DNA from: Vicinamibacterales bacterium
GTDB lineage: Bacteria > Acidobacteriota > Vicinamibacteria > Vicinamibacterales > UBA8438
Length of the DNA: 64,000 bases
Assembly (NCBI GenBank): GCA_965217045.1
Contig: OZ244229.1
Coordinates: 265,768-329,767 of the forward strand
Direction: 5' to 3'
Part shown: in pieces, positions 1-64,000 of the stretch
Position numbering within the stretch: the stretch's first letter is position 1
Layout of the letters: the number at the start of each line of letters is the position of its first letter
Program-made: the position numbers and the translations under genes
The notes under the pieces: generated by a model
The model's input: only the letters and a program-made list of their open reading frames with translations
Database searches by the model: none
Told to the model about the DNA's origin: nothing

Positions 1-229
1 CGCGCGTCGTCGGCATGTCGTAGACCGCCTTGGCCACGAAGGCTCGCGCCAGTGCCGCGCGGTCCTTGCGCGGACGCCCCGGCACCCGGAAGCACCGGGG
101 AATCCACTGCTCGATACGGATGACCTCGAGAGTCTGCACCAACTGCTGCTGTTTCCCGGTCAGCGGACCCAACACGGGCTCCAACTGGGGGAACAGCGCA
201 CGCTGGATCGACTGCCAATAGGGGGCGAA

Positions 230-1097
230 GTAGAGTCGAGGAGAGGCGCGTAGCCGGTAGGGGGTCGGTGGCTTATCCGGCGCTTTCGCAATCGGGCCGC
301 AGGCCGAGTCCCGTGGGTACGTTTCCTCCCCCCGCTCTCCGAACCCGGCGGGCCGATTTCCGGCACCGGGCTCTCCAGTGGAATCATGCGGCTCGCGCAC
401 GGGCTTCCCGGTCACGACCAGCGGACGGGTCTCGCGAGCCCTGGCACCAGGCTCGCACCCTTGAGCCGGCCGGCCGGTGCGTCGTCAGGCCTGTTGACGC
501 CCTGGCGACGGCGACCGCTCGGGTCGTCCCCTTCGCTTGTGCATGTGATGACATCCGGCATTCCTGCTCATCTCCGGGGTGATAGGCCGTTCGGCCACTC
601 CCGTGAGCCTGCTCCCTTTCGCCATCGCTTCCACCTGAGGTCCCTTCCCTCCGCCGGCATTACCCGGCTTCCTCGGTACCTACGGACCTCTCCGCCACCC
701 TGACCGGCCCGACCTGACCCTCGCGGGCTGTCCGTTGGCGCGTGCCACGCCACCGGCAGGGCTTCCCGTGTTGCGACCAATCCCCTCTTCCACACGTGCC
801 GCCGCCATTACCCCGGCGGAACCGGTCGGTGCTCGCGTCGCTCGCTTCCCGACCGCTGGCAGCCTTCCCCGTTATTCCGGCGGGTCGGCTTCCGCGTTAC
901 CCGTTTCGAGGCCTGCTCGGCGTTCAACGTCGTTGCGGCCCGCGTGGTCGCTGAACCGCCCAAGGCGGCCCTTTGTCGTCGGAGTGCTTCAGCCGATGTC
1001 GTTGCCTCCGTCGTCCGCTCCGACTGCTACCGGCTGGAGCGACAGTTGCCGGGCGGGATTCGCACCCGCTGAGGAATGGCACCTTGTCACGGCGCAC
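230..1097 (-). ncRNA. ORF-less group II intron (868 nt)
   Basis: This insert is absent from the paralogous site 55068/55069. On the minus strand it starts GUGCGCC and ends CUCUAC, and lies exactly between codons 7 and 8. A domain V motif is at 373-341. No RT/maturase ORF is present in six frames. Confidence 0.75.
341..373 (-). ncRNA. group II intron domain V
   Basis: The minus-strand sequence is GAGCCCGGUGCCGGAAAUCGGCCCGCCGGGUUC. The lower helix GAGCCCGG/CCGGGUUC carries the AGC triad, there is a 2-nt 3' bulge, and the upper helix GCCG/CGGC is capped by a GAAA-containing loop. Confidence 0.75.
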
Positions 1098-1190
1098 GGA
1101 ACCACGCAGGCTGTTCATGGTGTGTTTGATTGACCGCTCCTGCCAACTACTGTATATTGGCGGACAATGAAGATGTGAAGCAGCGAATCG

Positions 1191-1652
1191 ATGGCCTACA
1201 GCGCAGCGTTACGCCGCTATGAGGAGCAATACGACGCGCTCAAGGCGGAACTGCAAACCCTCGGGTTCATGGGCCAGGGTAGCGTTCACACCCGCCGGAT
1301 AACGTGTGGGAGGGCTACCTGTCGCTGCCACGACGACCCGGACGCCCGTCACGGCCCCTACCACTACTGGACGCGCAAGGCCCGCGGAAAGACCGTCGGC
1401 TTGAAGCTCACCGAAGACGAACTCGTCCTCTACCGGGAGTGGATCGAGAACAACCGTAAACTGGAACGGCTCGTGAAGGAAATGCGCCACCTCTCTTCGT
1501 GTGCGCTTGCCCTCATAACCGTAAACTGGCACGGCGTGAAGGAAATGCGCCACCTCTCTTCGTGTGCGCTTGCCCTCTCCATGAACCCCCGTGTCGCCGG
1601 CTTCCCGGGCGCGGTCACTGCCATCCTGCGAACGCTGCATCCCGCCCGCTGA
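1191..1652 (+). CDS. small Cys-rich IS accessory protein (DUF6788-like; motif CGRATCRCH...HGPYHYWTRK), C-terminus altered by a tandem duplication
   Basis: ORF track. It is a paralog of 55161-55508, lies divergent from the transposase, and is inside the IS boundaries in both copies. Confidence 0.6.
   Translation: MAYSAALRRYEEQYDALKAELQTLGFMGQGSVHTRRITCGRATCRCHDDPDARHGPYHYWTRKARGKTVGLKLTEDELVLYREWIENNRKLERLVKEMRHLSSCALALITVNWHGVKEMRHLSSCALALSMNPRVAGFPGAVTAILRTLHPAR
1454..1577 (+). repeat. tandem duplication, about 65-bp period (units 1454-1518 and 1519-1577)
   Basis: CCGTAAACTGG[A/C]ACGG..GTGAAGGAAATGCGCCACCTCTCTTCGTGTGCGCTTGCCCTC occurs twice, so the peptide VKEMRHLSSCALAL is repeated. Copy 2 (55425-55500) has a single unit. 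Confidence 0.85.
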
Positions 1653-1802
1653 CCGTCCCTCGCCCCGCCGCCTCCGGCAAGGAAAAAACTCGGCCGATCA
1701 CGCGTTTCGCAAGAGGCTCATTGGGTAAGCTGGCTCATGGCACGGAAGCGGCGCCGCCCGCGGCCGGCGCCTGCGCCGGGTCCGGCGTCGCCTCCTCCGC
1801 CG

Positions 1803-3947
1803 CTACCGGATCGCGTTGTCCGGCAGCCGCAGCGCCACGAGCGCTCCGGGTTGCCCGCGCCGCGCGCTGCCCGTCTGCATGAGGATGTACTGCACGCCGT
1901 CAGCAAGGTAGGTCATCATGCCGTACTGCCCTGGAATCGGCACCTCGACGCTGGCCAGGATCTCGCCCGACCGCTTGTCGCGGGCCCGCAGCAGCGGCAG
2001 GCCGTTGGCGCCGAGTTCCGCCTCGCCCCGCAGGTCCTCGGTGGTCTGCACCAGCAGGTCGCCCACGACCATCTGGATGGAGCGTCCCGTCCCGCCCAGG
2101 TTCGGCAGGTCGACGCCGGCCAGGCGGGGGTGGTTCCGGAACCGCTCGGGGGTCTCCCCGATCGGGATATCCCACAACCGCTCCCCGGTGTTCATGTCGT
2201 AGGCGGCCAGTCCCTGGAAGAGCGGACGGTACACCGGCAGCCCGTCGATCTGGGCCGGAAACTCGGCCGGCCCGCCCGGGGCCCAGGCAGCAACCGTCGT
2301 GCCGGTCGTGGGCGTGTGCCGCTCCCGGCCCCGCCAGGCCTCGGCCGACAGACCGGGCAACCCGCGCTCATCGTCGACGCCGTTGGTGGGCACCATGAAG
2401 CGCGGCGCGCTGCACACCCGGTTGTGGGGCGCGTACATGATCCCGGTCGTGGGGTCGGCCACGGCGGGGTGATAGATGTTGAGCCCGCCCATGCAGCCGA
2501 TCACGTTCCGGTAGTCGTTGTCGTGCGGATACGGCAGCGGGGGCACGTACAGGCCCCCGAGCCGGAACTCGCTGAGGATCTCGAGCGCCTCGCGCTTCAG
2601 CTCCGGCGTGAAGTCCAGCACGTAGTCCTCGGTCAGCCCATCGACCACGATCGGGTCGAGCGGCTCGGGCCGGGTCGGATACGGCTGGGTGGGGGCAGTG
2701 TAGTTGCCCGGCACCTGGGTCTGCATCACCGCGCGTTCCTCGATCGGCCAGAGCGGCTCGCCGGTGGCCCGGTTGAACGCGAAGATCAACCCCTGCTTGG
2801 TGTTCTGGACGAGCGCCGGCACCGGCGTGCTGTCGACCGTGAGGTCCATCAGGATCGGTGCAACCGGCAGGTCGTAGTTCCACTGCTCGCTGCGGTGGAT
2901 CTGGAAGTGCCACCGCCGCTCCCCGGTCGCCACGTCGAGCGCCAGCACGCTGCCGCCGAACAGGTTGTGGCCCGGCCGGTGGCCCGTGTAGGACTGGACG
3001 GTCGAGGCATTGGTCACCAGGTAGACGAGCCCGAGCTCCGGGTCGGCCGAGGCCGGCGCCCAGGTGGACATGTCGCCCGACCAGCGCCAGGCGTCGTTCT
3101 CCCAGGTCTCGTGGCCGTACTCGCCGGGGCGGGGGATCACGTGGAACTTCCAGAGCACCGCGCCGGTGCGGGCATCGATACCCATGATGTCCCCCGGCAC
3201 GTTCTCGATGCGGGTCTGGTCGTAGCTCGGCTCGTGACCCACGAGCACCACCACCACCCCGTTGACCACAATCGGGGGCGACGAGGCGGTGACCATCCCC
3301 AGTCGGCGGGGAACGCCGTGATCCGGGTCATAGGGACCGTCCCAGGCCAGCCACGGACCCCAGTCGGCCACCAGGGGCGGAATGAGGTCGACGACACCGC
3401 TGCGCGAGAAGGTGTCGATCTCGACCGGCTCGCCCCAGCCTTCGAGCGGTCGGCCGGTGCGGGCGTCCAACGCCCAGAGAAAGAAGGCGGGCGAGGTGAC
3501 GAAGACGACGCCCCGGCCGTCGACCTCCGCATAGGCGACTCCCTTGCCGAAGTCGGTGCGCGGCGAACGGAGGTAGCGCATCGTCTCAGGCTCGCGGAAG
3601 GCCCAGAGCGTCTCGCCGGTGGCGGCGTCGATCGCCACCACCTGCCGGCGCTGGCCGGCGACGGTGTAGAGCACGCCGTCGGCGAACACCGGCGTGGCCC
3701 GCGTCGTGTACTCGACGCCGGGCCCGAAGTTGTTGCCGCGCCAGATCCAGGCAACCTCGAGGTCGGCAAAGTTGTCGGCGTCGATCTGGGTGAGCCAGGG
3801 GTTGGAGCGGGTGTGGCCGGCGTCGCCGCCCAGGTAGCGCCACTCGCCGTCCTCGACCCCCGGAAGCTGGGCGGCAGCCGGGGAAGCCGCCCCGAGCAGG
3901 CAGGCCAGCGCGGCCAGGACGCCGCCGGTTCTACGGTATCGCGTCAT
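1803..3947 (-). CDS. PQQ-dependent dehydrogenase (quinoprotein, 8-bladed propeller), secreted
   Basis: ORF 1803-4127 trimmed to MTRYRRTGGVLAALACLLGAASPAAAQ, a signal peptide. Repeated quinoprotein propeller segments are present, for example VYTVAGQRRQVVAIDAATGETLW. Confidence 0.85.
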   Translation of the reverse strand: MTRYRRTGGVLAALACLLGAASPAAAQLPGVEDGEWRYLGGDAGHTRSNPWLTQIDADNFADLEVAWIWRGNNFGPGVEYTTRATPVFADGVLYTVAGQRRQVVAIDAATGETLWAFREPETMRYLRSPRTDFGKGVAYAEVDGRGVVFVTSPAFFLWALDARTGRPLEGWGEPVEIDTFSRSGVVDLIPPLVADWGPWLAWDGPYDPDHGVPRRLGMVTASSPPIVVNGVVVVLVGHEPSYDQTRIENVPGDIMGIDARTGAVLWKFHVIPRPGEYGHETWENDAWRWSGDMSTWAPASADPELGLVYLVTNASTVQSYTGHRPGHNLFGGSVLALDVATGERRWHFQIHRSEQWNYDLPVAPILMDLTVDSTPVPALVQNTKQGLIFAFNRATGEPLWPIEERAVMQTQVPGNYTAPTQPYPTRPEPLDPIVVDGLTEDYVLDFTPELKREALEILSEFRLGGLYVPPLPYPHDNDYRNVIGCMGGLNIYHPAVADPTTGIMYAPHNRVCSAPRFMVPTNGVDDERGLPGLSAEAWRGRERHTPTTGTTVAAWAPGGPAEFPAQIDGLPVYRPLFQGLAAYDMNTGERLWDIPIGETPERFRNHPRLAGVDLPNLGGTGRSIQMVVGDLLVQTTEDLRGEAELGANGLPLLRARDKRSGEILASVEVPIPGQYGMMTYLADGVQYILMQTGSARRGQPGALVALRLPDNAIR

Positions 3948-4002
3948 CGTGCTCCTCCGGGTCTCGCCGGACCGCAGACAGATAGCAAGGTCGCCGGCGG
4001 CG

Positions 4003-5643
4003 CTACCGCAGCTCGCGGGGAAGCGCCTCGCCTTCCAGCAACAGGTAGAGGTGAGCCTCGAGCTGCTGCATGCCGGCCTCGCCGTCGAGCGCCACTTGCC
4101 CGTCGCCGTCGACGTCGAAGCCTTCAACGATCTGATAGGCCAGGGCTCGAAGCCGGCCCACGAGCGGCGCCGCGCGGCGGATCGAGACGGCGTCGCCGAG
4201 CTGCCGGGCGACCTCGGCGGCCCTGTGCGCGTTGGCGAGCAGGCCGGCCGCGATCCGGGAGACGTGCCCGGCGTGCGTCTGCACGTTGTCCGAGGCCCCC
4301 GACGCGCCAGCCGCCCGCTCCAGATGGCTGACCAGGGCCTCGACGGCGGGTATCACGCCGAACCCGAGCCCGGGGCCGGACGCGCCGTCGGCCGGCTCCA
4401 GCAGGTGCAGCACGTGCCCGGCGTGCCGCCGCATCGCGCCGAAGTCGCTCAGGTCACCGGCCGCGAAGTTGGCGTGGAGCGCCATCGTGCCGACCTCGGC
4501 CGAGGCGGTGGCCGCCAGGCTCCGTCCCCCGGGCGCCCCGGGGAAGCCGTAGGCGACATGCCCCACATGCGCGGGCGCGGTCCCGCCCGGGAGCGCGGTG
4601 GCGTCACCGTTCGGCACGTGCCTCTCGAGCATCCGGCGGCGCACGACCGCGCCATACACGTTGCCGGCCGAGTCGACGCCCACGCCTTCGGCGCCGCTGT
4701 GCTCGATGGCCGTCGGTTCCAGATCTTCGATCAGATACTGGACCGACCCGTCGCGCGCGCTCCCCACCCGGATGCCCTTCTTCCAACCCGGGTTGTCGGT
4801 GCCGTAGGACTCGGAGTCGGCCACGTAGATGCGGTCGTCGGCGCCGATGGCGATGCCGCTGGGACGGCCGAACTGATACCAGACGTCGAGCAGCGTCCCC
4901 TCCTGATCGAAGATCTGGATCCGGTTGTTGGCCCGATCGCCGACGAACAGGCGGCCCTGGGAGTCGAGCGCGATCGTGTGCGGCACGTTGAACTCGCCGG
5001 GCCCCGAGCCGGTACCCCCCCAGGACATCACGAACGTGCCGTCGGCCGCCCACTTGGTCACCCGGTTGGCGCCCGGAGCGAAGCTGTGCCCTTCGGTGAT
5101 GAAGATCTCGCCGCCGGGGGTGACGATGACGTCGGTCGGCTCGTCGAGCAGCGGCGGATCCCCCGGTGTGCCCCGCTCGCCGATGGTCAGGAGGTGGTTG
5201 CCCTCGGCGTCGAACTTCACCACCCGGTGCCCGCGCTGGTCCGCCACCCAGACGTTGCCCTCGTCGTCGAGGTCCAGGCCGTGCGGGAAGTCGAACAGCC
5301 CCGACCCCCAGCTCAGGAGCAGGCGGCCCGACGGGTCGAGCTTCAGCAGCGCCGGCTCGCTGCGCCCGGTGCAGGAGTTCTGCAGGCAGCGGCTCAGCAG
5401 ATAGATGTTGCCGTCGGGTCCCTCGTCGGCGCCGATGAACGACGCCCGCTCGTCGTAGGCGCCCGGCACGTACGGATCCGGCAACTCGCCCCACGGGTGC
5501 ACGCGGGCGTAGGGGTTGGGCAGGTCGTTGGTCGGCGCCATCCGGGTCTGGTCCTGGAGCTGTGCGTGCGCGGGCGCCGCGGGCGCCAGCAGCGCCGCGG
5601 CGAGCATGCCAGCGGTAAACGTAGAGGGCATCGGGTTCCGCAT
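4003..5643 (-). CDS. secreted NHL-repeat beta-propeller protein with a C-terminal His-rich helical domain of about 190 aa
   Basis: Signal peptide MRNPMPSTFTAGMLAAALLAPAAPAHAQ. NHL-type repeats are present (VWVADQRGHRVVKFD, LFVGDRANNRIQIFD, IYVADSES). Confidence 0.7.
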   Translation of the reverse strand: MRNPMPSTFTAGMLAAALLAPAAPAHAQLQDQTRMAPTNDLPNPYARVHPWGELPDPYVPGAYDERASFIGADEGPDGNIYLLSRCLQNSCTGRSEPALLKLDPSGRLLLSWGSGLFDFPHGLDLDDEGNVWVADQRGHRVVKFDAEGNHLLTIGERGTPGDPPLLDEPTDVIVTPGGEIFITEGHSFAPGANRVTKWAADGTFVMSWGGTGSGPGEFNVPHTIALDSQGRLFVGDRANNRIQIFDQEGTLLDVWYQFGRPSGIAIGADDRIYVADSESYGTDNPGWKKGIRVGSARDGSVQYLIEDLEPTAIEHSGAEGVGVDSAGNVYGAVVRRRMLERHVPNGDATALPGGTAPAHVGHVAYGFPGAPGGRSLAATASAEVGTMALHANFAAGDLSDFGAMRRHAGHVLHLLEPADGASGPGLGFGVIPAVEALVSHLERAAGASGASDNVQTHAGHVSRIAAGLLANAHRAAEVARQLGDAVSIRRAAPLVGRLRALAYQIVEGFDVDGDGQVALDGEAGMQQLEAHLYLLLEGEALPRELR

Positions 5644-5697
5644 GAGCTGTTGCCTCCTCGGTTGTCAACTATAATGCGGCGAGAAGGAGATCACAGC

Positions 5698-6855
5698 ATG
5701 TCTACTGCACGCCTCGCCCTGCTCCTCGTCGCCGCGTTGAGCTTGGCGACCATCGGCGCCTCGTCCGCGGCCAACTCCGACGCAACGACCGGCGTGACAC
5801 CGGAGTTCAAGCACATCGGCAAGCTGGCGTTCGGACCCGAAGGCGTGATCTTCGCGGCCGACGGCCAGGAGGTGACCATCACCGCCCTGCAACTGGGCGA
5901 ACGGATGGCCAGCGGCGAGCCCGGCACGCAGGACGTGCCCGCCGTCGACCGCAAGATCGCCGGGCTGCTCGGCATCGACGCCGACAACCTGCTCATCACC
6001 GACATGGTGGTCGATCCGCATACGCGCAACACGTACATCTCGGTAATGCGCGGGCTCGGCGCCGGCGCGATGCCCGTTCTGGTGCGCGTTGACGGCGCGG
6101 GCGAGATCGAGGTGATCTCGTTCGATCAGGTCCCGTATACCCGGATCGGGGTGCCGAATCCGCCGCCGGCCGAAACGCCGCTAGTGCTCGCCGACGGGCG
6201 CGCGATTCCCGTGCCCAACTACCCCGACCTCGTCGATCCCGCGGGGCTGATGGGCGTCCAGACCATCACGCACATGGCCTTCGTCGACGGCAACCTGTTC
6301 GTCTCGGGCCTGTCGAACGAAGAGTTCGCGTCCAAGATGCGGGTGATTCCGTACCCGTTCCGAACGGCGAACGAGGGCACGAGCGTCGAGATCTACCACG
6401 GCTCCCACGGACAGCTCGAGACGTTCTCGCCGGTGTTCACGTTCGTGCCGTACGAGATCGACGGTGAGCCGTCGATCGTCGCCAGCTACCTGTGCACGCC
6501 GCTCGTCAAGTTCCCGATCTCGGCGCTCGAGCCGGGCGGCAAGGTACAGGGGACGACGATCGCCGAGTTCGGCAACCGCAACCGCCCGATCGACATGATC
6601 GTCTACGAGAAGGACGGGCAGGACTACATCCTGCTGTCGAACAACCAGCGCGGCGTGATGAAGGTGCCGACCGAGCCGTTCGCCGCGGCGGCGCCCATCG
6701 CCGACTATGTCCCCGACACGGGGGGCGTACCGTTCGAGACCGTCGAGTCCATGGCGGGCGTGCGGCAGCTCGATCTGCTCGATTCCACGCACGCAATGCT
6801 GCTCTTGGAGGCCGCGGGCGGCGGGCTCGACCTCGAAGCGGCCGCCCTGCCGTAG
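5698..6855 (+). CDS. secreted hypothetical protein
   Basis: Internal ATG of ORF 3949-6855, preceded by GAAGGAGA. Signal peptide MSTARLALLLVAALSLATIGASSA. The upstream part of the ORF is antisense shadow. Confidence 0.6.
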   Translation: MSTARLALLLVAALSLATIGASSAANSDATTGVTPEFKHIGKLAFGPEGVIFAADGQEVTITALQLGERMASGEPGTQDVPAVDRKIAGLLGIDADNLLITDMVVDPHTRNTYISVMRGLGAGAMPVLVRVDGAGEIEVISFDQVPYTRIGVPNPPPAETPLVLADGRAIPVPNYPDLVDPAGLMGVQTITHMAFVDGNLFVSGLSNEEFASKMRVIPYPFRTANEGTSVEIYHGSHGQLETFSPVFTFVPYEIDGEPSIVASYLCTPLVKFPISALEPGGKVQGTTIAEFGNRNRPIDMIVYEKDGQDYILLSNNQRGVMKVPTEPFAAAAPIADYVPDTGGVPFETVESMAGVRQLDLLDSTHAMLLLEAAGGGLDLEAAALP

Positions 6856-6878
6856 GGGCTGCCAGGTTCCAGCGTCCG

Positions 6879-8075
6879 ATGCTGTACACGGCGAGCGCCG
6901 CCGCCCTGGTGGCGGCGCTCGCGCTGGCGTGCTCGCGACCGACCGGGCAGGAGCCGGACCCCTTTGGCGGCGACGTCCGGATTCGCCTGAGCGCCGCGTC
7001 CTCCGGGGAGCTGGCGGTCGACGTAGACGGGTTGCCGGCCGAGGCTCTTGCGCGTCTGGAGCACGATTCCCCGACGCGGGACGCGTGGCAGGCGCTCCTG
7101 CGCGTCCAGGTGGCTCGCCCGGACCACTCGTCCGCCGCGCTCCCGCCGGTGCTCGGCAGATACGCGGTGCGCGACGGCGCGCTGCGCTTCACGCCGCAAT
7201 TTCCGTTCGATCCAGGTCAACGCTACGACGTCGTTTTCGATCCGTCGTTGCTCCCGTCCGCGCGGCACCGTTCCGCGCCTTCCCCCTTGCGCCCGGTCAG
7301 CACGACGCTCGAGGTGCCGGCTCCGGACCGCGCGCCGTCGACGCGCGTGGTCGCGGTCTATCCGTCGGCGTTGGAGGTGCCTGAGAATCACCTCCGGCTG
7401 TACATCGTCTTCTCCGCGCCGATGGGCCTGGGCGCCGGCAGCCCGTACATCCGTCTGGTCGACGAGCACGGCGGCCCGCTGGCCGATCCGTTCCTTCCGC
7501 TGGACGTCGATCTGTGGAACGAGGACCGCACGCGGTTCACCGTCCTGTACGACCCCGGGCGCGTCAAGCGCGGCATCCTGCCGAACGAGGAGATGGGCCG
7601 CCCTCTGGCGGCGGGTCGGACCTACGCGCTGGAGATCGATGCGGGCTGGCGCGATGCCGAGGGACAGCCGCTCACCGAGCCCTTCCGCCGCGAGTTCCGG
7701 GTAGGGCCGTCGCAGGAGCGCGCGCTGGACCCCGCCGACTGGCGCCTCGAGATCCCGGCCCAGGGCACCCGCGATCCGCTGGCGGTGGTCTTTCCCGCGC
7801 CGCTGGACTACGGCCTGCTGCAACGCACGCTGCGGGTAGAGACCGTCGAGGGCCGGCCGCTGGCCGGCGAGATTCGCGTGGAGCGCGAGGAGACGCGCTG
7901 GGTCTTCACGCCGCGCGCGCCATGGCGGCCCGGCCAGCACCAGCTCGTCGCGGCGGCGACGCTCGAAGACGTCGCCGGCAACCGCATCGGACGGCCGTTC
8001 GAGGTCGACGAGAACAGCGGACAGAGCGCGCAGCGAGCCAGCGGCGCCCGGGTGCCGTTCCGGATCCCCGGCTGA
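6879..8075 (+). CDS. hypothetical lipoprotein
   Basis: MLYTASAAALVAALALACS, a lipobox-like LALAC signal, within ORF 6492-8075. Confidence 0.55.
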   Translation: MLYTASAAALVAALALACSRPTGQEPDPFGGDVRIRLSAASSGELAVDVDGLPAEALARLEHDSPTRDAWQALLRVQVARPDHSSAALPPVLGRYAVRDGALRFTPQFPFDPGQRYDVVFDPSLLPSARHRSAPSPLRPVSTTLEVPAPDRAPSTRVVAVYPSALEVPENHLRLYIVFSAPMGLGAGSPYIRLVDEHGGPLADPFLPLDVDLWNEDRTRFTVLYDPGRVKRGILPNEEMGRPLAAGRTYALEIDAGWRDAEGQPLTEPFRREFRVGPSQERALDPADWRLEIPAQGTRDPLAVVFPAPLDYGLLQRTLRVETVEGRPLAGEIRVEREETRWVFTPRAPWRPGQHQLVAAATLEDVAGNRIGRPFEVDENSGQSAQRASGARVPFRIPG

Positions 8076-8179
8076 CCTGCCGCCGGGAGCCTGCGCGCCA
8101 GCGCGGCCTCGTCGTCGCGCCGCATCCGGGTGCGACGCGGGGTCTTGCGAGGACCGCCAACCCATCAGGAGCGAGAGCA

Positions 8180-9952
8180 ATGCACCAGTTCGACCCGCAA
8201 CGGAAGCGCACCGCGGCTGCTCTGGCGGTGGCGGTCGGCGCGGCGGCGGCCGGCATCATGGCGGCTGCCGGCGCGGCGAACCCCGAGTGGACGGCGGCGC
8301 CGGCCGCGGACTTCCCCATGACCGGCGGCAACTACTGGCACCAGCGCTACTCGGCGCTGGACCGGATCGACGCCTCCAACGTGGCGACGCTGGGCGGCGC
8401 GTGGATGGTGCGCCTGGAGGACGGCCGGCCCGGCGGCCAGCTCGAAGGCACGCCGGTGGTCGTCGACGGCGTGATGTACGTCTCGACCGGCACCCGCAAC
8501 GTGCTGGCGCTCGACGCCGCGACCGGCGCGGTCAAGTGGCGGTATCGTCCCGAATCCGCGGCGCCGGGCGGCAACAAGGGCGTGGCGGTGGCCGAGGGCA
8601 AGGTGTTCTTCGGCCGGCGCGACGGCGTGCTGGTCGCCCTCGACCAGGAGACCGGGGAGGTCGTCTGGGAGACGCAACTCACCGCCGAGCAGGGCGCCAA
8701 TGTATCCGCGCCGGCCGTCTACTACGACGGTCTCGTGTACATGGGCACGTCCGGCGGCGACTCCGGCGCGCGCGGACAGATGGGCGCGTACGACGCGAAC
8801 ACGGGCGCGGAAGTGTGGAAGTTCTACACGATCCCCGGCGCGGACGACCGCTTCGCGGATACCTGGGAGGGCGATTCGTACAAGAACGGGGGCGGCGGCG
8901 TCTGGGTCAGCCCGACGCTCGACCCCGAGCTGGGCATGATCTACATGTCGGTCGGCAACATCGGCCTGCGGCAGTACGGCGCGGCCGACCGGAATCCGGA
9001 TTTCCGGGACGAGGGGGAGCGCGGCTTCGAGAACCTGTTCACGGCGTCGGTCCTGGCGCTCGACCTGCAGACGGGGGAGTACCGCTGGCACTTCCAGCAG
9101 GTGCGTCACGACATCTGGCACTACGATGCGGGCGGGCCCTCGGTGCTTGCAGACATCACGTACGAGGGCCGGGAGCGCAAGATCCTCATGCACCCGGGCA
9201 AGACCGGGTTCCTCTACATCCTCGACCGGACCGACGGGACGCCCCTGATCGGGATTGAAGACCGCGCGGTGCCGCAAGCGCCGCGCATGAAGACCTCCCC
9301 CACGCAGCCGTACCCGATCGGCGACCCGTTCGTGCCGCTCTGTCCCGAGCCGCTCGGCGACTACGCGCGCGGCTGCCTCTTCGCGGCGTACGAGGAGCGG
9401 CCGACGCTCATCGCGCCCGGGTCCGCGGGCGGCAACAGTTGGGCCCCGATGTCGTTCAGCCCCCGCACGGGCCTGGCCTACGTCCCCGGCACCATCTTCG
9501 ACTCCCTGTACATGCTGGGCGCCGAGGGCGAGGGCCGGGAGATGCAGTCCACCACGTTCCATCCGGCGGGCGTGCGGCGGGCCGGGACGCTCACCGCCAT
9601 GGACCCGACGACGAACCGCATCGTGTGGCAGAAGCAGATGAGCCATCCGATGGGCGGCGGCAGCGGCCTGCTGAGCACGGCGGGCGGGCTCCTCTTCAAC
9701 GGCCGGCCGGCCGGCAATCTGGTGGCATACGACATCCGCAACGGCGACGAGCTGTGGCGGTTCCAGACCGGGGCCGGCGCCGACGCCGGCGTGTCGACCT
9801 ACGAGGCGGCCGGCGAGCAGTACGTCGCGATCATGGCGGGCGGCAACCGGGTGCTCCAGTCGCAGCGCGGCGACTATCTGTGGGCCTTCAAGCTGGGCGG
9901 GACGCTGCCCGAGGCGCCCGCGCCGGAACCCCCGCCGGCGATTCAGCCCTGA
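8180..9952 (+). CDS. PQQ-dependent dehydrogenase (quinoprotein alcohol/glucose dehydrogenase family)
   Basis: Starts MHQFDPQRKRTAAALAVAVGAAAAG inside ORF 7514-9952. Motifs GGNYWHQRYS and VMYVSTGTRNVLALDAATGAVKW. Confidence 0.85.
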   Translation: MHQFDPQRKRTAAALAVAVGAAAAGIMAAAGAANPEWTAAPAADFPMTGGNYWHQRYSALDRIDASNVATLGGAWMVRLEDGRPGGQLEGTPVVVDGVMYVSTGTRNVLALDAATGAVKWRYRPESAAPGGNKGVAVAEGKVFFGRRDGVLVALDQETGEVVWETQLTAEQGANVSAPAVYYDGLVYMGTSGGDSGARGQMGAYDANTGAEVWKFYTIPGADDRFADTWEGDSYKNGGGGVWVSPTLDPELGMIYMSVGNIGLRQYGAADRNPDFRDEGERGFENLFTASVLALDLQTGEYRWHFQQVRHDIWHYDAGGPSVLADITYEGRERKILMHPGKTGFLYILDRTDGTPLIGIEDRAVPQAPRMKTSPTQPYPIGDPFVPLCPEPLGDYARGCLFAAYEERPTLIAPGSAGGNSWAPMSFSPRTGLAYVPGTIFDSLYMLGAEGEGREMQSTTFHPAGVRRAGTLTAMDPTTNRIVWQKQMSHPMGGGSGLLSTAGGLLFNGRPAGNLVAYDIRNGDELWRFQTGAGADAGVSTYEAAGEQYVAIMAGGNRVLQSQRGDYLWAFKLGGTLPEAPAPEPPPAIQP

Positions 9953-9993
9953 GGCCGGTCGTCGGGACGCCGCAACTCAGAGAGGAACGAACC

Positions 9994-11130
9994 ATGACGC
10001 GAGCGAGACTGGCGGGCGCGGCGGTGGCGGCGCTCCTCGCGGCCGGCGGCGCGCAGCACCTGTCCCACGCAGCCGCGTCCGGGCAGAGCCCGACCCCCGC
10101 GGCCGGCGTGCCGCGGTTCGAGGTGGATCCGACGTGGCCGACCTTGCCCAACGACTGGGTCCTGGGCACGTCGATCAACGTCTCCGTCGACCGCCGCGAC
10201 CACGTCTGGATCATCCACCGCTTCCGATTCGTCCCCGAAGAGGACCGGGAGCGCGCAGCCCCGCCGGTCCTGGAGTTCGACGAGAACGGGAACTTCGTGC
10301 AGGGCTGGGGCGGACCGGCGGACGCGTACGAGTGGCCGGATCTGGAGCACGGCATCACCGTGGACTACCAGGATCAGGTCTGGATCAGCGGCAGCAACCC
10401 CATACCCGCATCCGGCTCGCCGCGCTCGGACGACATGCTGCTCAGGTTCACCCGCGACGGCACGCTCGTGCGGCAGTTCGGCCGCCGCGACCAAAGCGGC
10501 GGCAACAACGACACCACCAACCTGAAGCGCCCGTGCGAGGTGTTCGTCTACAGCGGCACGAACGAGGCCTTCGTGGCCGACGGGTACGGCAACCGCCGGA
10601 TCATCGTGCTGGACCCGGATACCGGCGCGTTCAAGCGCATGTGGGGCGCGTTCGGCAACACGCCGCTGGATCCGCCTCCCGGACGACCGACGCGGCATCA
10701 CGAAGGCCCCGGCCCGGAGCAGTTCGGGACGGTGCACGGGGTGAAGGTGTCCAACGACGGCCTCGTGTACGTCGCCGACCGCAACAACCAGCGCATCCAG
10801 GTGTTCACCCTCGAGGGGCAGTACATCAAGCAGGCGTTCGTCAACCGCAACGAGTCGGCCGATCCGAGCCCCGCGGGCGGGCGGACGGTGTCGGGCATCG
10901 CGTTCTCCGCGGACGACCGGCAGCGGTTCATCTACGTCGCCGACTACAGCAACTCGCACGTCACGATCGTCGAGCGGGACACACTGAAGGTGGTCGACTC
11001 GTTTGGCACCCGCAGCCCGCGGCCCCGCGACTTCGCCGGCATCCACAATCTCGCCGTCGATTCGCAGGGCAACCTGTACACCGCCGAATCCGACCCGAAC
11101 AACCGCGCCCAGAAGTTCGTGCTCCAGTGA
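9994..11130 (+). CDS. secreted NHL-repeat propeller protein
   Basis: MTRARLAGAAVAALLAAGGAQ signal. Repeats VYVADRNNQRIQVF, IYVADYSNSHVTIV and LYTAESDPNNRAQKF. Confidence 0.7.
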   Translation: MTRARLAGAAVAALLAAGGAQHLSHAAASGQSPTPAAGVPRFEVDPTWPTLPNDWVLGTSINVSVDRRDHVWIIHRFRFVPEEDRERAAPPVLEFDENGNFVQGWGGPADAYEWPDLEHGITVDYQDQVWISGSNPIPASGSPRSDDMLLRFTRDGTLVRQFGRRDQSGGNNDTTNLKRPCEVFVYSGTNEAFVADGYGNRRIIVLDPDTGAFKRMWGAFGNTPLDPPPGRPTRHHEGPGPEQFGTVHGVKVSNDGLVYVADRNNQRIQVFTLEGQYIKQAFVNRNESADPSPAGGRTVSGIAFSADDRQRFIYVADYSNSHVTIVERDTLKVVDSFGTRSPRPRDFAGIHNLAVDSQGNLYTAESDPNNRAQKFVLQ

Positions 11131-11249
11131 ACCTGCCGGGCTCGGCGCCGGCGCGGTCCGGTGCGAACCGGTAGCGGATTGACGTAGAGATGCCGCCGAG
11201 GAAGCCGAGGCGGCCGCCAGGTACGGGATACTATCCCCGGAGGTTTCAC

Positions 11250-11753
11250 ATGCAGATATCGAAGTCCCGTTTGCAACGCGTTGTGTCCATCCGGTTCGGA
11301 CTGGCGCTGGCTGTTCTCGCCACCCTGGCTCTCGGCGCAGCTGGCGCGGCGGAAGCGGCACAGTCCTGCAGCAACCTGGTCGCTCCCCAGGACATGGAGA
11401 TGGTCTCCTCGGCCGCGCAGGTTCCGGGTGTCTACATCGCGCGCTTGAACGCCGGCAGCGCCGAGCGCGTCACCGCCCTCTTCGCGGACGACGCCGTGCA
11501 CCGCGGTCCCGACGGACAGATCCGCCAAGGACGAGCCGCGATTCTGGCGTTCTACGAAGGCGTCCTGGCCAGCGGACCGCGGGGGCTTGCCGTGGGCAAG
11601 AGCGTGGCGGACAGCGGTCGGGTGGCCTTCGAATTGATCAATGTGGAGGGGTGCAACGAGGAAGACCCGGCCACCGCGGTGGACCTGATAGACGTCAACG
11701 ACGCCAACCAGATTCAGGACTTCACCGTGTTCTTCCGGCCGGACGGCCGCTGA
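11250..11753 (+). CDS. secreted SnoaL/NTF2-like protein
   Basis: MQISKSRLQRVVSIRFGLALAVLATLALGAAGAAEA signal. The size and the pattern DDAVHRGPDG...GRAAILAFYEGV are typical of the NTF2-like fold. Confidence 0.45.
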   Translation: MQISKSRLQRVVSIRFGLALAVLATLALGAAGAAEAAQSCSNLVAPQDMEMVSSAAQVPGVYIARLNAGSAERVTALFADDAVHRGPDGQIRQGRAAILAFYEGVLASGPRGLAVGKSVADSGRVAFELINVEGCNEEDPATAVDLIDVNDANQIQDFTVFFRPDGR

Positions 11754-11793
11754 CTCGACGCGCTACTCCGATTGACGTAGTCACCGCCGTACT

Positions 11794-11830
11794 CCGGGAG
11801 TCCGCGCCGTTCCACGGCGCGGACTCCCGG
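11794..11830. terminator. 16-bp perfect hairpin between convergent genes
   Basis: CCGGGAGTCCGCGCCG ttcca CGGCGCGGACTCCCGG, lying between the stops at 11753 (+) and 11981 (-). Confidence 0.6.
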
Positions 11831-11980
11831 CCCTCGCGCGCCATCGATTGCCCGCCCCGCACTCGACGTGATCGTGCGGGATCGCGTGGTGACCCAGGGG
11901 GCCGGCTCGGCGAGCCTCGAGCCGCACGGCAAGCTCGACATGGTCTGCATCGGCGCCGACCGTGAGCGAGCCCGCCGCCT

Positions 11981-14844
11981 CTACGCTCGAACCGTCGAGA
12001 TCACGGAACTCGTGCCCGATACCTGGCCCGAAGCATGGCTGCCGCTGATGGCGCCGCGGTTGCGCCCGACCAGGCCGCCGACGTTTTCCGTGCCCGTTAC
12101 GACGCCAGTGACGTGGCTGTCGGTGATAGAGCCCGAGCTCGGGAGCGTACCGACCAGACCACCGACGTTGACATTGCCGGTCACGTTGACGTCGACCAAG
12201 CTGATTCCGGTCAACCCGCCGGAACGCCCAGCGACAGGCGTCCCGACAGACCCGAACAAGGCGACACTACCAACCTGCGTCGGCCGGTTGATGAACAGAT
12301 TGGCGATTGCGTGGCCGTTGCCCTTGATGCTGAACCTTGCCGGGAAGGGGAACCACCCGGCGCCGTCGTCCCAGTAGTCGTCGCCCGCGTCGGCACCCCC
12401 GCTCCCGTTCGTGTCGAAGTCCAGGTCCGCCTCCAGTTCGTAGCCGACGCATCCGTCCGGACATCCCATGCCCAGCGCGCCCTCGGCGAACGCCGACGTT
12501 GCGTAGTAGGACGTCCAGTTCGCGACTCTATCCACCGCACCGTCGGCATCCTGGTCGTAGCGCATGGCATCGAGTTGCGCCAGGTTGGAGATCTCGATAT
12601 AGCCGTCGTCGTCGGTGTCGTAGTCCCGCGTCCCCGGCGTGACCGTGACCGTGACCGTCCGCACCGCGCTCAGCCCATCGGGATCGGTCGCCCGCACCCA
12701 CACCGCGATGCGCCCGGGGGCGAGCGGCGTCAGGGTCAGGGCAGACCCGCTCATGCTGGCCGTGACGTAATCGGGATCGGTCGACAACGCCGTGTAGGTC
12801 AAGGAGTCGGTGTCCGGGTCGGCGAACCCGCTCTCCACGCTCAGCGTCACCGCGTCGGCGCCCGGGGCCAGCGTCGGCACGCTCAGGGTGCCCTCCACGG
12901 TCGGCGCCTCGTTGCGGTCCGCCGCGGCCACGTCCACCGCATCGACCGCACCCGGCGCCATCACGATCCCGGCGCCCGAGTCTCTGTCCACGCCTGTCGC
13001 CTCGATGTCCAGCGCGGACCCGGTCAGCGCCGTGCGAAGGCCCGCCAGCGTGACCTTCGCCGGACCGCCAGCGGCCTCCAGCAACAACGCGCCGATCCCT
13101 GCGGCGTGCGGCGCCGCCGACGAGGTGCCGCAGAACGTCGCGAATTCAGGTGCCGACGTCGAAACGCACGTCGCCGCCACGATGTCCGGCTTCTGTAGCA
13201 GTTCCCCGCCGGTCGACGAGAAGTTCCCGGCTGTAATCGGCGCGCCGTCCGCCTCGAAGAACATCCGGCGCGGCCCGTCCGAGCTGTCCGTCCGGATCGA
13301 CTCCGTGCCATCGAAGACACCGCCGGCTCCGGCAGCGGTGCGAACGTCGACGGCACCGACGGTCACCGCTTTCTCGGCGGCCGAGTGTCTGGCCGGCGGT
13401 CGCGACCGCCAACTGCCCCCTGAACGTGTCGAGACGCAGATAGCGGTTCGCCGCACCGGAGGCCTTGACGACAACCAGACGGGCATCGGCGTGGTCCGAG
13501 GAGGAATTGATGGACTCGATCGGGTCCTGCGAGCCGTCCTGCGAGTTGGTCGAGCTCGCGAGCACGTTACCGTCGGCGTCGACCAGGAAGAGGTCGTAGT
13601 CGTTCGCGGACGCCCCCAGTGGATCCGCCCACTGGAGGACGAGAGAGGCCGACCTTCGTGATCCGGTTCTCTTCCACACCGCCGCCGAAGTCGTGGGCCT
13701 TGCCGACCGAGACACCGTCGACCTCGAAGTCCGTTCCCTCGGCGTAGTCCCCTTCCCAGACCCCCGACGTGCCGTCGTTGAGATTGCCAGCGTTGCCGGC
13801 GGAGGAAAAGAGAAAGCAGCCGTCGGCAGCCGCGTCGTTCACCGCCCGCGCCACGACGCCGTCCCGAAAGACTGGTTCGAGAAAACAGAAGATGTCGTCG
13901 ACGATGACGTCCGCGCCGGCAGCGCACAGGTCCTCGATGTTCTGCGCCAGCCGCGCCTCCCCGCCACGGCCTGTGGCGAAGTACAGCTCGGCGCCCGGCG
14001 CGAGATCGTGGGCGATCTCGAGCATGGCCGTTCCCTCGTCGCCGCCCTGGCCCGTTACGAGACCAGCGATCGACAACGGCCCGCCCTCCTGTCCGGGCAG
14101 CACCGTCACCTGCGAGGGCAGATCCCCCGACGCCTGACGCTCGGCGAGGGTCCTGACACCGTCCGAGATCACGCCAATCCCTATACCGGTGCCGTCGACG
14201 CCGTATATGGTGCGTGCCAGGTTCGACCGGTGGGCCATGTCGCCCGCCGAGGCGTTGTCCTTGCGAGTTATCGCTTGATCCGGCATGCCCCTCGCAGCGA
14301 GCGGGGCCGCCGACACCTGAGCTGCCGTGCTCGCCTTGTCCGCCGGCCGGATCGCACGAACCGCGTCCAACGCGGCCAGGCGCTCGATGGAAGCAATGGG
14401 AAGCAAGGCCCGGACGGACCGATACCTGGGTACGCTGTTGACGACCGAGCCGCCCAGCTCACGGATGCGCGCCAGCACCGCTGGTGTGACGTCGGCCCGG
14501 ATGTCCACCAGCACCCGGCCGCCCCCGGCTGGCCCGTCGGGAACCTGCTCGACAGGCTCTACTTCCTCCCGCGGCGGCCGGCGCGACCGCCGCGGCGCCT
14601 CGGCTGCCGCCAGCTTCAGCAGCCCCGAGCCGACCTTGCGCTGCGCGGGTGTCCGCTGCGCCTTTGCGGGCAGGAGTGCGGCGATCTCAGCGCGCGCTCG
14701 CCGTGCAGCCGCCGTCGGTGGTGTTGCTTCCCCCCGCACGCCTGCGGGTACCGGGCGGCCCGGCTTGGCTGTGCCGGACTGGGACCCGAGGCTCGTTGGA
14801 GTGACACCAGGCTGCGTTCCGCCGCCCACCTCTGGTAGCGGCAA
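11981..14844 (-). pseudogene. S8 (subtilisin-like) serine peptidase with C-terminal GLUG-type (GGLVG) repeats; two frameshifts
   Basis: Three consecutive frames carry one protein. 14844 to about 13645 holds GIGIGVISDG and the propeptide-like region. About 13645 to 13380 holds LQWADPLGASANDYDLFLVD. About 13380 to 11981 holds GTSSAAPHAAG (catalytic Ser) followed by GGLVG repeats. Confidence 0.75.
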
Positions 14845-15448
14845 GATGAAAAGGACTCCTCACCATTTTGCAAGTGTCTTTTTGCGTCGTCGTGACGGCG
14901 GTCGAGATGGGCGTGAGGTGACGGGATGGCGCATGGACGCTGCCGTCGCCGTGGACGCAAAGAACGCGCCCACCGCGCCTTGGACACGCCGCAGACGACG
15001 TGCCCACAGCGCCCACGAGCCGTTTCGTCATCGGACTCGCCAAGGCGTGGCGAATGTCGATCGAGAGCGTGTGTTACGAGTTCACGCGGTGACATTTCCT
15101 GCACGGTGCGGGTCGAAGCAGGTGCCGTCGCGGAGCATGGCGCAGGCGACGTTGAGCAGGCGGTCGGCCACTGAGCGCAGGGAGCGGGCGTGTCCATGGC
15201 CGCGGCTGCGCAGCGCCTGATACTTGGCGCGGCTGACCGGGTCGCGGTGGGCAGCGACGCGAGCCCAGTGGTAGGCGGCGTCGCGCAGCCGGTCGTGGGC
15301 AGCCAGGCGGCGCACCACGAGCAGGCTCTTGCCCGAACGCCGGGTGACCGGCGCCACCCCGCAGAGACAGCGAAGCGCGGCGTAGTCCCGCCGCCGCAGC
15401 GCGTCGCTGAGGTTGCCCCGATCTCGTGGACAGGTTAAGGCTTTCGGT

Positions 15449-16414
15449 TCACGTCATGGTGTGTACATCAACATTGATTCCTGTGGTCGGTGTGGATCCC
15501 GTGCGCAGCGCGGGATCCAACGGACTTGTGGGCGCCCGTAGGGCGTCCACAGGCCGGGCACCGTCCACAGCGCCGGCCTGATGGAGCCGTTCGAACTCCA
15601 GTGGCGCCCGGTAGCCGAGCGCGGAGTGACGCCGCCGTGTGTTGTACCACCCCTCGATGAACTCGAACAACGCCGCCCGTGCTTCGGCGTGCGTTGACAG
15701 CGTCGTTCGGTCGAGCAGCTCGCACTCCAGGGTCGCGAAGAAGCTCTCGGCCATCGCATTGTCGAAGCAATCGCCGACCGAACCCATCGATAGCGCGACG
15801 CCCCGTTCCCGGCAGCGAGCGCCGAAGGCCAGCGAGGTGTACTGGCAGCCTTGGTCGGAGTGATGGATGACCGCCTCGGGCCGCCGTTGCGCCACGGCCA
15901 TCTCCAGCGCCTCGACCACCAGCGCGGTGCGAAGATGCCCCGCCATGGCCCAACCGACGACGCGCCGGCTGAACACGTCGAGGACGATGGCCAGGTACAG
16001 GAAGCCGGCCAGGGTCGGGACGTAGGTGATGTCGGCGACCCAGAGCCGGTTCGGCGCGTCCGCCTCGAAGCGCCGCTCGACCCGATCCGGGGCCGGGCGG
16101 GCCTGGGCATTCCGGCGTGTCGTGCGAGGGCCGCGGCGCCGGCTCACCCCGGCGACGCCGACGGACCGCATGACCCGGGCGACCCGCTTGCGGCTCACCG
16201 CGACACCGCCCTCGGTCAGTTCGGCGTGAATCCGAGGAGCACCATACGTCCCTCGACTCCGGCCGTGAATCGCCTGGACGCGAGCCCGGAGCTCGGCATC
16301 GGCCCGTGCCCGAGCCGACGGAGGACGACGACGCCACGCGTAGTACCCGCTCGGGGAGACACCGAGCACCCGGGCCATCGTGGCGACACGGAAACGAGCC
16401 TGATTCGCGCTCAT
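15449..16414 (-). CDS. IS3 transposase OrfB (rve integrase core)
   Basis: ORF track. Motifs WVADITYV, HSDQGCQYTS and NAMAESFFATLECEL. Confidence 0.9.
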   Translation of the reverse strand: MSANQARFRVATMARVLGVSPSGYYAWRRRPPSARARADAELRARVQAIHGRSRGTYGAPRIHAELTEGGVAVSRKRVARVMRSVGVAGVSRRRGPRTTRRNAQARPAPDRVERRFEADAPNRLWVADITYVPTLAGFLYLAIVLDVFSRRVVGWAMAGHLRTALVVEALEMAVAQRRPEAVIHHSDQGCQYTSLAFGARCRERGVALSMGSVGDCFDNAMAESFFATLECELLDRTTLSTHAEARAALFEFIEGWYNTRRRHSALGYRAPLEFERLHQAGAVDGARPVDALRAPTSPLDPALRTGSTPTTGINVDVHTMT

Positions 16415-16719
16415 GACCCGGTAGGTCTCCCGGGTCGGGTCTCCCGCGCGAACCAGGCCGTTGCCTTTGCCAATATCTCTCGCTCTTCGCGCAGGCGCCG
16501 GTTCTCCCGGCGCAGCCGGCGAAGCTCTTCACGCTCCTCCGTGCGCAGCCCGTCGCTGCGCTCGCCCGCATCGCGGCCCACCTGCGCGACCCAGGTTCGG
16601 ATCGCCTGGGACGACGGCTCGAACTCGCGAGCCAGGTCCTCCGGCGCACGTCCGGACCGAACCAGGTCGACCATCTGTTGCCGGAACTCCGCCGCGTACG
16701 GTGGTCTCGTCTTCGGCAT
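16411..16719 (-). CDS. IS3 transposase OrfA (HTH)
   Basis: MPKTRPPYAAEFRQQMVDLVRSGRAPEDLAREF... with a leucine-zipper-like tail. It overlaps orfB by ATGA. Confidence 0.85.
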   Translation of the reverse strand: MPKTRPPYAAEFRQQMVDLVRSGRAPEDLAREFEPSSQAIRTWVAQVGRDAGERSDGLRTEEREELRRLRRENRRLREEREILAKATAWFARETRPGRPTGS

Positions 16720-17980
16720 CGCGGATACTCCTTCTCCCCCCAAGAGGATAGGTGTCCACGAAACCGGGGCAACTTCATCGCTACCCTCGGCAAGCAGACA
16801 AGCGAGGACGCCGGTGCCGATGCCGGGCAGCGATAGCAGGATGGCCGCGTCGGGCGGCGGTGGCGACGGCTCTGGCTCGCTCTCGGCGGGCGCGTCCGGG
16901 TCTTCCGCCGGTGCGGCCTCGGCGAGCTGGTGCACCAATCGGTCGAGCTGGCTGCGCGTGCGCCAGTTGCCGGTTGACCAGTACGAGGCGTTCGGCGACG
17001 AGCCGCACATGCGCGGCGGCGGCCTCGGCGGCACCTGGCGCGACCCGGACGGCCGGCGCCCGCAGCCGGTCACACAGCGTCGCGGCGTCGACCCGGCGGA
17101 TGCGGTGCTGTTTCAACAACTTGGCGAGCGTCGCTTCGCGAACGCGCTGCGCCGCAACCGGCGTCGGCAGGCGCCGCCACAGGGCGAGCGCCCAGGACGC
17201 CGCGACATCGTCGCTGGTCGCGGCGAGCAGCTGCGGGTAGTAGCGCCAGAGCTGCTCGCGCATCCGGTTCGCCTGGCGAACGCGTTCCCGCGTAATCTCC
17301 TCGCTCAGGCGCGACCACTCCCGCAACTCGACGATCGCTGGGTCGGTCGGCTCCAGCCGCCGCAGACAGTGCGGGTCGGTGCGTAGCGCCGAGGCCAGCA
17401 CCCGCGCATCCCGTCGGTCATCCTTCGCCCCCGCCGGCGAGATGCGGTCGCGGAAGCGGTCGAGCTGCTTCGGATTGATCGCGTGGACAGCGAAGCCCCG
17501 TTCCATCAGGCTCTCGACCACCGGCCCGCGCGGTGTCTCGATCGCCACGCCGACCTGCTCCGCCTTACCCGCCGTAAAAGACAGAAGCCAGTCCGCCATC
17601 TCCGACAGCCCCTGGCCGCCATGCTCGAACGCCCGCTCGCCGAGCAGCTTCCCGGCAACGTCGCTTACGCACGCTTGGTGCGTCTGCGATCCCCAGTCGA
17701 CACCCACGAACCAGGCCAGCTCCACATCGAACCTCCTATCTGCCGCATTTCACGGGCGCGCCAACGATGCCTGCCGGTCCCTGTACTGGCGCTCGATGGC
17801 GCAAACTCCCCACGGGGCATCCATCGCTGGCTGAACGCCGGGGCACAAGTCCTTTTCAAGTGCTCGAGACACAGGGACCCCTCGGTGGCTCCCGGCGGCC
17901 TGCCCGACTCCGCGAGATTTGAGATTTACCCGCGCGAAGTCATTGAGAAAGGTACAGGGACCCCGTGGCCACTTGAAATG

Positions 17981-19726
17981 GACTCCCCACCATTTTGCAA
18001 GTGCCTTTTTGCGTCGTCGTGACGGCAGTCGAGATGGGCGTGAGGTGACGGGATGGCGCATGGACGCTGCCGTCGCGGTGGACGCAAAGACGCGCCCACC
18101 GCGCCTTGGACACGCCGCAGACGACGTGCCCACAGCGCCCACGAGCCGTTTCGTCATCGGACTCGCCAAGGCGTGGGGAATGTCGATCGAGGGCGTGTGT
18201 TGCGAGTTCACGCGGTGACATTTCCTGCACGGTGCGGGTCGAAGCAGGTGCCGTCGCGGAGCATGGCGCAGGCGACGTTGAGCAGGCGGTCGGCCACTGA
18301 GCGCAGGGAGCGGGCGTGTCCATGGCCGCGGCTGCGCAGCGCCTGATACTTGGCGCGGCTGACCGGGTCGCGGTGGGCGGCGACGCGAGCCCAGTGGTAG
18401 GCGGCGTCGCGCAGCCGGTCGTGGGCAGCCAGGCGGCGCACCACGAGCAGGCTCTTGCCCGAACGCCGGGTGACCGGCGCCACCCCGCAGAGACAGCGAA
18501 GCGCGGCGTAGTCCCGCCGCCGCAGCGCGTCGCTACCCTCGGCAAACAGACAAGCGAGAACGCCGGTGCCGATGCCGGGCAGCGATAGCAGGATGGCCGC
18601 GTCGGGCGGCGGTGGCGACGGCTCTGGCTCGCTCTCGGCGGGCGCGTCCGGGTCTTCCGCCGGTGCGGCCTCGGCGAGCTGGTGCACCAATCGGTCGAGC
18701 TGGCTGCGCGCGTGCGCCAGTTGCCGGTTGACCAGTACGAGGCGTTCGGCGATGAGCCGCACATGCGCGGCGGCGGCCTCGGCGGCACCTGGCGCGACCC
18801 GGACGGCCGGCGCCCGCAGCCGGTCACACAGCGTCGCGGCGTCGACCCGGCGGATGCGGTGCTGTTTCAACAACTTGGTCAGCGTCGCTTCGCGAACGCG
18901 CTGCGCCGCAACCGGCGTCGGCAGGCGCCGCCACAGGGCGAGCGCCCAGGGCGCCGCGACGTCGTCGCTGGTCGCGGCGAGCAACTGCGGGTAGTAGCGC
19001 CAGAGCTGCTCGCGCATCCGGTTCGCCTGGCGAACGCGTTCCCGCGTAATCTCCTCGCTCAGGCGCGACCACTCCCGCAACTCGACGATCACTGGGTCGG
19101 TCGGCTCCAGCCGCCGCAGACAGTGCGGGTCGGTGCGTAGCGCCGAGGCCAGCACCCGCGCATCCCGTCGGTCATCCTTCGCCCCCGCCGGCGAGATGCG
19201 GTCGCGGAAGCGGTCGAGCTGCTTCGGATTGATCGCGTGGACAGCGAAGCCCCGTTCCATCAGGCTCTCGACCACCGGCCCGCGCGGTGTCTCGATCGCC
19301 ACGCCGACCTGCTCCGCCTTACCCGCCGTAAAAGACAGAAGCCAGTCCGCCATCTCCGACAGCCCCTGGCCGCCATGCTCGAACGCCCGCTCGCCGAGCA
19401 GCTTCCCGGCAACGTCGATTACGCACGCTTGGTGCGTCTGCGATCCCCAGTCGACACCCACGAACCAGGCCAGCTCCACATCGAACCTCCTATCTGTCGC
19501 ATCTCACGGGCGCGCCAACGATGCCTGCCGGTCCCTGTACTGGCGCTCTGCGGCGCAAACTCCCCACGGGGCATCCATCGGAGGCTGAACCGCCGGGGCA
19601 CAGGTCCTTTTCAGGTGCTCGATGCACAGGGACCCCCTGGGTGCTCCCGGCGGTCTGCCCGACTCCGCGAGGCCATCCCGCGAAGTCGTCCGGAAGGGTA
19701 CAGGGACCCCGTGGCCACTTGAAATG
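17981..19726 (-). mobile_element. IS110-family element, copy B (variant), head-to-tail with copy A
   Basis: Right end GACTCCCCACCATTTTGCAAG from 17981. Left end ...GTGGCCACTTGAAATG at 19726, followed by GGACCCCC of the IS21. The terminal 7 bp are shared or ambiguous with the IS21 end. Confidence 0.85.
18208..19479 (-). CDS. IS110-family DEDD transposase (423 aa)
   Basis: ORF track. N-terminal FVGVDWGSQTHQACV and C-terminal LLSLPGIGTGVLA motifs. It differs from copy C at about 7 residues. Confidence 0.9.
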   Translation of the reverse strand: MELAWFVGVDWGSQTHQACVIDVAGKLLGERAFEHGGQGLSEMADWLLSFTAGKAEQVGVAIETPRGPVVESLMERGFAVHAINPKQLDRFRDRISPAGAKDDRRDARVLASALRTDPHCLRRLEPTDPVIVELREWSRLSEEITRERVRQANRMREQLWRYYPQLLAATSDDVAAPWALALWRRLPTPVAAQRVREATLTKLLKQHRIRRVDAATLCDRLRAPAVRVAPGAAEAAAAHVRLIAERLVLVNRQLAHARSQLDRLVHQLAEAAPAEDPDAPAESEPEPSPPPPDAAILLSLPGIGTGVLACLFAEGSDALRRRDYAALRCLCGVAPVTRRSGKSLLVVRRLAAHDRLRDAAYHWARVAAHRDPVSRAKYQALRSRGHGHARSLRSVADRLLNVACAMLRDGTCFDPHRAGNVTA

Positions 19727-20422
19727 GGACCCCCTGAGCACTCGGAAACAGCGCTCGCCTGGCGATAATCGAGGTGGCGAGACACGGTCGTCTCGTCGAC
19801 CGAGCCAGGAGGACGCGGAGGTGATCAGGATGTCCCAGTGGGTCGAGGTCCGCCACCTGCATCTGGTGGAGGGTGTGCCGAAGAAGGAGATCGCCCGTCG
19901 GTTGAAGTTGGATGTCAAGACGGTGCGGCGGGCCATCGGCCGGCCGACGCCGCCGGTGCGGGTGTCGCCGCCGCGGCCCAGCACCCTGGCCCCGTGGCGG
20001 GAGCAGATCAAGCAGTGGCTGTGCGCGGAGCCGCGGTTGACTGTCAGCAGTCACTTCGAACTGATCAATTCTGGACGCGTGTCGGTGCACCGGGCCGGTT
20101 GCCTGGTTCGTCGACGTCTTGATGAAGAAGAAGATGATGGCTGTGGTCGCTGTGCGAAACTGCGTCTGCGCGGTTTTGCAAACTCCTGTGGGCGCGGTTG
20201 TTTGCGTCCACAGGAGTGGCGGCGTCCACAGCCTCCGGAGCTGGCGGGCAGCGACTCGTTCGGGTAGCGTAGGCAGCGGGCTGAAACGTGGGGTGAGGGC
20301 CCGGTATGGCCAGCGGACCCTCGTGACCGCCCCGAGCTCCGACAGAGCGAGCCGGTCGGTGCTGTTGTGCCACGGTTCGAACGCGTTGTCCAGTCGGAGA
20401 TCGCCCCGCGCGCTCCGACGCC

Positions 20423-20902
20423 GTGGACGTCCCGCTCCGCCAGAAGACCTGCCGACGTTGCAGTCGCCTGTTTGCCATCTGCGCGGCGTGTGATCGCGGC
20501 CATGCTTACTGCACGCCGCCGTGCCGGGTGCTCGGCCGGCGCCGCTCGGTGCGGGCCGCCCGGGCTCGGCATCAGCGGAGCCTGGAAGGTCGCCTCGACC
20601 ACCGCGACCGCCAGCGCGCCTACCGCGTCCGCCGCCGCGTGACGGATCAGGGTTCCGCCGCCCCCCGGCCATCGGCCAGACTCCCCGTCGTTGATCTCGC
20701 CCCGGTTCGGGCGCCCGCGGCCACCCGCTGCGTGGTCTGCGGGCGGTCGAGCCGGTGGCTGGTCGCGAGGCGGGAACCCCGCGTCCATCGGAAGAGGAGC
20801 GACGATGATCACGCCCGCGCAGCGCGCCGAGATCCGGCGTCTGTACTACGGCGAGCACTGGAAGATCGGGACCATCGCGGCCCAGCTCGGCCTCCACCGT
20901 GA
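20423..20902 (+). CDS. Cys-rich (zinc-ribbon-like) accessory ORF in the left arm of IS21 b
   Basis: ORF track. KTCRRCSRLFAICAACDRGHAYCTPPCR...RHQRSLEGRLDHRDRQRAYR...RCVVCGR. The start and the stop are uncertain, and the tail overlaps istA. Confidence 0.35.
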   Translation: MDVPLRQKTCRRCSRLFAICAACDRGHAYCTPPCRVLGRRRSVRAARARHQRSLEGRLDHRDRQRAYRVRRRVTDQGSAAPRPSARLPVVDLAPVRAPAATRCVVCGRSSRWLVARREPRVHRKRSDDDHARAARRDPASVLRRALEDRDHRGPARPPP

Positions 20903-22300
20903 GACGGTCCGGACTGCGGTCGAGCACGAGTCGGGCGGTGTCCGCCGCGGGGTGTGCCGGCCCAGCGCTCTCGACCCGTATCTGCCGTTCATCCGCGACA
21001 CGCTCCCGCCTGCGCGCCACGCGCATCCACGAGATGGTCCGCCAGCGCGGCTATCCCGGCTCGGTCATCCAGGTCCGACGCCTCGTCAAGCGCCTGCGGC
21101 CTGAGACCACCCGCGCCGTCTACCGTCGGGTCGTCACGCTGGCCGGCGAGTCCGCGCAGGTCGACTGGGGCTCGTTCGGCAAGGTCCGCATCGGACACGG
21201 CACCCGCGCCGTCTCCGGATTCGTCATGGTCCTCGGCTACTCGCGCGCCCTCGCCGCATTGTTCACCCTCGACCAGACCCTCGAGAGCTTTCTGCGGGGC
21301 CACGTCGACGCCTTCGAAGCCCTCGGCGGCGTCGCCCGCAACCTCGTCTACGACAACCTGCGCAGCGCCGTGCTCGACCGCCGCGGCACGGCCGTGCAGT
21401 TTCACCCCCGCCTGCTCGACCTCGCCGGCCACTACCACTTCGCGCCCCGCCCCTGCACGCCGGGACGCGGAAACGAGAAGGGGAAAATCGAACGGCAGAT
21501 CCAATACCTGCGGCACGCCTTCTTCGCCGCCCGGCCCTTCCGCGACCTCGACGACCTCAACGCCCAGTTCCGACGCTGGCGAGACGACGTCGCCCACCGA
21601 CGGCGTCACCCCGAACTGCCCGACCGCACCGTCGCCGACGTCTGGGCCGACGAGAAGCCCCGACTGCTGCCGCTGCCCGCCCATCGCTTCGAGACCGAGC
21701 TCGTGCGCGTCGTCCGCTCCGGCAAGACACCCTACGTCCGCTTCGACCGCAATCTCTACTCGGATCCCCCACACCCACGTCCGAAAGCCCCTGACGCTGC
21801 TCGCCAGCGCCACCCGCGTCCGCATCCTCGACCAGCAGACCGAGCTGGCCCGCCATCCCCGCAGCTATGACACCGGACAGACCGTCGAGGACCCCGCGCA
21901 TCTGGAAGGGCTGCTCGCCGCCACCCGCCAAGCCAACGTCCACACCACCCGCGACCGGCTCCGCGCCGCCGTCCCCGCCACCGCCGCCCTCTTCGAGCGG
22001 CTTGCGGAGCGCGGCGAGGCGCTACGACCGCATGCCACCAGGCTGCTCGCTCTGCTCGACGACTACGGACCGCAGGAGCTGGCTGCCGCCGTCGACGACG
22101 CCCTCCAACGGGACGCCCTCGGTGCCGGCTCGATCACCCACATCCTCGAAACGCGCCGGCGACAGCGCGGACTCAAACCGCCGCTCCGCCTCACGCTACC
22201 CGACCGACCCGGACTGCGAGACCTCGACGTCCGGTCCCATAACCTGGAGACCTACGATGCCCTCGGCCGACACGACCACCACGACGACGCTGGCGACTAA
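20805..22300 (+). pseudogene. istA: IS21 transposase IstA (b), two frameshifts (about 21000 and about 21765)
   Basis: MITPAQRAEIRRLYYGEHWKIGTIAAQLG.../...RLRATRIHEMVRQRGYPGS...DWGSFG.../...IPHTHVRKPLTLLASATRVRILD... are spread over three frames. Confidence 0.85.
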
Positions 22301-23188
22301 GGACAGTGATCGATATAAGGTTGCCACGTGCATCCAGGCGGAGCCCGTTTTCTGCGGCTTCGGGCGCTCGGCACACAGCAAGGTAATTTCCGTCAGTGTC
22401 CTAACCTCCGGCGACTCGGCTTCAACCGCACCGCCGACGACCTCAACGACCTCATCGCTCAGGCCGCCCGCAAGCGCTCGAGCGCCACCGTCCTGCTCGA
22501 ACACATCGTCGCCGCTGAGCTCGAAGACAAACAGCGCCGTAGCGTCGAGAGCCGACTCACCCGCGCCCGTCTCGGACGCTTCAAGCCGTTCGCCGACTGG
22601 GACTGGCAATGGCCCACCGCGCTGGACCGTCCCACCCTCGAACGCATCCTCACGCTCGACTTCCTCGCCCGCGGCGAGAACGTCATCCTCGTCGGTGCGC
22701 AAGGCTTGGGGAAGACCATGCTGGCGAAGAACGTCGCCCACCAAGCCATCCTCACTGGGCACACCGCCCTCTTCACCACCGCCGCCGATCTGCTGCTCGA
22801 CCTCAATGGACAGGAGACCGCACGCGCCCTCGAACGACGCCTCCGGCACTACACGCGGCCCGCGCTCATCGTGGTCGATGAGGTGGGCTACCTCGCCTAC
22901 GACGCCCGAGCCGCCGACCTGCTCTTCCAACTCGTCAGCCGCCGCTACGAGCACCGCTCCTTGCTCATCACCACCAACCTGCCGTTCAAGCGCTGGGACA
23001 CCGTCTTCCCCAACGCCTCGTGCGCCGTCGCACTGATCGACCGGCTGACCCACCACGTCGAGATCCTGCTCCTTGAAGGCCGGAGCTATCGCAGGCGCGA
23101 GGCCGAGATCAGCCAGCAGGAGCGAAACCGCCAACGATCGCACCGTGACGACGCGCCGGAATCACCGCGACCCTCACGTCGTCAATGA
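22257..23188 (+). pseudogene. istB: IS21 IstB (b), interrupted after codon 14 by a MITE
   Basis: MPSADTTTTTTLAT(22257-22300) joins NLRRLGFNRTADDL... in frame once 104 bp (MITE plus one TAA) are removed. Walker A GAQGLGKTM. Confidence 0.8.
22301..22401. mobile_element. 101-bp MITE derived from the ISAzo13-like element ends
   Basis: Inverted ends GGACAGTGATCG... and ...CGTCAGTGTCC, flanked by TAA at 22298-22300 and 22402-22404. The arms match the ends of the element at 57429-58723 (about 22/25 and 22/28). Confidence 0.75.
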
Positions 23189-24505
23189 GACCGGTCGATA
23201 CCTGTGCAGAAATGATCAGTTTCTCGCGCTCGGCAACAGTTGACCGCCAAACGGATTCGCCGGTTGCTGCTGCCGTTGGCCGGACCGCTCCCGGCTCGCA
23301 CGGTGCGCCGCTACGTCGCGGGACTGCGGGCAGCCGGCACCGCGAAGGAGGCTTTCGTGCACCGTAGCGTGCTCCCCGGCACGACGATGGAGGTCGACTT
23401 CGGCGAGTCGTGGGTCGATGTCGCCGGCGTGCCGTGCAAGGTGAAGTACCTGGTGGCGACGCTGCCGTTCTCCAACGCGTACTTCGCCAAGGCGTACCCG
23501 GTTGAGCGTCTCGAGTCGCTGCTCGACGGCATCGAGTCGGCGTTTTGGTACCTTCGGGGGCGTCGTGAAACGCCTCGTCCTGGACAACACCTCGCTGGCG
23601 GTCAAGAAGGTGTTGGCGGGCCGGGACCGGGTGCAGACCGAGGCGTTCGAAGCATTCCGGGGCGGGTATCCCTTCGGTGCCGAGTTCTGCGCGCCGGCCA
23701 AGGGCTGGGAGAAGGGTTCCGTGGAGGGCGGTGTCAAGTACGTCCGCAACCTGGTGTTGCGGCCGCGGCTGGCGGTGGCGAGCTGGGCGGCGCTCAACGC
23801 GGCGATCCTCGCCGAGCTGGAGGCGGACCTGCCGACGCGCCACCTCGACGACGGGCGCTCGGTGCAGGACGCGTTGACACTGGAACGGCAGCATCTGCGA
23901 GCGATGCCCGTGCACCTTCCCGCCACCTGCCGCGTCGTCGCGCGAGTGGCCGACAAGTTCGGACACGTCCGGGTGGACCACGTCACCTACTCGGTACCGA
24001 TCCGCCACGCCTACCGGCCGGTGTGGGTGAAGCTGTATCACGACCGGGTGGCGGTCGCCGTCGGCGCCGAGGTGGTGGCGCAGCACGCCCGCGCGTTCTG
24101 CAGAGGCACGAAGGTCCTCGATGCGTTTCACGTGCTGCCGTTGCTCGAGCGCAAGCACCGGGCGGTGGCCGAGGCGACGGCGCTCGTCGACTGGCCGCTG
24201 GCGCCGGTGTGGCGGCAGGTGCGGGCCGAACTGGCCAGGCACACGCGCAAGCCCGATCAGGAGTGGGTCCGGATGCTGCGGCTGATGGAGACGCAGCCGG
24301 CCGCGGCCGTCGAGCGCGCGGTGACGGCCGCGCTCGAGCGCCATTCGCCGCGTCTCGAGACGGTGCGGCTCCTCCTGCGCCAGCAGCAGAGTGGCCCGCC
24401 GCCGGTGTGCCGGCCGGTGACGGGGGTGCGTCCGGAACTGGCGCAGATCGTGGTGCCCACCCCGACGCTGTCGGCGTATGACGCTCTGGTGGAGGGCCGT
24501 TGCTA

Positions 24506-25294
24506 ATGGTGACCGCGATTGCCGAGCCGCCGCATTTGGAGACGGACCTGAAGACGCTGTGCCTGTCGACGGTCGCGACGCAGTGGCGGCCGCTGGCCGA
24601 GCAGGCCACCCGCCAGCGTCAGCCGCCGGCCGACTACCTGGCTCAGTTGGTCCATCTGGAGGTGACCGGCCGCCGGGAGCGCCGCATCCAACGCCGCATC
24701 CAGGATGCTCGCTTCCCGATGCTCAAGACGCTCGACGCCTTCTCGTTCGACGCACAGCCGGACCTGGACCGCGACGCGGTCCTGCACATCTTCGACTGCC
24801 GCTTCGTCGCCGACGCCGCCAACGTCGTGTTCGTCGGCGGAGTCGGCACGGGGAAGACGCATCTGTCGATCGCGTTGGGGATGGCCTGCTGCCAGCACGA
24901 CTACCGGGTGCGGTTCGTGACCGCCGCCGAACTGGTCACGCTGCTCGTCGAAGCGCAGCAACAGGGCCGACTGCAACGCAAGCTCGACCAGCTCGCCCGC
25001 TACGACGTCGTAATCCTCGACGAACTGGGCTACGTGCCGTTCGACAAGGCCGGCGCCGACCTGCTGTTCGGCTTCATCAGCCAGCGCTACGAGCGCCGGA
25101 GCCTCGTCGTGACGACGAATCTGCCGTTCGCGCGCTGGTCCGAGGTGTTCCTCGACACCACGGCCGCCGCCGCGGTCATCGACCGGATCGTCCACCACGC
25201 CACCGTGTTGACGACCGCCGGCGACAGCTACCGGCTCAAGACCGCCACACGCAACCAGGCGTCCCGCGCGCCACAGGAGGTGCCACGGCAATAG
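24506..25294 (+). CDS. istB: IS21 helper ATPase IstB (a)
   Basis: Walker A GGVGTGKTH and Walker B VVILDELGY. Its ATG overlaps the istA stop (TAATG). Confidence 0.9.
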   Translation: MVTAIAEPPHLETDLKTLCLSTVATQWRPLAEQATRQRQPPADYLAQLVHLEVTGRRERRIQRRIQDARFPMLKTLDAFSFDAQPDLDRDAVLHIFDCRFVADAANVVFVGGVGTGKTHLSIALGMACCQHDYRVRFVTAAELVTLLVEAQQQGRLQRKLDQLARYDVVILDELGYVPFDKAGADLLFGFISQRYERRSLVVTTNLPFARWSEVFLDTTAAAAVIDRIVHHATVLTTAGDSYRLKTATRNQASRAPQEVPRQ

Positions 25295-25297
25295 CGC

Positions 25298-25350
25298 TCA
25301 TCGCGACGTGGCCTCCCGTCGCTCCGCTCCGTCCGGCCACGTCGCGATGA
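25298..25350 (+). terminator. 16-bp perfect hairpin just after the istB (a) stop
   Basis: TCATCGCGACGTGGCC (25298-25313) pairs with GGCCACGTCGCGATGA (25335-25350) across a 21-nt loop. There is no U-tract. Confidence 0.4.
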
Positions 25351-25376
25351 CCACCACAACCCAAGAATGGGGGTCC

Positions 25377-25632
25377 CATTTCACGTGGCCACAAAGGTCC
25401 CTGTACCTTTCTCAATGACTTCGCGCGGGTAAATCTCAAATCTCGCGGAGTCGGGCAGGCCGCCGGGAGCCACCGAGGGGTCCCTGTGTCTCGAGCACTT
25501 GAAAAGGACTTGTGCCCCGGCGTTCAGCCAGCGATGGATGCCCCGTGGGGAGTTTGCGCCATCGAGCGCCAGTACAGGGACCGGCAGGCATCGTTGGCGC
25601 GCCCGTGAAATGCGGCAGATAGGAGGTTCGAT
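25377..25632 (+). ncRNA. candidate structured non-coding RNA in the IS110 left end (bridge-RNA-like)
   Basis: This is 256 nt of non-coding sequence upstream of the GTG start. It has an 11-bp long-range complement (25396-25406 with 25572-25582) and several internal hairpins. It also has an 11-mer that is the reverse complement of the element's right junction. See the findings. Confidence 0.4.
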
Positions 25633-26904
25633 GTGGAGCTGGCCTGGTTCGTGGGTGTCGACTGGGGATCGCAGACGCACCAAGCGTGCGTAAGCGACGT
25701 TGCCGGGAAGCTGCTCGGCGAGCGGGCGTTCGAGCATGGCGGCCAGGGGCTGTCGGAGATGGCGGACTGGCTTCTGTCTTTTACGGCGGGTAAGGCGGAG
25801 CAGGTCGGCGTGGCGATCGAGACACCGCGCGGGCCGGTGGTCGAGAGCCTGATGGAACGGGGCTTCGCTGTCCACGCGATCAATCCGAAGCAGCTCGACC
25901 GCTTCCGCGACCGCATCTCGCCGGCGGGGGCGAAGGATGACCGACGGGATGCGCGGGTGCTGGCCTCGGCGCTACGCACCGACCCGCACTGTCTGCGGCG
26001 GCTGGAGCCGACCGACCCAGCGATCGTCGAGTTGCGGGAGTGGTCGCGCCTGAGCGAGGAGATTACGCGGGAACGCGTTCGCCAGGCGAACCGGATGCGC
26101 GAGCAGCTCTGGCGCTACTACCCGCAGCTGCTCGCCGCGACCAGCGACGATGTCGCGGCGTCCTGGGCGCTCGCCCTGTGGCGGCGCCTGCCGACGCCGG
26201 TTGCGGCGCAGCGCGTTCGCGAAGCGACGCTCGCCAAGTTGTTGAAACAGCACCGCATCCGCCGGGTCGACGCCGCGACGCTGTGTGACCGGCTGCGGGC
26301 GCCGGCCGTCCGGGTCGCGCCAGGTGCCGCCGAGGCCGCCGCCGCGCATGTGCGGCTCGTCGCCGAACGCCTCGTACTGGTCAACCGGCAACTGGCGCAC
26401 GCGCGCAGCCAGCTCGACCGATTGGTGCACCAGCTCGCCGAGGCCGCACCGGCGGAAGACCCGGACGCGCACGCCGAGAGCGAGCCAGAGCCGTCGCCAC
26501 CGCCGCCCGACGCGGCCATCCTGCTATCGCTGCCCGGCATCGGCACCGGCGTCCTCGCTTGTCTGCTTGCCGAGGGTAGCGACGCGCTGCGGCGGCGGGA
26601 CTACGCCGCGCTTCGCTGTCTCTGCGGGGTGGCGCCGGTCACCCGGCGTTCGGGCAAGAGCCTGCTCGTGGTGCGCCGCCTGGCTGCCCACGACCGGCTG
26701 CGCGACGCCGCCTACCACTGGGCTCGCGTCGCTGCCCACCGCGACCCGGTCAGCCGCGCCAAGTATCAGGCGCTGCGCAGCCGCGGCCATGGACACGCCC
26801 GCTCCCTGCGCTCAGTGGCCGACCGCCTGCTCAACGTCGCCTGCGCCATGCTCCGCGACGGCACCTGCTTCGACCCGCACCGTGCAGGAAATGTCACCGC
26901 GTGA
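25633..26904 (+). CDS. IS110-family DEDD transposase (423 aa)
   Basis: ORF track. GTG start 6 nt after AGGAGG. Confidence 0.9.
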   Translation: MELAWFVGVDWGSQTHQACVSDVAGKLLGERAFEHGGQGLSEMADWLLSFTAGKAEQVGVAIETPRGPVVESLMERGFAVHAINPKQLDRFRDRISPAGAKDDRRDARVLASALRTDPHCLRRLEPTDPAIVELREWSRLSEEITRERVRQANRMREQLWRYYPQLLAATSDDVAASWALALWRRLPTPVAAQRVREATLAKLLKQHRIRRVDAATLCDRLRAPAVRVAPGAAEAAAAHVRLVAERLVLVNRQLAHARSQLDRLVHQLAEAAPAEDPDAHAESEPEPSPPPPDAAILLSLPGIGTGVLACLLAEGSDALRRRDYAALRCLCGVAPVTRRSGKSLLVVRRLAAHDRLRDAAYHWARVAAHRDPVSRAKYQALRSRGHGHARSLRSVADRLLNVACAMLRDGTCFDPHRAGNVTA

Positions 26905-27133
26905 ACTCGTAACACACGCTCTCGATCGACATTCGCCACGCCTTGGCGAGTCCGATGACGAAACGGCTCGTGGGCGCTGTGGGCACGTCGTCTGCGGCGT
27001 GTCCAAGGCGCGGTGGGCGCGTCTTTGCGTCCACGGCGCCGGCAGCGTCCATGCGCCATCCCGTCACCTCACGCCCATCTCGACCGCCGTCACGACGACG
27101 CAAAAAGACACTTGCAAAATGGTGGGGAGTCCT

Positions 27134-37609: not shown

Positions 37610-37978
37610 CTAGGCGGGCGTCCCGGCGGACGCTTCAGGCGCGGCCTCGGCCTCCGGCTCGCCTTCGAGCCGGCCAACGACATCGTCGAACGCCATCATG
37701 TTGATGGCGTCGTAGTCGGGCGGGCAACCGAAGTCGCGCGGCTGGGGCGCCGTCGGGTTGCCGAGCGTGACGCACAGGCCGCAGCCGATGCACTTGTCGA
37801 CGCGCACCGCGCACACCCAGCGGCCGTTGGCGTCCTGCTCCTCGACGATGCAATCCTCCACAGGACAGGCAGCCTGACAGATCGAGCAGGCGAACGCCCC
37901 GAAGCAGCTGTCCGCGTCGATGACGGCGATACTCTTCGGCGCCCGCTTGCGGGGCCGGTTCATGAGCTTGGTCCACAT
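37610..37978 (-). CDS. 4Fe-4S dicluster ferredoxin
   Basis: MWTKLMNRP... with CSICQAACP and CIGCGLC cysteine clusters. This is the 3' part of the long spurious ORF 37610-38665. Confidence 0.65.
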   Translation of the reverse strand: MWTKLMNRPRKRAPKSIAVIDADSCFGAFACSICQAACPVEDCIVEEQDANGRWVCAVRVDKCIGCGLCVTLGNPTAPQPRDFGCPPDYDAINMMAFDDVVGRLEGEPEAEAAPEASAGTPA

Positions 37979-38025
37979 ACGCGCCTTATTATACCCGATG
38001 CCCTGCCGCGTCCGGCCGGGCGAGG

Positions 38026-38535
38026 TCAGGCGCCGCGGTGCGGCCGCATCGTGACCAGCGGCACGCCGGGCTGTACCAGATCGTCCTGGCGGCAGTGCAC
38101 CGCGTCCACGATGCCGTCGCGGGGCGCCCGAATCGTCAGCTCCATCTTCATCGCCTCGAGGACGACCAGGACGTCGCCGGTGTGCACGCTCTGCCCGGGC
38201 TCCGCACGCGTGGCCACGACGGTGGCCGGCATCGGCGCGGTGAGCGCGGCATCCTGATCCGGCTGCTCGGTGCGGGCCGGTCCGGCGACGTCGAGATCCA
38301 GCTCGAGCGTGAAGGTGCAGCCGTCGGCGAACACCCGGCAGCGGTCGCCGGCGTCCACGATCCACACCGGGATGCGGCGACCGTCGACGGCGGCCTGGAA
38401 CCTGTTCCGGTCGAGACGGATCACAGCCACGGATGCGGTGGCTCCCTCGACGCTCAGGGGGCCGTCTGGCGGGACGTCGACCCGGTAACTGGCGGCCCCG
38501 GTGCGGATGCGCAGCCGTCGGCTCTCGGACTTCAT
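38026..38535 (-). CDS. biotin carboxyl carrier (BT plus BCCP domains) of an acyl-CoA carboxylase alpha subunit, as a separate ORF
   Basis: Biotinylation motif LEAMKM. Its start overlaps the upstream stop by ATGA. Confidence 0.75.
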   Translation of the reverse strand: MKSESRRLRIRTGAASYRVDVPPDGPLSVEGATASVAVIRLDRNRFQAAVDGRRIPVWIVDAGDRCRVFADGCTFTLELDLDVAGPARTEQPDQDAALTAPMPATVVATRAEPGQSVHTGDVLVVLEAMKMELTIRAPRDGIVDAVHCRQDDLVQPGVPLVTMRPHRGA

Positions 38536-40046
38536 GAGTGGCCCAGCCGCCAGCCGGGCAGGTCAGTCCAGGGATCGGTCGCGCGGGCCGGCGGGGACGC
38601 GGCGGCTTCCGGTTGAGCATCGCCGCCGCGCAGGCGGCTCGCGGCCGCGGTTGCCAGTGCGGCAATCAGGGGCGCGCCGCCGGGCGGCTGCAGCAACGCA
38701 TCGCGCTCCGCGTCGAGGAAGCCGGTGTCGAGGTCGCCGCGGGCGAAGCGGGGGTGGCGAAGCACTTGCAAGAGCAGGTGCAGGTTCGTCTCGACGCCGA
38801 GGATGGCATAGCGCCGCAGCGCCTCGACCATGCGCGCCAGCGCCCAGTCGCGACGTTCGCCGCAGGCAACCACCTTGGCCAGCAGGGGATCGTACTGGAC
38901 CGGCACCAGGCTTCCTTCCTCGACGCCGCTGTCGATGCGGATGCCGGGGCCCGCCGGCTCCCGGTACAGCTCGATGCGGCCGGCCTGCGGCAGGAAGCCG
39001 CCCGCCGGATCCTCGGCATACACGCGGCACTCGATGCCATGGCCGCGCTGCCGAAGTGCGGTCTGGGCCCACGGCAGCCGGCCCCCGGCGGCGATCTCCA
39101 GCTGTGCGCGCACCAGATCGACCCCGGTGGTCAGCTCGGTGACGGGATGCTCGACCTGCAGGCGCGTGTTCATCTCGAGGAAGTAGAAGCGGCTCCCGGC
39201 TCCGGAGCTCTCGACGAGGAACTCCACGGTCCCGACATTGTCGTAGCGCGCCGTCCGCGCCACTGCGGTCGCGGCGGCGGTCAGCTCCCGGCGCAGCGCA
39301 ACGGGCAGCGCGGGCGCCGGGCTCTCCTCGATCACCTTCTGATAGCGGCGCTGGATGGAGCAATCACGCTCGAACAGGTGCACGACGCGGCCGCGTCGGT
39401 CGCCGGCCACCTGCACCTCGATGTGGCGCGGGCTCTGCAGATGGCGTTCGACGTAGAGCGTCCCGTCGCCGAAGGCCGCAACGGCTTCGCGGCGGGTCCG
39501 GGCGATGGCGGCCTCCGTCTCGGCGGCCTCGCGGATGACCCGCATGCCCTTGCCGCCGCCGCCGGCCGACGGCTTCAGCAGTGCCGGGAAGCCGACCGTC
39601 GCGACGGCGGCCCGCACGCCTTCCAGGGTCTGGTCCGCGGGCTCGCTGCCGGGCACGACCGGAATGCCGGCCGCCGCGGCCAGCCGGCGGGCATCGACCT
39701 TGGAGCCCGCGCCGGCGATGACGTCGGGCGACGGCCCGACGAACCGCAGCCCGGCCTGCTCGCAGGCCTCCGCGAACGCCGGACTCTCGGCCAGGAAGCC
39801 ATAGCCGGGGTGGACGGCGTCGGCGCCCGCACGGCGCGCCGCGTCGATGATCCGTGCGCCGGCGAGATAGCTCTCGGCCGGGGCCGCCGGGCCGATCCGC
39901 TCCGCGCGGTCGGCGGCCGCGACGTGCGGAGCCGTCTCGTCCACGTCCGAGTAGACGGCGACGGTCTCGACGCCGAGCGCCCGGCACGTGTGCATGATGC
40001 GCAGTGCGATCTCGCCGCGGTTGGCGATCAGCAGGCGGCGGAACAT
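38532..40046 (-). CDS. biotin carboxylase domain protein (methylcrotonyl-/acetyl-CoA carboxylase alpha)
   Basis: Starts [25 protein letters not shown] within ORF 38532-40568. ATP-grasp motifs are present. Confidence 0.9.
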   Translation of the reverse strand: MFRRLLIANRGEIALRIMHTCRALGVETVAVYSDVDETAPHVAAADRAERIGPAAPAESYLAGARIIDAARRAGADAVHPGYGFLAESPAFAEACEQAGLRFVGPSPDVIAGAGSKVDARRLAAAAGIPVVPGSEPADQTLEGVRAAVATVGFPALLKPSAGGGGKGMRVIREAAETEAAIARTRREAVAAFGDGTLYVERHLQSPRHIEVQVAGDRRGRVVHLFERDCSIQRRYQKVIEESPAPALPVALRRELTAAATAVARTARYDNVGTVEFLVESSGAGSRFYFLEMNTRLQVEHPVTELTTGVDLVRAQLEIAAGGRLPWAQTALRQRGHGIECRVYAEDPAGGFLPQAGRIELYREPAGPGIRIDSGVEEGSLVPVQYDPLLAKVVACGERRDWALARMVEALRRYAILGVETNLHLLLQVLRHPRFARGDLDTGFLDAERDALLQPPGGAPLIAALATAAASRLRGGDAQPEAAASPPARATDPWTDLPGWRLGHS

Positions 40047-41653
40047 CACATCCTGAACACGCCGAACGAGGCGTCGGGGATGGGGGCGTTGTAGGTGGCC
40101 GCCAGTCCCAGCGCCAGGGCCGCGCGGGTGCGGACCGGGTCGAGGATGCCGTCGTCCCAGAGTCGTGCGGTGGAGTAGTACGGCGACCCCTCCCGCTCGT
40201 ACTTGTCCAGGATCGGTGCGCGGATCGCCTCGACCTCGGCGCTCGACAGCTCGCGTCCCGCCCGCCGGGCCTGATCGCGCTTGACCGTCACCAGGACGCC
40301 GGCCGCCTGCTCGCCGCCCATCACGGAGATCCGGGCGTTCGGCCACGTCCACAGCAGCCGGGGATCGTAGGCGCGGCCGCACATCCCGTAGTTGCCGGCG
40401 CCGAACGAGCCGCCGATGATGACGGTCAACTTCGGCACCGGCGTGTTGGCGACGGCGTGCACCATCTTCGCCCCGTCCTTCGCGATGCCCTTCTGTTCGT
40501 ACTCCCGGCCGACCATGAAGCCGGTGAGGTTCTGCAGGAAGATCAGCGGCACCTTGCGCAGGCTGCACAACTGGATGAAATGGGTGGCCTTGAGCGCCGA
40601 CTCGGAGAACAGGACGCCGTTGTTCGCCAGGACGCCCGCGAGCATCCCGTGGACGCGCGCGAAGCCGGCCACGAGGGTGGTGCCGTAGCGCGCCTTGAAC
40701 TCGTCGAGCCGCGACCCGTCGACCAGCCGCGCGATGACCTCGCGCGCGTCGTACGACTTACGGAGATCGGTCGGCACGATGCCCAGCAGCTCCTGCGGGT
40801 CGTAGAGCGGGTCTTCCGGGGGCGCGAGATCGGGGATCTGCCGCGGCGCTAGGTGGATGGTCGACAGCACCGACCGCGCCAGCCGGAGCGCGTGGTCGTC
40901 GTCGTCCGCCAGGTAGTCGGCGACACCCGACAGCCGCGTGTGCACGTCGGCGCCGCCCAGCTCCTCCGCGCTGACGTCTTCGCCGGTGGCCGCCTTGACC
41001 AGCGGCGGGCCGCCCAGAAAGATTGTGCCGGTGCCCTTGACGATGATCGTCTGGTCCGACATCGCCGGCACGTAGGCGCCGCCCGCCGTGCAGGAGCCCA
41101 TGACGACGGCCACTTGGGCGATGCCGAGCGCGGACATCCGGGCCTGGTTGAAGAAGATGCGCCCGAAATGCTCGCGGTCGGGAAAGACGTCGGCCTGCAG
41201 CGGCAGGAACGCCCCGCCGGAGTCGACCAGGTAGACGCAAGGCAGGTGGTTGTCGAGCGCTATCTGCTGGGCGCGGAGGTGCTTCTTGACGGTCACCGGG
41301 AAGTAGGTGCCCCCCTTGACCGTCGCGTCGTTCGCGACGAGCATCACCTCGCGCCCCGTGACCCGTCCGACCCCGGTGACCAGCCCCGCCGCGGGCACCG
41401 TCTGGTCGTACATCCCGAACGCCGCCAGCGGCGACAGCTCGAGGAACGGCGACCCCTGATCGAGCAGTCGGTCGATCCGCTCGCGCACCGGCAGCTTGCG
41501 CTGCTCGCGGTGGCGCGCCTGCGCGCCGGCGCCGCCGCCCTCGCGCGCGGCGCCCAGCCGCGCGTCGAGCTGCTCGACCAGTTGCCGCATGGCCTCGCGG
41601 TTCGCACGGAATTCGGGCGTATCGGTGCGAACCCGGGACTCGATCACGGCCAT
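40046..41653 (-). CDS. acyl-CoA carboxylase carboxyltransferase (methylcrotonyl-CoA carboxylase beta-like)
   Basis: ORF track. [24 protein letters not shown] and the usual two-domain CT architecture. Confidence 0.9.
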
Positions 41654-41683
41654 TGGCTGGGCAGGGCGCCGCCGTTCCGGTGA

Positions 41684-41845
41684 CTACCAGCCGCAGCAGT
41701 CGGTCTTGTATCCGCAGGCCGGGCAGCGCCAGACGGCATGCATCCGGAACATGCCGGCGCCGCACCGCTCGCAACTGACCGTCTCGTCGGGCTTTGCGGC
41801 AGTGGGGGAGGGCACTTGCGGAGAACGCGTCGTCGGCTGCGGCAT
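41684..41845 (-). CDS. 53-aa zinc-ribbon protein (below the ORF-track cutoff)
   Basis: Manual translation gives MPQPTTRSPQVPSPTAAKPDETVSCERCGAGMFRMHAVWRCPACGYKTDCCGW, with CxxC...CxxC. Confidence 0.45.
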   Translation of the reverse strand: MPQPTTRSPQVPSPTAAKPDETVSCERCGAGMFRMHAVWRCPACGYKTDCCGW

Positions 41846-41964
41846 CCGGCGATTATAGACCGCGCCGGACGGCGCCGCAGACGACCTGCCCGCGGGCGTC
41901 GCGCGCGGCAGCGGGCTTGCGGGAGGCTGCTACCATCGGGCCGGAGGCGCGGGCCTCCGCATCC

Positions 41965-42615
41965 ATGGTGACGGAAGCGGATCGCGGGCGGGCGGCCGAG
42001 CGGAGCCACATGGTGGAGACGCAGATTCGGGCGCGCGGCGTACGGCATGCGGGTGTCGTGCGCGCCATGGCCGCCGTTCCGCGTCACGAGTTCGTGCCGG
42101 CCGCCTCGGCGCCGGCCGCGTACAAGGACCGGCCGCTGCCGATTGGGCACGGCCAGACCATCTCGCAGCCCTACATGGTCGCGGCCATGACCGCGGCGCT
42201 GGAGCCGGCTGCAGGCGGCCGGGTGCTCGAGGTCGGGACCGGATCCGGCTACCAGGCCGCCGTGCTGGCGCGTCTCGTGGCGGATGTCCGCACATTCGAA
42301 TGGGTGCCCGAGCTGGCGCTGCGGGCCCGGGCGACGCTGGCTAGGCTGGGGATTGCCAACGTGCGGGTGATGGCCGGCGACGGGAGCCGTGGGGTGCCGG
42401 GCGAGCGCTTCGACGGAGTCATCGTCACCGCCGGGGCGCCGGCCGCGCCGCCGCTCCTCCTCGACCAGTTGGCGGTGGGCGGCTGCCTGGTGATGCCGCG
42501 CGGCACGCGGCACCACCAAGTGCTGACGGTGATCCGCCGCCGCGCGACGGGGTTCGACGAGGACGAGCGCGACGGGTGCGTGTTCGTGCCGCTGCTCGGA
42601 GAATCGGGATGGTAG
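41965..42615 (+). CDS. pcm: protein-L-isoaspartate O-methyltransferase
   Basis: GHGQTISQPYMVA and the SAM motif VLEVGTGSGYQAA. Confidence 0.85.
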   Translation: MVTEADRGRAAERSHMVETQIRARGVRHAGVVRAMAAVPRHEFVPAASAPAAYKDRPLPIGHGQTISQPYMVAAMTAALEPAAGGRVLEVGTGSGYQAAVLARLVADVRTFEWVPELALRARATLARLGIANVRVMAGDGSRGVPGERFDGVIVTAGAPAAPPLLLDQLAVGGCLVMPRGTRHHQVLTVIRRRATGFDEDERDGCVFVPLLGESGW

Positions 42616-42693
42616 TGCCGATCCCCGTGGCCGGCCACCTGGTCGGCGGCCCGTGTATGATGCTGGGAAGGACGCCGCCGTTCCAAGGAATCC

Positions 42694-43527
42694 ATGCGTA
42701 TCGCCTATCAGGGGGTGCCGGGTGCGTACAGCGAAGCTGCCGCGCTCCGCTTCAATCCGACGGCCGACGTGCTGCCCCGGCCGTCGTTCGAGGAGGTCTT
42801 CGCCGGTGTCGCGGAGCAGCAGGCGACGCACGGCATCCTGCCGATCGAGAACACCATCGGCGGCACCATTCACCGCAACTACGACCTGTTGCTGGAGCAC
42901 GATCTCCCGATTGTCGGTGAGATCAAGCTGTCGATCGTCCATCACCTGCTCGTGCTCGAGGGGACCACGCTCGAGCGCGTGCGGCGCGTCTATTCGCATC
43001 CGCAGGGCCTGGCGCAGTGCGAGCGCTTCCTGCGCACGTTGAAGCACGTGGAGATCGTCGCGACCTATGACACGGCGGGCAGCGCGAAGATGATCAGGGA
43101 GGAGAACCTGCACGAGAGCGCGGCCATCGCGTCCGAGCGCGCGGGCCGCGTCTTCGATCTGCAGGTGCTGCGGTCCGGGATCCAGGACTACGCCGACAAC
43201 TTCACCCGCTTTATCCTGATCGGCCGCGAGGCGTTGCCCCTCGGGGCGCCCGACAAGACGACCATCGTGTTCACGGTCGCGAACGAGGCGGGCGCCCTGT
43301 TCAAGGCGTTGAGCGTATTCGCCCTGCGGGGGATCGACTTGACGAAGCTCGAGTCGCGGCCGCTTCCGAACCGGCCGTTCGAGTACCTCTTCTATGCCGA
43401 CTTGGCCACGAACCGCGAGGACTTCCGGTGCGCCCGGGCGCTGATGAACCTCGCGGAGTTCGCCCCCTCCGTGCGCACGCTGGGGTCGTACCCCGCCTGG
43501 AGCGAGTCCGACCGGGGCGACCCGTAG
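42694..43527 (+). CDS. pheA: prephenate dehydratase
   Basis: [14 protein letters not shown]..., TRF and ESRP motifs, and a C-terminal ACT domain. Confidence 0.85.
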
Positions 43528-43544
43528 CGGCCCGCTGTCGAGTC

Positions 43545-45724
<2,180 letters not shown>

Positions 45725-45728
<4 letters not shown>

Positions 45729-46075
45729 TGTTCACCGTCGAAGTGCTGCTCAAGGGACGTGAGGACGTGGTGGAGCAGTCGGTGCAGCATGCCGTTGCCC
45801 CGGACGCATGGACCGACGACGACGTGCGCGAGGTGCTGCATTTGACCCTGCGGGAGTTCGAGCGCGTTCAGAACCCGGGCGAGGAGGTGCGTCCCGTCCA
45901 GCTCCGGGGACTGAGCTGGATAGTGACACCGCTCGAGCGCGGCGTGGCGATTGCGATGGAGAGCGCCAGCGCGGCGATCATCGCCGGGCCGTTCGAGATC
46001 GACAAGGAGTGGTTGACCCAGGCCATCAAGCGGGTCATGGCGGGATCGCCGACGACCGGCGAGCGCGTTCACTAG
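45725..46075 (+). CDS. hypothetical protein (116 aa)
   Basis: ATGA overlap with the upstream stop. Non-biased composition ([19 protein letters not shown]...). Confidence 0.5.
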
Positions 46076-46116
46076 GACGAGGAAGTCTGCGCCCTAGACG
46101 GCGCCGACTCCGCCGA

Positions 46117-46389
46117 CTATCCGACAGCCGGCAACGTGAACCACACCCAGAGCAGGAGCCCCACGCCGAACGTGAGCGTGAGGACGCGGCTGGGGGCGTC
46201 GTCGAACTTCGAGTAGACCCACAGCAGCGCCAGGGTGACGGCGACGGTGGCGTACGAGTAGCGGTGTACCTCGCCATCGCCCAGGTAGCGCGAGTACAGC
46301 ACGTTCGGCAACAGGCCGATGGACAGGAACAGGGTGCTGCCCAGCACCCAGAAGCTGATCCTGTCGAGCAGGCTGGTCTTTTCGGTCAT
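46117..46389 (-). CDS. small membrane protein (3 TM)
   Basis: MTEKTSLLDRISFWVLGSTLFLSIGLL... within ORF 46117-46521. Confidence 0.5.
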   Translation of the reverse strand: MTEKTSLLDRISFWVLGSTLFLSIGLLPNVLYSRYLGDGEVHRYSYATVAVTLALLWVYSKFDDAPSRVLTLTFGVGLLLWVWFTLPAVG

Positions 46390-46555
46390 GTCGAGCTTCT
46401 CCCCGAAGCAGCGGGTAGTATGGACTTCCGACCGCGGCTCTGTCAATCGAGCCGCTGCAGCCGGTTCGCCCGCCAGCCGCCCCCCTCGGCGCGTAGCGAC
46501 CCGCGGGGCGGGGCAGTCCACGTGCCGCCCCGCCCCGCCATCGATATCGTCCGCG

Positions 46556-47599
46556 TCAGGGGCCGGGCAGCACGCCCCCGGTGGTCAGGGCAATCCGGTA
46601 CAGGCCGGTCTGCGCCGTCATGTAGAGGGTGCGGCCGTCATCACCCCACCCGACGTTGGCCGGCACCTCGTCGGGCATGATCGTGCCCAGGTGCTCGCCG
46701 TTCGGCGTGAACACCCAGACGCCGCCGGGCCCCGTCGCGAAGATGTTGCCCGCCGTGTCCACCTTCATCCCGTCGGGGGCCCCGCGGGCCGTCTGATCGC
46801 TCACGTCGTAGAAGACGCGCGCGTTCGACGCGCCGGTCTCGTCGAGGTCGTACGCCATCCATACCTTCTGTTCCTGGTCGGAGTTGGCGACGTAGAGCGT
46901 CGACTCGTCGGGCGACAGCGCGATGCCGTTCGGCCGCGACTGGCCGCGTACCAGCGCTTCCAGCTCGCCGTCCGGACGCAGCTGGAAGATGCCGTTGAAG
47001 TCGAGCTCGCGCAGCGGGGACTCCTCCTGACCTTCGAGGCCGTACGGCGGATCGGTGAAGTACAGCGAGCCGTCCGAGCCGTACGTGGCGTCGTTCGGGC
47101 TGTTGAGCCGGTTGCCCTCGTAGCGATCGACCAAGACTGTGCGGGAGCCGTCGGCCTCGACGCGGCTGATGCGCCGGTTGCCGTGCTCGCAGATGACGAG
47201 CCGTCCCTCGGCATCGAGCGTCAACCCGTTCGAGGAAGCCAGCGCCAGCCCCTCGGGATCGCCGTCGAAGACCGGCTCGATGAACGGGCTGGCGCCCGCT
47301 GCGTCCGACCACTGGTAGATGGCATTGCCCCGGACGTCCGAGAAGAGCAGGCGCGACTCGTCGCGGATCCATACCGGGCCTTCGATGAAAACGAAGCCGT
47401 CGGCCAGCTTCTCGATCCGCGCGTCGACCGGCACGAGGGCGTCGAGTCGCGGATCGACTCGGAGAATGGAGCCGGCGCCGGTATCAGTCGGCTCCGCGGC
47501 GGACTCGGTCTCCGTTGCTTCCGGATGCGCCTCGGCGCCGCCGCACGCCATTGCCAGCGTCGCGACGATGGCGGCGATCCAGGGTTTCTCGGTCAGCAT
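46556..47599 (-). CDS. SMP-30/gluconolactonase/LRE-family lipoprotein
   Basis: MLTEKPWIAAIVATLAMACGG lipobox. NSPNDATYGSDGSLYFTDP and PDGMKVDTAGNIF motifs. Confidence 0.8.
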   Translation of the reverse strand: MLTEKPWIAAIVATLAMACGGAEAHPEATETESAAEPTDTGAGSILRVDPRLDALVPVDARIEKLADGFVFIEGPVWIRDESRLLFSDVRGNAIYQWSDAAGASPFIEPVFDGDPEGLALASSNGLTLDAEGRLVICEHGNRRISRVEADGSRTVLVDRYEGNRLNSPNDATYGSDGSLYFTDPPYGLEGQEESPLRELDFNGIFQLRPDGELEALVRGQSRPNGIALSPDESTLYVANSDQEQKVWMAYDLDETGASNARVFYDVSDQTARGAPDGMKVDTAGNIFATGPGGVWVFTPNGEHLGTIMPDEVPANVGWGDDGRTLYMTAQTGLYRIALTTGGVLPGP

Positions 47600-47640
47600 G
47601 TCGTCCTCGTTCGTGGTGTCGATGCCTGCGGCCGTCGCGC

Positions 47641-48648
47641 TCAGAAGACCGCGATCGGGTTGACGGGCGAGCCGGTCCCGTACTGGATCGGGAGCGGGGC
47701 GATGGTCAGCATGAACTCCCAGCGGTTCCGCTCGGCGGCGGCAGCGGCCAGGTCGTCGAAGTCGGCGCGATCCAGCAGGTGCACACCGAGCATCGTCAGC
47801 GCGAAGTCGTGGAGCGCCAGCCGCGGCAGATCGCCGGGCGGCTGCGGCATGTAGGCCGGCGTCTCCCAGCCGATGATTGCCACGTCGCGTTCGCGCAGCC
47901 AGGGAATCACCGTGTTGTCGAGGCCGGCCGACTCGGCGCCCGTATCGAACGGCCCGCTGGCGTCCTGGCGCGCCCAGCGGCCCCACCGCAGCAGGAATGC
48001 GTCGCCGGTGCCGACCCTGGCGCCGGACTGCGCTTCCCAGGCTTCCAGATCGTCGACGCCGATGCGGTCGCCCGCATCCAGGTAGGGCACGCCCCTGAGA
48101 CGCGGGATGTCGTACAGCACGCCGCGGGTGACCACCCCGTGCCGCATGGTCAGGATCGCGTTCTTCGTGGCCCCGCGCTCCATCGTGACGAACTCGTCGA
48201 TCGGATAGCCGTTCCACATCTTCCCGTCGAAGAAGCGGTGGGCGAAACCGTCGATGTGGGTCGTGCCCGGACCGTGGATACAAGGGTAGTTGATCGTGTC
48301 GCTGGCGCCCCCCGGCGAGGCGCTCGACATCTGCCACTCCAGCGGACACGGGTTGTCGATGGACCGCTCCGTGTTCGCGATCGACGCCAGCGAGACCGTG
48401 AAGCCCTCGGTCACCAAGTCCGCCGCCTCCCGCCGCTTCGCGGGCGTGATGAGGTTGAGAGCGCCCATCTCGTCGTCCGGCCCCCAGCGTCCCCAGTTCG
48501 ACAGCTCGTCGAGCCATTGCTCGTACTGCGCCTGGCTCACCACCGGACGTTCCTGTGCCTGCCCGGTTGCGGCCGGCCGGCCCGCGCCCGCGGCGCAGAG
48601 CGTGACGAGGCCGACTGCCGCCGCCGCGCGTGCGCTCCAAATCGTCAT
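47641..48648 (-). CDS. cyclase-family protein (kynurenine-formamidase-like)
   Basis: ORF track. Signal peptide and GTTHIDGFAH-type metal motif. Confidence 0.65.
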   Translation of the reverse strand: MTIWSARAAAAVGLVTLCAAGAGRPAATGQAQERPVVSQAQYEQWLDELSNWGRWGPDDEMGALNLITPAKRREAADLVTEGFTVSLASIANTERSIDNPCPLEWQMSSASPGGASDTINYPCIHGPGTTHIDGFAHRFFDGKMWNGYPIDEFVTMERGATKNAILTMRHGVVTRGVLYDIPRLRGVPYLDAGDRIGVDDLEAWEAQSGARVGTGDAFLLRWGRWARQDASGPFDTGAESAGLDNTVIPWLRERDVAIIGWETPAYMPQPPGDLPRLALHDFALTMLGVHLLDRADFDDLAAAAAERNRWEFMLTIAPLPIQYGTGSPVNPIAVF

Positions 48649-48730
48649 GCTCGCCTCCTGTATTCTCGCCGCTGGACGCCACCGCGGCTGACGTGGCCGG
48701 CACTGTTGCGGTCTTCCGCCTATCCTCGAA

Positions 48731-49825
48731 TCATACCGCCCGTCTGATTGCCGGTACGAGCCAACACTCGATCAGCTCGTCGAGCTGCCGCCGGTGATGC
48801 CGGCGTCCGGCGCCGGGGTTCGGCGACGAGGTCGCCACGATCACGCTGTCCAGATCGGGAATCACGAAGATGAACTGGCCGCCGTAGCCCCAAGCATAGT
48901 ACGTGCGGTGGCCGGCCAGTGTGCGCAGCCACCAGCCGTAGCCGTACTGCCGGCGGCTGTACCGCGACACGGTTCGGGGTATGAGCGACTCCCGCACCCA
49001 CTCGGGCGAGACCACCCGGCGCCCGGCGGCCGACCCGCCGCGCAGATACAGCTCGCCCACGGCAACCATGGCGCGCGGGGTCAGCGTCATCTCGTTGCCG
49101 CCGAAGTAGATTCCCTGCGGATCGCGCAGCCACGCCGGCAGCGTGATGCCGAGCGGTCGCGCCAGGTGCTTGCGCGCGAACTCGAGCGTGCTCGTGCCGG
49201 TTGCCCGCGTCAGGATGGCCGACAGCAGGTGCGTGCTCCCGGTGCTGTAGATCATCCGTCCGCCGGGACGGTCGACCATCGGCCGCGAAAGCACGTGCCG
49301 CACCCAGTCCCGGCTCTGCACCCAGCGCCCGTAGTTCCTGTTGGACGTCGTCTCGAGACCCGACCGCATCGTGAGCAGGTCGCCGATGGTGATCGAGCGC
49401 TTGGCTGCATCGGCTCCGGCGAGCTCATCCCGGAAGAAGTCGGCGATCGGCTGGTCGACGCCCGCCAGATGCCCGCGGTCGATGGCGATGCCGACCAGTA
49501 TCGAGATCAGCGTCTTCGACGCCGACTTCAGATTGGCCTGGCGGCGGGCCGTTGCACCGTGAAAGTAGTGCTCCTCGACGAGATGGCCGCCGATCGAGAC
49601 CAGCAGGCTGCGGAGGCGCGGGAGGTCTGCGGCCTGCTCCAGGAGGGCCGTGCGCGTTTCGGGGCCGAGCGCCGGCGCGCTTTGCGCGGCAAGGGTGGAG
49701 GAGCCTGCCGCCGCGAGTGCGAGCAGGAGGGCCAGCACGACCGGCACGCCGATCGAATGGCGGCGCAGGGCGCGGTATCCGGCCATCCTCTCAACCAGTG
49801 GGCGTTGCGCGCTGTTCGCGGTCAT
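48731..49825 (-). CDS. serine hydrolase, beta-lactamase/transpeptidase-like family
   Basis: SxxK motif SASKTL, and a signal/TM segment at the N-terminus. Confidence 0.75.
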   Translation of the reverse strand: MTANSAQRPLVERMAGYRALRRHSIGVPVVLALLLALAAAGSSTLAAQSAPALGPETRTALLEQAADLPRLRSLLVSIGGHLVEEHYFHGATARRQANLKSASKTLISILVGIAIDRGHLAGVDQPIADFFRDELAGADAAKRSITIGDLLTMRSGLETTSNRNYGRWVQSRDWVRHVLSRPMVDRPGGRMIYSTGSTHLLSAILTRATGTSTLEFARKHLARPLGITLPAWLRDPQGIYFGGNEMTLTPRAMVAVGELYLRGGSAAGRRVVSPEWVRESLIPRTVSRYSRRQYGYGWWLRTLAGHRTYYAWGYGGQFIFVIPDLDSVIVATSSPNPGAGRRHHRRQLDELIECWLVPAIRRAV

Positions 49826-49897
49826 CGGAAAGGATACGTGCGAGCTTCCCCGGTTGTCACGCTACACTTGGGCGCAGCGTGGCGGGCCGCGCGCCGT

Positions 49898-49983
49898 GCC
49901 GGGGTGGCGAAACTGGCAGACGCACGGGACTTAAAATCCCGTGGCCCTGACGGGCCGTGTGGGTTCGATCCCCACCCTCGGCA
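49898..49983 (+). tRNA. tRNA-Leu (anticodon UAA)
   Basis: Manual cloverleaf. Acceptor GCCGGGG/CCTCGGC, anticodon stem CGGGA/TCCCG with loop CTTAAAA, long variable arm GGCCC-TGAC-GGGCC, and T arm GTGGG-TTCGATC-CCCAC. CCA is not encoded. Confidence 0.9.
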
Positions 49984-50086
49984 CTATCCCGCAGTTTTAA
50001 TTAGTTTCAGGACTGGCCACTAGAGCCCATAAACACGGGCTCGTACTGCGATTACCAGTTTCAGTCGGTTCGGGCACATTTCACCG

Positions 50087-50136
50087 CTTCCCACATTTCA
50101 TGTGGTAAACTATGTGGGAAAGATGCTGTGGGAAAG
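50087..50136. promoter_or_regulatory. repeated TGTGGGAA(A)G motifs upstream of the integrase
   Basis: Direct copies at 50113-50122 and 50127-50136, and an inverted copy CTTCCCACA at 50087-50095. AGGAGG at 50136-50141 precedes the GTG at 50149. Confidence 0.4.
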
Positions 50137-50148
50137 GAGGGCTCGAAC

Positions 50149-51324
50149 GTGGCGCGGCTGACTATCGCGATGCTGCGCTCGCTCTCGAAACCAGGCCGGT
50201 ACGGCGACGGCCCGTCCTCAACGTTGTACCTGAACATCGCGCCCGGCGGATCGAAGTCCTGGGTGCAGCGGCTGGTCGTCGCCGGCAAGCGTCGCGACAT
50301 CGGCCTCGGCGGTTTTCCGCTCGTCACGCTGGCCGAGGCGCGGGACCAGGCGTTCGAGAATCGCCGGCTCGCACGCCGAGGCGGTGACCCGCTCGTGGAG
50401 AAGCGGCGTTCCCGGATGCCGACGTTCGCGGAGGCCGTGCGCACGACGTATCAGGCCAACCGGCCGCGGTGGCGTAGCCTCAAGACGGCCCGGATCTGGT
50501 TGCAGCAGCTCGAGCGCCACGCGTTCCCGGTCCTCGCCGATCTGCCTGTCGACCGGATCGGCCGCGAGGAAGTGCTTCGCGTCCTCACGCCGATCTGGAC
50601 CAAGCACCCGGACATCGCGCGCAAGCTCCGCGGTCGCATCCGCGTCACGCTGGCGTGGTGCCAAGCGCACGGCTACATCGAGAACAACGTGGCGGGAGAA
50701 GCCATCGCCGGCGCGCTGCCGGCCATGCCGGCCGTCATGGAGCACTACCGGGCGTTGCCCTTCAAGGAGGTGCCGACCGTCCTGGAGGCCGTGCGGGCGT
50801 CGGGAGCGTCAACGACGTCGAAGCTCGGGTTCGAGTTCTTGGTACTTACGGCCGCGCGAGCCGGCGAGGTCCGGGGCGCGACGTGGTCCGAGGTCGACCT
50901 GGAGGCCCGCGAATGGCGGGTCCCCGCGAAGAGGATGAAGGGCGGGGAGGAGCATCGCGTACCGTTGTCCGACGCTGCAGTCGACGTTGTGGAACGCGCC
51001 CGCCCGTTCCGTGACGGGTCGGACCTGCTGTTTCCCTCCACGTCGCGGCCGGGCAAGCCGCTGAGCAACATGACGTGGACGAAGCTGCTCCGGGGACTAG
51101 GCATCGACGCCGTGCCGCATGGCTTCCGGTCGTCGTTCCGCGATTGGTGCGCTGAGACGGGCAAGCCGCGGGAAGTCGCCGAGGCGGCGTTGGCTCACAC
51201 GGTCGGCGGCGTTGAGGGAGCCTACTTCCGCTCGGACTTGTTCGAACGGCGCCGTCAGTTGATGCAGGGGTGGGCGCAGTTCCTGAGCGGGACCACTGCG
51301 AGGGTGGTTCGCATGCGCGGATAG
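50149..51324 (+). CDS. tyrosine recombinase/integrase, P4-like with N-terminal arm-binding (DUF4102-type) domain
   Basis: ARLTIAMLRSLSKPGRYGDG..LYLNIAPGGSKSWVQR, and C-terminal HGFRSSFRDW...LAHTVGG...AY. It lies immediately 3' of tRNA-Leu. Confidence 0.85.
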   Translation: MARLTIAMLRSLSKPGRYGDGPSSTLYLNIAPGGSKSWVQRLVVAGKRRDIGLGGFPLVTLAEARDQAFENRRLARRGGDPLVEKRRSRMPTFAEAVRTTYQANRPRWRSLKTARIWLQQLERHAFPVLADLPVDRIGREEVLRVLTPIWTKHPDIARKLRGRIRVTLAWCQAHGYIENNVAGEAIAGALPAMPAVMEHYRALPFKEVPTVLEAVRASGASTTSKLGFEFLVLTAARAGEVRGATWSEVDLEAREWRVPAKRMKGGEEHRVPLSDAAVDVVERARPFRDGSDLLFPSTSRPGKPLSNMTWTKLLRGLGIDAVPHGFRSSFRDWCAETGKPREVAEAALAHTVGGVEGAYFRSDLFERRRQLMQGWAQFLSGTTARVVRMRG

Positions 51325-51526
51325 CAGAACATTGTCGTGATCCTGTCGACCCACATCGTGAAGAACCTGAGCGACTTTCTGTCAGACTGAGGACTCTGTG
51401 TGGGAACGACGATCTCCCTCCGCGTCGCAGGTACGGCCATCGATTCGGCGAAGAACGGTCGGGGCGAGGATTATGGCCGCCTATTCCAAGACACCGACCG
51501 CACTGCCTTCGCGCGGAGCGGCTTAG

Positions 51527-52150
51527 CTACGAGAATGTCGACCCTGACCTCAGCGCCAGCCCGCGGGCCACGTCCGCCTCGACCGAACCGTAGAGTCGCC
51601 GGAGCCCTTGCGCGACCGGCTCGAGGGCCGCGAAACGGCTCCCCACCTTGCACACGTGCCAGCCCACACACTCGGCGTTCCAGTGGTCCACCGCCGCGAA
51701 GGTCCAGACCCAGCCGTCGTCGGCCGTGAACACCCGCACGCCGTCGGTACCCCACATGACGTTGGGCGCCGAGGTGACAATCGTGCCGTCGTGCGCCCTC
51801 GAGTCAGCCTGCCGCCCGCGGTGGGGCGAGAGCAACCCCTTCGCGCGCATCACGCGCAACACTCGCGTCCGCGAGACCCACACCCCGTCGAGGATCCGCA
51901 GCCGCGCGTGGACCTTGCGATGGCCCTCGCCCCGGAACGGGGAGCGGGCCAGGTCGCTACGAATGGCCGCCAGTAACTGCGTATCCGACAGCGCGGGCGT
52001 CGGCCCGCGGCGCCCCAGGCCAGCACCCCGCGCTGGGCGCTGCAAACGAGCCCGCCGCGCGTAGAGCGCCGAGCGCGACCGTTCCCACAGTCGACACACC
52101 CGCTCGAGACCATAGCGCCGCCCCGTCGTCGCGGAGGTCGTTGCGCTCAT
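51527..52150 (-). pseudogene. IS3 OrfB (rve) truncated
   Basis: VMWGTDGVRVFTADDGWVWTFAAVDHWNAECVGWH is present, but the remainder of the DDE core is missing. Confidence 0.7.
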
Positions 52151-52584
52151 CGTCGCGACCTCCGCGTCGCCAAAGGGAGGCGACGCTCCGCTCCACGGGC
52201 ACGCTCCCGCAACAGCTCGTTCTCCATCGACAGCTCGCCAATGTGTCGCTTGGCAGCATCCAACTCGGCGGCCAGTGGCTCACCGGCCTGCGCCTTCAGA
52301 CCGAGCTCGAGACCGGCCAGCGCCCGGGCCTTCCACGCCTCCAGGCGATAGACCTCCACCCCGACTTCTCGCGAGACCGCATCCAGCGACTCGCCGCGCA
52401 GCAGCCGCAACACCACGTCCCGTTTCCGGCTTGCGCTCCACCGCTGGCCGAGCGCCAAGGCCCCCAACCCAACCGCCGCGCCGTCGGCGCTGACTCCGGT
52501 CGCCCTCCGGGCTCCCTCCGTCCGCGCCGACGCGGTTCCCTTCACCCATCTCGACCGAGCCATGCCCCCTACCTCCTGTGACAT
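52147..52584 (-). CDS. IS3 transposase OrfA
   Basis: ORF track. HTH region RLLRGESLDAVSREVGV and a coiled-coil tail. It overlaps orfB by ATGA. Confidence 0.7.
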   Translation of the reverse strand: MSQEVGGMARSRWVKGTASARTEGARRATGVSADGAAVGLGALALGQRWSASRKRDVVLRLLRGESLDAVSREVGVEVYRLEAWKARALAGLELGLKAQAGEPLAAELDAAKRHIGELSMENELLRERARGAERRLPLATRRSRR

Positions 52585-53846
52585 CGGATTCTCCCTTAAT
52601 CCGTGTCCAAGAAAACTGGGGGCGCCTCACGCCGTCATCGTAACGCACTCGGGATTCGGCGGGCATGAGTACGATGCGGCCAAAGCATTTTTTCTCCACC
52701 ACGGTCTGGAGCTTCCATCGACACCACTTCTTGCGCCGGAGTTCCGGAACCCACTGTTTCTCAAGACCTTGTGCCGGGGTCTCGAGACGAAAGGGGAGCG
52801 TCGCCTCCCTCGGGGCATTCACGGTATCACCGCGGTGTTCGACTTGTATTTCGTTGCAGTCAACGACCGGCTGGCCTCGACCCTTGATTTCGACTCCCGG
52901 ACTCCACTCGTGCGACAGGCGGTTGAGGCCGTTGCGGAGGCGAGTCTCGATTCAGGCAGGCCATGGCTTACCCTGGCGGAGACTGGAGAAGTCGTCAACG
53001 GGTTCTTGGGCGGGCGCGGCTTTGAGCGATCTCTTTATCGGGGGCTGGTCGCGGAGGGTGTCCTCGTTGAGGAGGTGGCGTCATTGCCCGCCGAGAATAC
53101 GGAAATTGTGGTCATCATTGGGTACGAGCGCTGTGCTGATCACCTCGTGGCGAAGATCCTATTGGACAGATATCTCGACCTCAATGATCCTGGCGTTGCA
53201 TTTGCGGAGACTGGAGGTTTGGAGTTTGTCGGCGATGACAAGCGCTACGTTTCGCCTGGTCTCCTGGAGGCCCTGTGCATTCAGGTGCCCGAGCAGACCG
53301 GACAAGAACTCATTTCGGTCGCGCCAACGTGTGCCGATCGATTGGGGTTCGGTGATGCGTTCCGGCAGAGTCTTGTCTGGCGGGCGTACGCGGCTTTTTC
53401 GGAGGGAACCCACGGAGCCATAAACAGGCTGTGCCGAAGCAACGAAGACCTGAACGATACGATCGATGTGCTGCTCACCGTCGCCACGTTGCCCGAACAC
53501 CCGCTCAATGCGCGCTATCTCAATGGGCGGCTGCGAGAGGACGCGCTGCCGGAACGGGATGCGTGGTGGAGCGTGTACCTCCACCACGCCTATGGTGAGG
53601 GCGGCGCCGTCGACAGACTAGTTGAGCCGCTTGCAAAACTCCCGGGGGATTGGGGTGGGCGCAGTCCTCAGCTCTCTTGGTGAACACGATTGCCCTGGAT
53701 CGCCGACTGGATATCTTGTCGGGAGAACCGGCGGCACGCCGGAGGTAGAAGTCGGATGTTTCGACGTGTTCTCGACCGCGCGTTGGGACACCCGTGGGTG
53801 ACTGACGCCCGTCGGGCGCCGAGGGGCGTTGCCGGCGGTGCACTGG

Positions 53847-55133
53847 TTATGTCACGAGGCGCACGAGTTGGTCGGCGGTGAGTGCGAGCACGCCGAACAT
53901 GCAGTGGCACATCACTTTCGAGGCGCCACGGACCCGGACATGGCGACCGCCGAACTCGTCCTTGAGTCGGCCATTGACGCGCTCACCCGCCGTACGCTCG
54001 TTGTAGCGAGCCTGCTCGGGAAGCTGAAAGCCGATACGCTGCAGGCGCCGGGCTTCGGTTCGCAATTCCTCCGCCAGCGCCTTGTCGCGGCGGGGGTTGG
54101 TGTCAATCAACGGGACGTGGCCGAGTGAGCGGCTGTGCTGGCGGATCGGTTCCGCGTCGTAGGCGGCGTCCATCAGGTCATACAGATTGGTCGTTCGCTC
54201 GGCCGACAAGGTCGCCAGCGGAATGGCGGCTTGGCTGTCGTGCAGGGAGGCGGACGTCAGCAGGCAACTGATCGGAATCTGGCCGTCGGCCACGTCGAGG
54301 TGCAGCTTGTAGCCGACCCAGGTCGACTTGTAGCCCTTGCTGTCCTTTTTCATGCCCACGTCACAGTCGGTCGGCAGGTCGTCGAGCATCGCCGGCAAGG
54401 TCATGGCCGCCTGCCGGTCGAGGCGCTTGAGGACCTTCGGCCGTTCCTCACCCTTCTTCGGCCGTCCCCGCTTGCGCTTGGGCAGCGGGGGCGTCTTTTC
54501 CTTCGCGGCCGGCTTCTCGCGGGCCTCGATGGCCGTCGAGTCGCGGCAGAGGTGACCCACCAACCGGTCGTGGTGGGTGTTGCGGATCAACGCTGCATGC
54601 GTGCGCTGGGGCAACTGTGTGTCGGAGAACTCGACGAAGGCGCGTGAGAAGACCGACTCGCTCGGCACCTCGCTCTTCCGCTCCCAGCCGCAGATCCGGG
54701 CCGCAGTGCCACCGGTCGTCGGTGACCAACGCTGCGCGTCCAGCAGCACGCGCGCGTCGGCAGACCGACTCGCTCGGACCTCGCTCTTCCGCTCCCAGCC
54801 GCAGATCCGCCGCAGCGCCACGTCGGCGTCCAGCAGCACGCGCGTCGTCGGCATGTCGTAGACCGCCTTGGCCACGAAGGCTCGCGCCAGTGCCGCGCGG
54901 TCCTTGCGCGGACGCCCCGGCACCCGGAAGCACCGGGGAATCCACTGCTCGATACGGATGACCTCGAGAGTCTGCACCAACTGCTGCTGTTTCCCGGTCA
55001 GCGGACCCAACACGGGCTCCAACTGGGGGAACAGCGCACGCTGGATCGACTGCCAATAGGGGGCGAAGGAACCACGCAGGCAGTTCATGGTTTGTTTGAT
55101 TGACCACTCCTGCCTACTACTGTATATTAGCAA
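53847..55133 (-). CDS. DDE transposase (DUF772-type N-terminal domain plus DDE_Tnp_1-type core); the likely true start is MNCLRGS at 55088
   Basis: ORF track. GRPRKDRAALARAFVAKAVY and YKLHLDV...LMDAAYDA...NERTAGERVNGRLKDEFG. It contains an internal tandem duplication. Confidence 0.85.
   Translation of the reverse strand: MLIYSSRQEWSIKQTMNCLRGSFAPYWQSIQRALFPQLEPVLGPLTGKQQQLVQTLEVIRIEQWIPRCFRVPGRPRKDRAALARAFVAKAVYDMPTTRVLLDADVALRRICGWERKSEVRASRSADARVLLDAQRWSPTTGGTAARICGWERKSEVPSESVFSRAFVEFSDTQLPQRTHAALIRNTHHDRLVGHLCRDSTAIEAREKPAAKEKTPPLPKRKRGRPKKGEERPKVLKRLDRQAAMTLPAMLDDLPTDCDVGMKKDSKGYKSTWVGYKLHLDVADGQIPISCLLTSASLHDSQAAIPLATLSAERTTNLYDLMDAAYDAEPIRQHSRSLGHVPLIDTNPRRDKALAEELRTEARRLQRIGFQLPEQARYNERTAGERVNGRLKDEFGGRHVRVRGASKVMCHCMFGVLALTADQLVRLVT
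54651..54853 (-). repeat. in-frame tandem duplication of about 112 bp inside the transposase gene
   Basis: GACCGACTCGCTCGG(C)ACCTCGCTCTTCCGCTCCCAGCCGCAGATCC...GTCCAGCAGCACGCGCG occurs at 54651 and again at 54763. The peptide ICGWERKSEV and the RVLLDA motif are repeated. Confidence 0.8.
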
Positions 55134-55160
55134 ACATCAAGGATGTGAAACAACGAATCG

Positions 55161-55508
55161 ATGGCCTACAGCGCAGCGTTACGCCGCTATGAGGAGCAAT
55201 ACGACGCGCTCAAGGCGGAACTGCAAACGCTCGGGTTCGTAGGCCAGGGCGGCGTTCACACCCGCCGGATAACGTGTGGGAGGGCTACCTGTCGCTGCCA
55301 CGACGACCCGGACGCCCGTCACGGCCCCTACCACTACTGGACGCGCAAGGCCCGCGGAAAGACCGTCGGCTTGAACCTCACCGAAGACGAACTCGTCCTC
55401 TACCGGGAGTGGATCGAGAACAACCGTAAACTGGAACGGCTCGTGAAGGAAATGCGCCACCTCTCTTCGCGTGCGCTTGCCCTCATAACCGGCAGGCAGG
55501 CTCCATGA
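55161..55508 (+). CDS. small Cys-rich IS accessory protein (DUF6788-like)
   Basis: ORF track. 115 aa, paralog of 1191-1652, and inside the IS boundaries. Confidence 0.6.
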   Translation: MAYSAALRRYEEQYDALKAELQTLGFVGQGGVHTRRITCGRATCRCHDDPDARHGPYHYWTRKARGKTVGLNLTEDELVLYREWIENNRKLERLVKEMRHLSSRALALITGRQAP

Positions 55509-55731
55509 ACCCCCGTGTCGCCGGCTTCCCGGGCGCGGTCACTGCCATCCTGCGAATGCTGCATCCCGCCCGCTGACCGTCCCTCGCCCCGCCGCCTCCG
55601 GCAGGGAAAACTCGGCCGATCACGCGTTTCGCAAGAGGCTCTAGTTGATTGGGCATCCTCGCTGGATTCGGGCAGACCCATCAATGACGACGCGGTGGAT
55701 CTGTGCGCAGTGGCGCTCGCGTGGATGCTTA

Positions 55732-57425
55732 GCCCGGATTATGCGTGAAGGTGCGGTTGAGGGGGAGACACAGGAGCCTCCGTGTGGTACAAACGTAATG
55801 TACACAACGTTTTAGCCACAACGGAGATCCCTGCGTGACGCCTCACACGATGCCACAGACTGTTCTGTTCCCGGATCTGTTCGACAAGCCCCTCGTCGCC
55901 ACGTTCAACCAGGAACACGCGAGTTCCGACGGCGGCGCCGTCCTGCTCAAGGCGGCCGAGCGCGTGTACGGCTTGGTCAAGGCGTTCGCCCAGTGTCTGG
56001 CCGACAAGCGCGCCGCGGAGAAGATTCGGCACACGTTCGCGGATCTGATCGGCCAGCGGATCTTCGGCATCGCGTGCGGTCATCCCGATGGCAACGATGC
56101 CGACCACTTGGCCGACGACCCCATCCACAAGCTGCTGCTCGGGCGGGACCCGGTGTCCGGCGCGCCCTTGGCGTCGCAACCTACGATCTCGCGGTTCGAG
56201 AACGGCGCGACCCGCACCGCGCTCTACCGGATGGGGCGCGAGTTGGCGGCGTGCGTCATCGAGCGGCATCGGCGCCGCCTGCACGGGCGGGCGCGGCTCG
56301 TCACCATCGATCTGGATCCGACCGACGACCTGACGCACGGCGCCCAGCAGCTCACGTTCTTCAACGGGCACTATGGCGGCTGGTGTTATCTGCCGCTGCT
56401 CGGGTTTCTGAGCTTCGACCGCGAGGCGGAGCAGTATCTGTGCGCGGCGGTGCTGCGGCCCGGCAACGCAGTGGCCGCCGACGGGACCCTCGGGCTGCTG
56501 TGTCGGCTGCTCCCGCTGCTGCGGGCGGCGTTTCCGCGGGCGCGGTTTCTCGTTCGGCTCGACGGGGGCTTTGCGACCCCGGAGGTCTTCGAGTTCCTGG
56601 ATGCGGAGCCCCGGCTCGACTACGTGGTGGCGATGGCGAAAAATGCGGTTTTGGAGCGGCATGCCGAATCCGCGCTGCAGACGGCGCGCACGCAGAGCGA
56701 GGTCAGTGGCGAGACCGCACACGTCTATACCGACGCCCGCTACGCCGCCCGCACCTGGGGCCATGAGCGCCGGGTGGTGATCAAAGCCGAAGTGGTCCGC
56801 CTCGGCGAACGTGCGCCGCGGGACAACCCGCGCTTCGTGGTGACGAACCTGCGCCAGACGCCGCGTTTCATCTACGAGAAGGTCTACTGTGCGCGGGGGG
56901 ACATCGAGAACCGGATCAAGGAGTTGCTCGACGGCCTGCAGATCGACCGCACGAGCTGCTGCCGGTTCTGGGCCAACCAACTGCGCGTCTTGCTGACGGC
57001 CGCAGCCTACGTGCTGATGCAGGAGCTGCGGCTGCGGGCGGCGGGCACCGCGTGCGCCCGCACCCAGGTGACGTGGCTACGCGACCGATTGCTCAAGCTC
57101 GGGGTCCAGGTCGTCCGCTCGGTCCGCCGGCTCGTTCTGCATCTGCCGCGGGCCACGCCGCAGCGCGAGGCATGGCAGCGCATCGCCCTCGCACTCGGCG
57201 CACGTGCCGGATAGCCCATCCGTCCCGCCGCACCAAGCTCCCTCGGGGACGATACGGACCGTCTCCAGGAGAAGCTGTCGACACTCGGGCTCACCGCGCC
57301 CGGCCATCGCCCCATGGCTCGCCCCGCAACCCCCTCGCAGCCCCCAAATGACGATGGCGAAACCCTGTTCGTCGTCCCGCCACGCCCTGTCGATCCCGAA
57401 TATCGAGCTTCAGGAATAATGCGGG
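55732..57425 (+). mobile_element. IS1380-family insertion sequence
   Basis: Inverted repeats GCCCGGATTATGCGTGAAGG (55732) and CCCGCATTATTCCTGAAGC (reverse complement of 57425), about 15/19. It is flanked by TTA at 55729-55731 and 57426-57428. The boundaries are good to about 2 nt. Confidence 0.75.
55835..57214 (+). CDS. IS1380-family DDE transposase
   Basis: ORF track. FNQEHASSDGGAVLL, DLDPTDD, YCARGDIENRIKEL. Confidence 0.85.
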   Translation: MTPHTMPQTVLFPDLFDKPLVATFNQEHASSDGGAVLLKAAERVYGLVKAFAQCLADKRAAEKIRHTFADLIGQRIFGIACGHPDGNDADHLADDPIHKLLLGRDPVSGAPLASQPTISRFENGATRTALYRMGRELAACVIERHRRRLHGRARLVTIDLDPTDDLTHGAQQLTFFNGHYGGWCYLPLLGFLSFDREAEQYLCAAVLRPGNAVAADGTLGLLCRLLPLLRAAFPRARFLVRLDGGFATPEVFEFLDAEPRLDYVVAMAKNAVLERHAESALQTARTQSEVSGETAHVYTDARYAARTWGHERRVVIKAEVVRLGERAPRDNPRFVVTNLRQTPRFIYEKVYCARGDIENRIKELLDGLQIDRTSCCRFWANQLRVLLTAAAYVLMQELRLRAAGTACARTQVTWLRDRLLKLGVQVVRSVRRLVLHLPRATPQREAWQRIALALGARAG

Positions 57426-57428
57426 TTA

Positions 57429-58723
57429 GGACAGTGATCGATATAAAGTTATCAACTTCATCGGGGTAACAGTTTGTAATTCCATTCCCCATGGAACGTA
57501 TCGCGGACCAGCGCGATTGCGTCCATCTGTTCCTTGGTCACCGTAACGCCCGTGGGATACTGCCCGGCGTCGAGTTCGGCCAGGACCCGGAGCCCGGTCG
57601 CCGTCCGGGTGTTCCCGATGCGGTCGACGATAGTCTCATAGGTCGTCAGCGGGGTGCCGCGCCAGTTCGCCGTGATGTGACAGAAGAGCCGGTGTTCGAT
57701 CTTGTTCCACTTGCTGGTGCCGGGTGGACAATGACTCACCTGGATGGTCAGTCCGGTCTCGTCGGCCAACTGTTGAAGCTCATGCTTCCAGGCGCGAGAC
57801 CGATACCCGTTGCTCCCGCCCGCATCGGCCGTGACGAACAGGGCGGTGGCGTCGGGGTAGGCGCCGCAGCCCATCTGGCGCCACCAGTGGCGAATCGACG
57901 CCACCGCGAACGTCGGTGTGTCGTGGTCCCATCCCACGCTCACCCAGGCTTCGTTGCGCGCCATGTCGTAGACGCCGTACGGAATCGCCTTGCCCTCGGC
58001 GTCGGTTGGGAAATCATGGACCAACACCGCCGGCGGCGTGCCCTTCGGCTGCCATTCCCGCCCGCCGTTCTTGAAGTTTCCGACCAGCTCTTTCTTCTTC
58101 GTGTCGACCGAGATCACCGGCCGCCCCTCGGCCAGAAACGCGTCCGCGGTCGCGTTGATGTGCTCGAACTGCGCGTTACGGTCCGGGTGGCTCGCTCCCT
58201 CCTGGCGCTTGCGGGGCGATTGCAGCCGGTAGCCCAGTTGATGCAGCATCCGGCCGACGGTGGTCGAACTCACTCGCCACCCCTGTTGTGTCAGCGCCGC
58301 GGCCAGCTTCGCCCGACTCTTGCCTGTCCAGCGTAGCGGCGAGGTCGGGTCTCCGCGCGTCAGCGGGTCCACCAGCGCTTCGAGTGCGGCCAGCAGACCG
58401 GGCTGGCTCTGTTCGAGACGGGGCCGCCCGGCGCCCGGACGTCGTACCCGGTCTGTCGGCGTTTGGCCTTGCGAGATCTCCCGGCGACCCTTCCGGATCG
58501 TCTCCCGGGCCAGACCCGTGGCCGACGAGACCAGCGCGTCCCCGCCATAGCCGATGAACAAAGACTCGGTGGCCGCCCACCGGCGGCGACTGCGCTCATC
58601 CAACACGGGCGAGACCACCGCGTACTTCGCGACGATGGTGGCTTCCAATTCCACGTTGCGCTGCATGCAACCGAAATAGACTACGAAACCCAGAAGATAG
58701 CAAGTTAATTGCCGCCAGTGGCC
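57429..58723 (-). mobile_element. ISAzo13-family insertion sequence
   Basis: Ends GGACAGTGATCGATATAAAG (57429) and GGCCACTGGCGGCAATTAAC (reverse complement of 58723). It is flanked by TTA at 57426-57428 and 58724-58726. The same arms are found in the MITE at 22301-22401. Confidence 0.7.
57458..58666 (-). CDS. ISAzo13-family (Rhodopirellula-type DDE) transposase
   Basis: ORF track. SRRRWAATESL, ISVDTKKKELVGNFKNGGREW, HCPPGTSKWNKIEHRLF. Confidence 0.85.
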   Translation of the reverse strand: MQRNVELEATIVAKYAVVSPVLDERSRRRWAATESLFIGYGGDALVSSATGLARETIRKGRREISQGQTPTDRVRRPGAGRPRLEQSQPGLLAALEALVDPLTRGDPTSPLRWTGKSRAKLAAALTQQGWRVSSTTVGRMLHQLGYRLQSPRKRQEGASHPDRNAQFEHINATADAFLAEGRPVISVDTKKKELVGNFKNGGREWQPKGTPPAVLVHDFPTDAEGKAIPYGVYDMARNEAWVSVGWDHDTPTFAVASIRHWWRQMGCGAYPDATALFVTADAGGSNGYRSRAWKHELQQLADETGLTIQVSHCPPGTSKWNKIEHRLFCHITANWRGTPLTTYETIVDRIGNTRTATGLRVLAELDAGQYPTGVTVTKEQMDAIALVRDTFHGEWNYKLLPR

Positions 58724-61700
58724 TTACCACATCCAATCGGTTTCTCCGTGACCGCGCAACGACGGCTCTCGTGACCCTTCTGACAGGCCGCATGCAGGCT
58801 GTCGGTCACCTCGTTGAGCGGTTCGCGGATGTTGACGACCCGTACGTCACGGAGCGCATCTACGCAGTGGCGTACGGGGTGGCCATGCGTTGTCACGATC
58901 CTGTGGCTGTCGGTACTCTGGCAACGCGCGTGTATGAAAGAGTATTCGCTTCGCAGAATCCTCCTGCGCATATCCTCTTGAGGGATTACGCTCGCGGCGT
59001 TATCGAGCGAGCGCTGCACCTTGGCTCAAAAATCGACGTGGTCCCCGATCGCGTTCGCCCGCCCTAGAGCACGTGGCCTGCAATCCCGACCGAGGAGGAC
59101 ATTAAGACTCTGTTACCTAACTGGTCTAAGGGGTCCCATGACAGCGGCGAACTTGAGTGGGCGCACAACCGGATCGGGCACTCGGTCATGGATGACGACT
59201 TCGCACTGTATGTTATCGGTACCAACTCGTCGGATATCGATTGGCTGTCACTCAAGGTGGATGACCCACAGTGGAGGCGGGCGGCTCGACCGGAGGATGC
59301 GTTACGCTCTCTGGTTGACGAGTTCTCGTCCGATGAGCGCAAAGGCTGGGAACAGCTTGTGGCTGCTGCCGAGGTACGTGCGACGGCCTTGCGGTCGTTC
59401 GCTGCCGAATCGTTCGCACGACGCGAGAAGGAGGGCAAATCCGCAAGCCCTGATGTTTCCGATTCGGAAGCCGTGGCGAAGGAATTTGAAAAGGCATGTC
59501 CGTCCGAAAGTGTGGCGCTGGGAGGCGCGCTCGAGCAAGCAATGGGCGCCTTGGAGGCGGTTCTCTCCGACGAGCATGCCGAGTGCTTGGCCGGGATCTT
59601 GTCCTCGCGGGACAACGACCAGGAGTCACGTGAGCCGCCGCGGTTCGCGGTCGGCGAGATTCAGAGGTACGTGCTCTGGCGGGTGTTCGACCTGGGATGG
59701 ACGATCAAGCTTTTCGGGCACTTCGACCGCTTCTCCGTCGGATACCACGGCCGCGACGCGTCCAAGGCTGAGCGAATCGGCAAGAAATACCAGTGGATCG
59801 CATATCATGAAATCATGGCACTGGTTGCCGATCACTACCAATACCGAGACCGTTTTCGCGAGGAAGACGGCGATAGGTTGTATCAAGGACCTTGGCAGAA
59901 TTATTTCCGGGACATCGATCCCTCTTGCACGCTGAGATCACTACCAGGCGGAACCTCCTGGCGTGTTCAGCCAGCGTCGTGGTGGGCGTCGGCTCGGTAC
60001 AATTCTTGGGGAGATCCGGCTAGGCCTCGGGACTGGGTCCTGAGTGCCGACGATTTGCCGAGGGTCGAGGACCTGCTTGTCGTCACGGACTCAGCGGACC
60101 GGTCGGGGTGGGTAAATGGCCAAGGCTCCTTTTCTTGGGAGCAGAAACCGCCGGCAGATAGGGAATCGACGGATGTCGAACTTCGCGAGCTGTGGTACAT
60201 GTTCATCGGCTACCTGGTCCGGGCAGATGATGCCGCGTCGTTCTTAGCGTGGGCCGAGACAGTTGACTTTATGGGCCGTTGGATGCCGGAGGCGGGTGGA
60301 GGCCACGAGGTGTTTCTGGGCGAACACGCGTGGGCGCCGGCCTTTCACTACGTCCAGCGTCCATACTACGGTGAAGGGGGCTGGACCCAGCCGCGCCACG
60401 GCTGCCCAGTGAAGGTTCTGACCCTCACGTCGACGCATCTGCGGGAAAAGAGCGGTTTCGACTGCTCGATGGAAGAGAGTTACACACTCCATCTACCCGT
60501 GGGGGATCTTGTCTGCGGCCTCGGGATTCGATGGAGCGGGCGTGGCGCTGATTTCCTGGATGGTGAGAATCGAATCGTTGCACAGGATCCAGCAGTTCAT
60601 TCCGAGGGTCCGAGCGCCATGCTTCTTAGAGAAGATCTACTTGGAGGGTTTCTCGACCGCGAGAAGCTGACGATCTGCTGGGCGGTCCTGGGTGAGAAGC
60701 GCGTGATTTCGCCGGGCTATGGAGCCGGGGCGCGTTATCCGTGGCTCCGTATGTCCGGCGCGTACAGGCTTTCAAAGGGACGAGCGGTGGGCTTTCTGAA
60801 ACACATGGCCGATGATCTGAAGAGGGAAGAGGGCCACGGCCCTGACTTGAAGGTAGTCAGGATCGTCAGGACTCGGATTGGCAATGGACAGTAGAGACGC
60901 GCGTCGCGGTACGATGGAACCTCGGGTGCGACAGAGCCGGGTCCGCAACCAGCGTCCGCGGATTGTAGGAGGCGGAGCACGACCACGGGATCGTTGGGTG
61001 TATCGGACCGGGGAGGTCGGCGTACCGGGCCGGACGACGATGCATATGACTCTGCAGAGTGGCTCGCGGACAACCTGGGTTGGTCCGGGGGACGAGATCG
61101 GCAACGAACCGAGCGGGAGATCACAAAGGCGCGCGTGGACTGCCTCCGTGCGGACATCGTGGCCGCAAGCCTGTGAGACAACAATAGCCTTGCTCGCATC
61201 GAGGACGCGACACAGCAAAGGATGACAGGCCGCTGGCGCCGGCTCCAGGCTGGCCGGTGGCTGTCCGTGTTCGTCCGTCCGGCCATCGATCACTCGTCGG
61301 CACCGACGTCGCCGCGCTTGCGGCGTGCGCCCGGACCGTTGCGGTCGGGGCAGGGTGACACAATGAGCCGCGGCGTCGCGACAGGCAATCAGAACCCCGT
61401 TGTCCACTGCCGGCCGCTACGACGCCCGGCAATCCGGCTCAGAACGAGGGACGGCTGGTGACTGACCGGCGTACCGTGACCAGCACCGCCGTCCGTGTCG
61501 CTGCCAGAGTGGTCCAACAGAACCACGGCGACGCCGCCTCACCCAACGGGATTCCGACCAATAGCATAAGTTGCATATTCGTAGTTTCTTGTGCCTAGCC
61601 TGTCGCCACGGGTACCACGTCCAGTACCACGCTGGACCGGGGTGTCGCCGGGCACGTTGAGCGCATTGACGACGAGCGGTCCGCCGATGCCACCGTCGCT

Positions 61701-61910
61701 CATTTCGCTCTCGTGGCGCCGACTGTGCCGCCCATCGTGGGGTTCTGGCGGCTCTGTTTCCGTCCGACTCGATGGTGGTCGCCCCGAGTCAGGTGACCGG
61801 CTGTTCGGCGGCTGACGAGTTGGTGTCCGGTTTGCCACCGAGGCGACGAGCGCGTCGGCGTCCATACCGACACCGACGCGCTCGTCGGCGGCCTCGATGG
61901 TTCGGAACGG

Positions 61911-62482
61911 TCAGCCGTTGAGACGCTTGATGGCCCAGCTCGCCTTCTTCCGGCTCATGGTGGAGAGCGACTCCGCATCCATGCCGATCTGCCGTGCCTC
62001 TTCCGGTCTCTGGGCAATCAGGGTCTTGATGTAATCAAGCTGCTTCGCGGTGGCCCTTGGGTCCTGTCCGACCTGGTGTGAGGTGCGGGTTGATTCGCCG
62101 CCGCGGCCTGCGCCGATCTCTGCTCGGCCGGCGCGGCGTCGACGTCGACGTCGTTTGCGTGGGACCGAGACTCGTCGGGAGCGGCGTTTGCCGTCGAGTC
62201 CGGAGTGTCGGCTTCGGCGGCGTCGGGGTCCGCAGTGCCCGCAGGGGCACCGTCGCCGTTGTTGGCGGCCGACCGAGGCGTGTTGCTCGTGGTTTCGGTC
62301 GCCGAATTCGGCGCATCGCGCTCGGCATCGCCCCCATTCTTGGGGGGCAGGTTGAACAGTGCCCGCTGCTCATCGGTCAACGCCTGTTCGTCCAGCCTCT
62401 TCCGGAGCGTCTCGACTTCCTTCGGATCGGCCTGGAGGCGGTTCTTTGCGTCGGCCAGGATGAGAGCGTCCCGGCTGCGCAT
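61911..62482 (-). pseudogene. hypothetical protein with an acidic low-complexity centre and a DUF3072-like C-terminus; apparent frameshift near 62055
   Basis: MRSRDALILADAKNRLQADPKEVETLRKRLDEQ... (frame of ORF 62018-62581) switches frame to ...DPRATAKQLDYIKTLIAQRPEEARQIGMDAESLSTMSRKKASWAIKRLNG, with the stop at 61911. Confidence 0.3.
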
Positions 62483-62488
62483 TCCGGT

Positions 62489-62554
62489 GAAACCGATCAC
62501 CCGTTCCGGTGGCAAACCGATCACCTGTTCCGGCGCAAACCGATCACCTGTCGG
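62489..62554. repeat. three tandem subterminal repeats of about 23 bp at the IS21 (d) end
   Basis: (G/C)AAACCGATCACC(C/T)GT(TC)CGG at 62489, 62513 and 62536. IS21-family ends typically carry multiple IstA-binding repeats. Confidence 0.6.
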
Positions 62555-62577
62555 AGCGAAGCGACGCGGGACGAGAA

Positions 62578-63336
62578 TCATGAGTCCCGGTTCCCCGCTT
62601 GGGTCGACGGCCGGGTTCGCTTTCGCATCGAGTCTCCTTTCAGAGCCAGCTTGTAGGCATTGTGCACGAGACGGTCGAGAATCGCGTCGGCGAGCGTCGG
62701 GTCGCCGACGACGTCATGCCACTTGTCGACGGGAAGCTGGCTGGTCACGACCGTCGAGCGGACGCCGTGGCGGTCCTCGAGGACCTCGAGCAGGTCGTGG
62801 CGGTTTTCCGCGGTGAAGGGGGCCAGCCCCCAGTCGTCCATCACCAGCACCTCGGTCTTGGCGAGCGATTCGAGCAGCTTCGGGTAGCGCCCGTCGGCGC
62901 GTGCAATGGCCAGGGCACTCAGTAGCCGGGACACGCGAACATACAATGCACTGTGTCCGTTGCGGCAGGCGCTGTGGGCGAGCGCGCATCCGATCCAGCT
63001 TTTTCCCACGCCGGTCGGCCCGCAGATCAGGACGTTGAGATGGTCGCGGACCCAGCGTCCGTCGGCGAGCGAGAGGACAAGCTCCTTGTCGAGCCCGCGG
63101 CGGTGACGGAAGTCGATGTCCTCGAGGCAGGCGTCGTGCTTCAGCTTGGCGCGCCGCAGTCGGTTGGTGAGCTGCCGGGAGTGACGCACGGTGAGCTCGC
63201 GGTCGACGAGCAGACCGAGCCGTTCCTCGAACGACAGGGCGTCGACCTCGGACGAGTCGACCTGCTCGGCGAGGGCCTTGGCCATCCCGGCGCATCGTAG
63301 CTGTTGGAGCTTTTCCACGGTCGGATGAGTCAGCAT
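62578..63336 (-). CDS. istB: IS21 helper ATPase IstB (d)
   Basis: MLTHPTVEKLQQLRCAGMAKALAEQ..., Walker A GPTGVGKSW and Walker B VLVMDDWG. An alternative start lies 7 codons upstream at 63357. Confidence 0.9.
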   Translation of the reverse strand: MLTHPTVEKLQQLRCAGMAKALAEQVDSSEVDALSFEERLGLLVDRELTVRHSRQLTNRLRRAKLKHDACLEDIDFRHRRGLDKELVLSLADGRWVRDHLNVLICGPTGVGKSWIGCALAHSACRNGHSALYVRVSRLLSALAIARADGRYPKLLESLAKTEVLVMDDWGLAPFTAENRHDLLEVLEDRHGVRSTVVTSQLPVDKWHDVVGDPTLADAILDRLVHNAYKLALKGDSMRKRTRPSTQAGNRDS

Positions 63337-63356
63337 CTCGGCGTTCCTTTCGGGCA

Positions 63357-64000
63357 TCACTGGTAGTAGAGGGCGCCGCGGATGTTGTCGTGCTCGACCG
63401 GATCGGCGCGTTCGAATTGCTCGGCGGACGTCTCGTCGAGTCGGTGCTTGAGGATCGATTCGACGCTGCGGTAGCTGTAGCTGCCGATGGCCAGCGCCCG
63501 TGTGGCGGCCGCTTCCAGGCGGGTGTCGCCGTGGCACTTGGCCAGGCACAGGAGACCGAGGCAGCAGCGGTAGGCCTGCTGCGGGTGACGCCGGGAATGG
63601 AGGACGGCGGTGATCAAGGCGGCGGTCGCCGGCCCGATCTTCTCGGCCCAGCGGATGAAACGGTCCGGCGTCCATTCGCCCATCTGGCGGTGCTTCTCGG
63701 GCATGTGCTCGGTCGCGGTGGTGTGACGCCCCTTGTGCGAGGAGCGGACGTGGCTGGCGATGCGCTGGCCGCGATGGAAGCACTCGACGGTGCGGGCGGT
63801 CAGTCGGACGTCGAGCTGGCGCCGGACCAGCGCGTGGGGAACCGAGTAGTAGTGGCCGTCAATTTCCACGTGGTAGTCGATGTGCACGCGCACGGTCTTC
63901 CACTCGGCGAAGACGTACGGGCTGGAAGGCAGCGAATGCAGCGCCGGCTGATCGAGCTGCTCGAACTGCGAGCGCCGCGACCCCGGGAGCTTGCGGAACG
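63357..64000 (-). CDS. istA: IS21 transposase IstA (d), C-terminal part; the 5' end is outside the window
   Basis: ORF 63357-63893 extends in frame to the window edge (FRKLPGSRRSQFEQLDQPALHSLPSSPYVFAEWKTVRVHIDYHVE...). Confidence 0.85.
   Translation of the reverse strand, partial: FRKLPGSRRSQFEQLDQPALHSLPSSPYVFAEWKTVRVHIDYHVEIDGHYYSVPHALVRRQLDVRLTARTVECFHRGQRIASHVRSSHKGRHTTATEHMPEKHRQMGEWTPDRFIRWAEKIGPATAALITAVLHSRRHPQQAYRCCLGLLCLAKCHGDTRLEAAATRALAIGSYSYRSVESILKHRLDETSAEQFERADPVEHDNIRGALYYQ

What the first reader, a model, noticed from the sequence alone, without database searches (positions are those of the whole stretch)
230..1097. ORF-less group II intron in a transposase gene, with the empty site present in the same window
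IS copy 1 carries an 868-nt insert that copy 2 lacks. In copy 2 the flanks GCGAAG|GAACC are contiguous at 55068/55069. On the minus strand the insert begins GUGCGCC and ends CUCUAC. It sits exactly between codons 7 and 8, so precise removal restores MNSLRGS|FAPYWQS. It contains a near-canonical domain V (373-341) with the AGC triad, a 2-nt bulge and a GAAA-containing loop. No reverse transcriptase/maturase ORF exists in any frame, so splicing and mobility would depend on a protein supplied in trans. Bacterial ORF-less group II introns are uncommon. A filled/empty pair in one locus is direct evidence of gain or loss.
Basis: partly seen in the sequence, partly recalled or inferred. Interest (0 to 1): 0.7.

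Follow-up and report, generated by a model that had tools for sequence, protein, structure and literature searches.

The report
Protein-less group II intron in transposase
An 868-base self-splicing-type (group II) intron with no protein gene of its own interrupts a transposase gene; it belongs to a mobile family in soil Acidobacteria that appears to borrow the enzyme, and repeatedly the front half, of related full-length introns.

Summary
Window 230-1097 (minus strand) is an 868-nt insert, absent from the paralogous IS copy (55068/55069). It lies between codons 7 and 8 of a DDE transposase. It matches two Rfam group II models above their gathering scores. It starts GUGCG and ends AC. Its domain V is at 373-341, and domain VI has a bulged branch A at window 236. 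It has no RT/maturase ORF.

New findings:
- The same 868 nt occurs at 87-99.9% identity in at least 10 Vicinamibacterales/Terriglobia genomes, each time in a different flank, with no target duplication or terminal repeats.
- Across 79 copies, EBS1, EBS2 and EBS3 covary with each copy's own exons. This is the reverse-splicing signature of IIB-like introns.
- The same genomes carry ~1.99-kb relatives that encode a 446-aa endonuclease-less RT/maturase, the likely helper in trans.
- The ORF-less form is not a simple deletion. DI-DIII are 90-99% identical to these relatives, DIV is unrelated with no ORF trace, and DV-DVI are only ~70-73% identical, with compensatory changes. Mosaic patterns show repeated recombination.
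- Its cognate home site is an IS terminal repeat. That site is present but empty in this window at 57413/57412.

Verdict: a real intron and a new member of a known, rare kind. The lineage history is unusual.

The parts
230..1097 (-). ORF-less group II intron, 868 nt (intron nt p = window 1098-p)
   Evidence: Insert relative to copy 2. Rfam RF02003 and RF00029 match above gathering score. Copies 87-99.9% identical occur in other genomes.
1098..1118 (-). Exon 1: transposase codons 1-7 (MNSLRGS). IBS1 is GUUCC at 1102-1098 and IBS2 is GCCU at 1111-1108.
   Evidence: ORF list. Pairing register taken from the covariation analysis.
1..229 (-). Exon 2: transposase from codon 8 (FAPYWQS...), cut off by the window edge. 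IBS3 is U at 229.
   Evidence: 100% identical to 54839-55068. The +1 nucleotide covaries with intron nt 290.
766..1097 (-). Domain I (intron nt 1-332). EBS2 is GGGU at 902-899, EBS1 is GGAAUA(A) at 878-873(872), and EBS3 is A at 808.
   Evidence: RNAalifold on 79 copies gives many compensatory pairs. Mutual information and pairing with the exons.
638..765 (-). Domains II (nt 333-403) and III (nt 409-460). This is the end of the region shared with the RT-encoding relatives.
   Evidence: Consensus fold. Homology to the relatives stops at nt 461-463.
376..636 (-). Domain IV (nt ~462-722). It is specific to the ORF-less family, has no ORF and no detectable RT remnant, and is predicted to be multi-branched.
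   Evidence: No similarity to the relatives or to the IEP. The fold shows only one-sided changes. No Rfam hit.
341..373 (-). Domain V (nt 725-757): AGC triad, 2-nt bulge, GAAAU loop.
   Evidence: RF00029 alignment. Compensatory pairs at 730:752, 732:750 and 736:744.
233..337 (-). Domain VI (nt 761-865): a 3-bp basal helix, a bulged branch-point A (nt 862, window 236, 7 nt from the 3' splice site), then a 10-bp helix.
   Evidence: Consensus fold of 33 distinct tails. Compensatory pairs at 767:858, 770:855 and 771:854.
1119..1719 (+). Remainder of host IS copy 1, including the divergent DUF6788 gene (1191-1652). That gene carries a 63-65-nt tandem duplication at 1452-1577.
   Evidence: Homology to the IS consensus. 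Pfam DUF6788 (scored on the copy-2 gene 55161-55505). The duplication is absent in L107 and L108.
53621..55641 (-). Host IS copy 2 (intron-free). Transposase at 53850-55088, empty site at 55068/55069, DUF6788 gene at 55161-55508. It has a 102-nt in-frame tandem duplication.
57395..57430 (-). Unoccupied cognate home site CCUAACCCGCAUUAUUCC|UGAAGCUCG (junction 57413/57412), inside the right terminal inverted repeat of a DDE_Tnp_1_4 IS (about 55729-57428).
   Evidence: Identical to the site occupied by the 99.9%-identical copy in L014.

Best explanation
Window 230-1097 (minus strand) is an intact, non-autonomous (ORF-less) group II intron with IIB-like exon recognition. It sits in sense orientation 21 nt into the transposase gene of a 1.9-kb IS.

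Inferred history: the intron RNA reverse-spliced into this site by pairing EBS1 (GGAAU) with GUUCC, EBS2 (GGGU) with GCCU, and EBS3 (A290) with U+1. It was then copied into DNA by an endonuclease-less RT/maturase supplied in trans by a related ~1.99-kb intron in the same cell. The site resembles, but does not fully match, the intron's cognate site in the terminal repeat of another IS, so this is an ectopic or relaxed-specificity insertion.

Inferred present behaviour: if the helper maturase is expressed, or if the ribozyme self-splices, the intron is removed by branching at A862 and the transposase frame is restored. Without splicing, translation ends after a 64-aa peptide and this IS copy is silent.

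Shown:
- the boundaries and ribozyme anatomy;
- exon/EBS covariation;
- near-identical copies in unrelated sites;
- RT-encoding relatives in the same genomes as other copies;
- a mosaic origin, with DI-DIII exchanged with resident RT-encoding introns and DIV-DVI forming a separate conserved module.

Inferred: splicing activity, the identity of the helper protein, and whether the source genome still has one.
For: - Rfam matches above gathering score.
- Precise insertion with no duplication, judged against two empty sites: 55068/55069, and window 57413/57412 compared with L014.
- Eleven full-length 868-nt copies, the window's included, in different flanks. The window copy differs by 1 nt in 813 aligned from L014's copy, which sits in a completely different site.
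- L001 and L003 are identical to each other over DI-DIII (nt 1-460) and align identically to the window copy over their full length (97.9%), but sit in dissimilar flanks.
- Covariation over 79 distinct copies: intron nt 220-225 pair with exon -1..-6 (MI 0.86-1.52, 78-99% paired, 4-6 pair types); nt 197-198 pair with -11/-12; nt 290 pairs with +1 (MI 1.13, 93% paired).
- The DI-DIII consensus fold has many compensatory pairs. DV and DVI helices are kept by double changes, and the bulged A lies at -7.
- Relatives encoding RVT_1 + GIIM proteins occur in the same genomes as ORF-less copies: OZ242205.1, CBDCEY01, OZ253581.1, OY761475.2 and OY760734.1.
- One such relative lies inside the same IS family in a related assembly (L105).
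- Literature: bacterial ORF-less introns nearly always co-reside with related IEP-encoding introns (PMC4424553). Trans-mobilisation and trans-splicing have been shown in cyanobacteria (PMC2882425, PMC12584367).
Against: - No RT gene lies in the 64-kb window, and I could not examine the rest of the source genome.
- A perfect cognate site in the same window, on the same strand, is unoccupied. This argues against frequent current mobility.
- In the sister assembly L107 the same intron is truncated inside DV.
- EBS1-IBS1 here is only 5 bp including one G.U, and EBS2-IBS2 is 4 bp with two G.U.
- DIV, where maturases usually bind with high affinity, shows no similarity to the relatives' DIV, so recognition by their IEP is not guaranteed.
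- Some ORF-less copies that share a site type with resident IEP+ introns (L006, L007) could have arisen by recombination in place rather than by retrohoming.
Confidence: 0.85

Rival explanations
1. Stranded intron. It is structurally intact but immobile and unspliced in this genome because no compatible maturase is present. It would then act only as a permanent insertional knock-out of this IS copy and be on its way to decay.
For: No RT in the window. An empty perfect home site lies 56 kb away on the same strand. The syntenic copy in L107 is already truncated at nt 756. [quoted passage not shown]
Against: The copy differs by 1 nt from L014's copy and is 100% identical to L108's, so the insertion is very recent. 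All catalytic and exon-binding elements are intact. Related assemblies with the same IS carry an RT-encoding family member (L105).
Confidence: 0.25
2. Protein-independent self-splicing intron, like C.te.I1 of Clostridium tetani. It would need no maturase in vivo and would persist as a splicing-only element.
For: The ribozyme is complete, with canonical DV and DVI and a compact structured DIV. A precedent is cited in PMC4424553.
Against: Multiple near-identical copies in unrelated sites require reverse transcription, and so an RT. Every genome found with full ORF-less copies and examined also holds RT-encoding relatives.
Confidence: 0.1
3. A non-intron mobile DNA (a MITE-like transposon) or an assembly chimera that merely contains intron-like motifs.
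For: It lies among many IS elements, and it is repeated in many genomes.
Against: There are no terminal inverted repeats and no target-site duplications at any of 11 copies, and the filled-versus-empty comparisons are exact. The exon flanks covary with internal loops. Independent assemblies L107 and L108 reproduce the junctions.
Confidence: 0.01

Closest known systems
ORF-less TeI3 introns of Thermosynechococcus elongatus, mobilised and spliced by the IEPs of related TeI4 introns (PMC2882425)
   Same: A non-autonomous bacterial group II intron family that co-resides with RT-encoding relatives. Both have multiple copies, diversified EBS sequences matching different target sites, and a presumed trans-acting IEP.
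   Different: TeI3 arose from a single internal ORF deletion with clear N- and C-terminal ORF remnants, and all copies are in one genome. Here no ORF remnant is detectable, DV-DVI are ~27-30% diverged from the relatives while DI-DIII are 1-10% diverged, and the family is spread over many species. The IEP here also lacks an endonuclease domain.
Trichodesmium erythraeum dnaN ORF-less introns, spliced by the maturase of the RIR intron (as summarised in PMC12584367)
   Same: ORF-less introns inside a protein-coding gene, dependent on a related intron's RT/maturase acting in trans.
   Different: Those interrupt a housekeeping gene and act as splicing-only elements. This one is in a transposase gene and shows signs of recent mobility.
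RmInt1-type bacterial introns with endonuclease-less IEPs that home into insertion sequences (PMC4615759, PMC5894124)
   Same: IIB-like ribozyme, an IEP of RT + maturase only, preferential insertion into IS elements, and a conserved T about 15-16 nt upstream of the site. The last comparison rests on my own recollection of RmInt1 target requirements.
   Different: RmInt1 is autonomous. Class membership of the present family was not determined.
C.te.I1 of Clostridium tetani, an independent ORF-less intron (PMC4424553)
   Same: A bacterial ORF-less group II intron with an intact ribozyme.
   Different: C.te.I1 is a single copy in a genome without any related IEP. The present family is multicopy and accompanied by IEP-encoding relatives.

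Membership tests
Group II intron (ribozyme) | Conserved 5' GUGYG and 3' AY boundaries | tested here: met
   The intron starts GUGCG and ends ...CUAC. The same ends are seen in all copies.
Group II intron (ribozyme) | Domain V: a ~34-nt hairpin with the AGC catalytic triad and a 2-nt bulge | tested here: met
   RF00029 scores 43.7 bits against a gathering score of 40. The helix is maintained by compensatory changes across 33 distinct sequences.
Group II intron (ribozyme) | Domain VI with a bulged branch-point adenosine 7-8 nt from the 3' splice site | tested here: met
   A862 is bulged between a 3-bp and a 10-bp helix, 7 nt from the end. Pairs 767:858, 770:855 and 771:854 show double changes.
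Group II intron (ribozyme) | Domain I scaffold matching a curated D1-D4 covariance model | tested here: met
   RF02003 scores 80 bits against a gathering score of 49, E 7e-16. The consensus fold has many compensatory pairs.
Group II intron (ribozyme) | Exon recognition by EBS1-IBS1 and EBS2-IBS2 base pairing | tested here: met
   Covariation between intron nt 220-225 / 197-198 and each copy's own 5' exon, over 79 copies.
Group II intron (ribozyme) | Catalytic self-splicing or protein-assisted splicing via a lariat | not testable with these tools
   Needs RT-PCR, RNA-seq or in vitro splicing.
Subgroup IIB-like | The first 3'-exon nucleotide is recognised by EBS3, a DI position remote from EBS1, rather than by delta adjacent to EBS1 | tested here: met
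   Intron nt 290 pairs with +1 (MI 1.13, 93% paired, at least 4 pair types). No signal at positions flanking EBS1.
Subgroup IIC | No EBS2, and insertion after terminator or attC stem-loops | tested here: not met
   EBS2-IBS2 covariation is present, and the targets are IS sequences without a preceding terminator motif.
Mobile (autonomous) group II intron retroelement | An RT/maturase ORF in domain IV | tested here: not met
   No ORF over 132 aa, and no blastx similarity to the family IEP. Hence it is ORF-less and non-autonomous.
Non-autonomous ORF-less bacterial group II intron served in trans | A related IEP-encoding intron present in the same genome | tested here: inconclusive
   Met for five other genomes that hold ORF-less copies and for a related assembly with the same IS (L105). 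Not testable for the source genome, since only 64 kb is available and it holds no RT.
DNA transposon / MITE | Terminal inverted repeats and target-site duplication | tested here: not met
   Neither is seen at any of 11 copies or in two filled-versus-empty comparisons.

The most novel reading that the evidence does not exclude
The 3' part of this element (a ~260-nt ORF-free DIV plus its own DV-DVI) may be a long-lived, horizontally spread non-autonomous module. It would survive by repeatedly recombining with whatever autonomous intron is resident, taking over that intron's DI-DIII. This brings the exon-binding loops that set target specificity and, presumably, the surfaces the resident maturase recognises. 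That would make it a SINE-like parasite of group II introns with modular exchange, rather than a short-lived deletion derivative. It would show that bacterial ORF-less introns can persist and diversify across species.
Probability: 0.45. Interest if true: 0.65.

Novelty: new member of a known kind. Interest (0 to 1): 0.5.

Why it matters
[quoted passage not shown] They serve as models for how introns could lose their own protein and come to depend on a shared, trans-acting splicing machinery, a step proposed on the way to spliceosomal introns.

This case has three useful properties:
- a clean natural set of filled and empty sites;
- a family of near-identical copies in different targets, with readable EBS/IBS retargeting;
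- direct sequence evidence that a non-autonomous intron and its autonomous partners exchange their 5' halves.

It also affects annotation. The host transposase is not called as a gene in the related assemblies, because the intron splits it 21 nt after the start codon.

Tried and rejected
- MFE folding of the whole intron was uninformative (z = 0.8 at ~69% G+C). I used comparative folding instead.
- My first EBS2 candidate, GCAGGC at nt 182-187, is complementary to exon GCCUGC. I rejected it because it is invariant across copies with different exons. The covarying positions are nt 196-199.
- Looking for RT remnants in DIV with blastx and blastn found nothing. There is only a weak, unscored resemblance around an AUG at nt ~472.
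- Looking for the donor of the DV-DVI module did not resolve it. The exact DV 33-mer occurs in species-representative genomes only in ORF-less-type copies and fragments. In metagenomes it occurs in introns whose IEPs are 30-39% identical to this family's, with similarity limited to about nt 720-777.
- The look-up of encoding contigs with the 153-aa DUF6788 variant found nothing. The PQQ-dehydrogenase neighbour did locate L107 and L108.
- The exon1/intron junction 29-mer is absent from all species-representative genomes.
- I tried to find the helper IEP in the source genome through the protein search. There were too many variants and none could be tied to the source contigs, so I abandoned it.
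- Simon et al. 2008 (PMC2525955) is not held.
- The difference in flank identity between the two IS copies is only partly explained. Measured in the 100%-identical L108 locus, copy 1 is 98.8% identical to the IS consensus on the 3'-exon side and ~95.5% on the 5'-exon side.

Full report
**1. The observation**

Reading the window and comparing it with itself confirms that 230-1097 is an 868-nt insert in one copy of a repeated element. Positions 1-230 are 100% identical to 54839-55068. Positions 1098-1719 match 55068-55641 at ~89%. In copy 2 the flanks are contiguous at 55068/55069.

On the minus strand the insert begins GUGCGCC and ends CUCGACUCUAC. The host ORF starts at 1118, and 21 nt (MNSLRGS) precede the insert. 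Removing the insert joins this to FAPYWQS..., the N-terminus of the intact copy.

The host protein has DDE_Tnp_1 (PF01609) above Pfam's cut-off and a DUF772 (PF05598) match just below it (19.7 vs 23.1 bits); both families are on record for the 379-aa transposase of other IS copies.

No ORF longer than 132 aa lies in the insert.

**2. Identity as a group II intron**

- Rfam gives two matches above gathering score on the minus strand: RF02003 (D1-D4 type 4; 80 bits, E 7e-16) at 928-1071, and RF00029 (domains V-VI; 43.7 bits) at 259-375.
- Domain V is intron nt 725-757, i.e. window 373-341.
- RNAalifold on 79 distinct copies of the first 460 nt gives a DI/DII/DIII architecture with numerous compensatory pairs.
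- A fold of 33 distinct 3' tails shows DV and a long DVI. A862 (window 236) is bulged 7 nt from the 3' splice site. Full double changes occur at DV pairs 730:752, 732:750 and 736:744, and at DVI pairs 767:858, 770:855 and 771:854.
- MFE folding alone was uninformative.

**3. It is one copy of a family**

An exact search with the DV 33-mer in species-representative genomes returned 18 loci. These are mostly Vicinamibacterales, plus Terriglobia MAGs, one Syntrophales MAG and one contig labelled Ca. Aldehydirespirator.

BLAST shows the whole 868 nt at 88-99.9% identity in these loci (87-99% by global alignment of its segments), with several copies per genome. Each copy has different flanks. None has terminal inverted repeats or target duplications.

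The best match, L014, differs by 1 nt in 813 aligned. It sits in a completely different site.

**4. Exon recognition**

Using ORF-less and RT-encoding copies together (79 distinct), I scored mutual information between exon positions and intron columns.

| Interaction | Intron nt | Exon position | MI | Paired |
|---|---|---|---|---|
| EBS1-IBS1 | 220-225 | -1..-6 | 0.86-1.52 | 78-99% (4-6 pair types) |
| EBS2-IBS2 | 197-198 | -11/-12 | 0.62-0.85 | 57-81% |
| EBS3-IBS3 | 290 | +1 | 1.13 | 93% |

The EBS1 pairs are the six top-scoring pairs in the whole analysis. The EBS2 register shifts by one position in some subfamilies. An EBS3 remote from EBS1, together with an EBS2, is the IIB pattern and excludes IIC.

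In the window copy:
- EBS1 GGAAU (878-874) pairs with GUUCC.
- EBS2 GGGU (902-899) pairs with GCCU.
- A290 (808) pairs with U+1 (229).

Examples from other copies: UGAAUAA:UUAUUCA (L009, L002, L016), UGAUCAAC:GUUGAUCA (L006), UGCAAC:GUUGUA (L011).

**5. Relatives with an RT**

In L008 the ORF-less copy is followed, 1 nt later, by a second intron. That intron's DIV encodes a protein with RVT_1 and GIIM domains and no endonuclease domain.

Searching with this protein gave 80 loci. The full-length introns are ~1.99 kb and encode a 446-aa IEP. Its nearest solved structure is GsI-IIC RT.

Several genomes hold both forms: OZ242205.1, CBDCEY01, OZ253581.1, OY761475.2 and OY760734.1. A related assembly has such an intron inside the same IS family as the host here (L105).

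This fits the published rule that bacterial ORF-less introns co-reside with related IEP-encoding introns (PMC4424553).

**6. Not a simple deletion derivative**

- Nt 1-461 (DI-DIII) are 84-94% identical (window copy) to the RT-encoding relatives.
- Nt 462-722 have no similarity to the relatives or to the IEP.
- Nt 723-868 are only ~70-73% identical to them.

As a control, pairs of RT-encoding introns with 90-95% identity in the 5' part have on average 94.5% identity in the 3' part (minimum 88%). Pairs above 95% in the 5' part have 99.8% in the 3' part.

Among ORF-less copies the three segments diverge in step (87-99%).

Informative-site maps show:
- L006 is of the resident RT-encoding type at 57 of 57 sites up to nt 430, and of the ORF-less type after that.
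- L007 is similar.
- L001 and L003 carry a patch at about nt 155-225, including EBS2 and EBS1, of the resident type.

So the ORF-less DIV-DVI module has recombined at least three times with resident autonomous introns. Each time it acquired their targeting loops. The tandem arrangement seen in OY761475.2 offers a simple substrate for such exchange (inference).

**7. Host and target**

The host is a 1,917-bp IS. It carries a 379-aa transposase and a divergent DUF6788 gene, and it is present in many 99.7-100% identical copies in related assemblies, all intron-free at this position.

The filled locus recurs in L108 (100% identical) and, truncated inside DV, in L107. The junction is absent from all species representatives.

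The chromosomal neighbour, a PQQ dehydrogenase, is 90-94% identical to Vicinamibacterales proteins. The window is therefore most likely from an unrepresented Vicinamibacterales species.

The window-type intron's cognate site is CCUAACCCGCAUUAUUCC|UGAAGCUCG, in the terminal inverted repeat of a DDE_Tnp_1_4 IS. That site is occupied in L014. It is present but empty in this window at 57413/57412, on the same strand. The transposase site shares IBS2 and 5 of 7 IBS1 positions with the cognate site, so it looks like an ectopic insertion.

**8. Mechanism and limits**

The most likely account is retro-insertion and splicing assisted in trans by the family's RT/maturase.

What is shown is anatomy, covariation, copy distribution and co-residence. 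Splicing, the helper's identity and its presence in the source genome are inferred.

The empty cognate site, the absence of an RT in the window and the truncated sister copy leave real room (about 0.25) for a stranded, currently inactive intron.

**9. Novelty**

As an object it is a new member of a known, rare kind. The closest precedents are TeI3/TeI4 of T. elongatus (PMC2882425) and the Trichodesmium dnaN introns (PMC12584367).

Three aspects were not described in the papers I could read:
- the mosaic history;
- the absence of any ORF trace;
- persistence across many species.

I give these as the novel case, not as the main claim.

Noticed in passing
window 57395-57430 (minus strand; junction 57413/57412): An unoccupied, perfect cognate home site for this intron lies in the right terminal inverted repeat of a DDE_Tnp_1_4 IS (about 55729-57428). 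It is identical to the site occupied by the 99.9%-identical copy in L014.
   Followed up: yes
L014 1414-3023; L012 about 2260-3622: An IS110-family IS (DEDD_Tnp_IS110 + Transposase_20) is inserted at the same intron position (nt ~57/58, in domain I) in two different genomes. The two IS copies are 88% identical. This suggests the IS110 element targets this intron sequence.
   Followed up: partly
L008 5287-6611; L015 6487-7591; L019 1649-2973; L021 239-1343: Tandem introns: an ORF-less copy sits exactly 1 nt upstream of an RT-encoding relative (sites GTTGATC| and GTTGATCA|). The arrangement is repeated at several loci of OY761475.2 and is a possible substrate for the 5'-half exchanges.
   Followed up: partly
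L008 759-3879: Three consecutive tyrosine-recombinase genes (a recombinase trio) lie between the IEP ORF and DV of an RT-encoding intron, so they interrupt that intron.
   Followed up: no
window 54640-54853: The transposase of IS copy 2 carries a ~102-nt in-frame tandem duplication (413 aa against the family's 379 aa; the motif ICGWERKSEV appears twice).
   Followed up: partly
window 1452-1577: A 63-65-nt tandem duplication inside the DUF6788 gene of IS copy 1 lengthens the product to 153 aa. It is absent from the otherwise 99.7-100% identical loci L107 and L108.
   Followed up: partly
window 1-230 vs 54839-55068, and 1098-1719 vs 55068-55641: The two IS copies are 100% identical on the 3'-exon side of the intron site but only ~89% identical on the 5'-exon side. 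The first mismatch is 14 nt from the junction. Copy 1 looks like a hybrid of IS subtypes. No cause was established.
   Followed up: partly
L107 13560 (ERZ26694896 ctg118113, 7.15 Mb circular): In a closely related complete genome the same intron at the same locus is cut off at intron nt 756, inside domain V. It is followed by unrelated sequence and, about 1 kb on, a large serine recombinase gene.
   Followed up: no
L014 (CBDHCM010000005.1): This contig is labelled Ca. Aldehydirespirator (Actinomycetota), yet its IS and intron are ~99% identical to this Vicinamibacterales-like window. Either this is recent horizontal transfer or the contig was mis-binned.
   Followed up: no
L004 1-900; L109-L117: The exact DV 33-mer also occurs in a different ORF-less intron in a Syntrophales MAG, and in metagenomic introns whose IEPs are only 30-39% identical to this family's.
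   Followed up: partly
window 14840-19734 and 25368-27146: Further large repeats (96-99% identical, direct and inverted) show that the window is dense in other IS copies, including DDE_Tnp_ISAZ013 at 57461-58666.
   Followed up: no

What the first reader, a model, noticed from the sequence alone, without database searches (positions are those of the whole stretch)
19590..19700. Variant copy B differs from A/C mainly inside the left-end non-coding region, at hairpin loops and at the junction-matching motif
The transposases differ at only about 7 of 423 residues, but the left ends are much more diverged by eye (roughly 15-20% over about 110 nt).
- A CGCG-closed hairpin has a different, 9-nt shorter loop. 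Copies A and C have CGCGCGGGTAAATCTCAAATCTCGCG, and copy B has CGCGGGATGGCCTCGCG (plus-strand 19666-19682).
- The motif CTTGAAAAGGACTTG becomes CCTGAAAAGGACCTG (plus-strand 19601-19615), with two parallel T-to-C changes.
- GAGGGGTCCC becomes AGGGGGTCCC, which gives a 9/9 match to the IS21 terminus GGGGGTCCC.

Changes concentrated in putative guide loops are what re-targeting of an RNA-guided recombinase would look like.
Basis: seen in the sequence. Interest (0 to 1): 0.6.

Follow-up and report, generated by a model that had tools for sequence, protein, structure and literature searches.

The report
Chimeric IS110 with swapped bridge-RNA module
Copy B of this IS110-family insertion sequence got the first ~155-185 nt of its guide ("bridge") RNA gene by recombination with a lineage common in another genus, while still aiming at the same IS21 end repeat, so it is an instructive but ordinary variant of the RNA-guided recombinase system described in 2024.

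Summary
Copy B differs from A and C at 37 of 234 left-end columns, against 12 of 1272 coding bases (7 of 423 residues). All three quoted motifs sit at the stated coordinates.

The left end encodes an IS621-type bridge RNA: a 5' hairpin, a target-binding loop and a donor-binding loop. The structure and the guide-flank covariation hold across 23 relatives.

The divergence is not a build-up of point mutations in guide loops.
- B is a chimera. Its first ~155-185 nt are 97-98% identical to elements of another genus (G095, G097, G098). The rest is 97-100% identical to the ~18 co-resident copies and only about 75-88% (coding region) identical to G095.
- The crossover lies in the invariant 3' side of the donor-binding loop.
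- Most B-specific changes fall in hairpin loops, stems (kept paired) and linkers. Donor guides are unchanged.
- The core-proximal target guides (GGGGTC-CC, GAAAAGG) are unchanged, and B sits in the same IS21-family end repeat as the other copies.
- The two "parallel T-to-C" changes are lineage markers.

Only one change is B-specific within a guide: one extra G, which gives an 11-nt match to the inner IS21 site. B does not occupy that site.

Earlier scan notes had already called this left end a bridge RNA gene. Re-targeting is only weakly supported.

The parts
17980..19704 (-). IS110-family copy B, both core CC copies included (left core 19703-19704, right core 17980-17981)
   Evidence: Ends defined by comparing occupied and empty IS21 ends.
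18208..19479 (-). Recombinase/transposase gene of B, 423 aa (DEDD_Tnp_IS110 plus Transposase_20)
   Evidence: Pfam hits of 122.5 and 52.1 bits. NCBIfam NF033542 'IS110 family RNA-guided transposase', 164.7 bits against a cutoff of 140. Weak hit to the IS621 structure 8WT6, with SG(K)S aligned to the catalytic Ser motif.
19519..19687 (-). Bridge RNA gene of B: 5' stem-loop, target-binding loop and donor-binding loop
   Evidence: RNAalifold consensus and pair counts on 23 relatives: 98% of cells paired against 33-43% when the partners are slid, and 8 compensatory pairs.
19661..19687 (-). 5' stem-loop (SL1): 9-bp stem GACUUCGCG/CGCGGAGUC with loop GGAUGGCCU (19670-19678).
   Evidence: The loop varies freely among relatives. 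The majority copies carry a 7-nt tandem duplication, AAATCTC, in it.
19583..19660 (-). Target-binding loop module: lower stem, internal loop and apical hairpin (19615-19627)
19629..19639 (-). Left target guide plus core of B: CAGGGGGTC-CC (A/C have GAGGGGTC-CC; G095 has CAGGGGTC-CC)
   Evidence: Across at least 12 target classes, 6-10 nt of this position match the left flank in most elements. Coordinates.
19603..19614 (-). Right target guide CUGAAAAGG (19606-19614) plus handshake guide ACC (19603-19605). The reverse complement is GGT-CC-TTTTCAG.
   Evidence: Reverse complement of donor-left end, core and right flank. It covaries with the right flank in relatives, for example GACAAGG with CC-TTGTC and CCTGCGG with CC-GCAGG.
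19519..19580 (-). Donor-binding loop module: left donor guide GTGGGGAGTTT (19557-19567), apical hairpin (19543-19556), right donor guide plus handshake guide GTACAGG-GACC (19530-19540)
   Evidence: The left donor guide equals the right-end terminus GTGGGGAGT. The right donor guide plus handshake guide is the reverse complement of the left junction GGTC-CC-TGTAC. It is identical in B, A and C.
19518..19549 (-). Crossover interval of the chimera. Left of it (19549-19704) the sequence is G095-lineage. Right of it (17980-19518) it is majority-lineage.
   Evidence: Informative sites: 32 G095-like against 1 majority-like in positions 1-160, and 8 against 248 in positions 191-1497. Fisher P = 7e-34.
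19705..19747 (-). IS21-family end repeats flanking B on its left. They include the unoccupied inner site CAGGGGGTC-CC (19726-19736), which matches B's left target guide 11 of 11.
17959..17979 (-). IS21 end-repeat unit (ATTTCAAGTGGCCACGGGGTC) lying between B's right core and A's left core
14853..17958 (-). Copy A (majority type), interrupted by an IS3-type insert at about 15409-16777. The IS21 tip TTTTCATCTTGCCGCTACCA follows at 14833-14852.
25400..27132 (+). Copy C (majority type). CDS 25633-26904, SL1 25417-25452, left target guide 25475-25484, right target guide 25499-25507, donor-binding loop 25532-25593. The IS21 tip is at 27133-27152.

Best explanation
The three copies are IS110-family, IS621-like elements. 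Their 233-nt left end encodes a bridge RNA. Its first internal loop (left target guide ..GGGGTC-CC, right target guide GAAAAGG) recognises a repeated motif, ..GGGGTC-CC-(T/A)TTTC.., in both ends of a resident IS21-family element, about 20 bp or more from its tip. Its second loop (left donor guide GTGGGGAGT, right donor guide GTACAGG) recognises the element's own joined ends.

Copy B is a recombinant. A crossover inside the invariant 3' half of the donor-binding loop joined two pieces. [quoted passage not shown] The other is the 3' left end, recombinase gene and right end of the lineage that is multi-copy in this genome.

Both parental lineages target the same IS21 end repeat. The swap therefore left the target class unchanged, and the excess divergence reflects the age of the two lineages rather than selection on B. 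Since the swap, B's module has gained one extra G in the left-target-guide G-run, one stem change (G.U to A-U) and one change upstream of the hairpin.

Shown here: the boundaries, the structure, the guide-flank covariation and the chimerism. Inferred: that the RNA is made from a promoter formed at the circle junction, that B is active, and that the crossover was homologous recombination, for example between tandem copies in adjacent IS21 repeat units.
For: - Protein family.
- True ends and target, from more than 40 empty and occupied IS21 ends in the genome.
- The host element's transposase is IS21 family (NF033546, 218.9 bits).
- Bridge RNA architecture and covariation.
- Guides track the flanks in more than 12 target classes.
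- The handshake-guide logic matches Hiraizumi et al., and the loop layout matches Durrant et al..
- Chimerism, identity: B positions 1-200 are 97% identical to G095/G097 but 72-93% to copy C. From 200 onward B is 97-100% identical to C and about 75-88% (coding region) to G095.
- Chimerism, informative sites: 32:1 before the breakpoint and 8:248 after it.
- The pair closing the donor-binding-loop stem (columns 124/188 of A1) is broken only in B. B has the 5' partner C seen in G003 and the divergent G000 copies, and the 3' partner U of the majority, as expected for a junction between lineages.
- The G095-type left end occurs in at least 8 copies in G095, in the same IS21-type ends.
- A second, independent module swap exists in G022. 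L015/L020 are 75-77% identical to L002 over the first 120 nt and 93-100% after it, with a different target.
Against: - No G095-type parent element is present in this assembly, so where and when the crossover happened is unknown.
- B is single-copy, so there is no evidence that the chimera transposes.
- RNA expression, the circular intermediate and the junction promoter were not tested.
- A few discordant sites exist: 1 majority-like site within the G095-like block and 8 G095-like sites in the CDS.
Confidence: 0.82

Rival explanations
1. Point-mutational re-targeting. B's left end diverged in place under selection for a new target, with the changes focused on guide loops.
For: B's left target guide gains an 11 of 11 match to the IS21 inner site CAGGGGGTC-CC. 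Within the family, small left-target-guide changes do track new targets, for example G120 ACGCGGTC and G123 AAGCGGAT, each matching its own flank. One G000 copy has a right-target-guide change A to G that matches its unusual right flank TTTCC.
Against: 32 of B's 36 informative left-end differences are shared with G095/G097/G098, so they were inherited as a block. Only about 4-6 of 37 differing columns lie in guides. The core-proximal guide positions are unchanged. B occupies the same IS21 repeat class as the majority copies, not its best-matching site 23 bp away. Positions -7 and -8 of the left target guide mismatch the targets in most lineages without preventing insertion.
Confidence: 0.07
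2. The majority copies, not B, are the recombinants, and B carries the original combination of left end and body.
For: The comparison of B, C and G095 alone is symmetric.
Against: The majority left end and the majority CDS both track the same outside relative, G022 L002 (left end 93-97%, CDS 93-94%). B's left end tracks G095, whose CDS is only about 80% identical to B's. The majority copies are therefore internally coherent and B is not.
Confidence: 0.05
3. Relaxed constraint: B's bridge RNA gene is decaying in a dead copy.
For: B is single-copy, and one closing pair of the donor-binding-loop stem is broken.
Against: All the other stems stay paired or improve: U.G to C-G, G.U to A-U, and one extra C-G pair. 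The recombinase ORF is intact. The same left-end sequence is multi-copy, and so presumably active, in G095.
Confidence: 0.03
4. Assembly artefact or contamination produced the odd left end.
For: The region is a nest of repeats, and homopolymer-length variation is seen in many IS21 ends. Reads could not be inspected.
Against: The 155-nt G095-type block occurs nowhere else in the assembly, so a collapse or mis-join of resident repeats cannot create it. It is flanked on both sides by sequences that are correct for this locus. Estimated contamination is 1.3%.
Confidence: 0.03

Closest known systems
IS621 (E. coli) bridge RNA and recombinase (Durrant et al. 2024, PMC11208160; Hiraizumi et al. 2024, PMC11208158)
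   Same: A DEDD plus Ser recombinase. An RNA encoded in the left end with a 5' hairpin and two internal-loop modules. The 5' loop side equals the top strand of the left half-site plus core, and the 3' loop side is complementary to the core plus the right half-site. Handshake guides are complementary to the non-cognate partner. A putative promoter is split across the joined ends.
   Different: The protein similarity is only distant (E = 6e-9 to 8WT6). The recombinase is 423 aa, against 328 aa for the 8WT6 chain. The core overlap is CC(T) rather than CT. The left target guide is 8-9 nt and the right target guide 7-9 nt. The right end is long (226 nt). The target is the end repeat of an IS21-family element. 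There was no Rfam match.
IS110/IS1111-family elements that insert into the ends of other mobile elements or into repeats, e.g. IS4321/IS5075 in Tn21-family inverted repeats and ISPpu9/ISPpu10 in REP sequences (IS4321/IS5075 from my own knowledge; ISPpu9 PMC12288879; ISPpu10 bioRxiv 10.64898/2026.03.19.712850, abstract)
   Same: Orientation-specific insertion at a fixed position in a repeated sequence. The result is many copies per genome and tandem or adjacent insertions.
   Different: Here the target is the multi-unit transposase-binding repeat of an IS21-family element. One IS21 end can take two or three IS110 copies in neighbouring units.
Expanded or tandem IS110 loci and half-match recombination (bioRxiv 10.64898/2026.08.14.744561 and 10.64898/2026.08.31.748434; abstracts only)
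   Same: Repeated insertion next to an existing copy, and tolerance of partial guide matches.
   Different: Those papers concern cargo capture and excision. The point here is an exchange of the guide-RNA module between lineages by a crossover in the conserved donor-binding loop. I did not find that described, but I made no exhaustive search.

Membership tests
IS110 family (bridge-RNA-guided recombinase elements) | N-terminal DEDD (RuvC-like) domain | tested here: met
   PF01548, 122.5 bits, residues 7-164. The motifs D10 and KDDRRDA align to IS621.
IS110 family (bridge-RNA-guided recombinase elements) | C-terminal Tnp domain with the catalytic serine | tested here: met
   PF02371, 52.1 bits. 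RRSGKS aligns with IS621 YESGSS around S241. NF033542 scores 164.7 bits against a cutoff of 140.
IS110 family (bridge-RNA-guided recombinase elements) | No terminal inverted repeats, and insertion without duplication beyond a short core shared by donor and target | tested here: met
   Empty site ..GGGGTC-CC-TTTTC.. compared with the occupied junctions ..GGGGTC-CC-TGTACC and ..GGGGAGT-CC-TTTTC. Whether the core is CC or CT cannot be told from the left junctions. Inner-site insertions (right junction CC-ATTTC) favour CC.
IS110 family (bridge-RNA-guided recombinase elements) | Non-coding RNA with a 5' stem-loop and two stem/internal-loop/hairpin modules | tested here: met
   RNAalifold on 11 and on 23 relatives. 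Pair counts: 98% paired, 8 compensatory pairs, and 0 of 500 shuffles as good.
IS110 family (bridge-RNA-guided recombinase elements) | Loop 1 guides match and covary with the insertion-site flanks | tested here: met
   In most elements, 6-10 nt of the 5' loop side match the cognate left flank, across more than 12 target classes. The 3' side matches the right junction for 9-12 nt in most elements where the right end was recovered.
IS110 family (bridge-RNA-guided recombinase elements) | Loop 2 guides match the element's own joined ends | tested here: met
   The left donor guide GTGGGGAGT equals the right-end terminus. The right donor guide GTACAGG is complementary to CC-TGTAC.
IS110 family (bridge-RNA-guided recombinase elements) | Handshake guides complementary to the non-cognate DNA | tested here: met
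   ACT in the target-binding loop pairs with the donor's AGT (majority copies). GACC in the donor-binding loop pairs with the target's GGTC. B has ACC, which pairs at 2 of 3 positions. The donor-loop handshake guide covaries with the end of the left half-site in relatives.
IS110 family (bridge-RNA-guided recombinase elements) | Circular intermediate whose junction forms the promoter of the RNA, and an RNA that is actually made | not testable with these tools
By eye, the joined ends give TTGCAA, 17 nt, then TACCTT (TACCCT in B), about 7 nt upstream of SL1. This is inference only.
IS110 subgroup (as opposed to IS1111 subgroup) | RNA encoded upstream of the recombinase in a long left end, with a short right end | tested here: inconclusive
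   The left end is 233 nt and carries the RNA, so that part is met. The right end is 226 nt, which is not short. The criterion comes from the legend of Durrant et al..
Rfam RNA families | A match to any curated covariance model | tested here: not met
   No hit at gathering thresholds in the window. Only noise (E > 4) over 19400-19760.

The most novel reading that the evidence does not exclude
In this IS110 subfamily, the SL1 plus target-binding-loop cassette behaves as an exchangeable module. Crossovers in or just before the invariant donor-binding loop move guide cassettes between recombinase lineages, even across genera. This gives a natural route to swapping or fine-tuning target specificity. 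Two independent cases were seen:
- B in this window, where the target class is kept.
- G022 L015/L020 against L002, where the target changed.

On top of this, single-base indels in the left-target-guide G-run (G095 GGGG, B GGGGG, G097 GGGGA) would tune the choice among the neighbouring IS21 repeat units.
Probability: 0.4. Interest if true: 0.5.

Novelty: new member of a known kind. Interest (0 to 1): 0.3.

Why it matters
The locus shows, with natural sequences, how bridge-RNA elements diversify. Whole guide cassettes are shuffled by recombination at the conserved donor-binding loop, while the donor guides and the recombinase stay put.

It also supplies a well-populated natural data set: about 20 occupied and more than 25 empty target sites in one genome, plus relatives with at least 12 target classes. 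This can be used to ask how many guide positions really matter in vivo. Positions -7 and -8 of the left target guide mismatch the targets in most lineages, yet insertion still occurs.

The finding does not change the known mechanism. It also corrects the element boundaries used in neighbouring notes of this scan.

Tried and rejected
I rejected it after finding the same 23 nt in empty IS21 ends, and copies that lack it.
- I considered a CT core, as in IS621. All left junctions are compatible with it, but inner-site right junctions read CC-A, so CC is preferred.
- Rfam gave no bridge RNA family match.
- An exact search for B's left-target-guide 22-mer in 185,579 species genomes returned one hit, in Microvirga. 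It shares no homology beyond the pattern, so it is chance.
- Two metagenome scans for B-type sequences found nothing.
- The plasmid collection gave no near match. It gave only 72-77% scaffold matches in alphaproteobacterial plasmids.
- Single-sequence folding of truncated RNAs was uninformative for the majority copy (z = -0.3). The comparative fold was used instead.
- RNAalifold's two pairs inside the right target guide (columns 93-94/103-104 of A2) were dropped as implausible.
Full report
**What is there.**
The window holds three copies of a 1.73-kb element.
- B lies at 17980-19704 on the minus strand.
- A lies at 14853-17958 on the minus strand and is split by an IS3-type insert at about 15409-16777.
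- C lies at 25400-27132 on the plus strand.

The 423-aa protein has the DEDD_Tnp_IS110 and Transposase_20 domains. It passes NCBI's equivalog model for 'IS110 family RNA-guided transposase'. It aligns weakly to the IS621 structure, with the acidic and serine motifs in place. The genome (G000) contains about 20 further copies.

**The observation.**
An exact alignment of B and C gave these counts:
- Left-end non-coding region: 37 differing columns of 234 (84.2% identity).
- CDS: 12 of 1272 (99.1%).
- Right end: 7 of 226.
- Differences per 50 nt from the left tip: 20, 8, 4, 3, 2, 1, 0...

The proteins differ at exactly 7 residues, and the clustering is highly non-random (P about 1e-13 to 1e-19).

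**Boundaries and target.**
- The segment CATTTCA(A/C)GTGGCCAC..GGTCC is present in many empty sites and absent next to some copies.
- It is a repeat unit of the ends of a 2.55-kb element whose transposase is IS21 family (NF033546, 218.9 bits).
- Both ends of that element carry one to three such units, followed by a 20-nt tip (..TTTTCATCTTGCCGCTACCA or ..TTTTCTAGTTGCCATTTCCA).
- The IS110 element inserts between GGGGTC-CC and (T/A)TTTC of a unit, always with its left end facing the IS21 interior.
- Donor and target share only CC(T).
- Right junctions at inner units read CC-ATTTC. This fits a CC core better than the CT core of IS621.

B and A therefore occupy neighbouring units of a three-unit IS21 end and are separated by 21-22 nt (17959-17979). 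They are not joined end to end. A comparable pair sits in a two-unit end on contig C11.

**The left end encodes a bridge RNA.**
An alignment of 23 distinct left ends from G000 and 17 other genomes of the same family folds into three parts:
- a 5' stem-loop;
- a first module made of a stem, an internal loop and a hairpin;
- a second module of the same kind.

With that structure, 98% of cells form standard pairs, against 33-43% when the partners are slid. Eight pairs show compensatory change, and 0 of 500 shuffles reach the observed values.

The scaffold is nearly invariant, while two short segments of the first loop are hypervariable.
- In most elements, 6-10 nt of the 5' segment repeat the left flank plus core, across at least 12 different target classes.
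- The 3' segment is the reverse complement of the right junction.

This is the layout Durrant et al. describe for the target-binding loop.

In the second loop, GTGGGGAGT equals the right-end terminus, and GTACAGG is complementary to CC-TGTAC at the left-end start.

The three or four bases 3' of each core-binding dinucleotide pair with the other partner: ACT with the donor's AGT, and GACC with the target's GGTC. These are the handshake guides of Hiraizumi et al..

Rfam has no matching model.

**Where B's differences fall.**
Mapped on the structure, the differences are as follows.
- Five substitutions lie in the first 17 nt of the left end, outside the reach of the right donor guide.
- Thirteen columns lie in the SL1 loop. 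This includes the 9-nt length difference, 7 nt of which is a tandem AAATCTC duplication peculiar to most majority copies.
- Several stem changes keep or improve pairing: U.G to C-G twice, G.U to A-U, and one added C-G pair.
- Four changes lie in the two apical hairpin loops.
- Two changes lie in the linker.
- In or next to guides, the scaffold and left target guide change from CCACC-GAGGGGTC to CACC-CAGGGGGTC. There is one change at the 5' edge of the right target guide (U to C) and one at the third handshake position (U to C).

The donor guides and the core-proximal target guides (GGGGTC-CC, GAAAAGG) are identical. About 4-6 of 37 differing columns lie in guide segments. That is no more than their share of the region.

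**Origin of the divergence.**
A search of all 104 genomes of the family found left ends 95-98% identical to B's in another genus: at least 8 copies in G095, plus G097, G098 and G089. Along the whole element:
- B is 97% identical to G095/G097 over the first 200 alignment columns.
- B is about 75-88% identical to them through the coding region.
- Against copy C the pattern is reversed: 72-93%, then 97-100%.

Informative sites split 32:1 (G095-like to majority-like) in B positions 1-160 and 8:248 in positions 191-1497 (P = 7e-34). The switch falls between positions 156 and 187 (window 19549-19518). That stretch is the invariant 3' side of the donor-binding loop.

The pair closing the donor-binding-loop stem is broken only in B. 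It has the 5' base of one lineage group and the 3' base of the majority.

The majority left end and CDS both track the same outside relative, G022 L002, at 93-97%. B is therefore the recombinant.

The two 'parallel T-to-C changes' are lineage markers.
- CUG at the edge of the right target guide is the state in nearly all relatives, and the majority's UUG is the derived one.
- ACC is shared by G095, G097, G089 and one other G000 element.

**Does B have a new target?**
Relative to G095, B's module has three private changes.
- One is an extra G in the left-target-guide G-run (CAGGGGTC to CAGGGGGTC). G097 has an extra A at the same place.
- The extra G gives an 11 of 11 match to the inner IS21 site GCTCAGGGGGTC-CC at 19726-19736.
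- B is not in that site. It sits one unit further out, at CCACGGGGTC-CC-ATTTCAAG. There its contiguous match (8) equals that of the majority guide, and its right target guide fits slightly worse than the majority one.

Majority copies occupy all the site variants (CACGGGGTC, CAAAGGTC, CAGGGGGTC, ATGGGGGTC) despite mismatches at -7 and -8. G095-type copies do the same in their genome.

The data show no change of target class. At most they allow a modest, untested tuning of site preference. The G-run length could not be verified against reads.

**Context in the family.**
Real re-targeting does occur among relatives.
- In G022, L015/L020 are 93-100% identical to L002 from position 120 onward, but only 75-77% over SL1 and the target-binding loop. 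They insert at GGGAGCGA-CC rather than in IS21 ends.
- G120 and G123 differ by a few left-target-guide bases that track their flanks.
- One G000 copy outside the window has a single A-to-G change in the right target guide that matches its unusual right flank TTTCC.

**Verdict.**
This is an ordinary member of the IS110 bridge-RNA system, which an earlier follow-up in this scan had already recognised for copy C. It carries a natural chimeric guide cassette. The findings of modest interest are the clean cross-genus module swap with a breakpoint in the conserved donor-binding loop, the multi-unit IS21 end as a target array, and the corrected boundaries.

Not tested: RNA expression, circle formation and activity of the chimera.

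Noticed in passing
G000 contig C2, about 2740946-2744151 (outside the window): A majority-type copy sits in a non-IS21 site (TAGTGTC-CC-TTTCCGG). Its right target guide carries a single A-to-G change (TTGGAAAGG) that matches the unusual right flank. The copy is itself interrupted by an insert of about 1.45 kb.
   Followed up: partly
L002, L015 and L020 (genome G022): This is a second chimeric pattern. L015/L020 share 93-100% identity with L002 from position 120 onward, but only 75-77% over the 5' hairpin and the target-binding loop. They target GGGAGCGA-CC rather than IS21 ends.
   Followed up: partly
window 15409-16777: Copy A is interrupted by an insert of about 1.37 kb. Its 321-aa ORF (15449-16414, minus strand) has the HTH_21 and rve domains, so it is an IS3-type transposase.
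   Followed up: partly
L082 1672-2544 (G000 C11), equivalent to window 24478-25350: The second ORF (290 aa) of the 2.55-kb IS21-family host element has no IstB_IS21 or AAA match in Pfam or NCBIfam. The nested IS21-b copy in the window (22328-23188) does have a clear IstB.
   Followed up: partly
many G000 sites listed: IS21 ends vary in the number of 23-nt repeat units (1, 2 or 3). They also vary in the C-run and T-run lengths exactly at the IS110 crossover point (TCCTTTTC, TCCCTTTC, TCCCTTTTC). These could be excision footprints, natural variation or homopolymer assembly errors.
   Followed up: no
window 25417-25452 and most majority copies: There is a 7-nt tandem duplication, AAATCTC AAATCTC, in the SL1 loop. 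It is absent from two G000 copies (C1:194938 and C2:442723) and from all relatives.
   Followed up: no
window 1-1686 and 54839-55610: Two copies of a group II intron end are present, with Rfam hits RF02003 at 928-1071 and RF00029 at 259-375 (both minus strand). They form direct repeats with 94-100% identity.
   Followed up: no
window 17982-18207 and 26905-27130: The right end is unusually long for an IS110-group element (226 nt). It diverges almost completely between the G000 and G095 lineages except for the last ~50 nt. Its function is unknown beyond supplying the putative -35 box and the left donor half-site.
   Followed up: no

What the first reader, a model, noticed from the sequence alone, without database searches (positions are those of the whole stretch)
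25377..25632. IS110 left end looks like a bridge/guide RNA gene: it contains same-sense and antisense copies of the element's own junction halves
The 256-nt untranslated left end has three notable features.
- An 11-bp long-range complement, GGTCCCTGTAC (25396-25406) with GTACAGGGACC (25572-25582), would enclose about 165 nt.
- GGGGTCCC occurs twice. It is the same-sense copy of the GGGGGTCCC flank found to the left of copies B and C.
- TGAAAAGGACT lies inside the near-palindromic GCACTTGAAAAGGACTTGTGC (25495-25515). It is the exact reverse complement of the copy A right junction AGTCC|TTTTCA (plus-strand 14847-14857), matches 10/11 for copy C (27128-27138), and matches 10/11 for the RE-LE joint AGTCCATTTCA.

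An 11-mer match within 256 nt is very unlikely by chance. IS110-family recombinases are known to use a left-end-encoded bispecific RNA that pairs with both donor and target, and this element shows the corresponding sequence signatures.
Basis: partly seen in the sequence, partly recalled or inferred. Interest (0 to 1): 0.8.

Follow-up and report, generated by a model that had tools for sequence, protein, structure and literature searches.

The report
IS110 bridge RNA gene, three copies
The untranslated left end of this IS110-family insertion sequence encodes a typical two-loop "bridge" guide RNA that specifies both the element's own ends and its insertion site, so it is a new example of a mechanism described in 2024 rather than a new kind of system.

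Summary
The sequence features are real and sit at the stated coordinates. The bridge-RNA reading holds.

- **Structure.** Across 39 related left ends the region folds into a 5' stem-loop plus two stem-loops with large internal loops. 96% of cells pair, and 18 of 31 pairs show compensatory changes.
- **Target loop.** The first loop is hypervariable and tracks each element's flanks. Cognate match is 14.1 of 18 against 10.0 for non-cognate pairs (0 of 20000 permutations).
- **Donor loop.** The second loop is conserved and matches the conserved element ends, GGTGGGGAGT-CC-TGTACC.

- The canonical left end starts at the CC core, 25400-25401, not at 25377. The 23 nt at 25377-25399 are a sub-repeat of the target.
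- The 11-bp "long-range stem" is the right donor guide plus handshake guide (25572-25582). It is complementary to the left junction GGTC-CC-TGTAC.
- TGAAAAGGACT is the right target guide plus handshake guide. It is complementary to the right junction.
- The GCAC...GTGC palindrome is not supported by covariation.
- The "RE-LE joint" is a right end abutting a target sub-repeat.

No transcript evidence exists. Verdict: a new member of a known kind, of modest interest.

The parts
25377..25399 (+). Target-derived sub-repeat (CATTTCACGTGGCCACAAAGGTC). This is flank, not part of the mobile element.
   Evidence: Relatives start at CC-TGTACC. L002 has the same outer flank without this segment. Copies A and C are 100% identical only from 25396 inward.
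25400..25407 (+). Core CC (25400-25401) plus right donor TGTACC. This is the canonical left terminus of copy C.
   Evidence: Conserved in 26 aligned left ends. Junction comparison.
25417..25452 (+). 5' stem-loop of the bridge RNA (GACUUCGCG / CGCGGAGUC). Its loop carries an 8-nt duplication.
   Evidence: Helix 1: 91% of cells paired, 3 pairs with compensatory changes. Recovered in the minimum-free-energy folds.
25459..25524 (+). Target-binding stem-loop. Basal stem is 25459-25470 with 25514-25524. Distal hairpin is 25486-25498.
   Evidence: helices 1 and 2: 98% and 95% paired. 9 of 11 basal pairs show compensatory changes.
25475..25484 (+). Left target guide GAGGGGUCCC. It has the same sense as the left flank plus the CC core.
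   Evidence: Hypervariable column block that tracks each element's left flank.
25499..25510 (+). Right target guide UUGAAAAGG (25499-25507, antisense to CC-TTTTCAA) plus handshake guide ACU (25508-25510, antisense to AGT of the right end).
Evidence: Handshake guide as defined in PMC11208158.
25529..25596 (+). Donor-binding stem-loop. Basal stem is 25529-25542 with 25583-25596. Distal hairpin is 25556-25569.
   Evidence: helices 3 and 4: 94% and 99% paired. 6 pairs show compensatory changes.
25545..25555 (+). Left donor guide GUGGGGAGUUU. It has the same sense as the right-end terminus GTGGGGAGT-CC. The core positions are U or C, and both can pair with a bottom-strand G.
   Evidence: Conserved alongside the conserved right end. 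Core-position dinucleotides are UU, UC, CU or CC in 37 of 40 cases.
25572..25582 (+). Right donor guide GUACAGG (antisense to CC-TGTAC) plus handshake guide GACC (antisense to GGTC of the left flank).
Evidence: Invariant GTACAGG in 39 sequences. The first handshake nucleotide forms a Watson-Crick pair with left-target position 7 in 38 of 40 cases.
25633..26904 (+). IS110-family recombinase, 423 aa, DEDD plus Ser.
   Evidence: Pfam PF01548 and PF02371. NCBIfam NF033542 'IS110 family RNA-guided transposase', 164 bits against a cutoff of 140. Aligns to the IS621 transposase 8wt6.
27112..27132 (+). Right-end terminus. It comprises the -35-like TTGCAA (27112-27117), the left donor GGTGGGGAGT (27121-27130) and the core CC (27131-27132).
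   Evidence: cTTG(A/C)CAAA.GGTGGGGAGTCC is conserved in relatives down to 59% protein identity.
27133..27152 (+). Right target flank TTTTCTAGTTGCCATTTCCA, reaching the tip of an IS21-type terminal repeat.
   Evidence: Flanks of relatives diverge immediately after ...CCA. An IstB gene lies at 24500-25294.
17980..19704 (-). Copy B.
- Left core: 19704-19703.
- Left target guide: 19639-19629.
- Right target guide: 19614-19606.
- Left donor guide: 19567-19557.
- Right donor guide plus handshake guide: 19540-19530.
- Recombinase: 19479-18208.
- Right core: 17981-17980.
   Evidence: The minimum-free-energy fold gives the three-domain structure, z = -1.99.
14853..17958 (-). Copy A.
- Left core: 17958-17957.
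- Left target guide: 17883-17874.
- Right target guide: 17859-17851.
- Left donor guide: 17813-17803.
- Right donor guide plus handshake guide: 17786-17776.
- The recombinase gene is split by an IS3-family insertion at 15409-16777.
- Right core: 14854-14853.

Best explanation
The stretch from about 25410 to 25600 is the gene for a bridge RNA of an IS110-family element. The equivalents on the minus strand are roughly 19692-19510 (copy B) and 17946-17760 (copy A).

**Architecture.** The RNA has a 5' stem-loop and two stem-loops, each with a large internal loop.

**First loop (target-binding).**
- Its 5' side, GAGGGGUCCC, has the sense of the left flank plus the CC core. [quoted passage not shown]
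- Its 3' side, UUGAAAAGG, is antisense to CC-TTTTCAA. It would pair with the top strand.

**Second loop (donor-binding).** It reads the element's own ends in the same way.
- GUGGGGAGUUU matches the right end, GTGGGGAGT-CC.
- GUACAGG matches the left end, CC-TGTAC.

**Handshake guides.** Next to each 3' guide sit a few nucleotides (ACU and GACC) that pair only with the other DNA partner. As a result each 3' arm is an exact 11-nt complement of a recombination product junction.

**Reaction.** The DEDD/Ser recombinase encoded downstream would use this RNA to recombine donor and target at the CC core.

**Shown here:** the structure, the guide-to-flank covariation, the donor-guide match and the protein family.

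**Inferred from IS621 work:** transcription, RNA binding by the recombinase and the strand-exchange chemistry.
For: **Protein.**
- Pfam DEDD_Tnp_IS110 plus Transposase_20.
- NCBIfam 'IS110 family RNA-guided transposase', above its cutoff.
- Homology to the IS621 and ISCro4 transposases in the PDB.
- Residues D10, E63, D103, D106 and S340 are invariant.

**Element ends.** They are defined by 80 related loci. The conserved ends are CC-TGTACC and GGTGGGGAGT-CC, with varied flanks.

**Structure.**
- 26-sequence alignment: 95% of cells paired, against 32-48% when partners are slid. 11 pairs have two-sided changes, and 0 of 500 shuffles reach that.
- 39-sequence alignment: 96.2% paired, 18 of 31 pairs compensatory, 102 compensatory cells, 0 of 500 shuffles on every measure.

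**Target loop.** The two hypervariable blocks match each element's own flanks.
- L039: guides GUGUCACC and GUGCCGG against target GTGTCA-CC-GGCAC.
- L006: guides GCGAUCCC and CAAAUGG against target GCGATC-CC-ATTTG.
- Over 33 guide families the cognate score is 14.09 of 18 against 9.97 for non-cognate pairs, with 0 of 20000 permutations reaching it.

**Donor loop.** It is conserved and present once in each of the three copies.

**Fit to published descriptions.**
- The architecture and strand rules match the published account of IS621.
- They also match the IS621 left end read directly from an E. coli genome.

**Recent activity.** Copies A and C are 100% identical over 1009 nt.
Against: - There is no transcript or binding evidence.
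- Thermodynamic stability is not distinctive for copy C (z = -0.64 and -0.23). Its minimum-free-energy fold prefers an alternative pairing between the left target guide and the right donor guide.
- Rfam 15 gives no bridge-RNA match.
- The promoter expected across a canonical right-end/left-end junction has a well-conserved -35 but only a weak -10 (TACCTT). No such junction exists in the window.
- Copy C's left target guide matches its actual flank (AAAGGTC) at only 5 of 7 non-core positions by Watson-Crick pairing. The other two positions would be rG:dT wobbles.
Confidence: 0.9

Rival explanations
1. The repeated junction-like motifs are subterminal protein-binding sites for the transposase at both ends. 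They act as double-stranded DNA, and no RNA is involved.
For: GGTCCCTGT occurs at the left junction and again inside the left end. GTGGGGAGT occurs at the right end and inside the left end. In the abstract, this is how subterminal repeats look.
Against: - The stems flanking the motifs keep pairing through 18 two-sided compensatory changes, which double-stranded DNA binding sites do not require.
- The internal copies have a fixed strand logic: 5' arms are same-sense and 3' arms antisense.
- The variable block tracks the flanking host DNA, which is not part of the element.
- C/U alternation at the core positions of the left donor guide preserves pairing with G but not sequence identity.
Confidence: 0.03
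2. The structured left end is only a 5' UTR or attenuator controlling recombinase translation. The matches to the junctions are by-products of insertion-site similarity between donor and target.
For: - The region lies directly upstream of the ribosome-binding site and start codon (AGGAGG at 25621-25626, GTG at 25633).
- Earlier IS110 literature proposed regulatory roles for the ends (cited in PMC11208160).
- Donor and target resemble each other here (GGGGAGT-CC against GGGGGTC-CC).
Against: - Relatives whose targets are unrelated to the donor still carry matching guides. Examples are GTGTCA-CC-GGCAC and AGCATA-CC-CCCGTGG.
- A UTR role does not explain covariation with host flanks.
- The structured part ends about 35 nt before the start codon and does not sequester the ribosome-binding site in the conserved fold.
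Confidence: 0.04
3. The window's elements are an extended variant whose mobile unit begins at 25377. On this reading the 23-24 nt are carried along, the donor joint is GGGGAGT-CC-ATTTCA, and GUGAAAUG (25606-25613) is the matching right donor guide.
For: - All three window copies and L001 have the segment.
- Copy C's outer flank is the same as that of L002, which lacks it.
- The B-A joint reads GGAGTCC-ATTTCA.
- GTGAAATG is complementary to CATTTCAC and forms the outer stem of the minimum-free-energy fold.
Against: - Copies A and C are 100% identical for 1009 nt from 25396 inward but differ at 3-4 of the 19 nt just upstream.
- L012 shows the same 24-nt unit as native DNA to the right of an insertion.
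- L034 shows two elements occupying adjacent units 22 nt apart.
- The GTGAAATG block is variable and unrelated to whether the segment is present.
Confidence: 0.07

Closest known systems
IS621 bridge RNA and recombinase (E. coli; Durrant et al. 2024, PMC11208160; Hiraizumi et al. 2024, PMC11208158)
   Same: - The RNA is encoded in the left end upstream of a DEDD/Ser recombinase.
- It has a 5' stem-loop plus two stem-loops with internal loops. The first is variable and the second conserved.
- The left guides have the sense of the DNA top strand and the right guides are antisense.
- A dinucleotide core is read by all four guides.
- Handshake guides pair with the non-cognate partner. As in IS621, the donor-loop handshake starts with G opposite target C7, and the donor has T7.
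- The left end begins TGTA- in both (TGTAT in IS621, TGTAC here).
- A TTGACA-like -35 sits in the right end.
   Different: - The proteins are only distantly related (E = 3.5e-9; 423 aa against 326-328 aa).
- The core is CC rather than CT.
- The right donor guide is a contiguous 7-mer rather than 9 nt read discontiguously.
- Right-guide and handshake complementarity is longer, so that both 3' arms are exact 11-mers of the product junctions.
- The core positions of the left donor guide are UU, giving wobble pairs to G.
- The RNA is G+C-rich and about 190 nt rather than 177 nt.
IS1111-group seekRNA elements such as IS4321/IS5075 (Siddiquee et al. 2024, PMC11187229)
   Same: - RNA-guided DEDD transposases with strict site selection.
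- From my own knowledge, not tested here: IS4321/IS5075 insert at a fixed position inside the terminal inverted repeats of other transposons. This resembles the placement of these copies inside IS21-type terminal repeats.
   Different: From my own knowledge, not tested here: in the IS1111 group the non-coding RNA lies downstream of the transposase, and subterminal inverted repeats are present. Here the RNA is upstream, which is the IS110-group arrangement.

Membership tests
IS110-family bridge RNA system | [quoted passage not shown] | tested here: met
   Invariant residues D10, E63, D103, D106 and S340.
IS110-family bridge RNA system | [quoted passage not shown] | tested here: met
   The published description is quoted.
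IS110-family bridge RNA system | In the target-binding loop, the 5' arm has the sense of the left target plus core and the 3' arm is antisense to core plus right target. Both covary with the flanks across orthologues. | tested here: met
   cognate score 14.09 against 9.97 non-cognate, 0 of 20000 permutations.
IS110-family bridge RNA system | In the donor-binding loop, the 5' arm has the sense of the right-end terminus plus core and the 3' arm is antisense to core plus left-end terminus. | tested here: met
   GUGGGGAGUUU matches GTGGGGAGT-CC, and GUACAGG matches CC-TGTAC. Both the ends and the guides are conserved, so the support is a sequence match rather than covariation.
IS110-family bridge RNA system | A short core shared by donor and target and read by all four guides. 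| tested here: met
   CC is present at both junctions of every relative and in both target guides. In the left donor guide the core is read as U or C.
IS110-family bridge RNA system | Handshake guides complementary to the non-cognate DNA just 5' of the core. | tested here: met
   ACU pairs with donor AGT and GACC pairs with target GGTC. The first handshake nucleotide pairs with left-target position 7 in 38 of 40 cases, but only 3 of these are informative changes.
IS110-family bridge RNA system | A promoter reconstituted across the right-end/left-end junction of the circular form. | tested here: inconclusive
   - TTG(A/C)CA is conserved 15 nt from the right-end terminus.
- With the canonical left end it would sit 17 nt upstream of TACCTT, which matches only 3 of 6 positions of the -10 consensus.
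- The consensus scan finds nothing at the B-A joint.
IS110-family bridge RNA system | The RNA is transcribed, is bound by the recombinase and is required for recombination. | not testable with these tools
   No expression or biochemical data are available.
IS110-family bridge RNA system | A match to a curated or published covariance model. | not testable with these tools
   Rfam 15 gives no relevant match at the gathering threshold or at E up to 10. The published IS621 model is not available here.

The most novel reading that the evidence does not exclude
This clade of IS110 elements may be a specialised parasite of IS21-family elements.
- Its target loop is programmed against the roughly 24-nt sub-repeats inside IS21 terminal inverted repeats. 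It therefore lands at a fixed distance from the IS21 tip and can fill adjacent sub-repeats, giving tandem copies 22 nt apart.
- In addition, the built-in 9-nt complementarity between the left target guide region (GGUCCCUGU, 25479-25487) and the right donor guide plus handshake guide (ACAGGGACC, 25574-25582) could act as an intramolecular switch that masks both loops.
Probability: 0.2. Interest if true: 0.45.

Novelty: new member of a known kind. Interest (0 to 1): 0.3.

Why it matters
It shows that a bridge RNA can be recognised from raw sequence by its junction-mimicking motifs.

It also provides a well-resolved natural series. One clade, mostly from Vicinamibacterales genomes, keeps its donor ends constant while carrying 33 different target-guide pairs.

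The clade has full-length handshake complementarity and a contiguous right donor guide. These could be useful comparison points for engineering bridge recombinases.

It does not change the understanding of the mechanism.

Tried and rejected
- **Rfam scans.** Scans at the gathering and permissive thresholds gave only chance hits in the region.
- **Single-sequence folding.**
  - The minimum-free-energy structures were dominated by guide-to-junction or guide-to-guide pairing.
  - Only copy B's fold reproduced the conserved architecture.
- **RNAalifold outer stem.** RNAalifold proposed an outer stem, columns 55-59 with 211-215. I did not adopt it, because its pairs are almost invariant and it competes with the 5' stem-loop.
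Rejected on covariation.
- **GTGAAATG (25606-25613) as a donor guide for an extended end.** Rejected because the block is variable and unrelated to the segment's presence.
- **Unoccupied target sites.** A search of the window found none beyond those next to the copies.
- **Promoter scan of the B-A joint.** It found nothing.
- **Pattern search.** A first search for the donor loop failed because of a miscounted spacer. The corrected search is.
- **Literature.**
  - The preprint on half-match recombination could not be opened.
  - A search for IS110 insertion into IS21 ends found nothing specific.

Full report
**Observation**

- An inverted repeat of at least 11 bp arises in 0.9% of dinucleotide shuffles of 25377-25632.
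- The 11-mer complementary to the copy A right junction arises in none of 3000 shuffles.
- Three copies of one element are present.
  - Copy C is on the plus strand.
  - Copies B and A lie head to tail on the minus strand.
  - Copy A is split by a 1.37-kb insertion.
- Each copy encodes, or encoded, a 423-aa protein.
  - It carries Pfam DEDD_Tnp_IS110 plus Transposase_20.
  - It scores above the cutoff of NCBIfam 'IS110 family RNA-guided transposase'.
  - It is distantly related to the IS621 and ISCro4 transposases of known structure.

**Where the element really ends**

I fetched 80 related loci. Their proteins are 59-99% identical to the window's, and most come from Vicinamibacterales genomes.
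- The conserved left end begins with CC-TGTACC(T/C)TTC.
- The conserved right end finishes with cTTG(A/C)CAAA.GGTGGGGAGT-CC.
- Beyond those points the flanks differ between insertions.
- In the window this puts the left core at 25400-25401, not at 25377.

Three observations show that 25377-25399 is target DNA.
- Copies A and C are 100% identical for 1009 nt from 25396 inward, but differ at 3-4 of the 19 nt just outside.
- L012 carries the same 24-nt unit, unoccupied, to the right of an insertion.
- L034 has two elements in adjacent units, separated by 22 nt, exactly like window copies B and A.

**Structure**

The 26 aligned left ends show a conserved scaffold with two short hypervariable blocks.

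I tested five helices: a 5' stem-loop, the basal and distal stems of a first stem-loop, and the basal and distal stems of a second.

| Measure | 26 sequences | 39 sequences, down to 59% protein identity |
|---|---|---|
| Cells paired | 95% | 96.2% |
| Cells paired with partners slid | 32-48% | 30-47% |
| Pairs with two-sided changes | 11 | 18 of 31 |
| Compensatory cells | 30 | 102 |
| Shuffles reaching the observed value | 0 of 500 on four of five measures | 0 of 500 on every measure |

This is the architecture Durrant et al. describe: a 5' stem-loop, then two stem-loops with internal loops, the first poorly conserved and the second conserved.

GCAC covaries with the GUG(U/C) strand upstream of it.

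**Guides**

The published rules are as follows.
- Left guides have the sense of the top strand of the left target or left donor plus the core.
- Right guides are antisense to the core plus the right target or right donor.
- Handshake guides next to the right guides pair with the non-cognate DNA.

I checked these rules directly on an IS621 copy from E. coli.

The window element follows them exactly.

| Guide | Coordinates | RNA | Reads |
|---|---|---|---|
| Left target guide | 25475-25484 | GAGGGGUCCC | left flank GGGGGTC-CC |
| Right target guide | 25499-25507 | UUGAAAAGG | CC-TTTTCAA |
| Target-loop handshake guide | 25508-25510 | ACU | donor AGT |
| Left donor guide | 25545-25555 | GUGGGGAGUUU | right end GTGGGGAGT-CC |
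| Right donor guide | 25572-25578 | GUACAGG | CC-TGTAC |
| Donor-loop handshake guide | 25579-25582 | GACC | target GGTC |

Each is complementary to one product junction.

**Covariation with targets**

Relatives insert into quite different sequences, and their first loop changes accordingly.

| Locus | Target | Guides |
|---|---|---|
| L039 | GTGTCA-CC-GGCAC | GUGUCACC / GUGCCGG |
| L006 | GCGATC-CC-ATTTG | GCGAUCCC / CAAAUGG |
| L014 | TTCGTC-CC-CTCCC | UUCGUCCC / GGGAGGG |
| L071 | AGCATA-CC-CCCGTGG | AGCAUACC / CUACGGGGG (8 of 9 positions) |

- Over 33 distinct guide families the cognate match averages 14.09 of 18 positions, against 9.97 for non-cognate pairings. None of 20000 permutations reaches the observed value.
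- The result holds when the constant core is excluded.
- The donor loop is conserved together with the conserved ends.
- At the core positions of the left donor guide, 37 of 40 dinucleotides are U or C at both positions. This keeps pairing with a bottom-strand G.

**What remains inferred**
- There is no transcript evidence.
- A TTGACA-like -35 is conserved at a fixed 15 nt from the right-end terminus. In a canonical circle junction it would lie 17 nt from TACCTT, a weak -10. No canonical junction is present in the window, and the scan of the B-A joint finds nothing.
- Single-sequence folding is not distinctive in this G+C-rich background.
- Rfam has no matching family.

**Comparison and novelty**

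This is an IS110-group bridge RNA system and meets every defining feature that sequence analysis can test.

It differs from IS621 in the following ways.
- The core is CC.
- The right donor guide is contiguous.
- Handshake complementarity is longer.
- The left donor guide reads the core through U:G wobbles.
- The recombinase is larger and only distantly related.

Durrant et al. already predicted thousands of such orthologues. This is therefore a new member of a known kind.

The near identity of copies A, C and L001 suggests recent activity.

Noticed in passing
window 14833-14854 and 27133-27152; also 19705-19733 and 25340-25399: All three IS110 copies sit about 20 bp inside what look like terminal inverted repeats of IS21-family elements.
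- The tips are TTGCCGCTACCA and TTGCCATTTCCA, and the flanks of relatives diverge right after ...CCA.
- An IstB gene lies at 24500-25294, just upstream of copy C.
- The repeats contain 24-nt sub-repeats, GGGGTCCC(T/A)TTTCA.GTGGCCAC, each a potential target.
   Followed up: partly
window 15409-16777: Copy A's recombinase gene is interrupted by an IS3-family element. The ORF at 15449-16414 (minus strand) matches NCBIfam transpos_IS3 at 1e-100 and Pfam rve plus HTH_21.
   Followed up: partly
window 17959-17979 and 19705-19727: Copy B is flanked on both sides by the same 22-nt unit, ATTTCAAGTGGCCACGGGGTCC.
- Either the native IS21-type end has three sub-repeats here, with B and A in the second and third, or the unit was duplicated by some recombination event.
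- Copy B is 96.6% identical to C, whereas A is about 100% identical to C, so B and A arrived independently.
   Followed up: partly
window 25479-25487 with 25574-25582: The left target guide plus the start of the distal stem (GGUCCCUGU) is complementary to the right donor guide plus handshake guide (ACAGGGACC). The minimum-free-energy fold of copy C's RNA pairs the two loops this way. It could be incidental or an alternative, masked conformation.
   Followed up: no
window 25433-25446: The loop of the 5' stem-loop in copies C and A (and in L001) carries an 8-nt tandem duplication, AAATCTCAAATCTC. It is absent from copy B and from all other relatives.
   Followed up: no
L050, around position 2923 (Azospirillum canadense): The right end is followed directly by TGTACCGAAG. 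This is a canonical donor junction, GGAGT-CC-TGTACC, from either a tandem copy or a circle-derived joint.
   Followed up: no
L027 and L021: These insertions have flanks that do not match their own guides. L027 sits in a site of the type used by L006 and L048, and L021's right flank reads CC-TGTACTTC. This suggests recombination between elements or off-target events.
   Followed up: no
window 259-375 and 928-1071 (minus strand); 49898-49983 (plus strand): Rfam matches to a group II intron (domains 1-4 at 80 bits, and the catalytic region at 44 bits), and a tRNA gene.
   Followed up: no
window 19727-25350 and 27141-28233: A dense nest of IS21-type genes surrounds the IS110 copies.
- An IstA-like ORF lies at 20954-22300.
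- IstB genes lie at 24500-25294 and within 27013-28233.
- Copy C's right flank continues into what looks like the 3' part of an IstA gene.
- The two flanks of copy C may therefore not be contiguous in origin.
   Followed up: no

Follow-up and report, generated by a model that had tools for sequence, protein, structure and literature searches.

An avs2 pseudogene taken apart by insertion sequences in a decayed tRNA-Leu island

Results

The locus and its reading frame

We analysed a window of 64,000 nucleotides from a Vicinamibacterales genome, in which a tRNA-Leu gene and a tyrosine integrase are followed by the remains of a large gene interleaved with insertion sequences (IS). The features are listed below by window coordinates, with residues numbered as in the homolog P0002.

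49898–49984, plus strand: tRNA-Leu(UAA) (ARAGORN), where the island probably integrated
50128–51324, plus strand: tyrosine integrase of the island (Pfam Phage_integrase, Phage_int_M, Arm-DNA-bind_3)
51548–52629, minus strand: IS3-family remnant (NCBIfam transpos_IS3; Pfam rve truncated at 44/102)
52630–53623, plus strand: avs2 fragment A, residues 487–816; Avs2 profile 298–636 (356 bits)
53624–55641, minus strand: IS5/IS1182-like element (Pfam DDE_Tnp_1, DUF772, DUF6788; weak IS1182/IS5 NCBIfam matches)
55647–55731, plus strand: avs2 fragment B, 28 codons, residues 817–844; Avs2 profile 631–664
55733–57425, plus strand: IS1380-family element (NCBIfam transpos_IS1380, 349 bits), with TTAG at 55729–55732 and 57426–57429
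about 57430–58724, minus strand: ISAzo13-family element (NCBIfam transpos_ISAzo13, 570 bits), with TA flanks
58727–60894, plus strand: avs2 fragment C, residue 845 to the end; Avs2 profile 663–1316 of 1317 (663 bits)
59065–59067, plus strand: in-frame TAG from a 3-bp deletion (single 3-nt gap in blastn against the intact homologous loci L006 and L005)

Joining 52630–53623, 55647–55731 and 58727–60894, and reading from the second base, gave 1081 codons in frame, with the TAG as the single internal stop and a natural stop at 60892–60894. The three pieces were co-linear with the DNA of L006, where they matched 8856–9860 (fragment A, 80% nucleotide identity), 9853–9943 (fragment B, with the translation DWASSLDSGRPINDDAVDLCAVALAWML) and 9940–12092 (fragment C), with nothing lost and nothing gained at the junctions, and they were also co-linear along the Avs2 profile at the positions listed. 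Fragment A spans the last part of the nucleotide-binding domain, the helical and winged-helix domains and the start of the TPR sensor. Fragment C carries what remains of the TPR domain together with the beta-rich C-terminal sensor, is interrupted by the one TAG, and aligned to residues 1095–1476 of Escherichia coli Avs2 (EcAvs2). The initial annotation, made from the sequence alone, had held that the segments join in frame into at least 1080 amino acids and had asked whether they align as one protein to homologs; both points are borne out by the reconstruction.

Family identity

Searched as one protein, the joined product scored 1078.9 bits against the NCBIfam Avs2 equivalog NF041813.1 (cut-off 1000) in one stretch across profile positions 302–1316 of 1317, a cut-off passed by the in-silico join only, as the separate fragments scored 663, 356 and 20 bits and each fell below it. 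The PADLOC models, whose use on the rebuilt frame had been proposed at the outset, agreed, with 1078 bits for Avs2 PDLC02164 and all six Avs2 models passed, and phmmer aligned the protein to EcAvs2 (PDB 9o4e) with an E-value of 1.6e-143, covering EcAvs2 474–1003 and 1095–1476. Homologs numbered more than 2000, the intact ones being about 1545–1565 amino acids long, several of them named Avs2 by NCBI and the nearest 76% identical; Pfam gave no match to the joined protein at E ≤ 1. The C-terminal TPR and beta-rich sensor of Avs2 is present, though cut by three IS elements and the TAG. From these sequence comparisons the locus is best called an avs2 pseudogene (AVAST type 2, antiviral STAND NTPase), a remnant by descent rather than a functional member of the family. 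The earlier view that the family was unrecognised must be given up, whereas the accompanying tentative guess, that an integrase island here carried a large protein of defence or associated with an NTPase, was correct.

The missing N-terminus

The first codon kept matches P0002 residue 487, such that about 486 N-terminal residues are absent from the window avs2. The break falls downstream of both Walker motifs, which P0002 has at residues 359 (A) and 431 (B), so that the window copy retains neither the Walker-bearing core of the central STAND NTPase nor the N-terminal cell-killing effector, the latter domain having been deleted. Searching the N-terminal 494 residues of a homolog against the 6.45-Mb assembly (96.5% complete) recovered no counterpart, the best hit being irrelevant at E 0.06, and an IS-mediated rearrangement that moved the 5′ part elsewhere was rejected given its absence from every contig.

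Pfam gave nothing useful when searched with the first 200 or 350 residues of an intact homolog, so we identified the effector through residue invariance and fold comparison instead. Across 17 intact homologs D47, E61, Q65 and K67 were invariant, and the AlphaFold model (pLDDT 72.7) had as its best Foldseek match the EcAvs4 nuclease (8dgf, E 1.7e-4), followed by Cap4 and type II restriction enzymes. The N-terminal effector of the intact homologs is thus predicted, on residue conservation and a modelled fold, to be a PD-(D/E)xK nuclease; the initial annotation had suggested inspecting these N-termini and their neighbours, the latter of which include restriction-modification and other defence genes. 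It had also seen no catalytic motif in the retained part, and this is because the putative nuclease and both Walker motifs lie within the deleted 486 residues.

Lesions and their order

That the gene was hit by several inactivating lesions was also recognised from the start, with a count that proved essentially correct. The IS3-family remnant (orfA 52147–52584; truncated orfB 51527–52150) has an intact outer end (...CA) at 52629, where it abuts avs2 at the codon for residue 487, and is about 340 bp shorter than full copies at its other, left end. The reported removal of the N-terminus at this remnant holds, with some 486 residues missing beside a truncated IS3 copy. The second element carries a transposase gene (53847–55133, minus strand) and a DUF6788 gene (55161–55508, plus strand) between imperfect terminal inverted repeats and is flanked by TAGTT at 53619–53623 and 55642–55646. 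It had been described as an IS4-like element with a 5-bp target duplication; the insertion and the TAGTT repeat stand, but its best scores are to IS1182/IS5 (below cut-off) and its sister copies have 4-bp duplications, such that the fifth matching base may be chance.

The splits by the IS1380 and ISAzo13 elements are both real, with TTAG on both sides of the former and TA on both sides of the latter. Comparing its ends with those of other copies, we placed the ISAzo13 target in avs2 at the TA of CT-TA-CC, with TA repeated at 58725–58726. The IS1380 element lies across the avs2/ISAzo13 junction, which its TTAG duplication straddles, and therefore we infer that it inserted second, this being the only order among the lesions to be drawn. 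A pattern scan found four further IS1380-ISAzo13 junctions in the genome, and another contig, C9, carries a 2996-bp composite of the two that is 99.4% identical. Movement into avs2 as a composite was nonetheless rejected, as the IS1380 copy on C9 is bracketed by a CTAA duplication of its own, whereas the TTAG duplication in the window straddles the avs2/ISAzo13 junction; the two occurrences arose by separate insertion at a preferred site. The in-frame TAG at 59065 is present as first reported and arose not from a point mutation but from the 3-bp deletion fusing TAC and AAG (CCC TAC AAG AGC in homologs, CCC TAG AGC in the window; PPYKSTW versus PP*STW).

Since the genome is repeat-rich, with hundreds of near-identical IS copies and an assembly in 12 contigs, one may ask whether IS copies were misplaced into an intact gene. 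We regard such an assembly artefact as barely credible, as each insertion is bracketed by a target duplication typical of its element, the flanking pieces join up precisely in frame, the IS copies carry private substitutions relative to their sisters (one also a private internal duplication), and the 5′ part of avs2 is missing from all contigs.

Recency of decay and IS load

Across 3.2 kb of avs2 coding sequence there was no frameshift or indel beyond the frame-preserving 3-bp deletion, and among about 165 columns invariant in 53 homologs only 1 was changed in the window copy, which ranked 27th of 54 sequences. This lack of excess change at conserved positions shows that inactivation was recent, and the window IS copies are 98.7–99.9% identical to sister copies.

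The apparent recency also bears on whether the 568-codon frame downstream of the TAG (59188–60894), which encodes the C-terminal sensor part, might still be expressed, perhaps from an outward promoter of an IS, and act as a terminase-binding decoy or inhibitor. The frame is open with its conserved residues intact, and the C-terminal sensor of EcAvs2 forms part of the terminase interface (PMC13601566). Yet recent inactivation explains an intact frame equally well, the product would have neither ATPase nor effector, translation would have to begin at an internal start codon, and the best hits included no family of such a shape that stands alone, making residual function highly improbable.

Together the four IS types occupy about 263 loci and 309 kb, or 4.8% of the genome (IS3-family about 33 loci, IS5/IS1182-like about 94, IS1380 about 107, ISAzo13 about 29), rising to 20.5% in the local 100-kb bin. 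Six regions, avs2 and five others, hold at least 4 such loci inside 8.3 kb. If insertion were uniformly random, 4.6 kb would seldom receive four IS hits, the genome-wide mean being about 0.2. A neutral reading would therefore require that IS gather in dispensable DNA, and such clustering is observed in this genome.

Island and probable horizontal origin

Avs2 was found in 0 of 40 related genomes (13 of the same genus, 11 of the same family, 16 of the same order), and the GC content of avs2 is 0.59–0.61 versus 0.65–0.72 in the flanks. Its homologs occur in many phyla including archaea, among restriction-modification and other defence genes; a homologous tRNA-Leu adjoins the intact avs2 of L005, and an integrase fragment lies directly upstream of that of L006. 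We infer that avs2, itself linked to tRNA-Leu and an integrase, was acquired horizontally on an island that inserted at tRNA-Leu.

Discussion

This locus is best read as a defence gene that was acquired horizontally and then decayed neutrally, and we put at roughly 90% the probability that it is an acquired avs2 remnant killed recently by a burst of IS insertions and the TAG, with the later hits neutral. An island with avs2 would have been acquired horizontally and integrated at tRNA-Leu, and a large, ongoing IS expansion in the genome would have supplied the insertions. The first 486 residues (nuclease, helical linker, Walker A and B) are missing beside the truncated IS3 copy; the sensor region is split by the IS5/IS1182-like element and again by ISAzo13, with IS1380 then hitting the ISAzo13 junction, and a 3-bp deletion produced the TAG. 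Later lesions would have been neutral because the first had already killed the gene.

The alternative raised by the initial annotation, selection against an active copy, would have the first lesion selected and the rest neutral, an active Avs2 being costly or self-toxic, for instance because it caused autoimmunity or kept out a prophage of use to the host. Triggered Avs2 does kill the cell (PMC13601566, PMC11564622), the gene has been hit many times, and 2 of 28 homologous loci in the genomes of other species (L027, L034) are visibly broken too. Selection, though, can act on the first lesion only, which means that repeated hits do not count as evidence for it, and five other loci in the genome have equally dense IS pile-ups. 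No large-terminase gene was found in the genome with the Pfam families TerL_ATPase, Terminase_6N, Terminase_3 and GpA_ATPase, and therefore no resident trigger is evident. We consider adaptive loss unlikely, and a shade more doubtful the broader proposal that the first disruption was selected because an abortive-infection sensor is costly, with IS expansion shedding acquired immune sensors. Between the two options originally left side by side, the genome-wide IS load and the five like pile-ups favour neutral decay, and the four Pfam families revealed no resident large-terminase gene that could make an active copy toxic.

The correct label is accordingly an Avs2 pseudogene in a decayed tRNA-Leu island, and not a new family. 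Avs2 is already known, and the locus is an ordinary casualty of an IS-overrun genome that matters little past annotation and raises no new question on Avs2 mechanism. It does offer a tidy example of an IS burst dismantling an accessory defence gene, with two insertions ordered through their target duplications, and adds one more member to the nuclease-bearing Avs2 clade found across many bacterial and archaeal phyla.

Comparison with known systems

In published work on KpAvs2 and EcAvs2 the intact protein has three parts, namely an N-terminal nuclease (PD-(D/E)xK, Mrr-like), a central STAND ATPase and a long TPR and beta-rich C-terminal sensor that recognises the ATPase domain of the phage large terminase, after which ATP-dependent tetramerisation gathers the N-terminal effectors (PMC13601566, PMC11564622). 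Nuclease-bearing Avs proteins degrade DNA indiscriminately so that the infected cell is dead before phage release; activation by the large terminase and phage protection are known for EcAvs2 and KpAvs2, and co-expression of Avs2 with its trigger leads to cell death (PMC13601566, PMC11564622).

Klebsiella pneumoniae Avs2 (KpAvs2; Bechon et al. 2024), in which K71 (catalytic) and K337 (Walker A) are essential (PMC11564622), resembles the intact homologs in having an Mrr-type PD-(D/E)xK nuclease at the N-terminus, then a helical bundle and a STAND NTPase, and finally the long C-terminal sensor typical of Avs2; in the homologs K67 is invariant and residue 359 marks Walker A. KpAvs2 works together with two accessory genes of its operon, whereas the intact homologs appear to stand alone, and the window copy differs from it in having neither nuclease nor ATPase core. 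With E. coli Avs2, solved by cryo-EM (PDB 9o4e; Evans et al. 2026, PMC13601566), the window avs2 shares the ATPase end, the TPR domain and the C-terminal terminase-binding sensor. The EcAvs2 effector is uncharacterised, and the putative PD-(D/E)xK nuclease carried by the homologs of this clade shows no alignment to it, the match of P0002 to 9o4e beginning only at residue 173. Measured against NF041813 and PDLC02164, the window protein lacks a counterpart of the first 300 profile positions, which is absent genome-wide, and is otherwise the ATPase end and sensor of an Avs2.

Reconstruction and family assignment of the broken gene

The ORF list and translations of the window contain three coding stretches of the same sense with mobile elements between them, which we joined as 52630-53623 + 55647-55731 + 58727-60894 (3247 nt). 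Read from its second base, the joined sequence runs for 1081 codons to a natural stop at 60892, interrupted once by a TAG at 59065. In DNA alignments its fragments are co-linear with the two closest intact homologs, and the segments align to homologs as one protein, as the initial annotation had proposed. At the homologous locus L006 the fragments match 8856-9860, 9853-9943 and 9940-12092 (identity ~80%), the small overlaps between these ranges corresponding exactly to the target-site duplications.

Pfam returned no match for the joined protein, and all six PADLOC Avs2 models matched it (best PDLC02164, 1078 bits in a single stretch, profile 479-1494 of 1504). The NCBIfam equivalog NF041813 (“AVAST type 2 anti-phage system protein Avs2”) gave 1078.9 bits, above its cut-off of 1000 bits (profile 302-1316 of 1317). 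By phmmer, E. coli Avs2 (EcAvs2, 9o4e) was the sole relative among PDB sequences (E 1.6e-143; EcAvs2 residues 474-1003 and 1095-1476 aligned), and a large protein database held more than 2000 relatives, the best of them 1545-1565 aa long and at most 76% identical, several carrying the NCBI name Avs2. Judged by these sequence matches the broken gene is Avs2, a known family, so that its earlier description as a gene of unrecognised family fails while the accompanying tentative guess of a defence protein was right.

Lesions in and beside avs2

The locus contains the following features (window positions):
49898-49984, tRNA-Leu(UAA), island start
50128-51324, tyrosine integrase
51548-52629, IS3-family remnant, its outer end ...CA adjoining avs2 at 52629/52630
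53624-55641, 2018-bp element, terminal repeats GAGCCGCTTGCAAAAC and GAGCCTCTTGCGAAAC, flanks TAGTT
55733-57425, IS1380 element, TTAG on either side
about 57430-58724, ISAzo13 element, inserted at TA of ...ATGCT-TA-CCACATCC...

Inactivation by several separate lesions (IS3, IS5/IS1182-like, ISAzo13, IS1380 and the TAG) was borne out in each case. The N-terminus is indeed lost at the IS3 remnant, which lacks ~340 bp at its other end compared with full copies, the 3' part of orfB included; at least one insertion and a deletion at this edge jointly removed the 5' 1.46 kb of avs2. The 223 bp from the integrase stop to the remnant's truncated end (51325-51547) are unique in the genome; an open frame that starts there at 51400 may be what is left of a further island gene truncated by the same deletion.

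The 2018-bp element had been called IS4-like with a 5-bp target-site duplication. It does split the gene between TAGTT repeats, but its transposase (DDE_Tnp_1 + DUF772) scores best on IS1182 and IS5 models, below cut-off, so the label is imprecise, and since the duplications of five other copies of its type are 4 bp long, the match at a fifth base here may have arisen by chance. A DUF6788 gene (55161-55508), divergent from the transposase, is a constant component of this IS5/IS1182-like element, which is present at ~94 loci genome-wide, with 24 copies close to full length. The window's copy also carries an internal tandem duplication of ~100-111 bp (54640-54860), repeating the ICGWERKSEV segment of the transposase with the frame left open; the other copies (~1918 bp) are all without it.

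The right-hand TTAG of IS1380 combines avs2 bases with the initial G of ISAzo13, which places the IS1380 insertion after that of ISAzo13, the sole lesion order read at the locus. A pattern scan found the junction of IS1380 right end and ISAzo13 left end (57414-57440 in the window) at four other sites in the source assembly:
contig C1, ~497929
contig C10, ~222878
contig C10, ~295912
contig C10, minus strand, ~156652

A composite on contig C9 (228266-231261; 2996 bp, 99.4% identical) holds a slightly diverged version of the same junction. We considered the pair as a composite transposon and rejected this, because on C9 a CTAA duplication flanks IS1380 by itself. At both junctions checked, then, a separate 4-bp duplication bounds IS1380 (TTAG in the window, CTAA on C9), and IS1380 therefore seems to insert preferentially at NTAG, formed from TA and the first G of ISAzo13.

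At the in-frame stop, which is present as annotated, homologs read CCC TAC AAG AGC (P-Y-K-S) and the window CCC TAG AGC; from this alignment, a single 3-bp deletion accounts for both the stop and the missing residue.

Timing and cause of decay

Together, the four IS types in or beside avs2 cover 309 kb, or 4.8% of the genome, at ~263 loci. IS content reaches 20.5% in the 100-kb bin holding avs2, the top value on its contig, and in an 8.3-kb sliding window across the whole genome four or more such loci fell together in six distinct regions, avs2 included. These IS copies are 98.7-99.9% identical to sister copies. Beyond the frame-preserving deletion at the TAG, the avs2 coding sequence has no frameshifts or further indels, and at ~165 columns invariant in 53 intact homologs it shows one change, conservative (L to V), ranking 27th of 54 sequences; it thus bears no marks of prolonged decay.

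Selection against an active copy and neutral decay had both been offered as causes. The pattern is most simply read as a recent burst of IS activity with neutral accumulation after the first lesion: one lesion would have inactivated a dispensable avs2, and the remaining ones would have piled up neutrally. Selection against an active copy, which would concern the first hit only, is an unlikely cause with no positive support, and no large-terminase gene was found with four Pfam families (TerL_ATPase, Terminase_6N, Terminase_3 and GpA_ATPase; whole assembly, 6.45 Mb). Although its IS load is very high, the genome therefore seems to carry no tailed prophage that can be recognised. We take the locus, which probably decayed through such a burst and neutral accumulation, to be an ordinary, recent Avs2 pseudogene in an IS-swamped genome.

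Broken avs2 copies occur in other species' genomes at 2 of 28 homologous loci. In L027 (6001-12116, Vicinamibacterales MAG) 1.9 kb is inserted near residue 390, residues 862-1043 are deleted and there is also a frameshift; L034 (6001-11048, Bryobacterales MAG) has frame changes.

Island context and relatives

The tRNA-Leu(UAA) and tyrosine integrase confirm the integrase-island location, and avs2 has a GC of 0.59-0.61 vs 0.65-0.72 in its flanks. Avs2 was found in none of 40 related genomes (13 of the same genus, 11 of the same family, 16 of the same order). Intact homologs, from MAGs and genomes, are labelled Gammaproteobacteria, Chloroflexota, Verrucomicrobiota, Planctomycetota, Cyanobacteriota and Acidobacteriota, as well as Moorella, Symbiobacterium and methanogenic archaea, with type I restriction-modification, GmrSD and Schlafen-like genes as neighbours. 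At L006 the intact avs2 is immediately preceded by an integrase fragment and an IS1380 copy, and a tRNA-Leu adjoins the gene at another homologous locus, L005. This context is the usual picture of a horizontally mobile defence gene, with which published remarks on Avs2 agree (PMC13601566).

The missing N-terminal part and comparison with characterized Avs2 proteins

The first residue of the window copy corresponds to residue 487 of P0002, an intact Avs2 homolog, whose Walker A (GEAGTGKTH) and Walker B (LVMIDAINE) lie at 359 and 431. D47, E61, Q65 and K67, invariant across 17 intact homologs and within the first ~170 residues, form a PD-(D/E)xK signature. That no catalytic motif had been seen in the retained part is correct, because every one of these motifs falls within the deletion. 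A search with the N-terminal 494 residues of P0002 gave no counterpart in the assembly (12 contigs, 6.45 Mb, 96.5% complete), nor did a family-profile search of the same contigs find the missing part. An AlphaFold model of the homologs' N-terminal domain (mean pLDDT 72.7) best matched the EcAvs4 N-terminal nuclease (8dgf, E 1.7e-4), followed by Cap4 endonucleases, EcoO109I, BamHI, SfsA and NucS.

From the invariant residues, fold matches and Walker positions in homologs, the ancestor of the window copy therefore had the layout of Klebsiella pneumoniae Avs2 (KpAvs2): Mrr-like nuclease, helical linker, STAND ATPase and sensor. How this intact ancestor would have functioned is read by analogy from published EcAvs2 and KpAvs2 rather than from its own clade. 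Defence by KpAvs2 depends on the nuclease lysine as well as on the Walker A lysine, and DNA is degraded indiscriminately upon infection (PMC11564622). In EcAvs2, the TPR and C-terminal sensor domains bind the ATPase domain of the phage large terminase, and the protein forms an ATP-bound tetramer in which the N-termini are brought together (PMC13601566).
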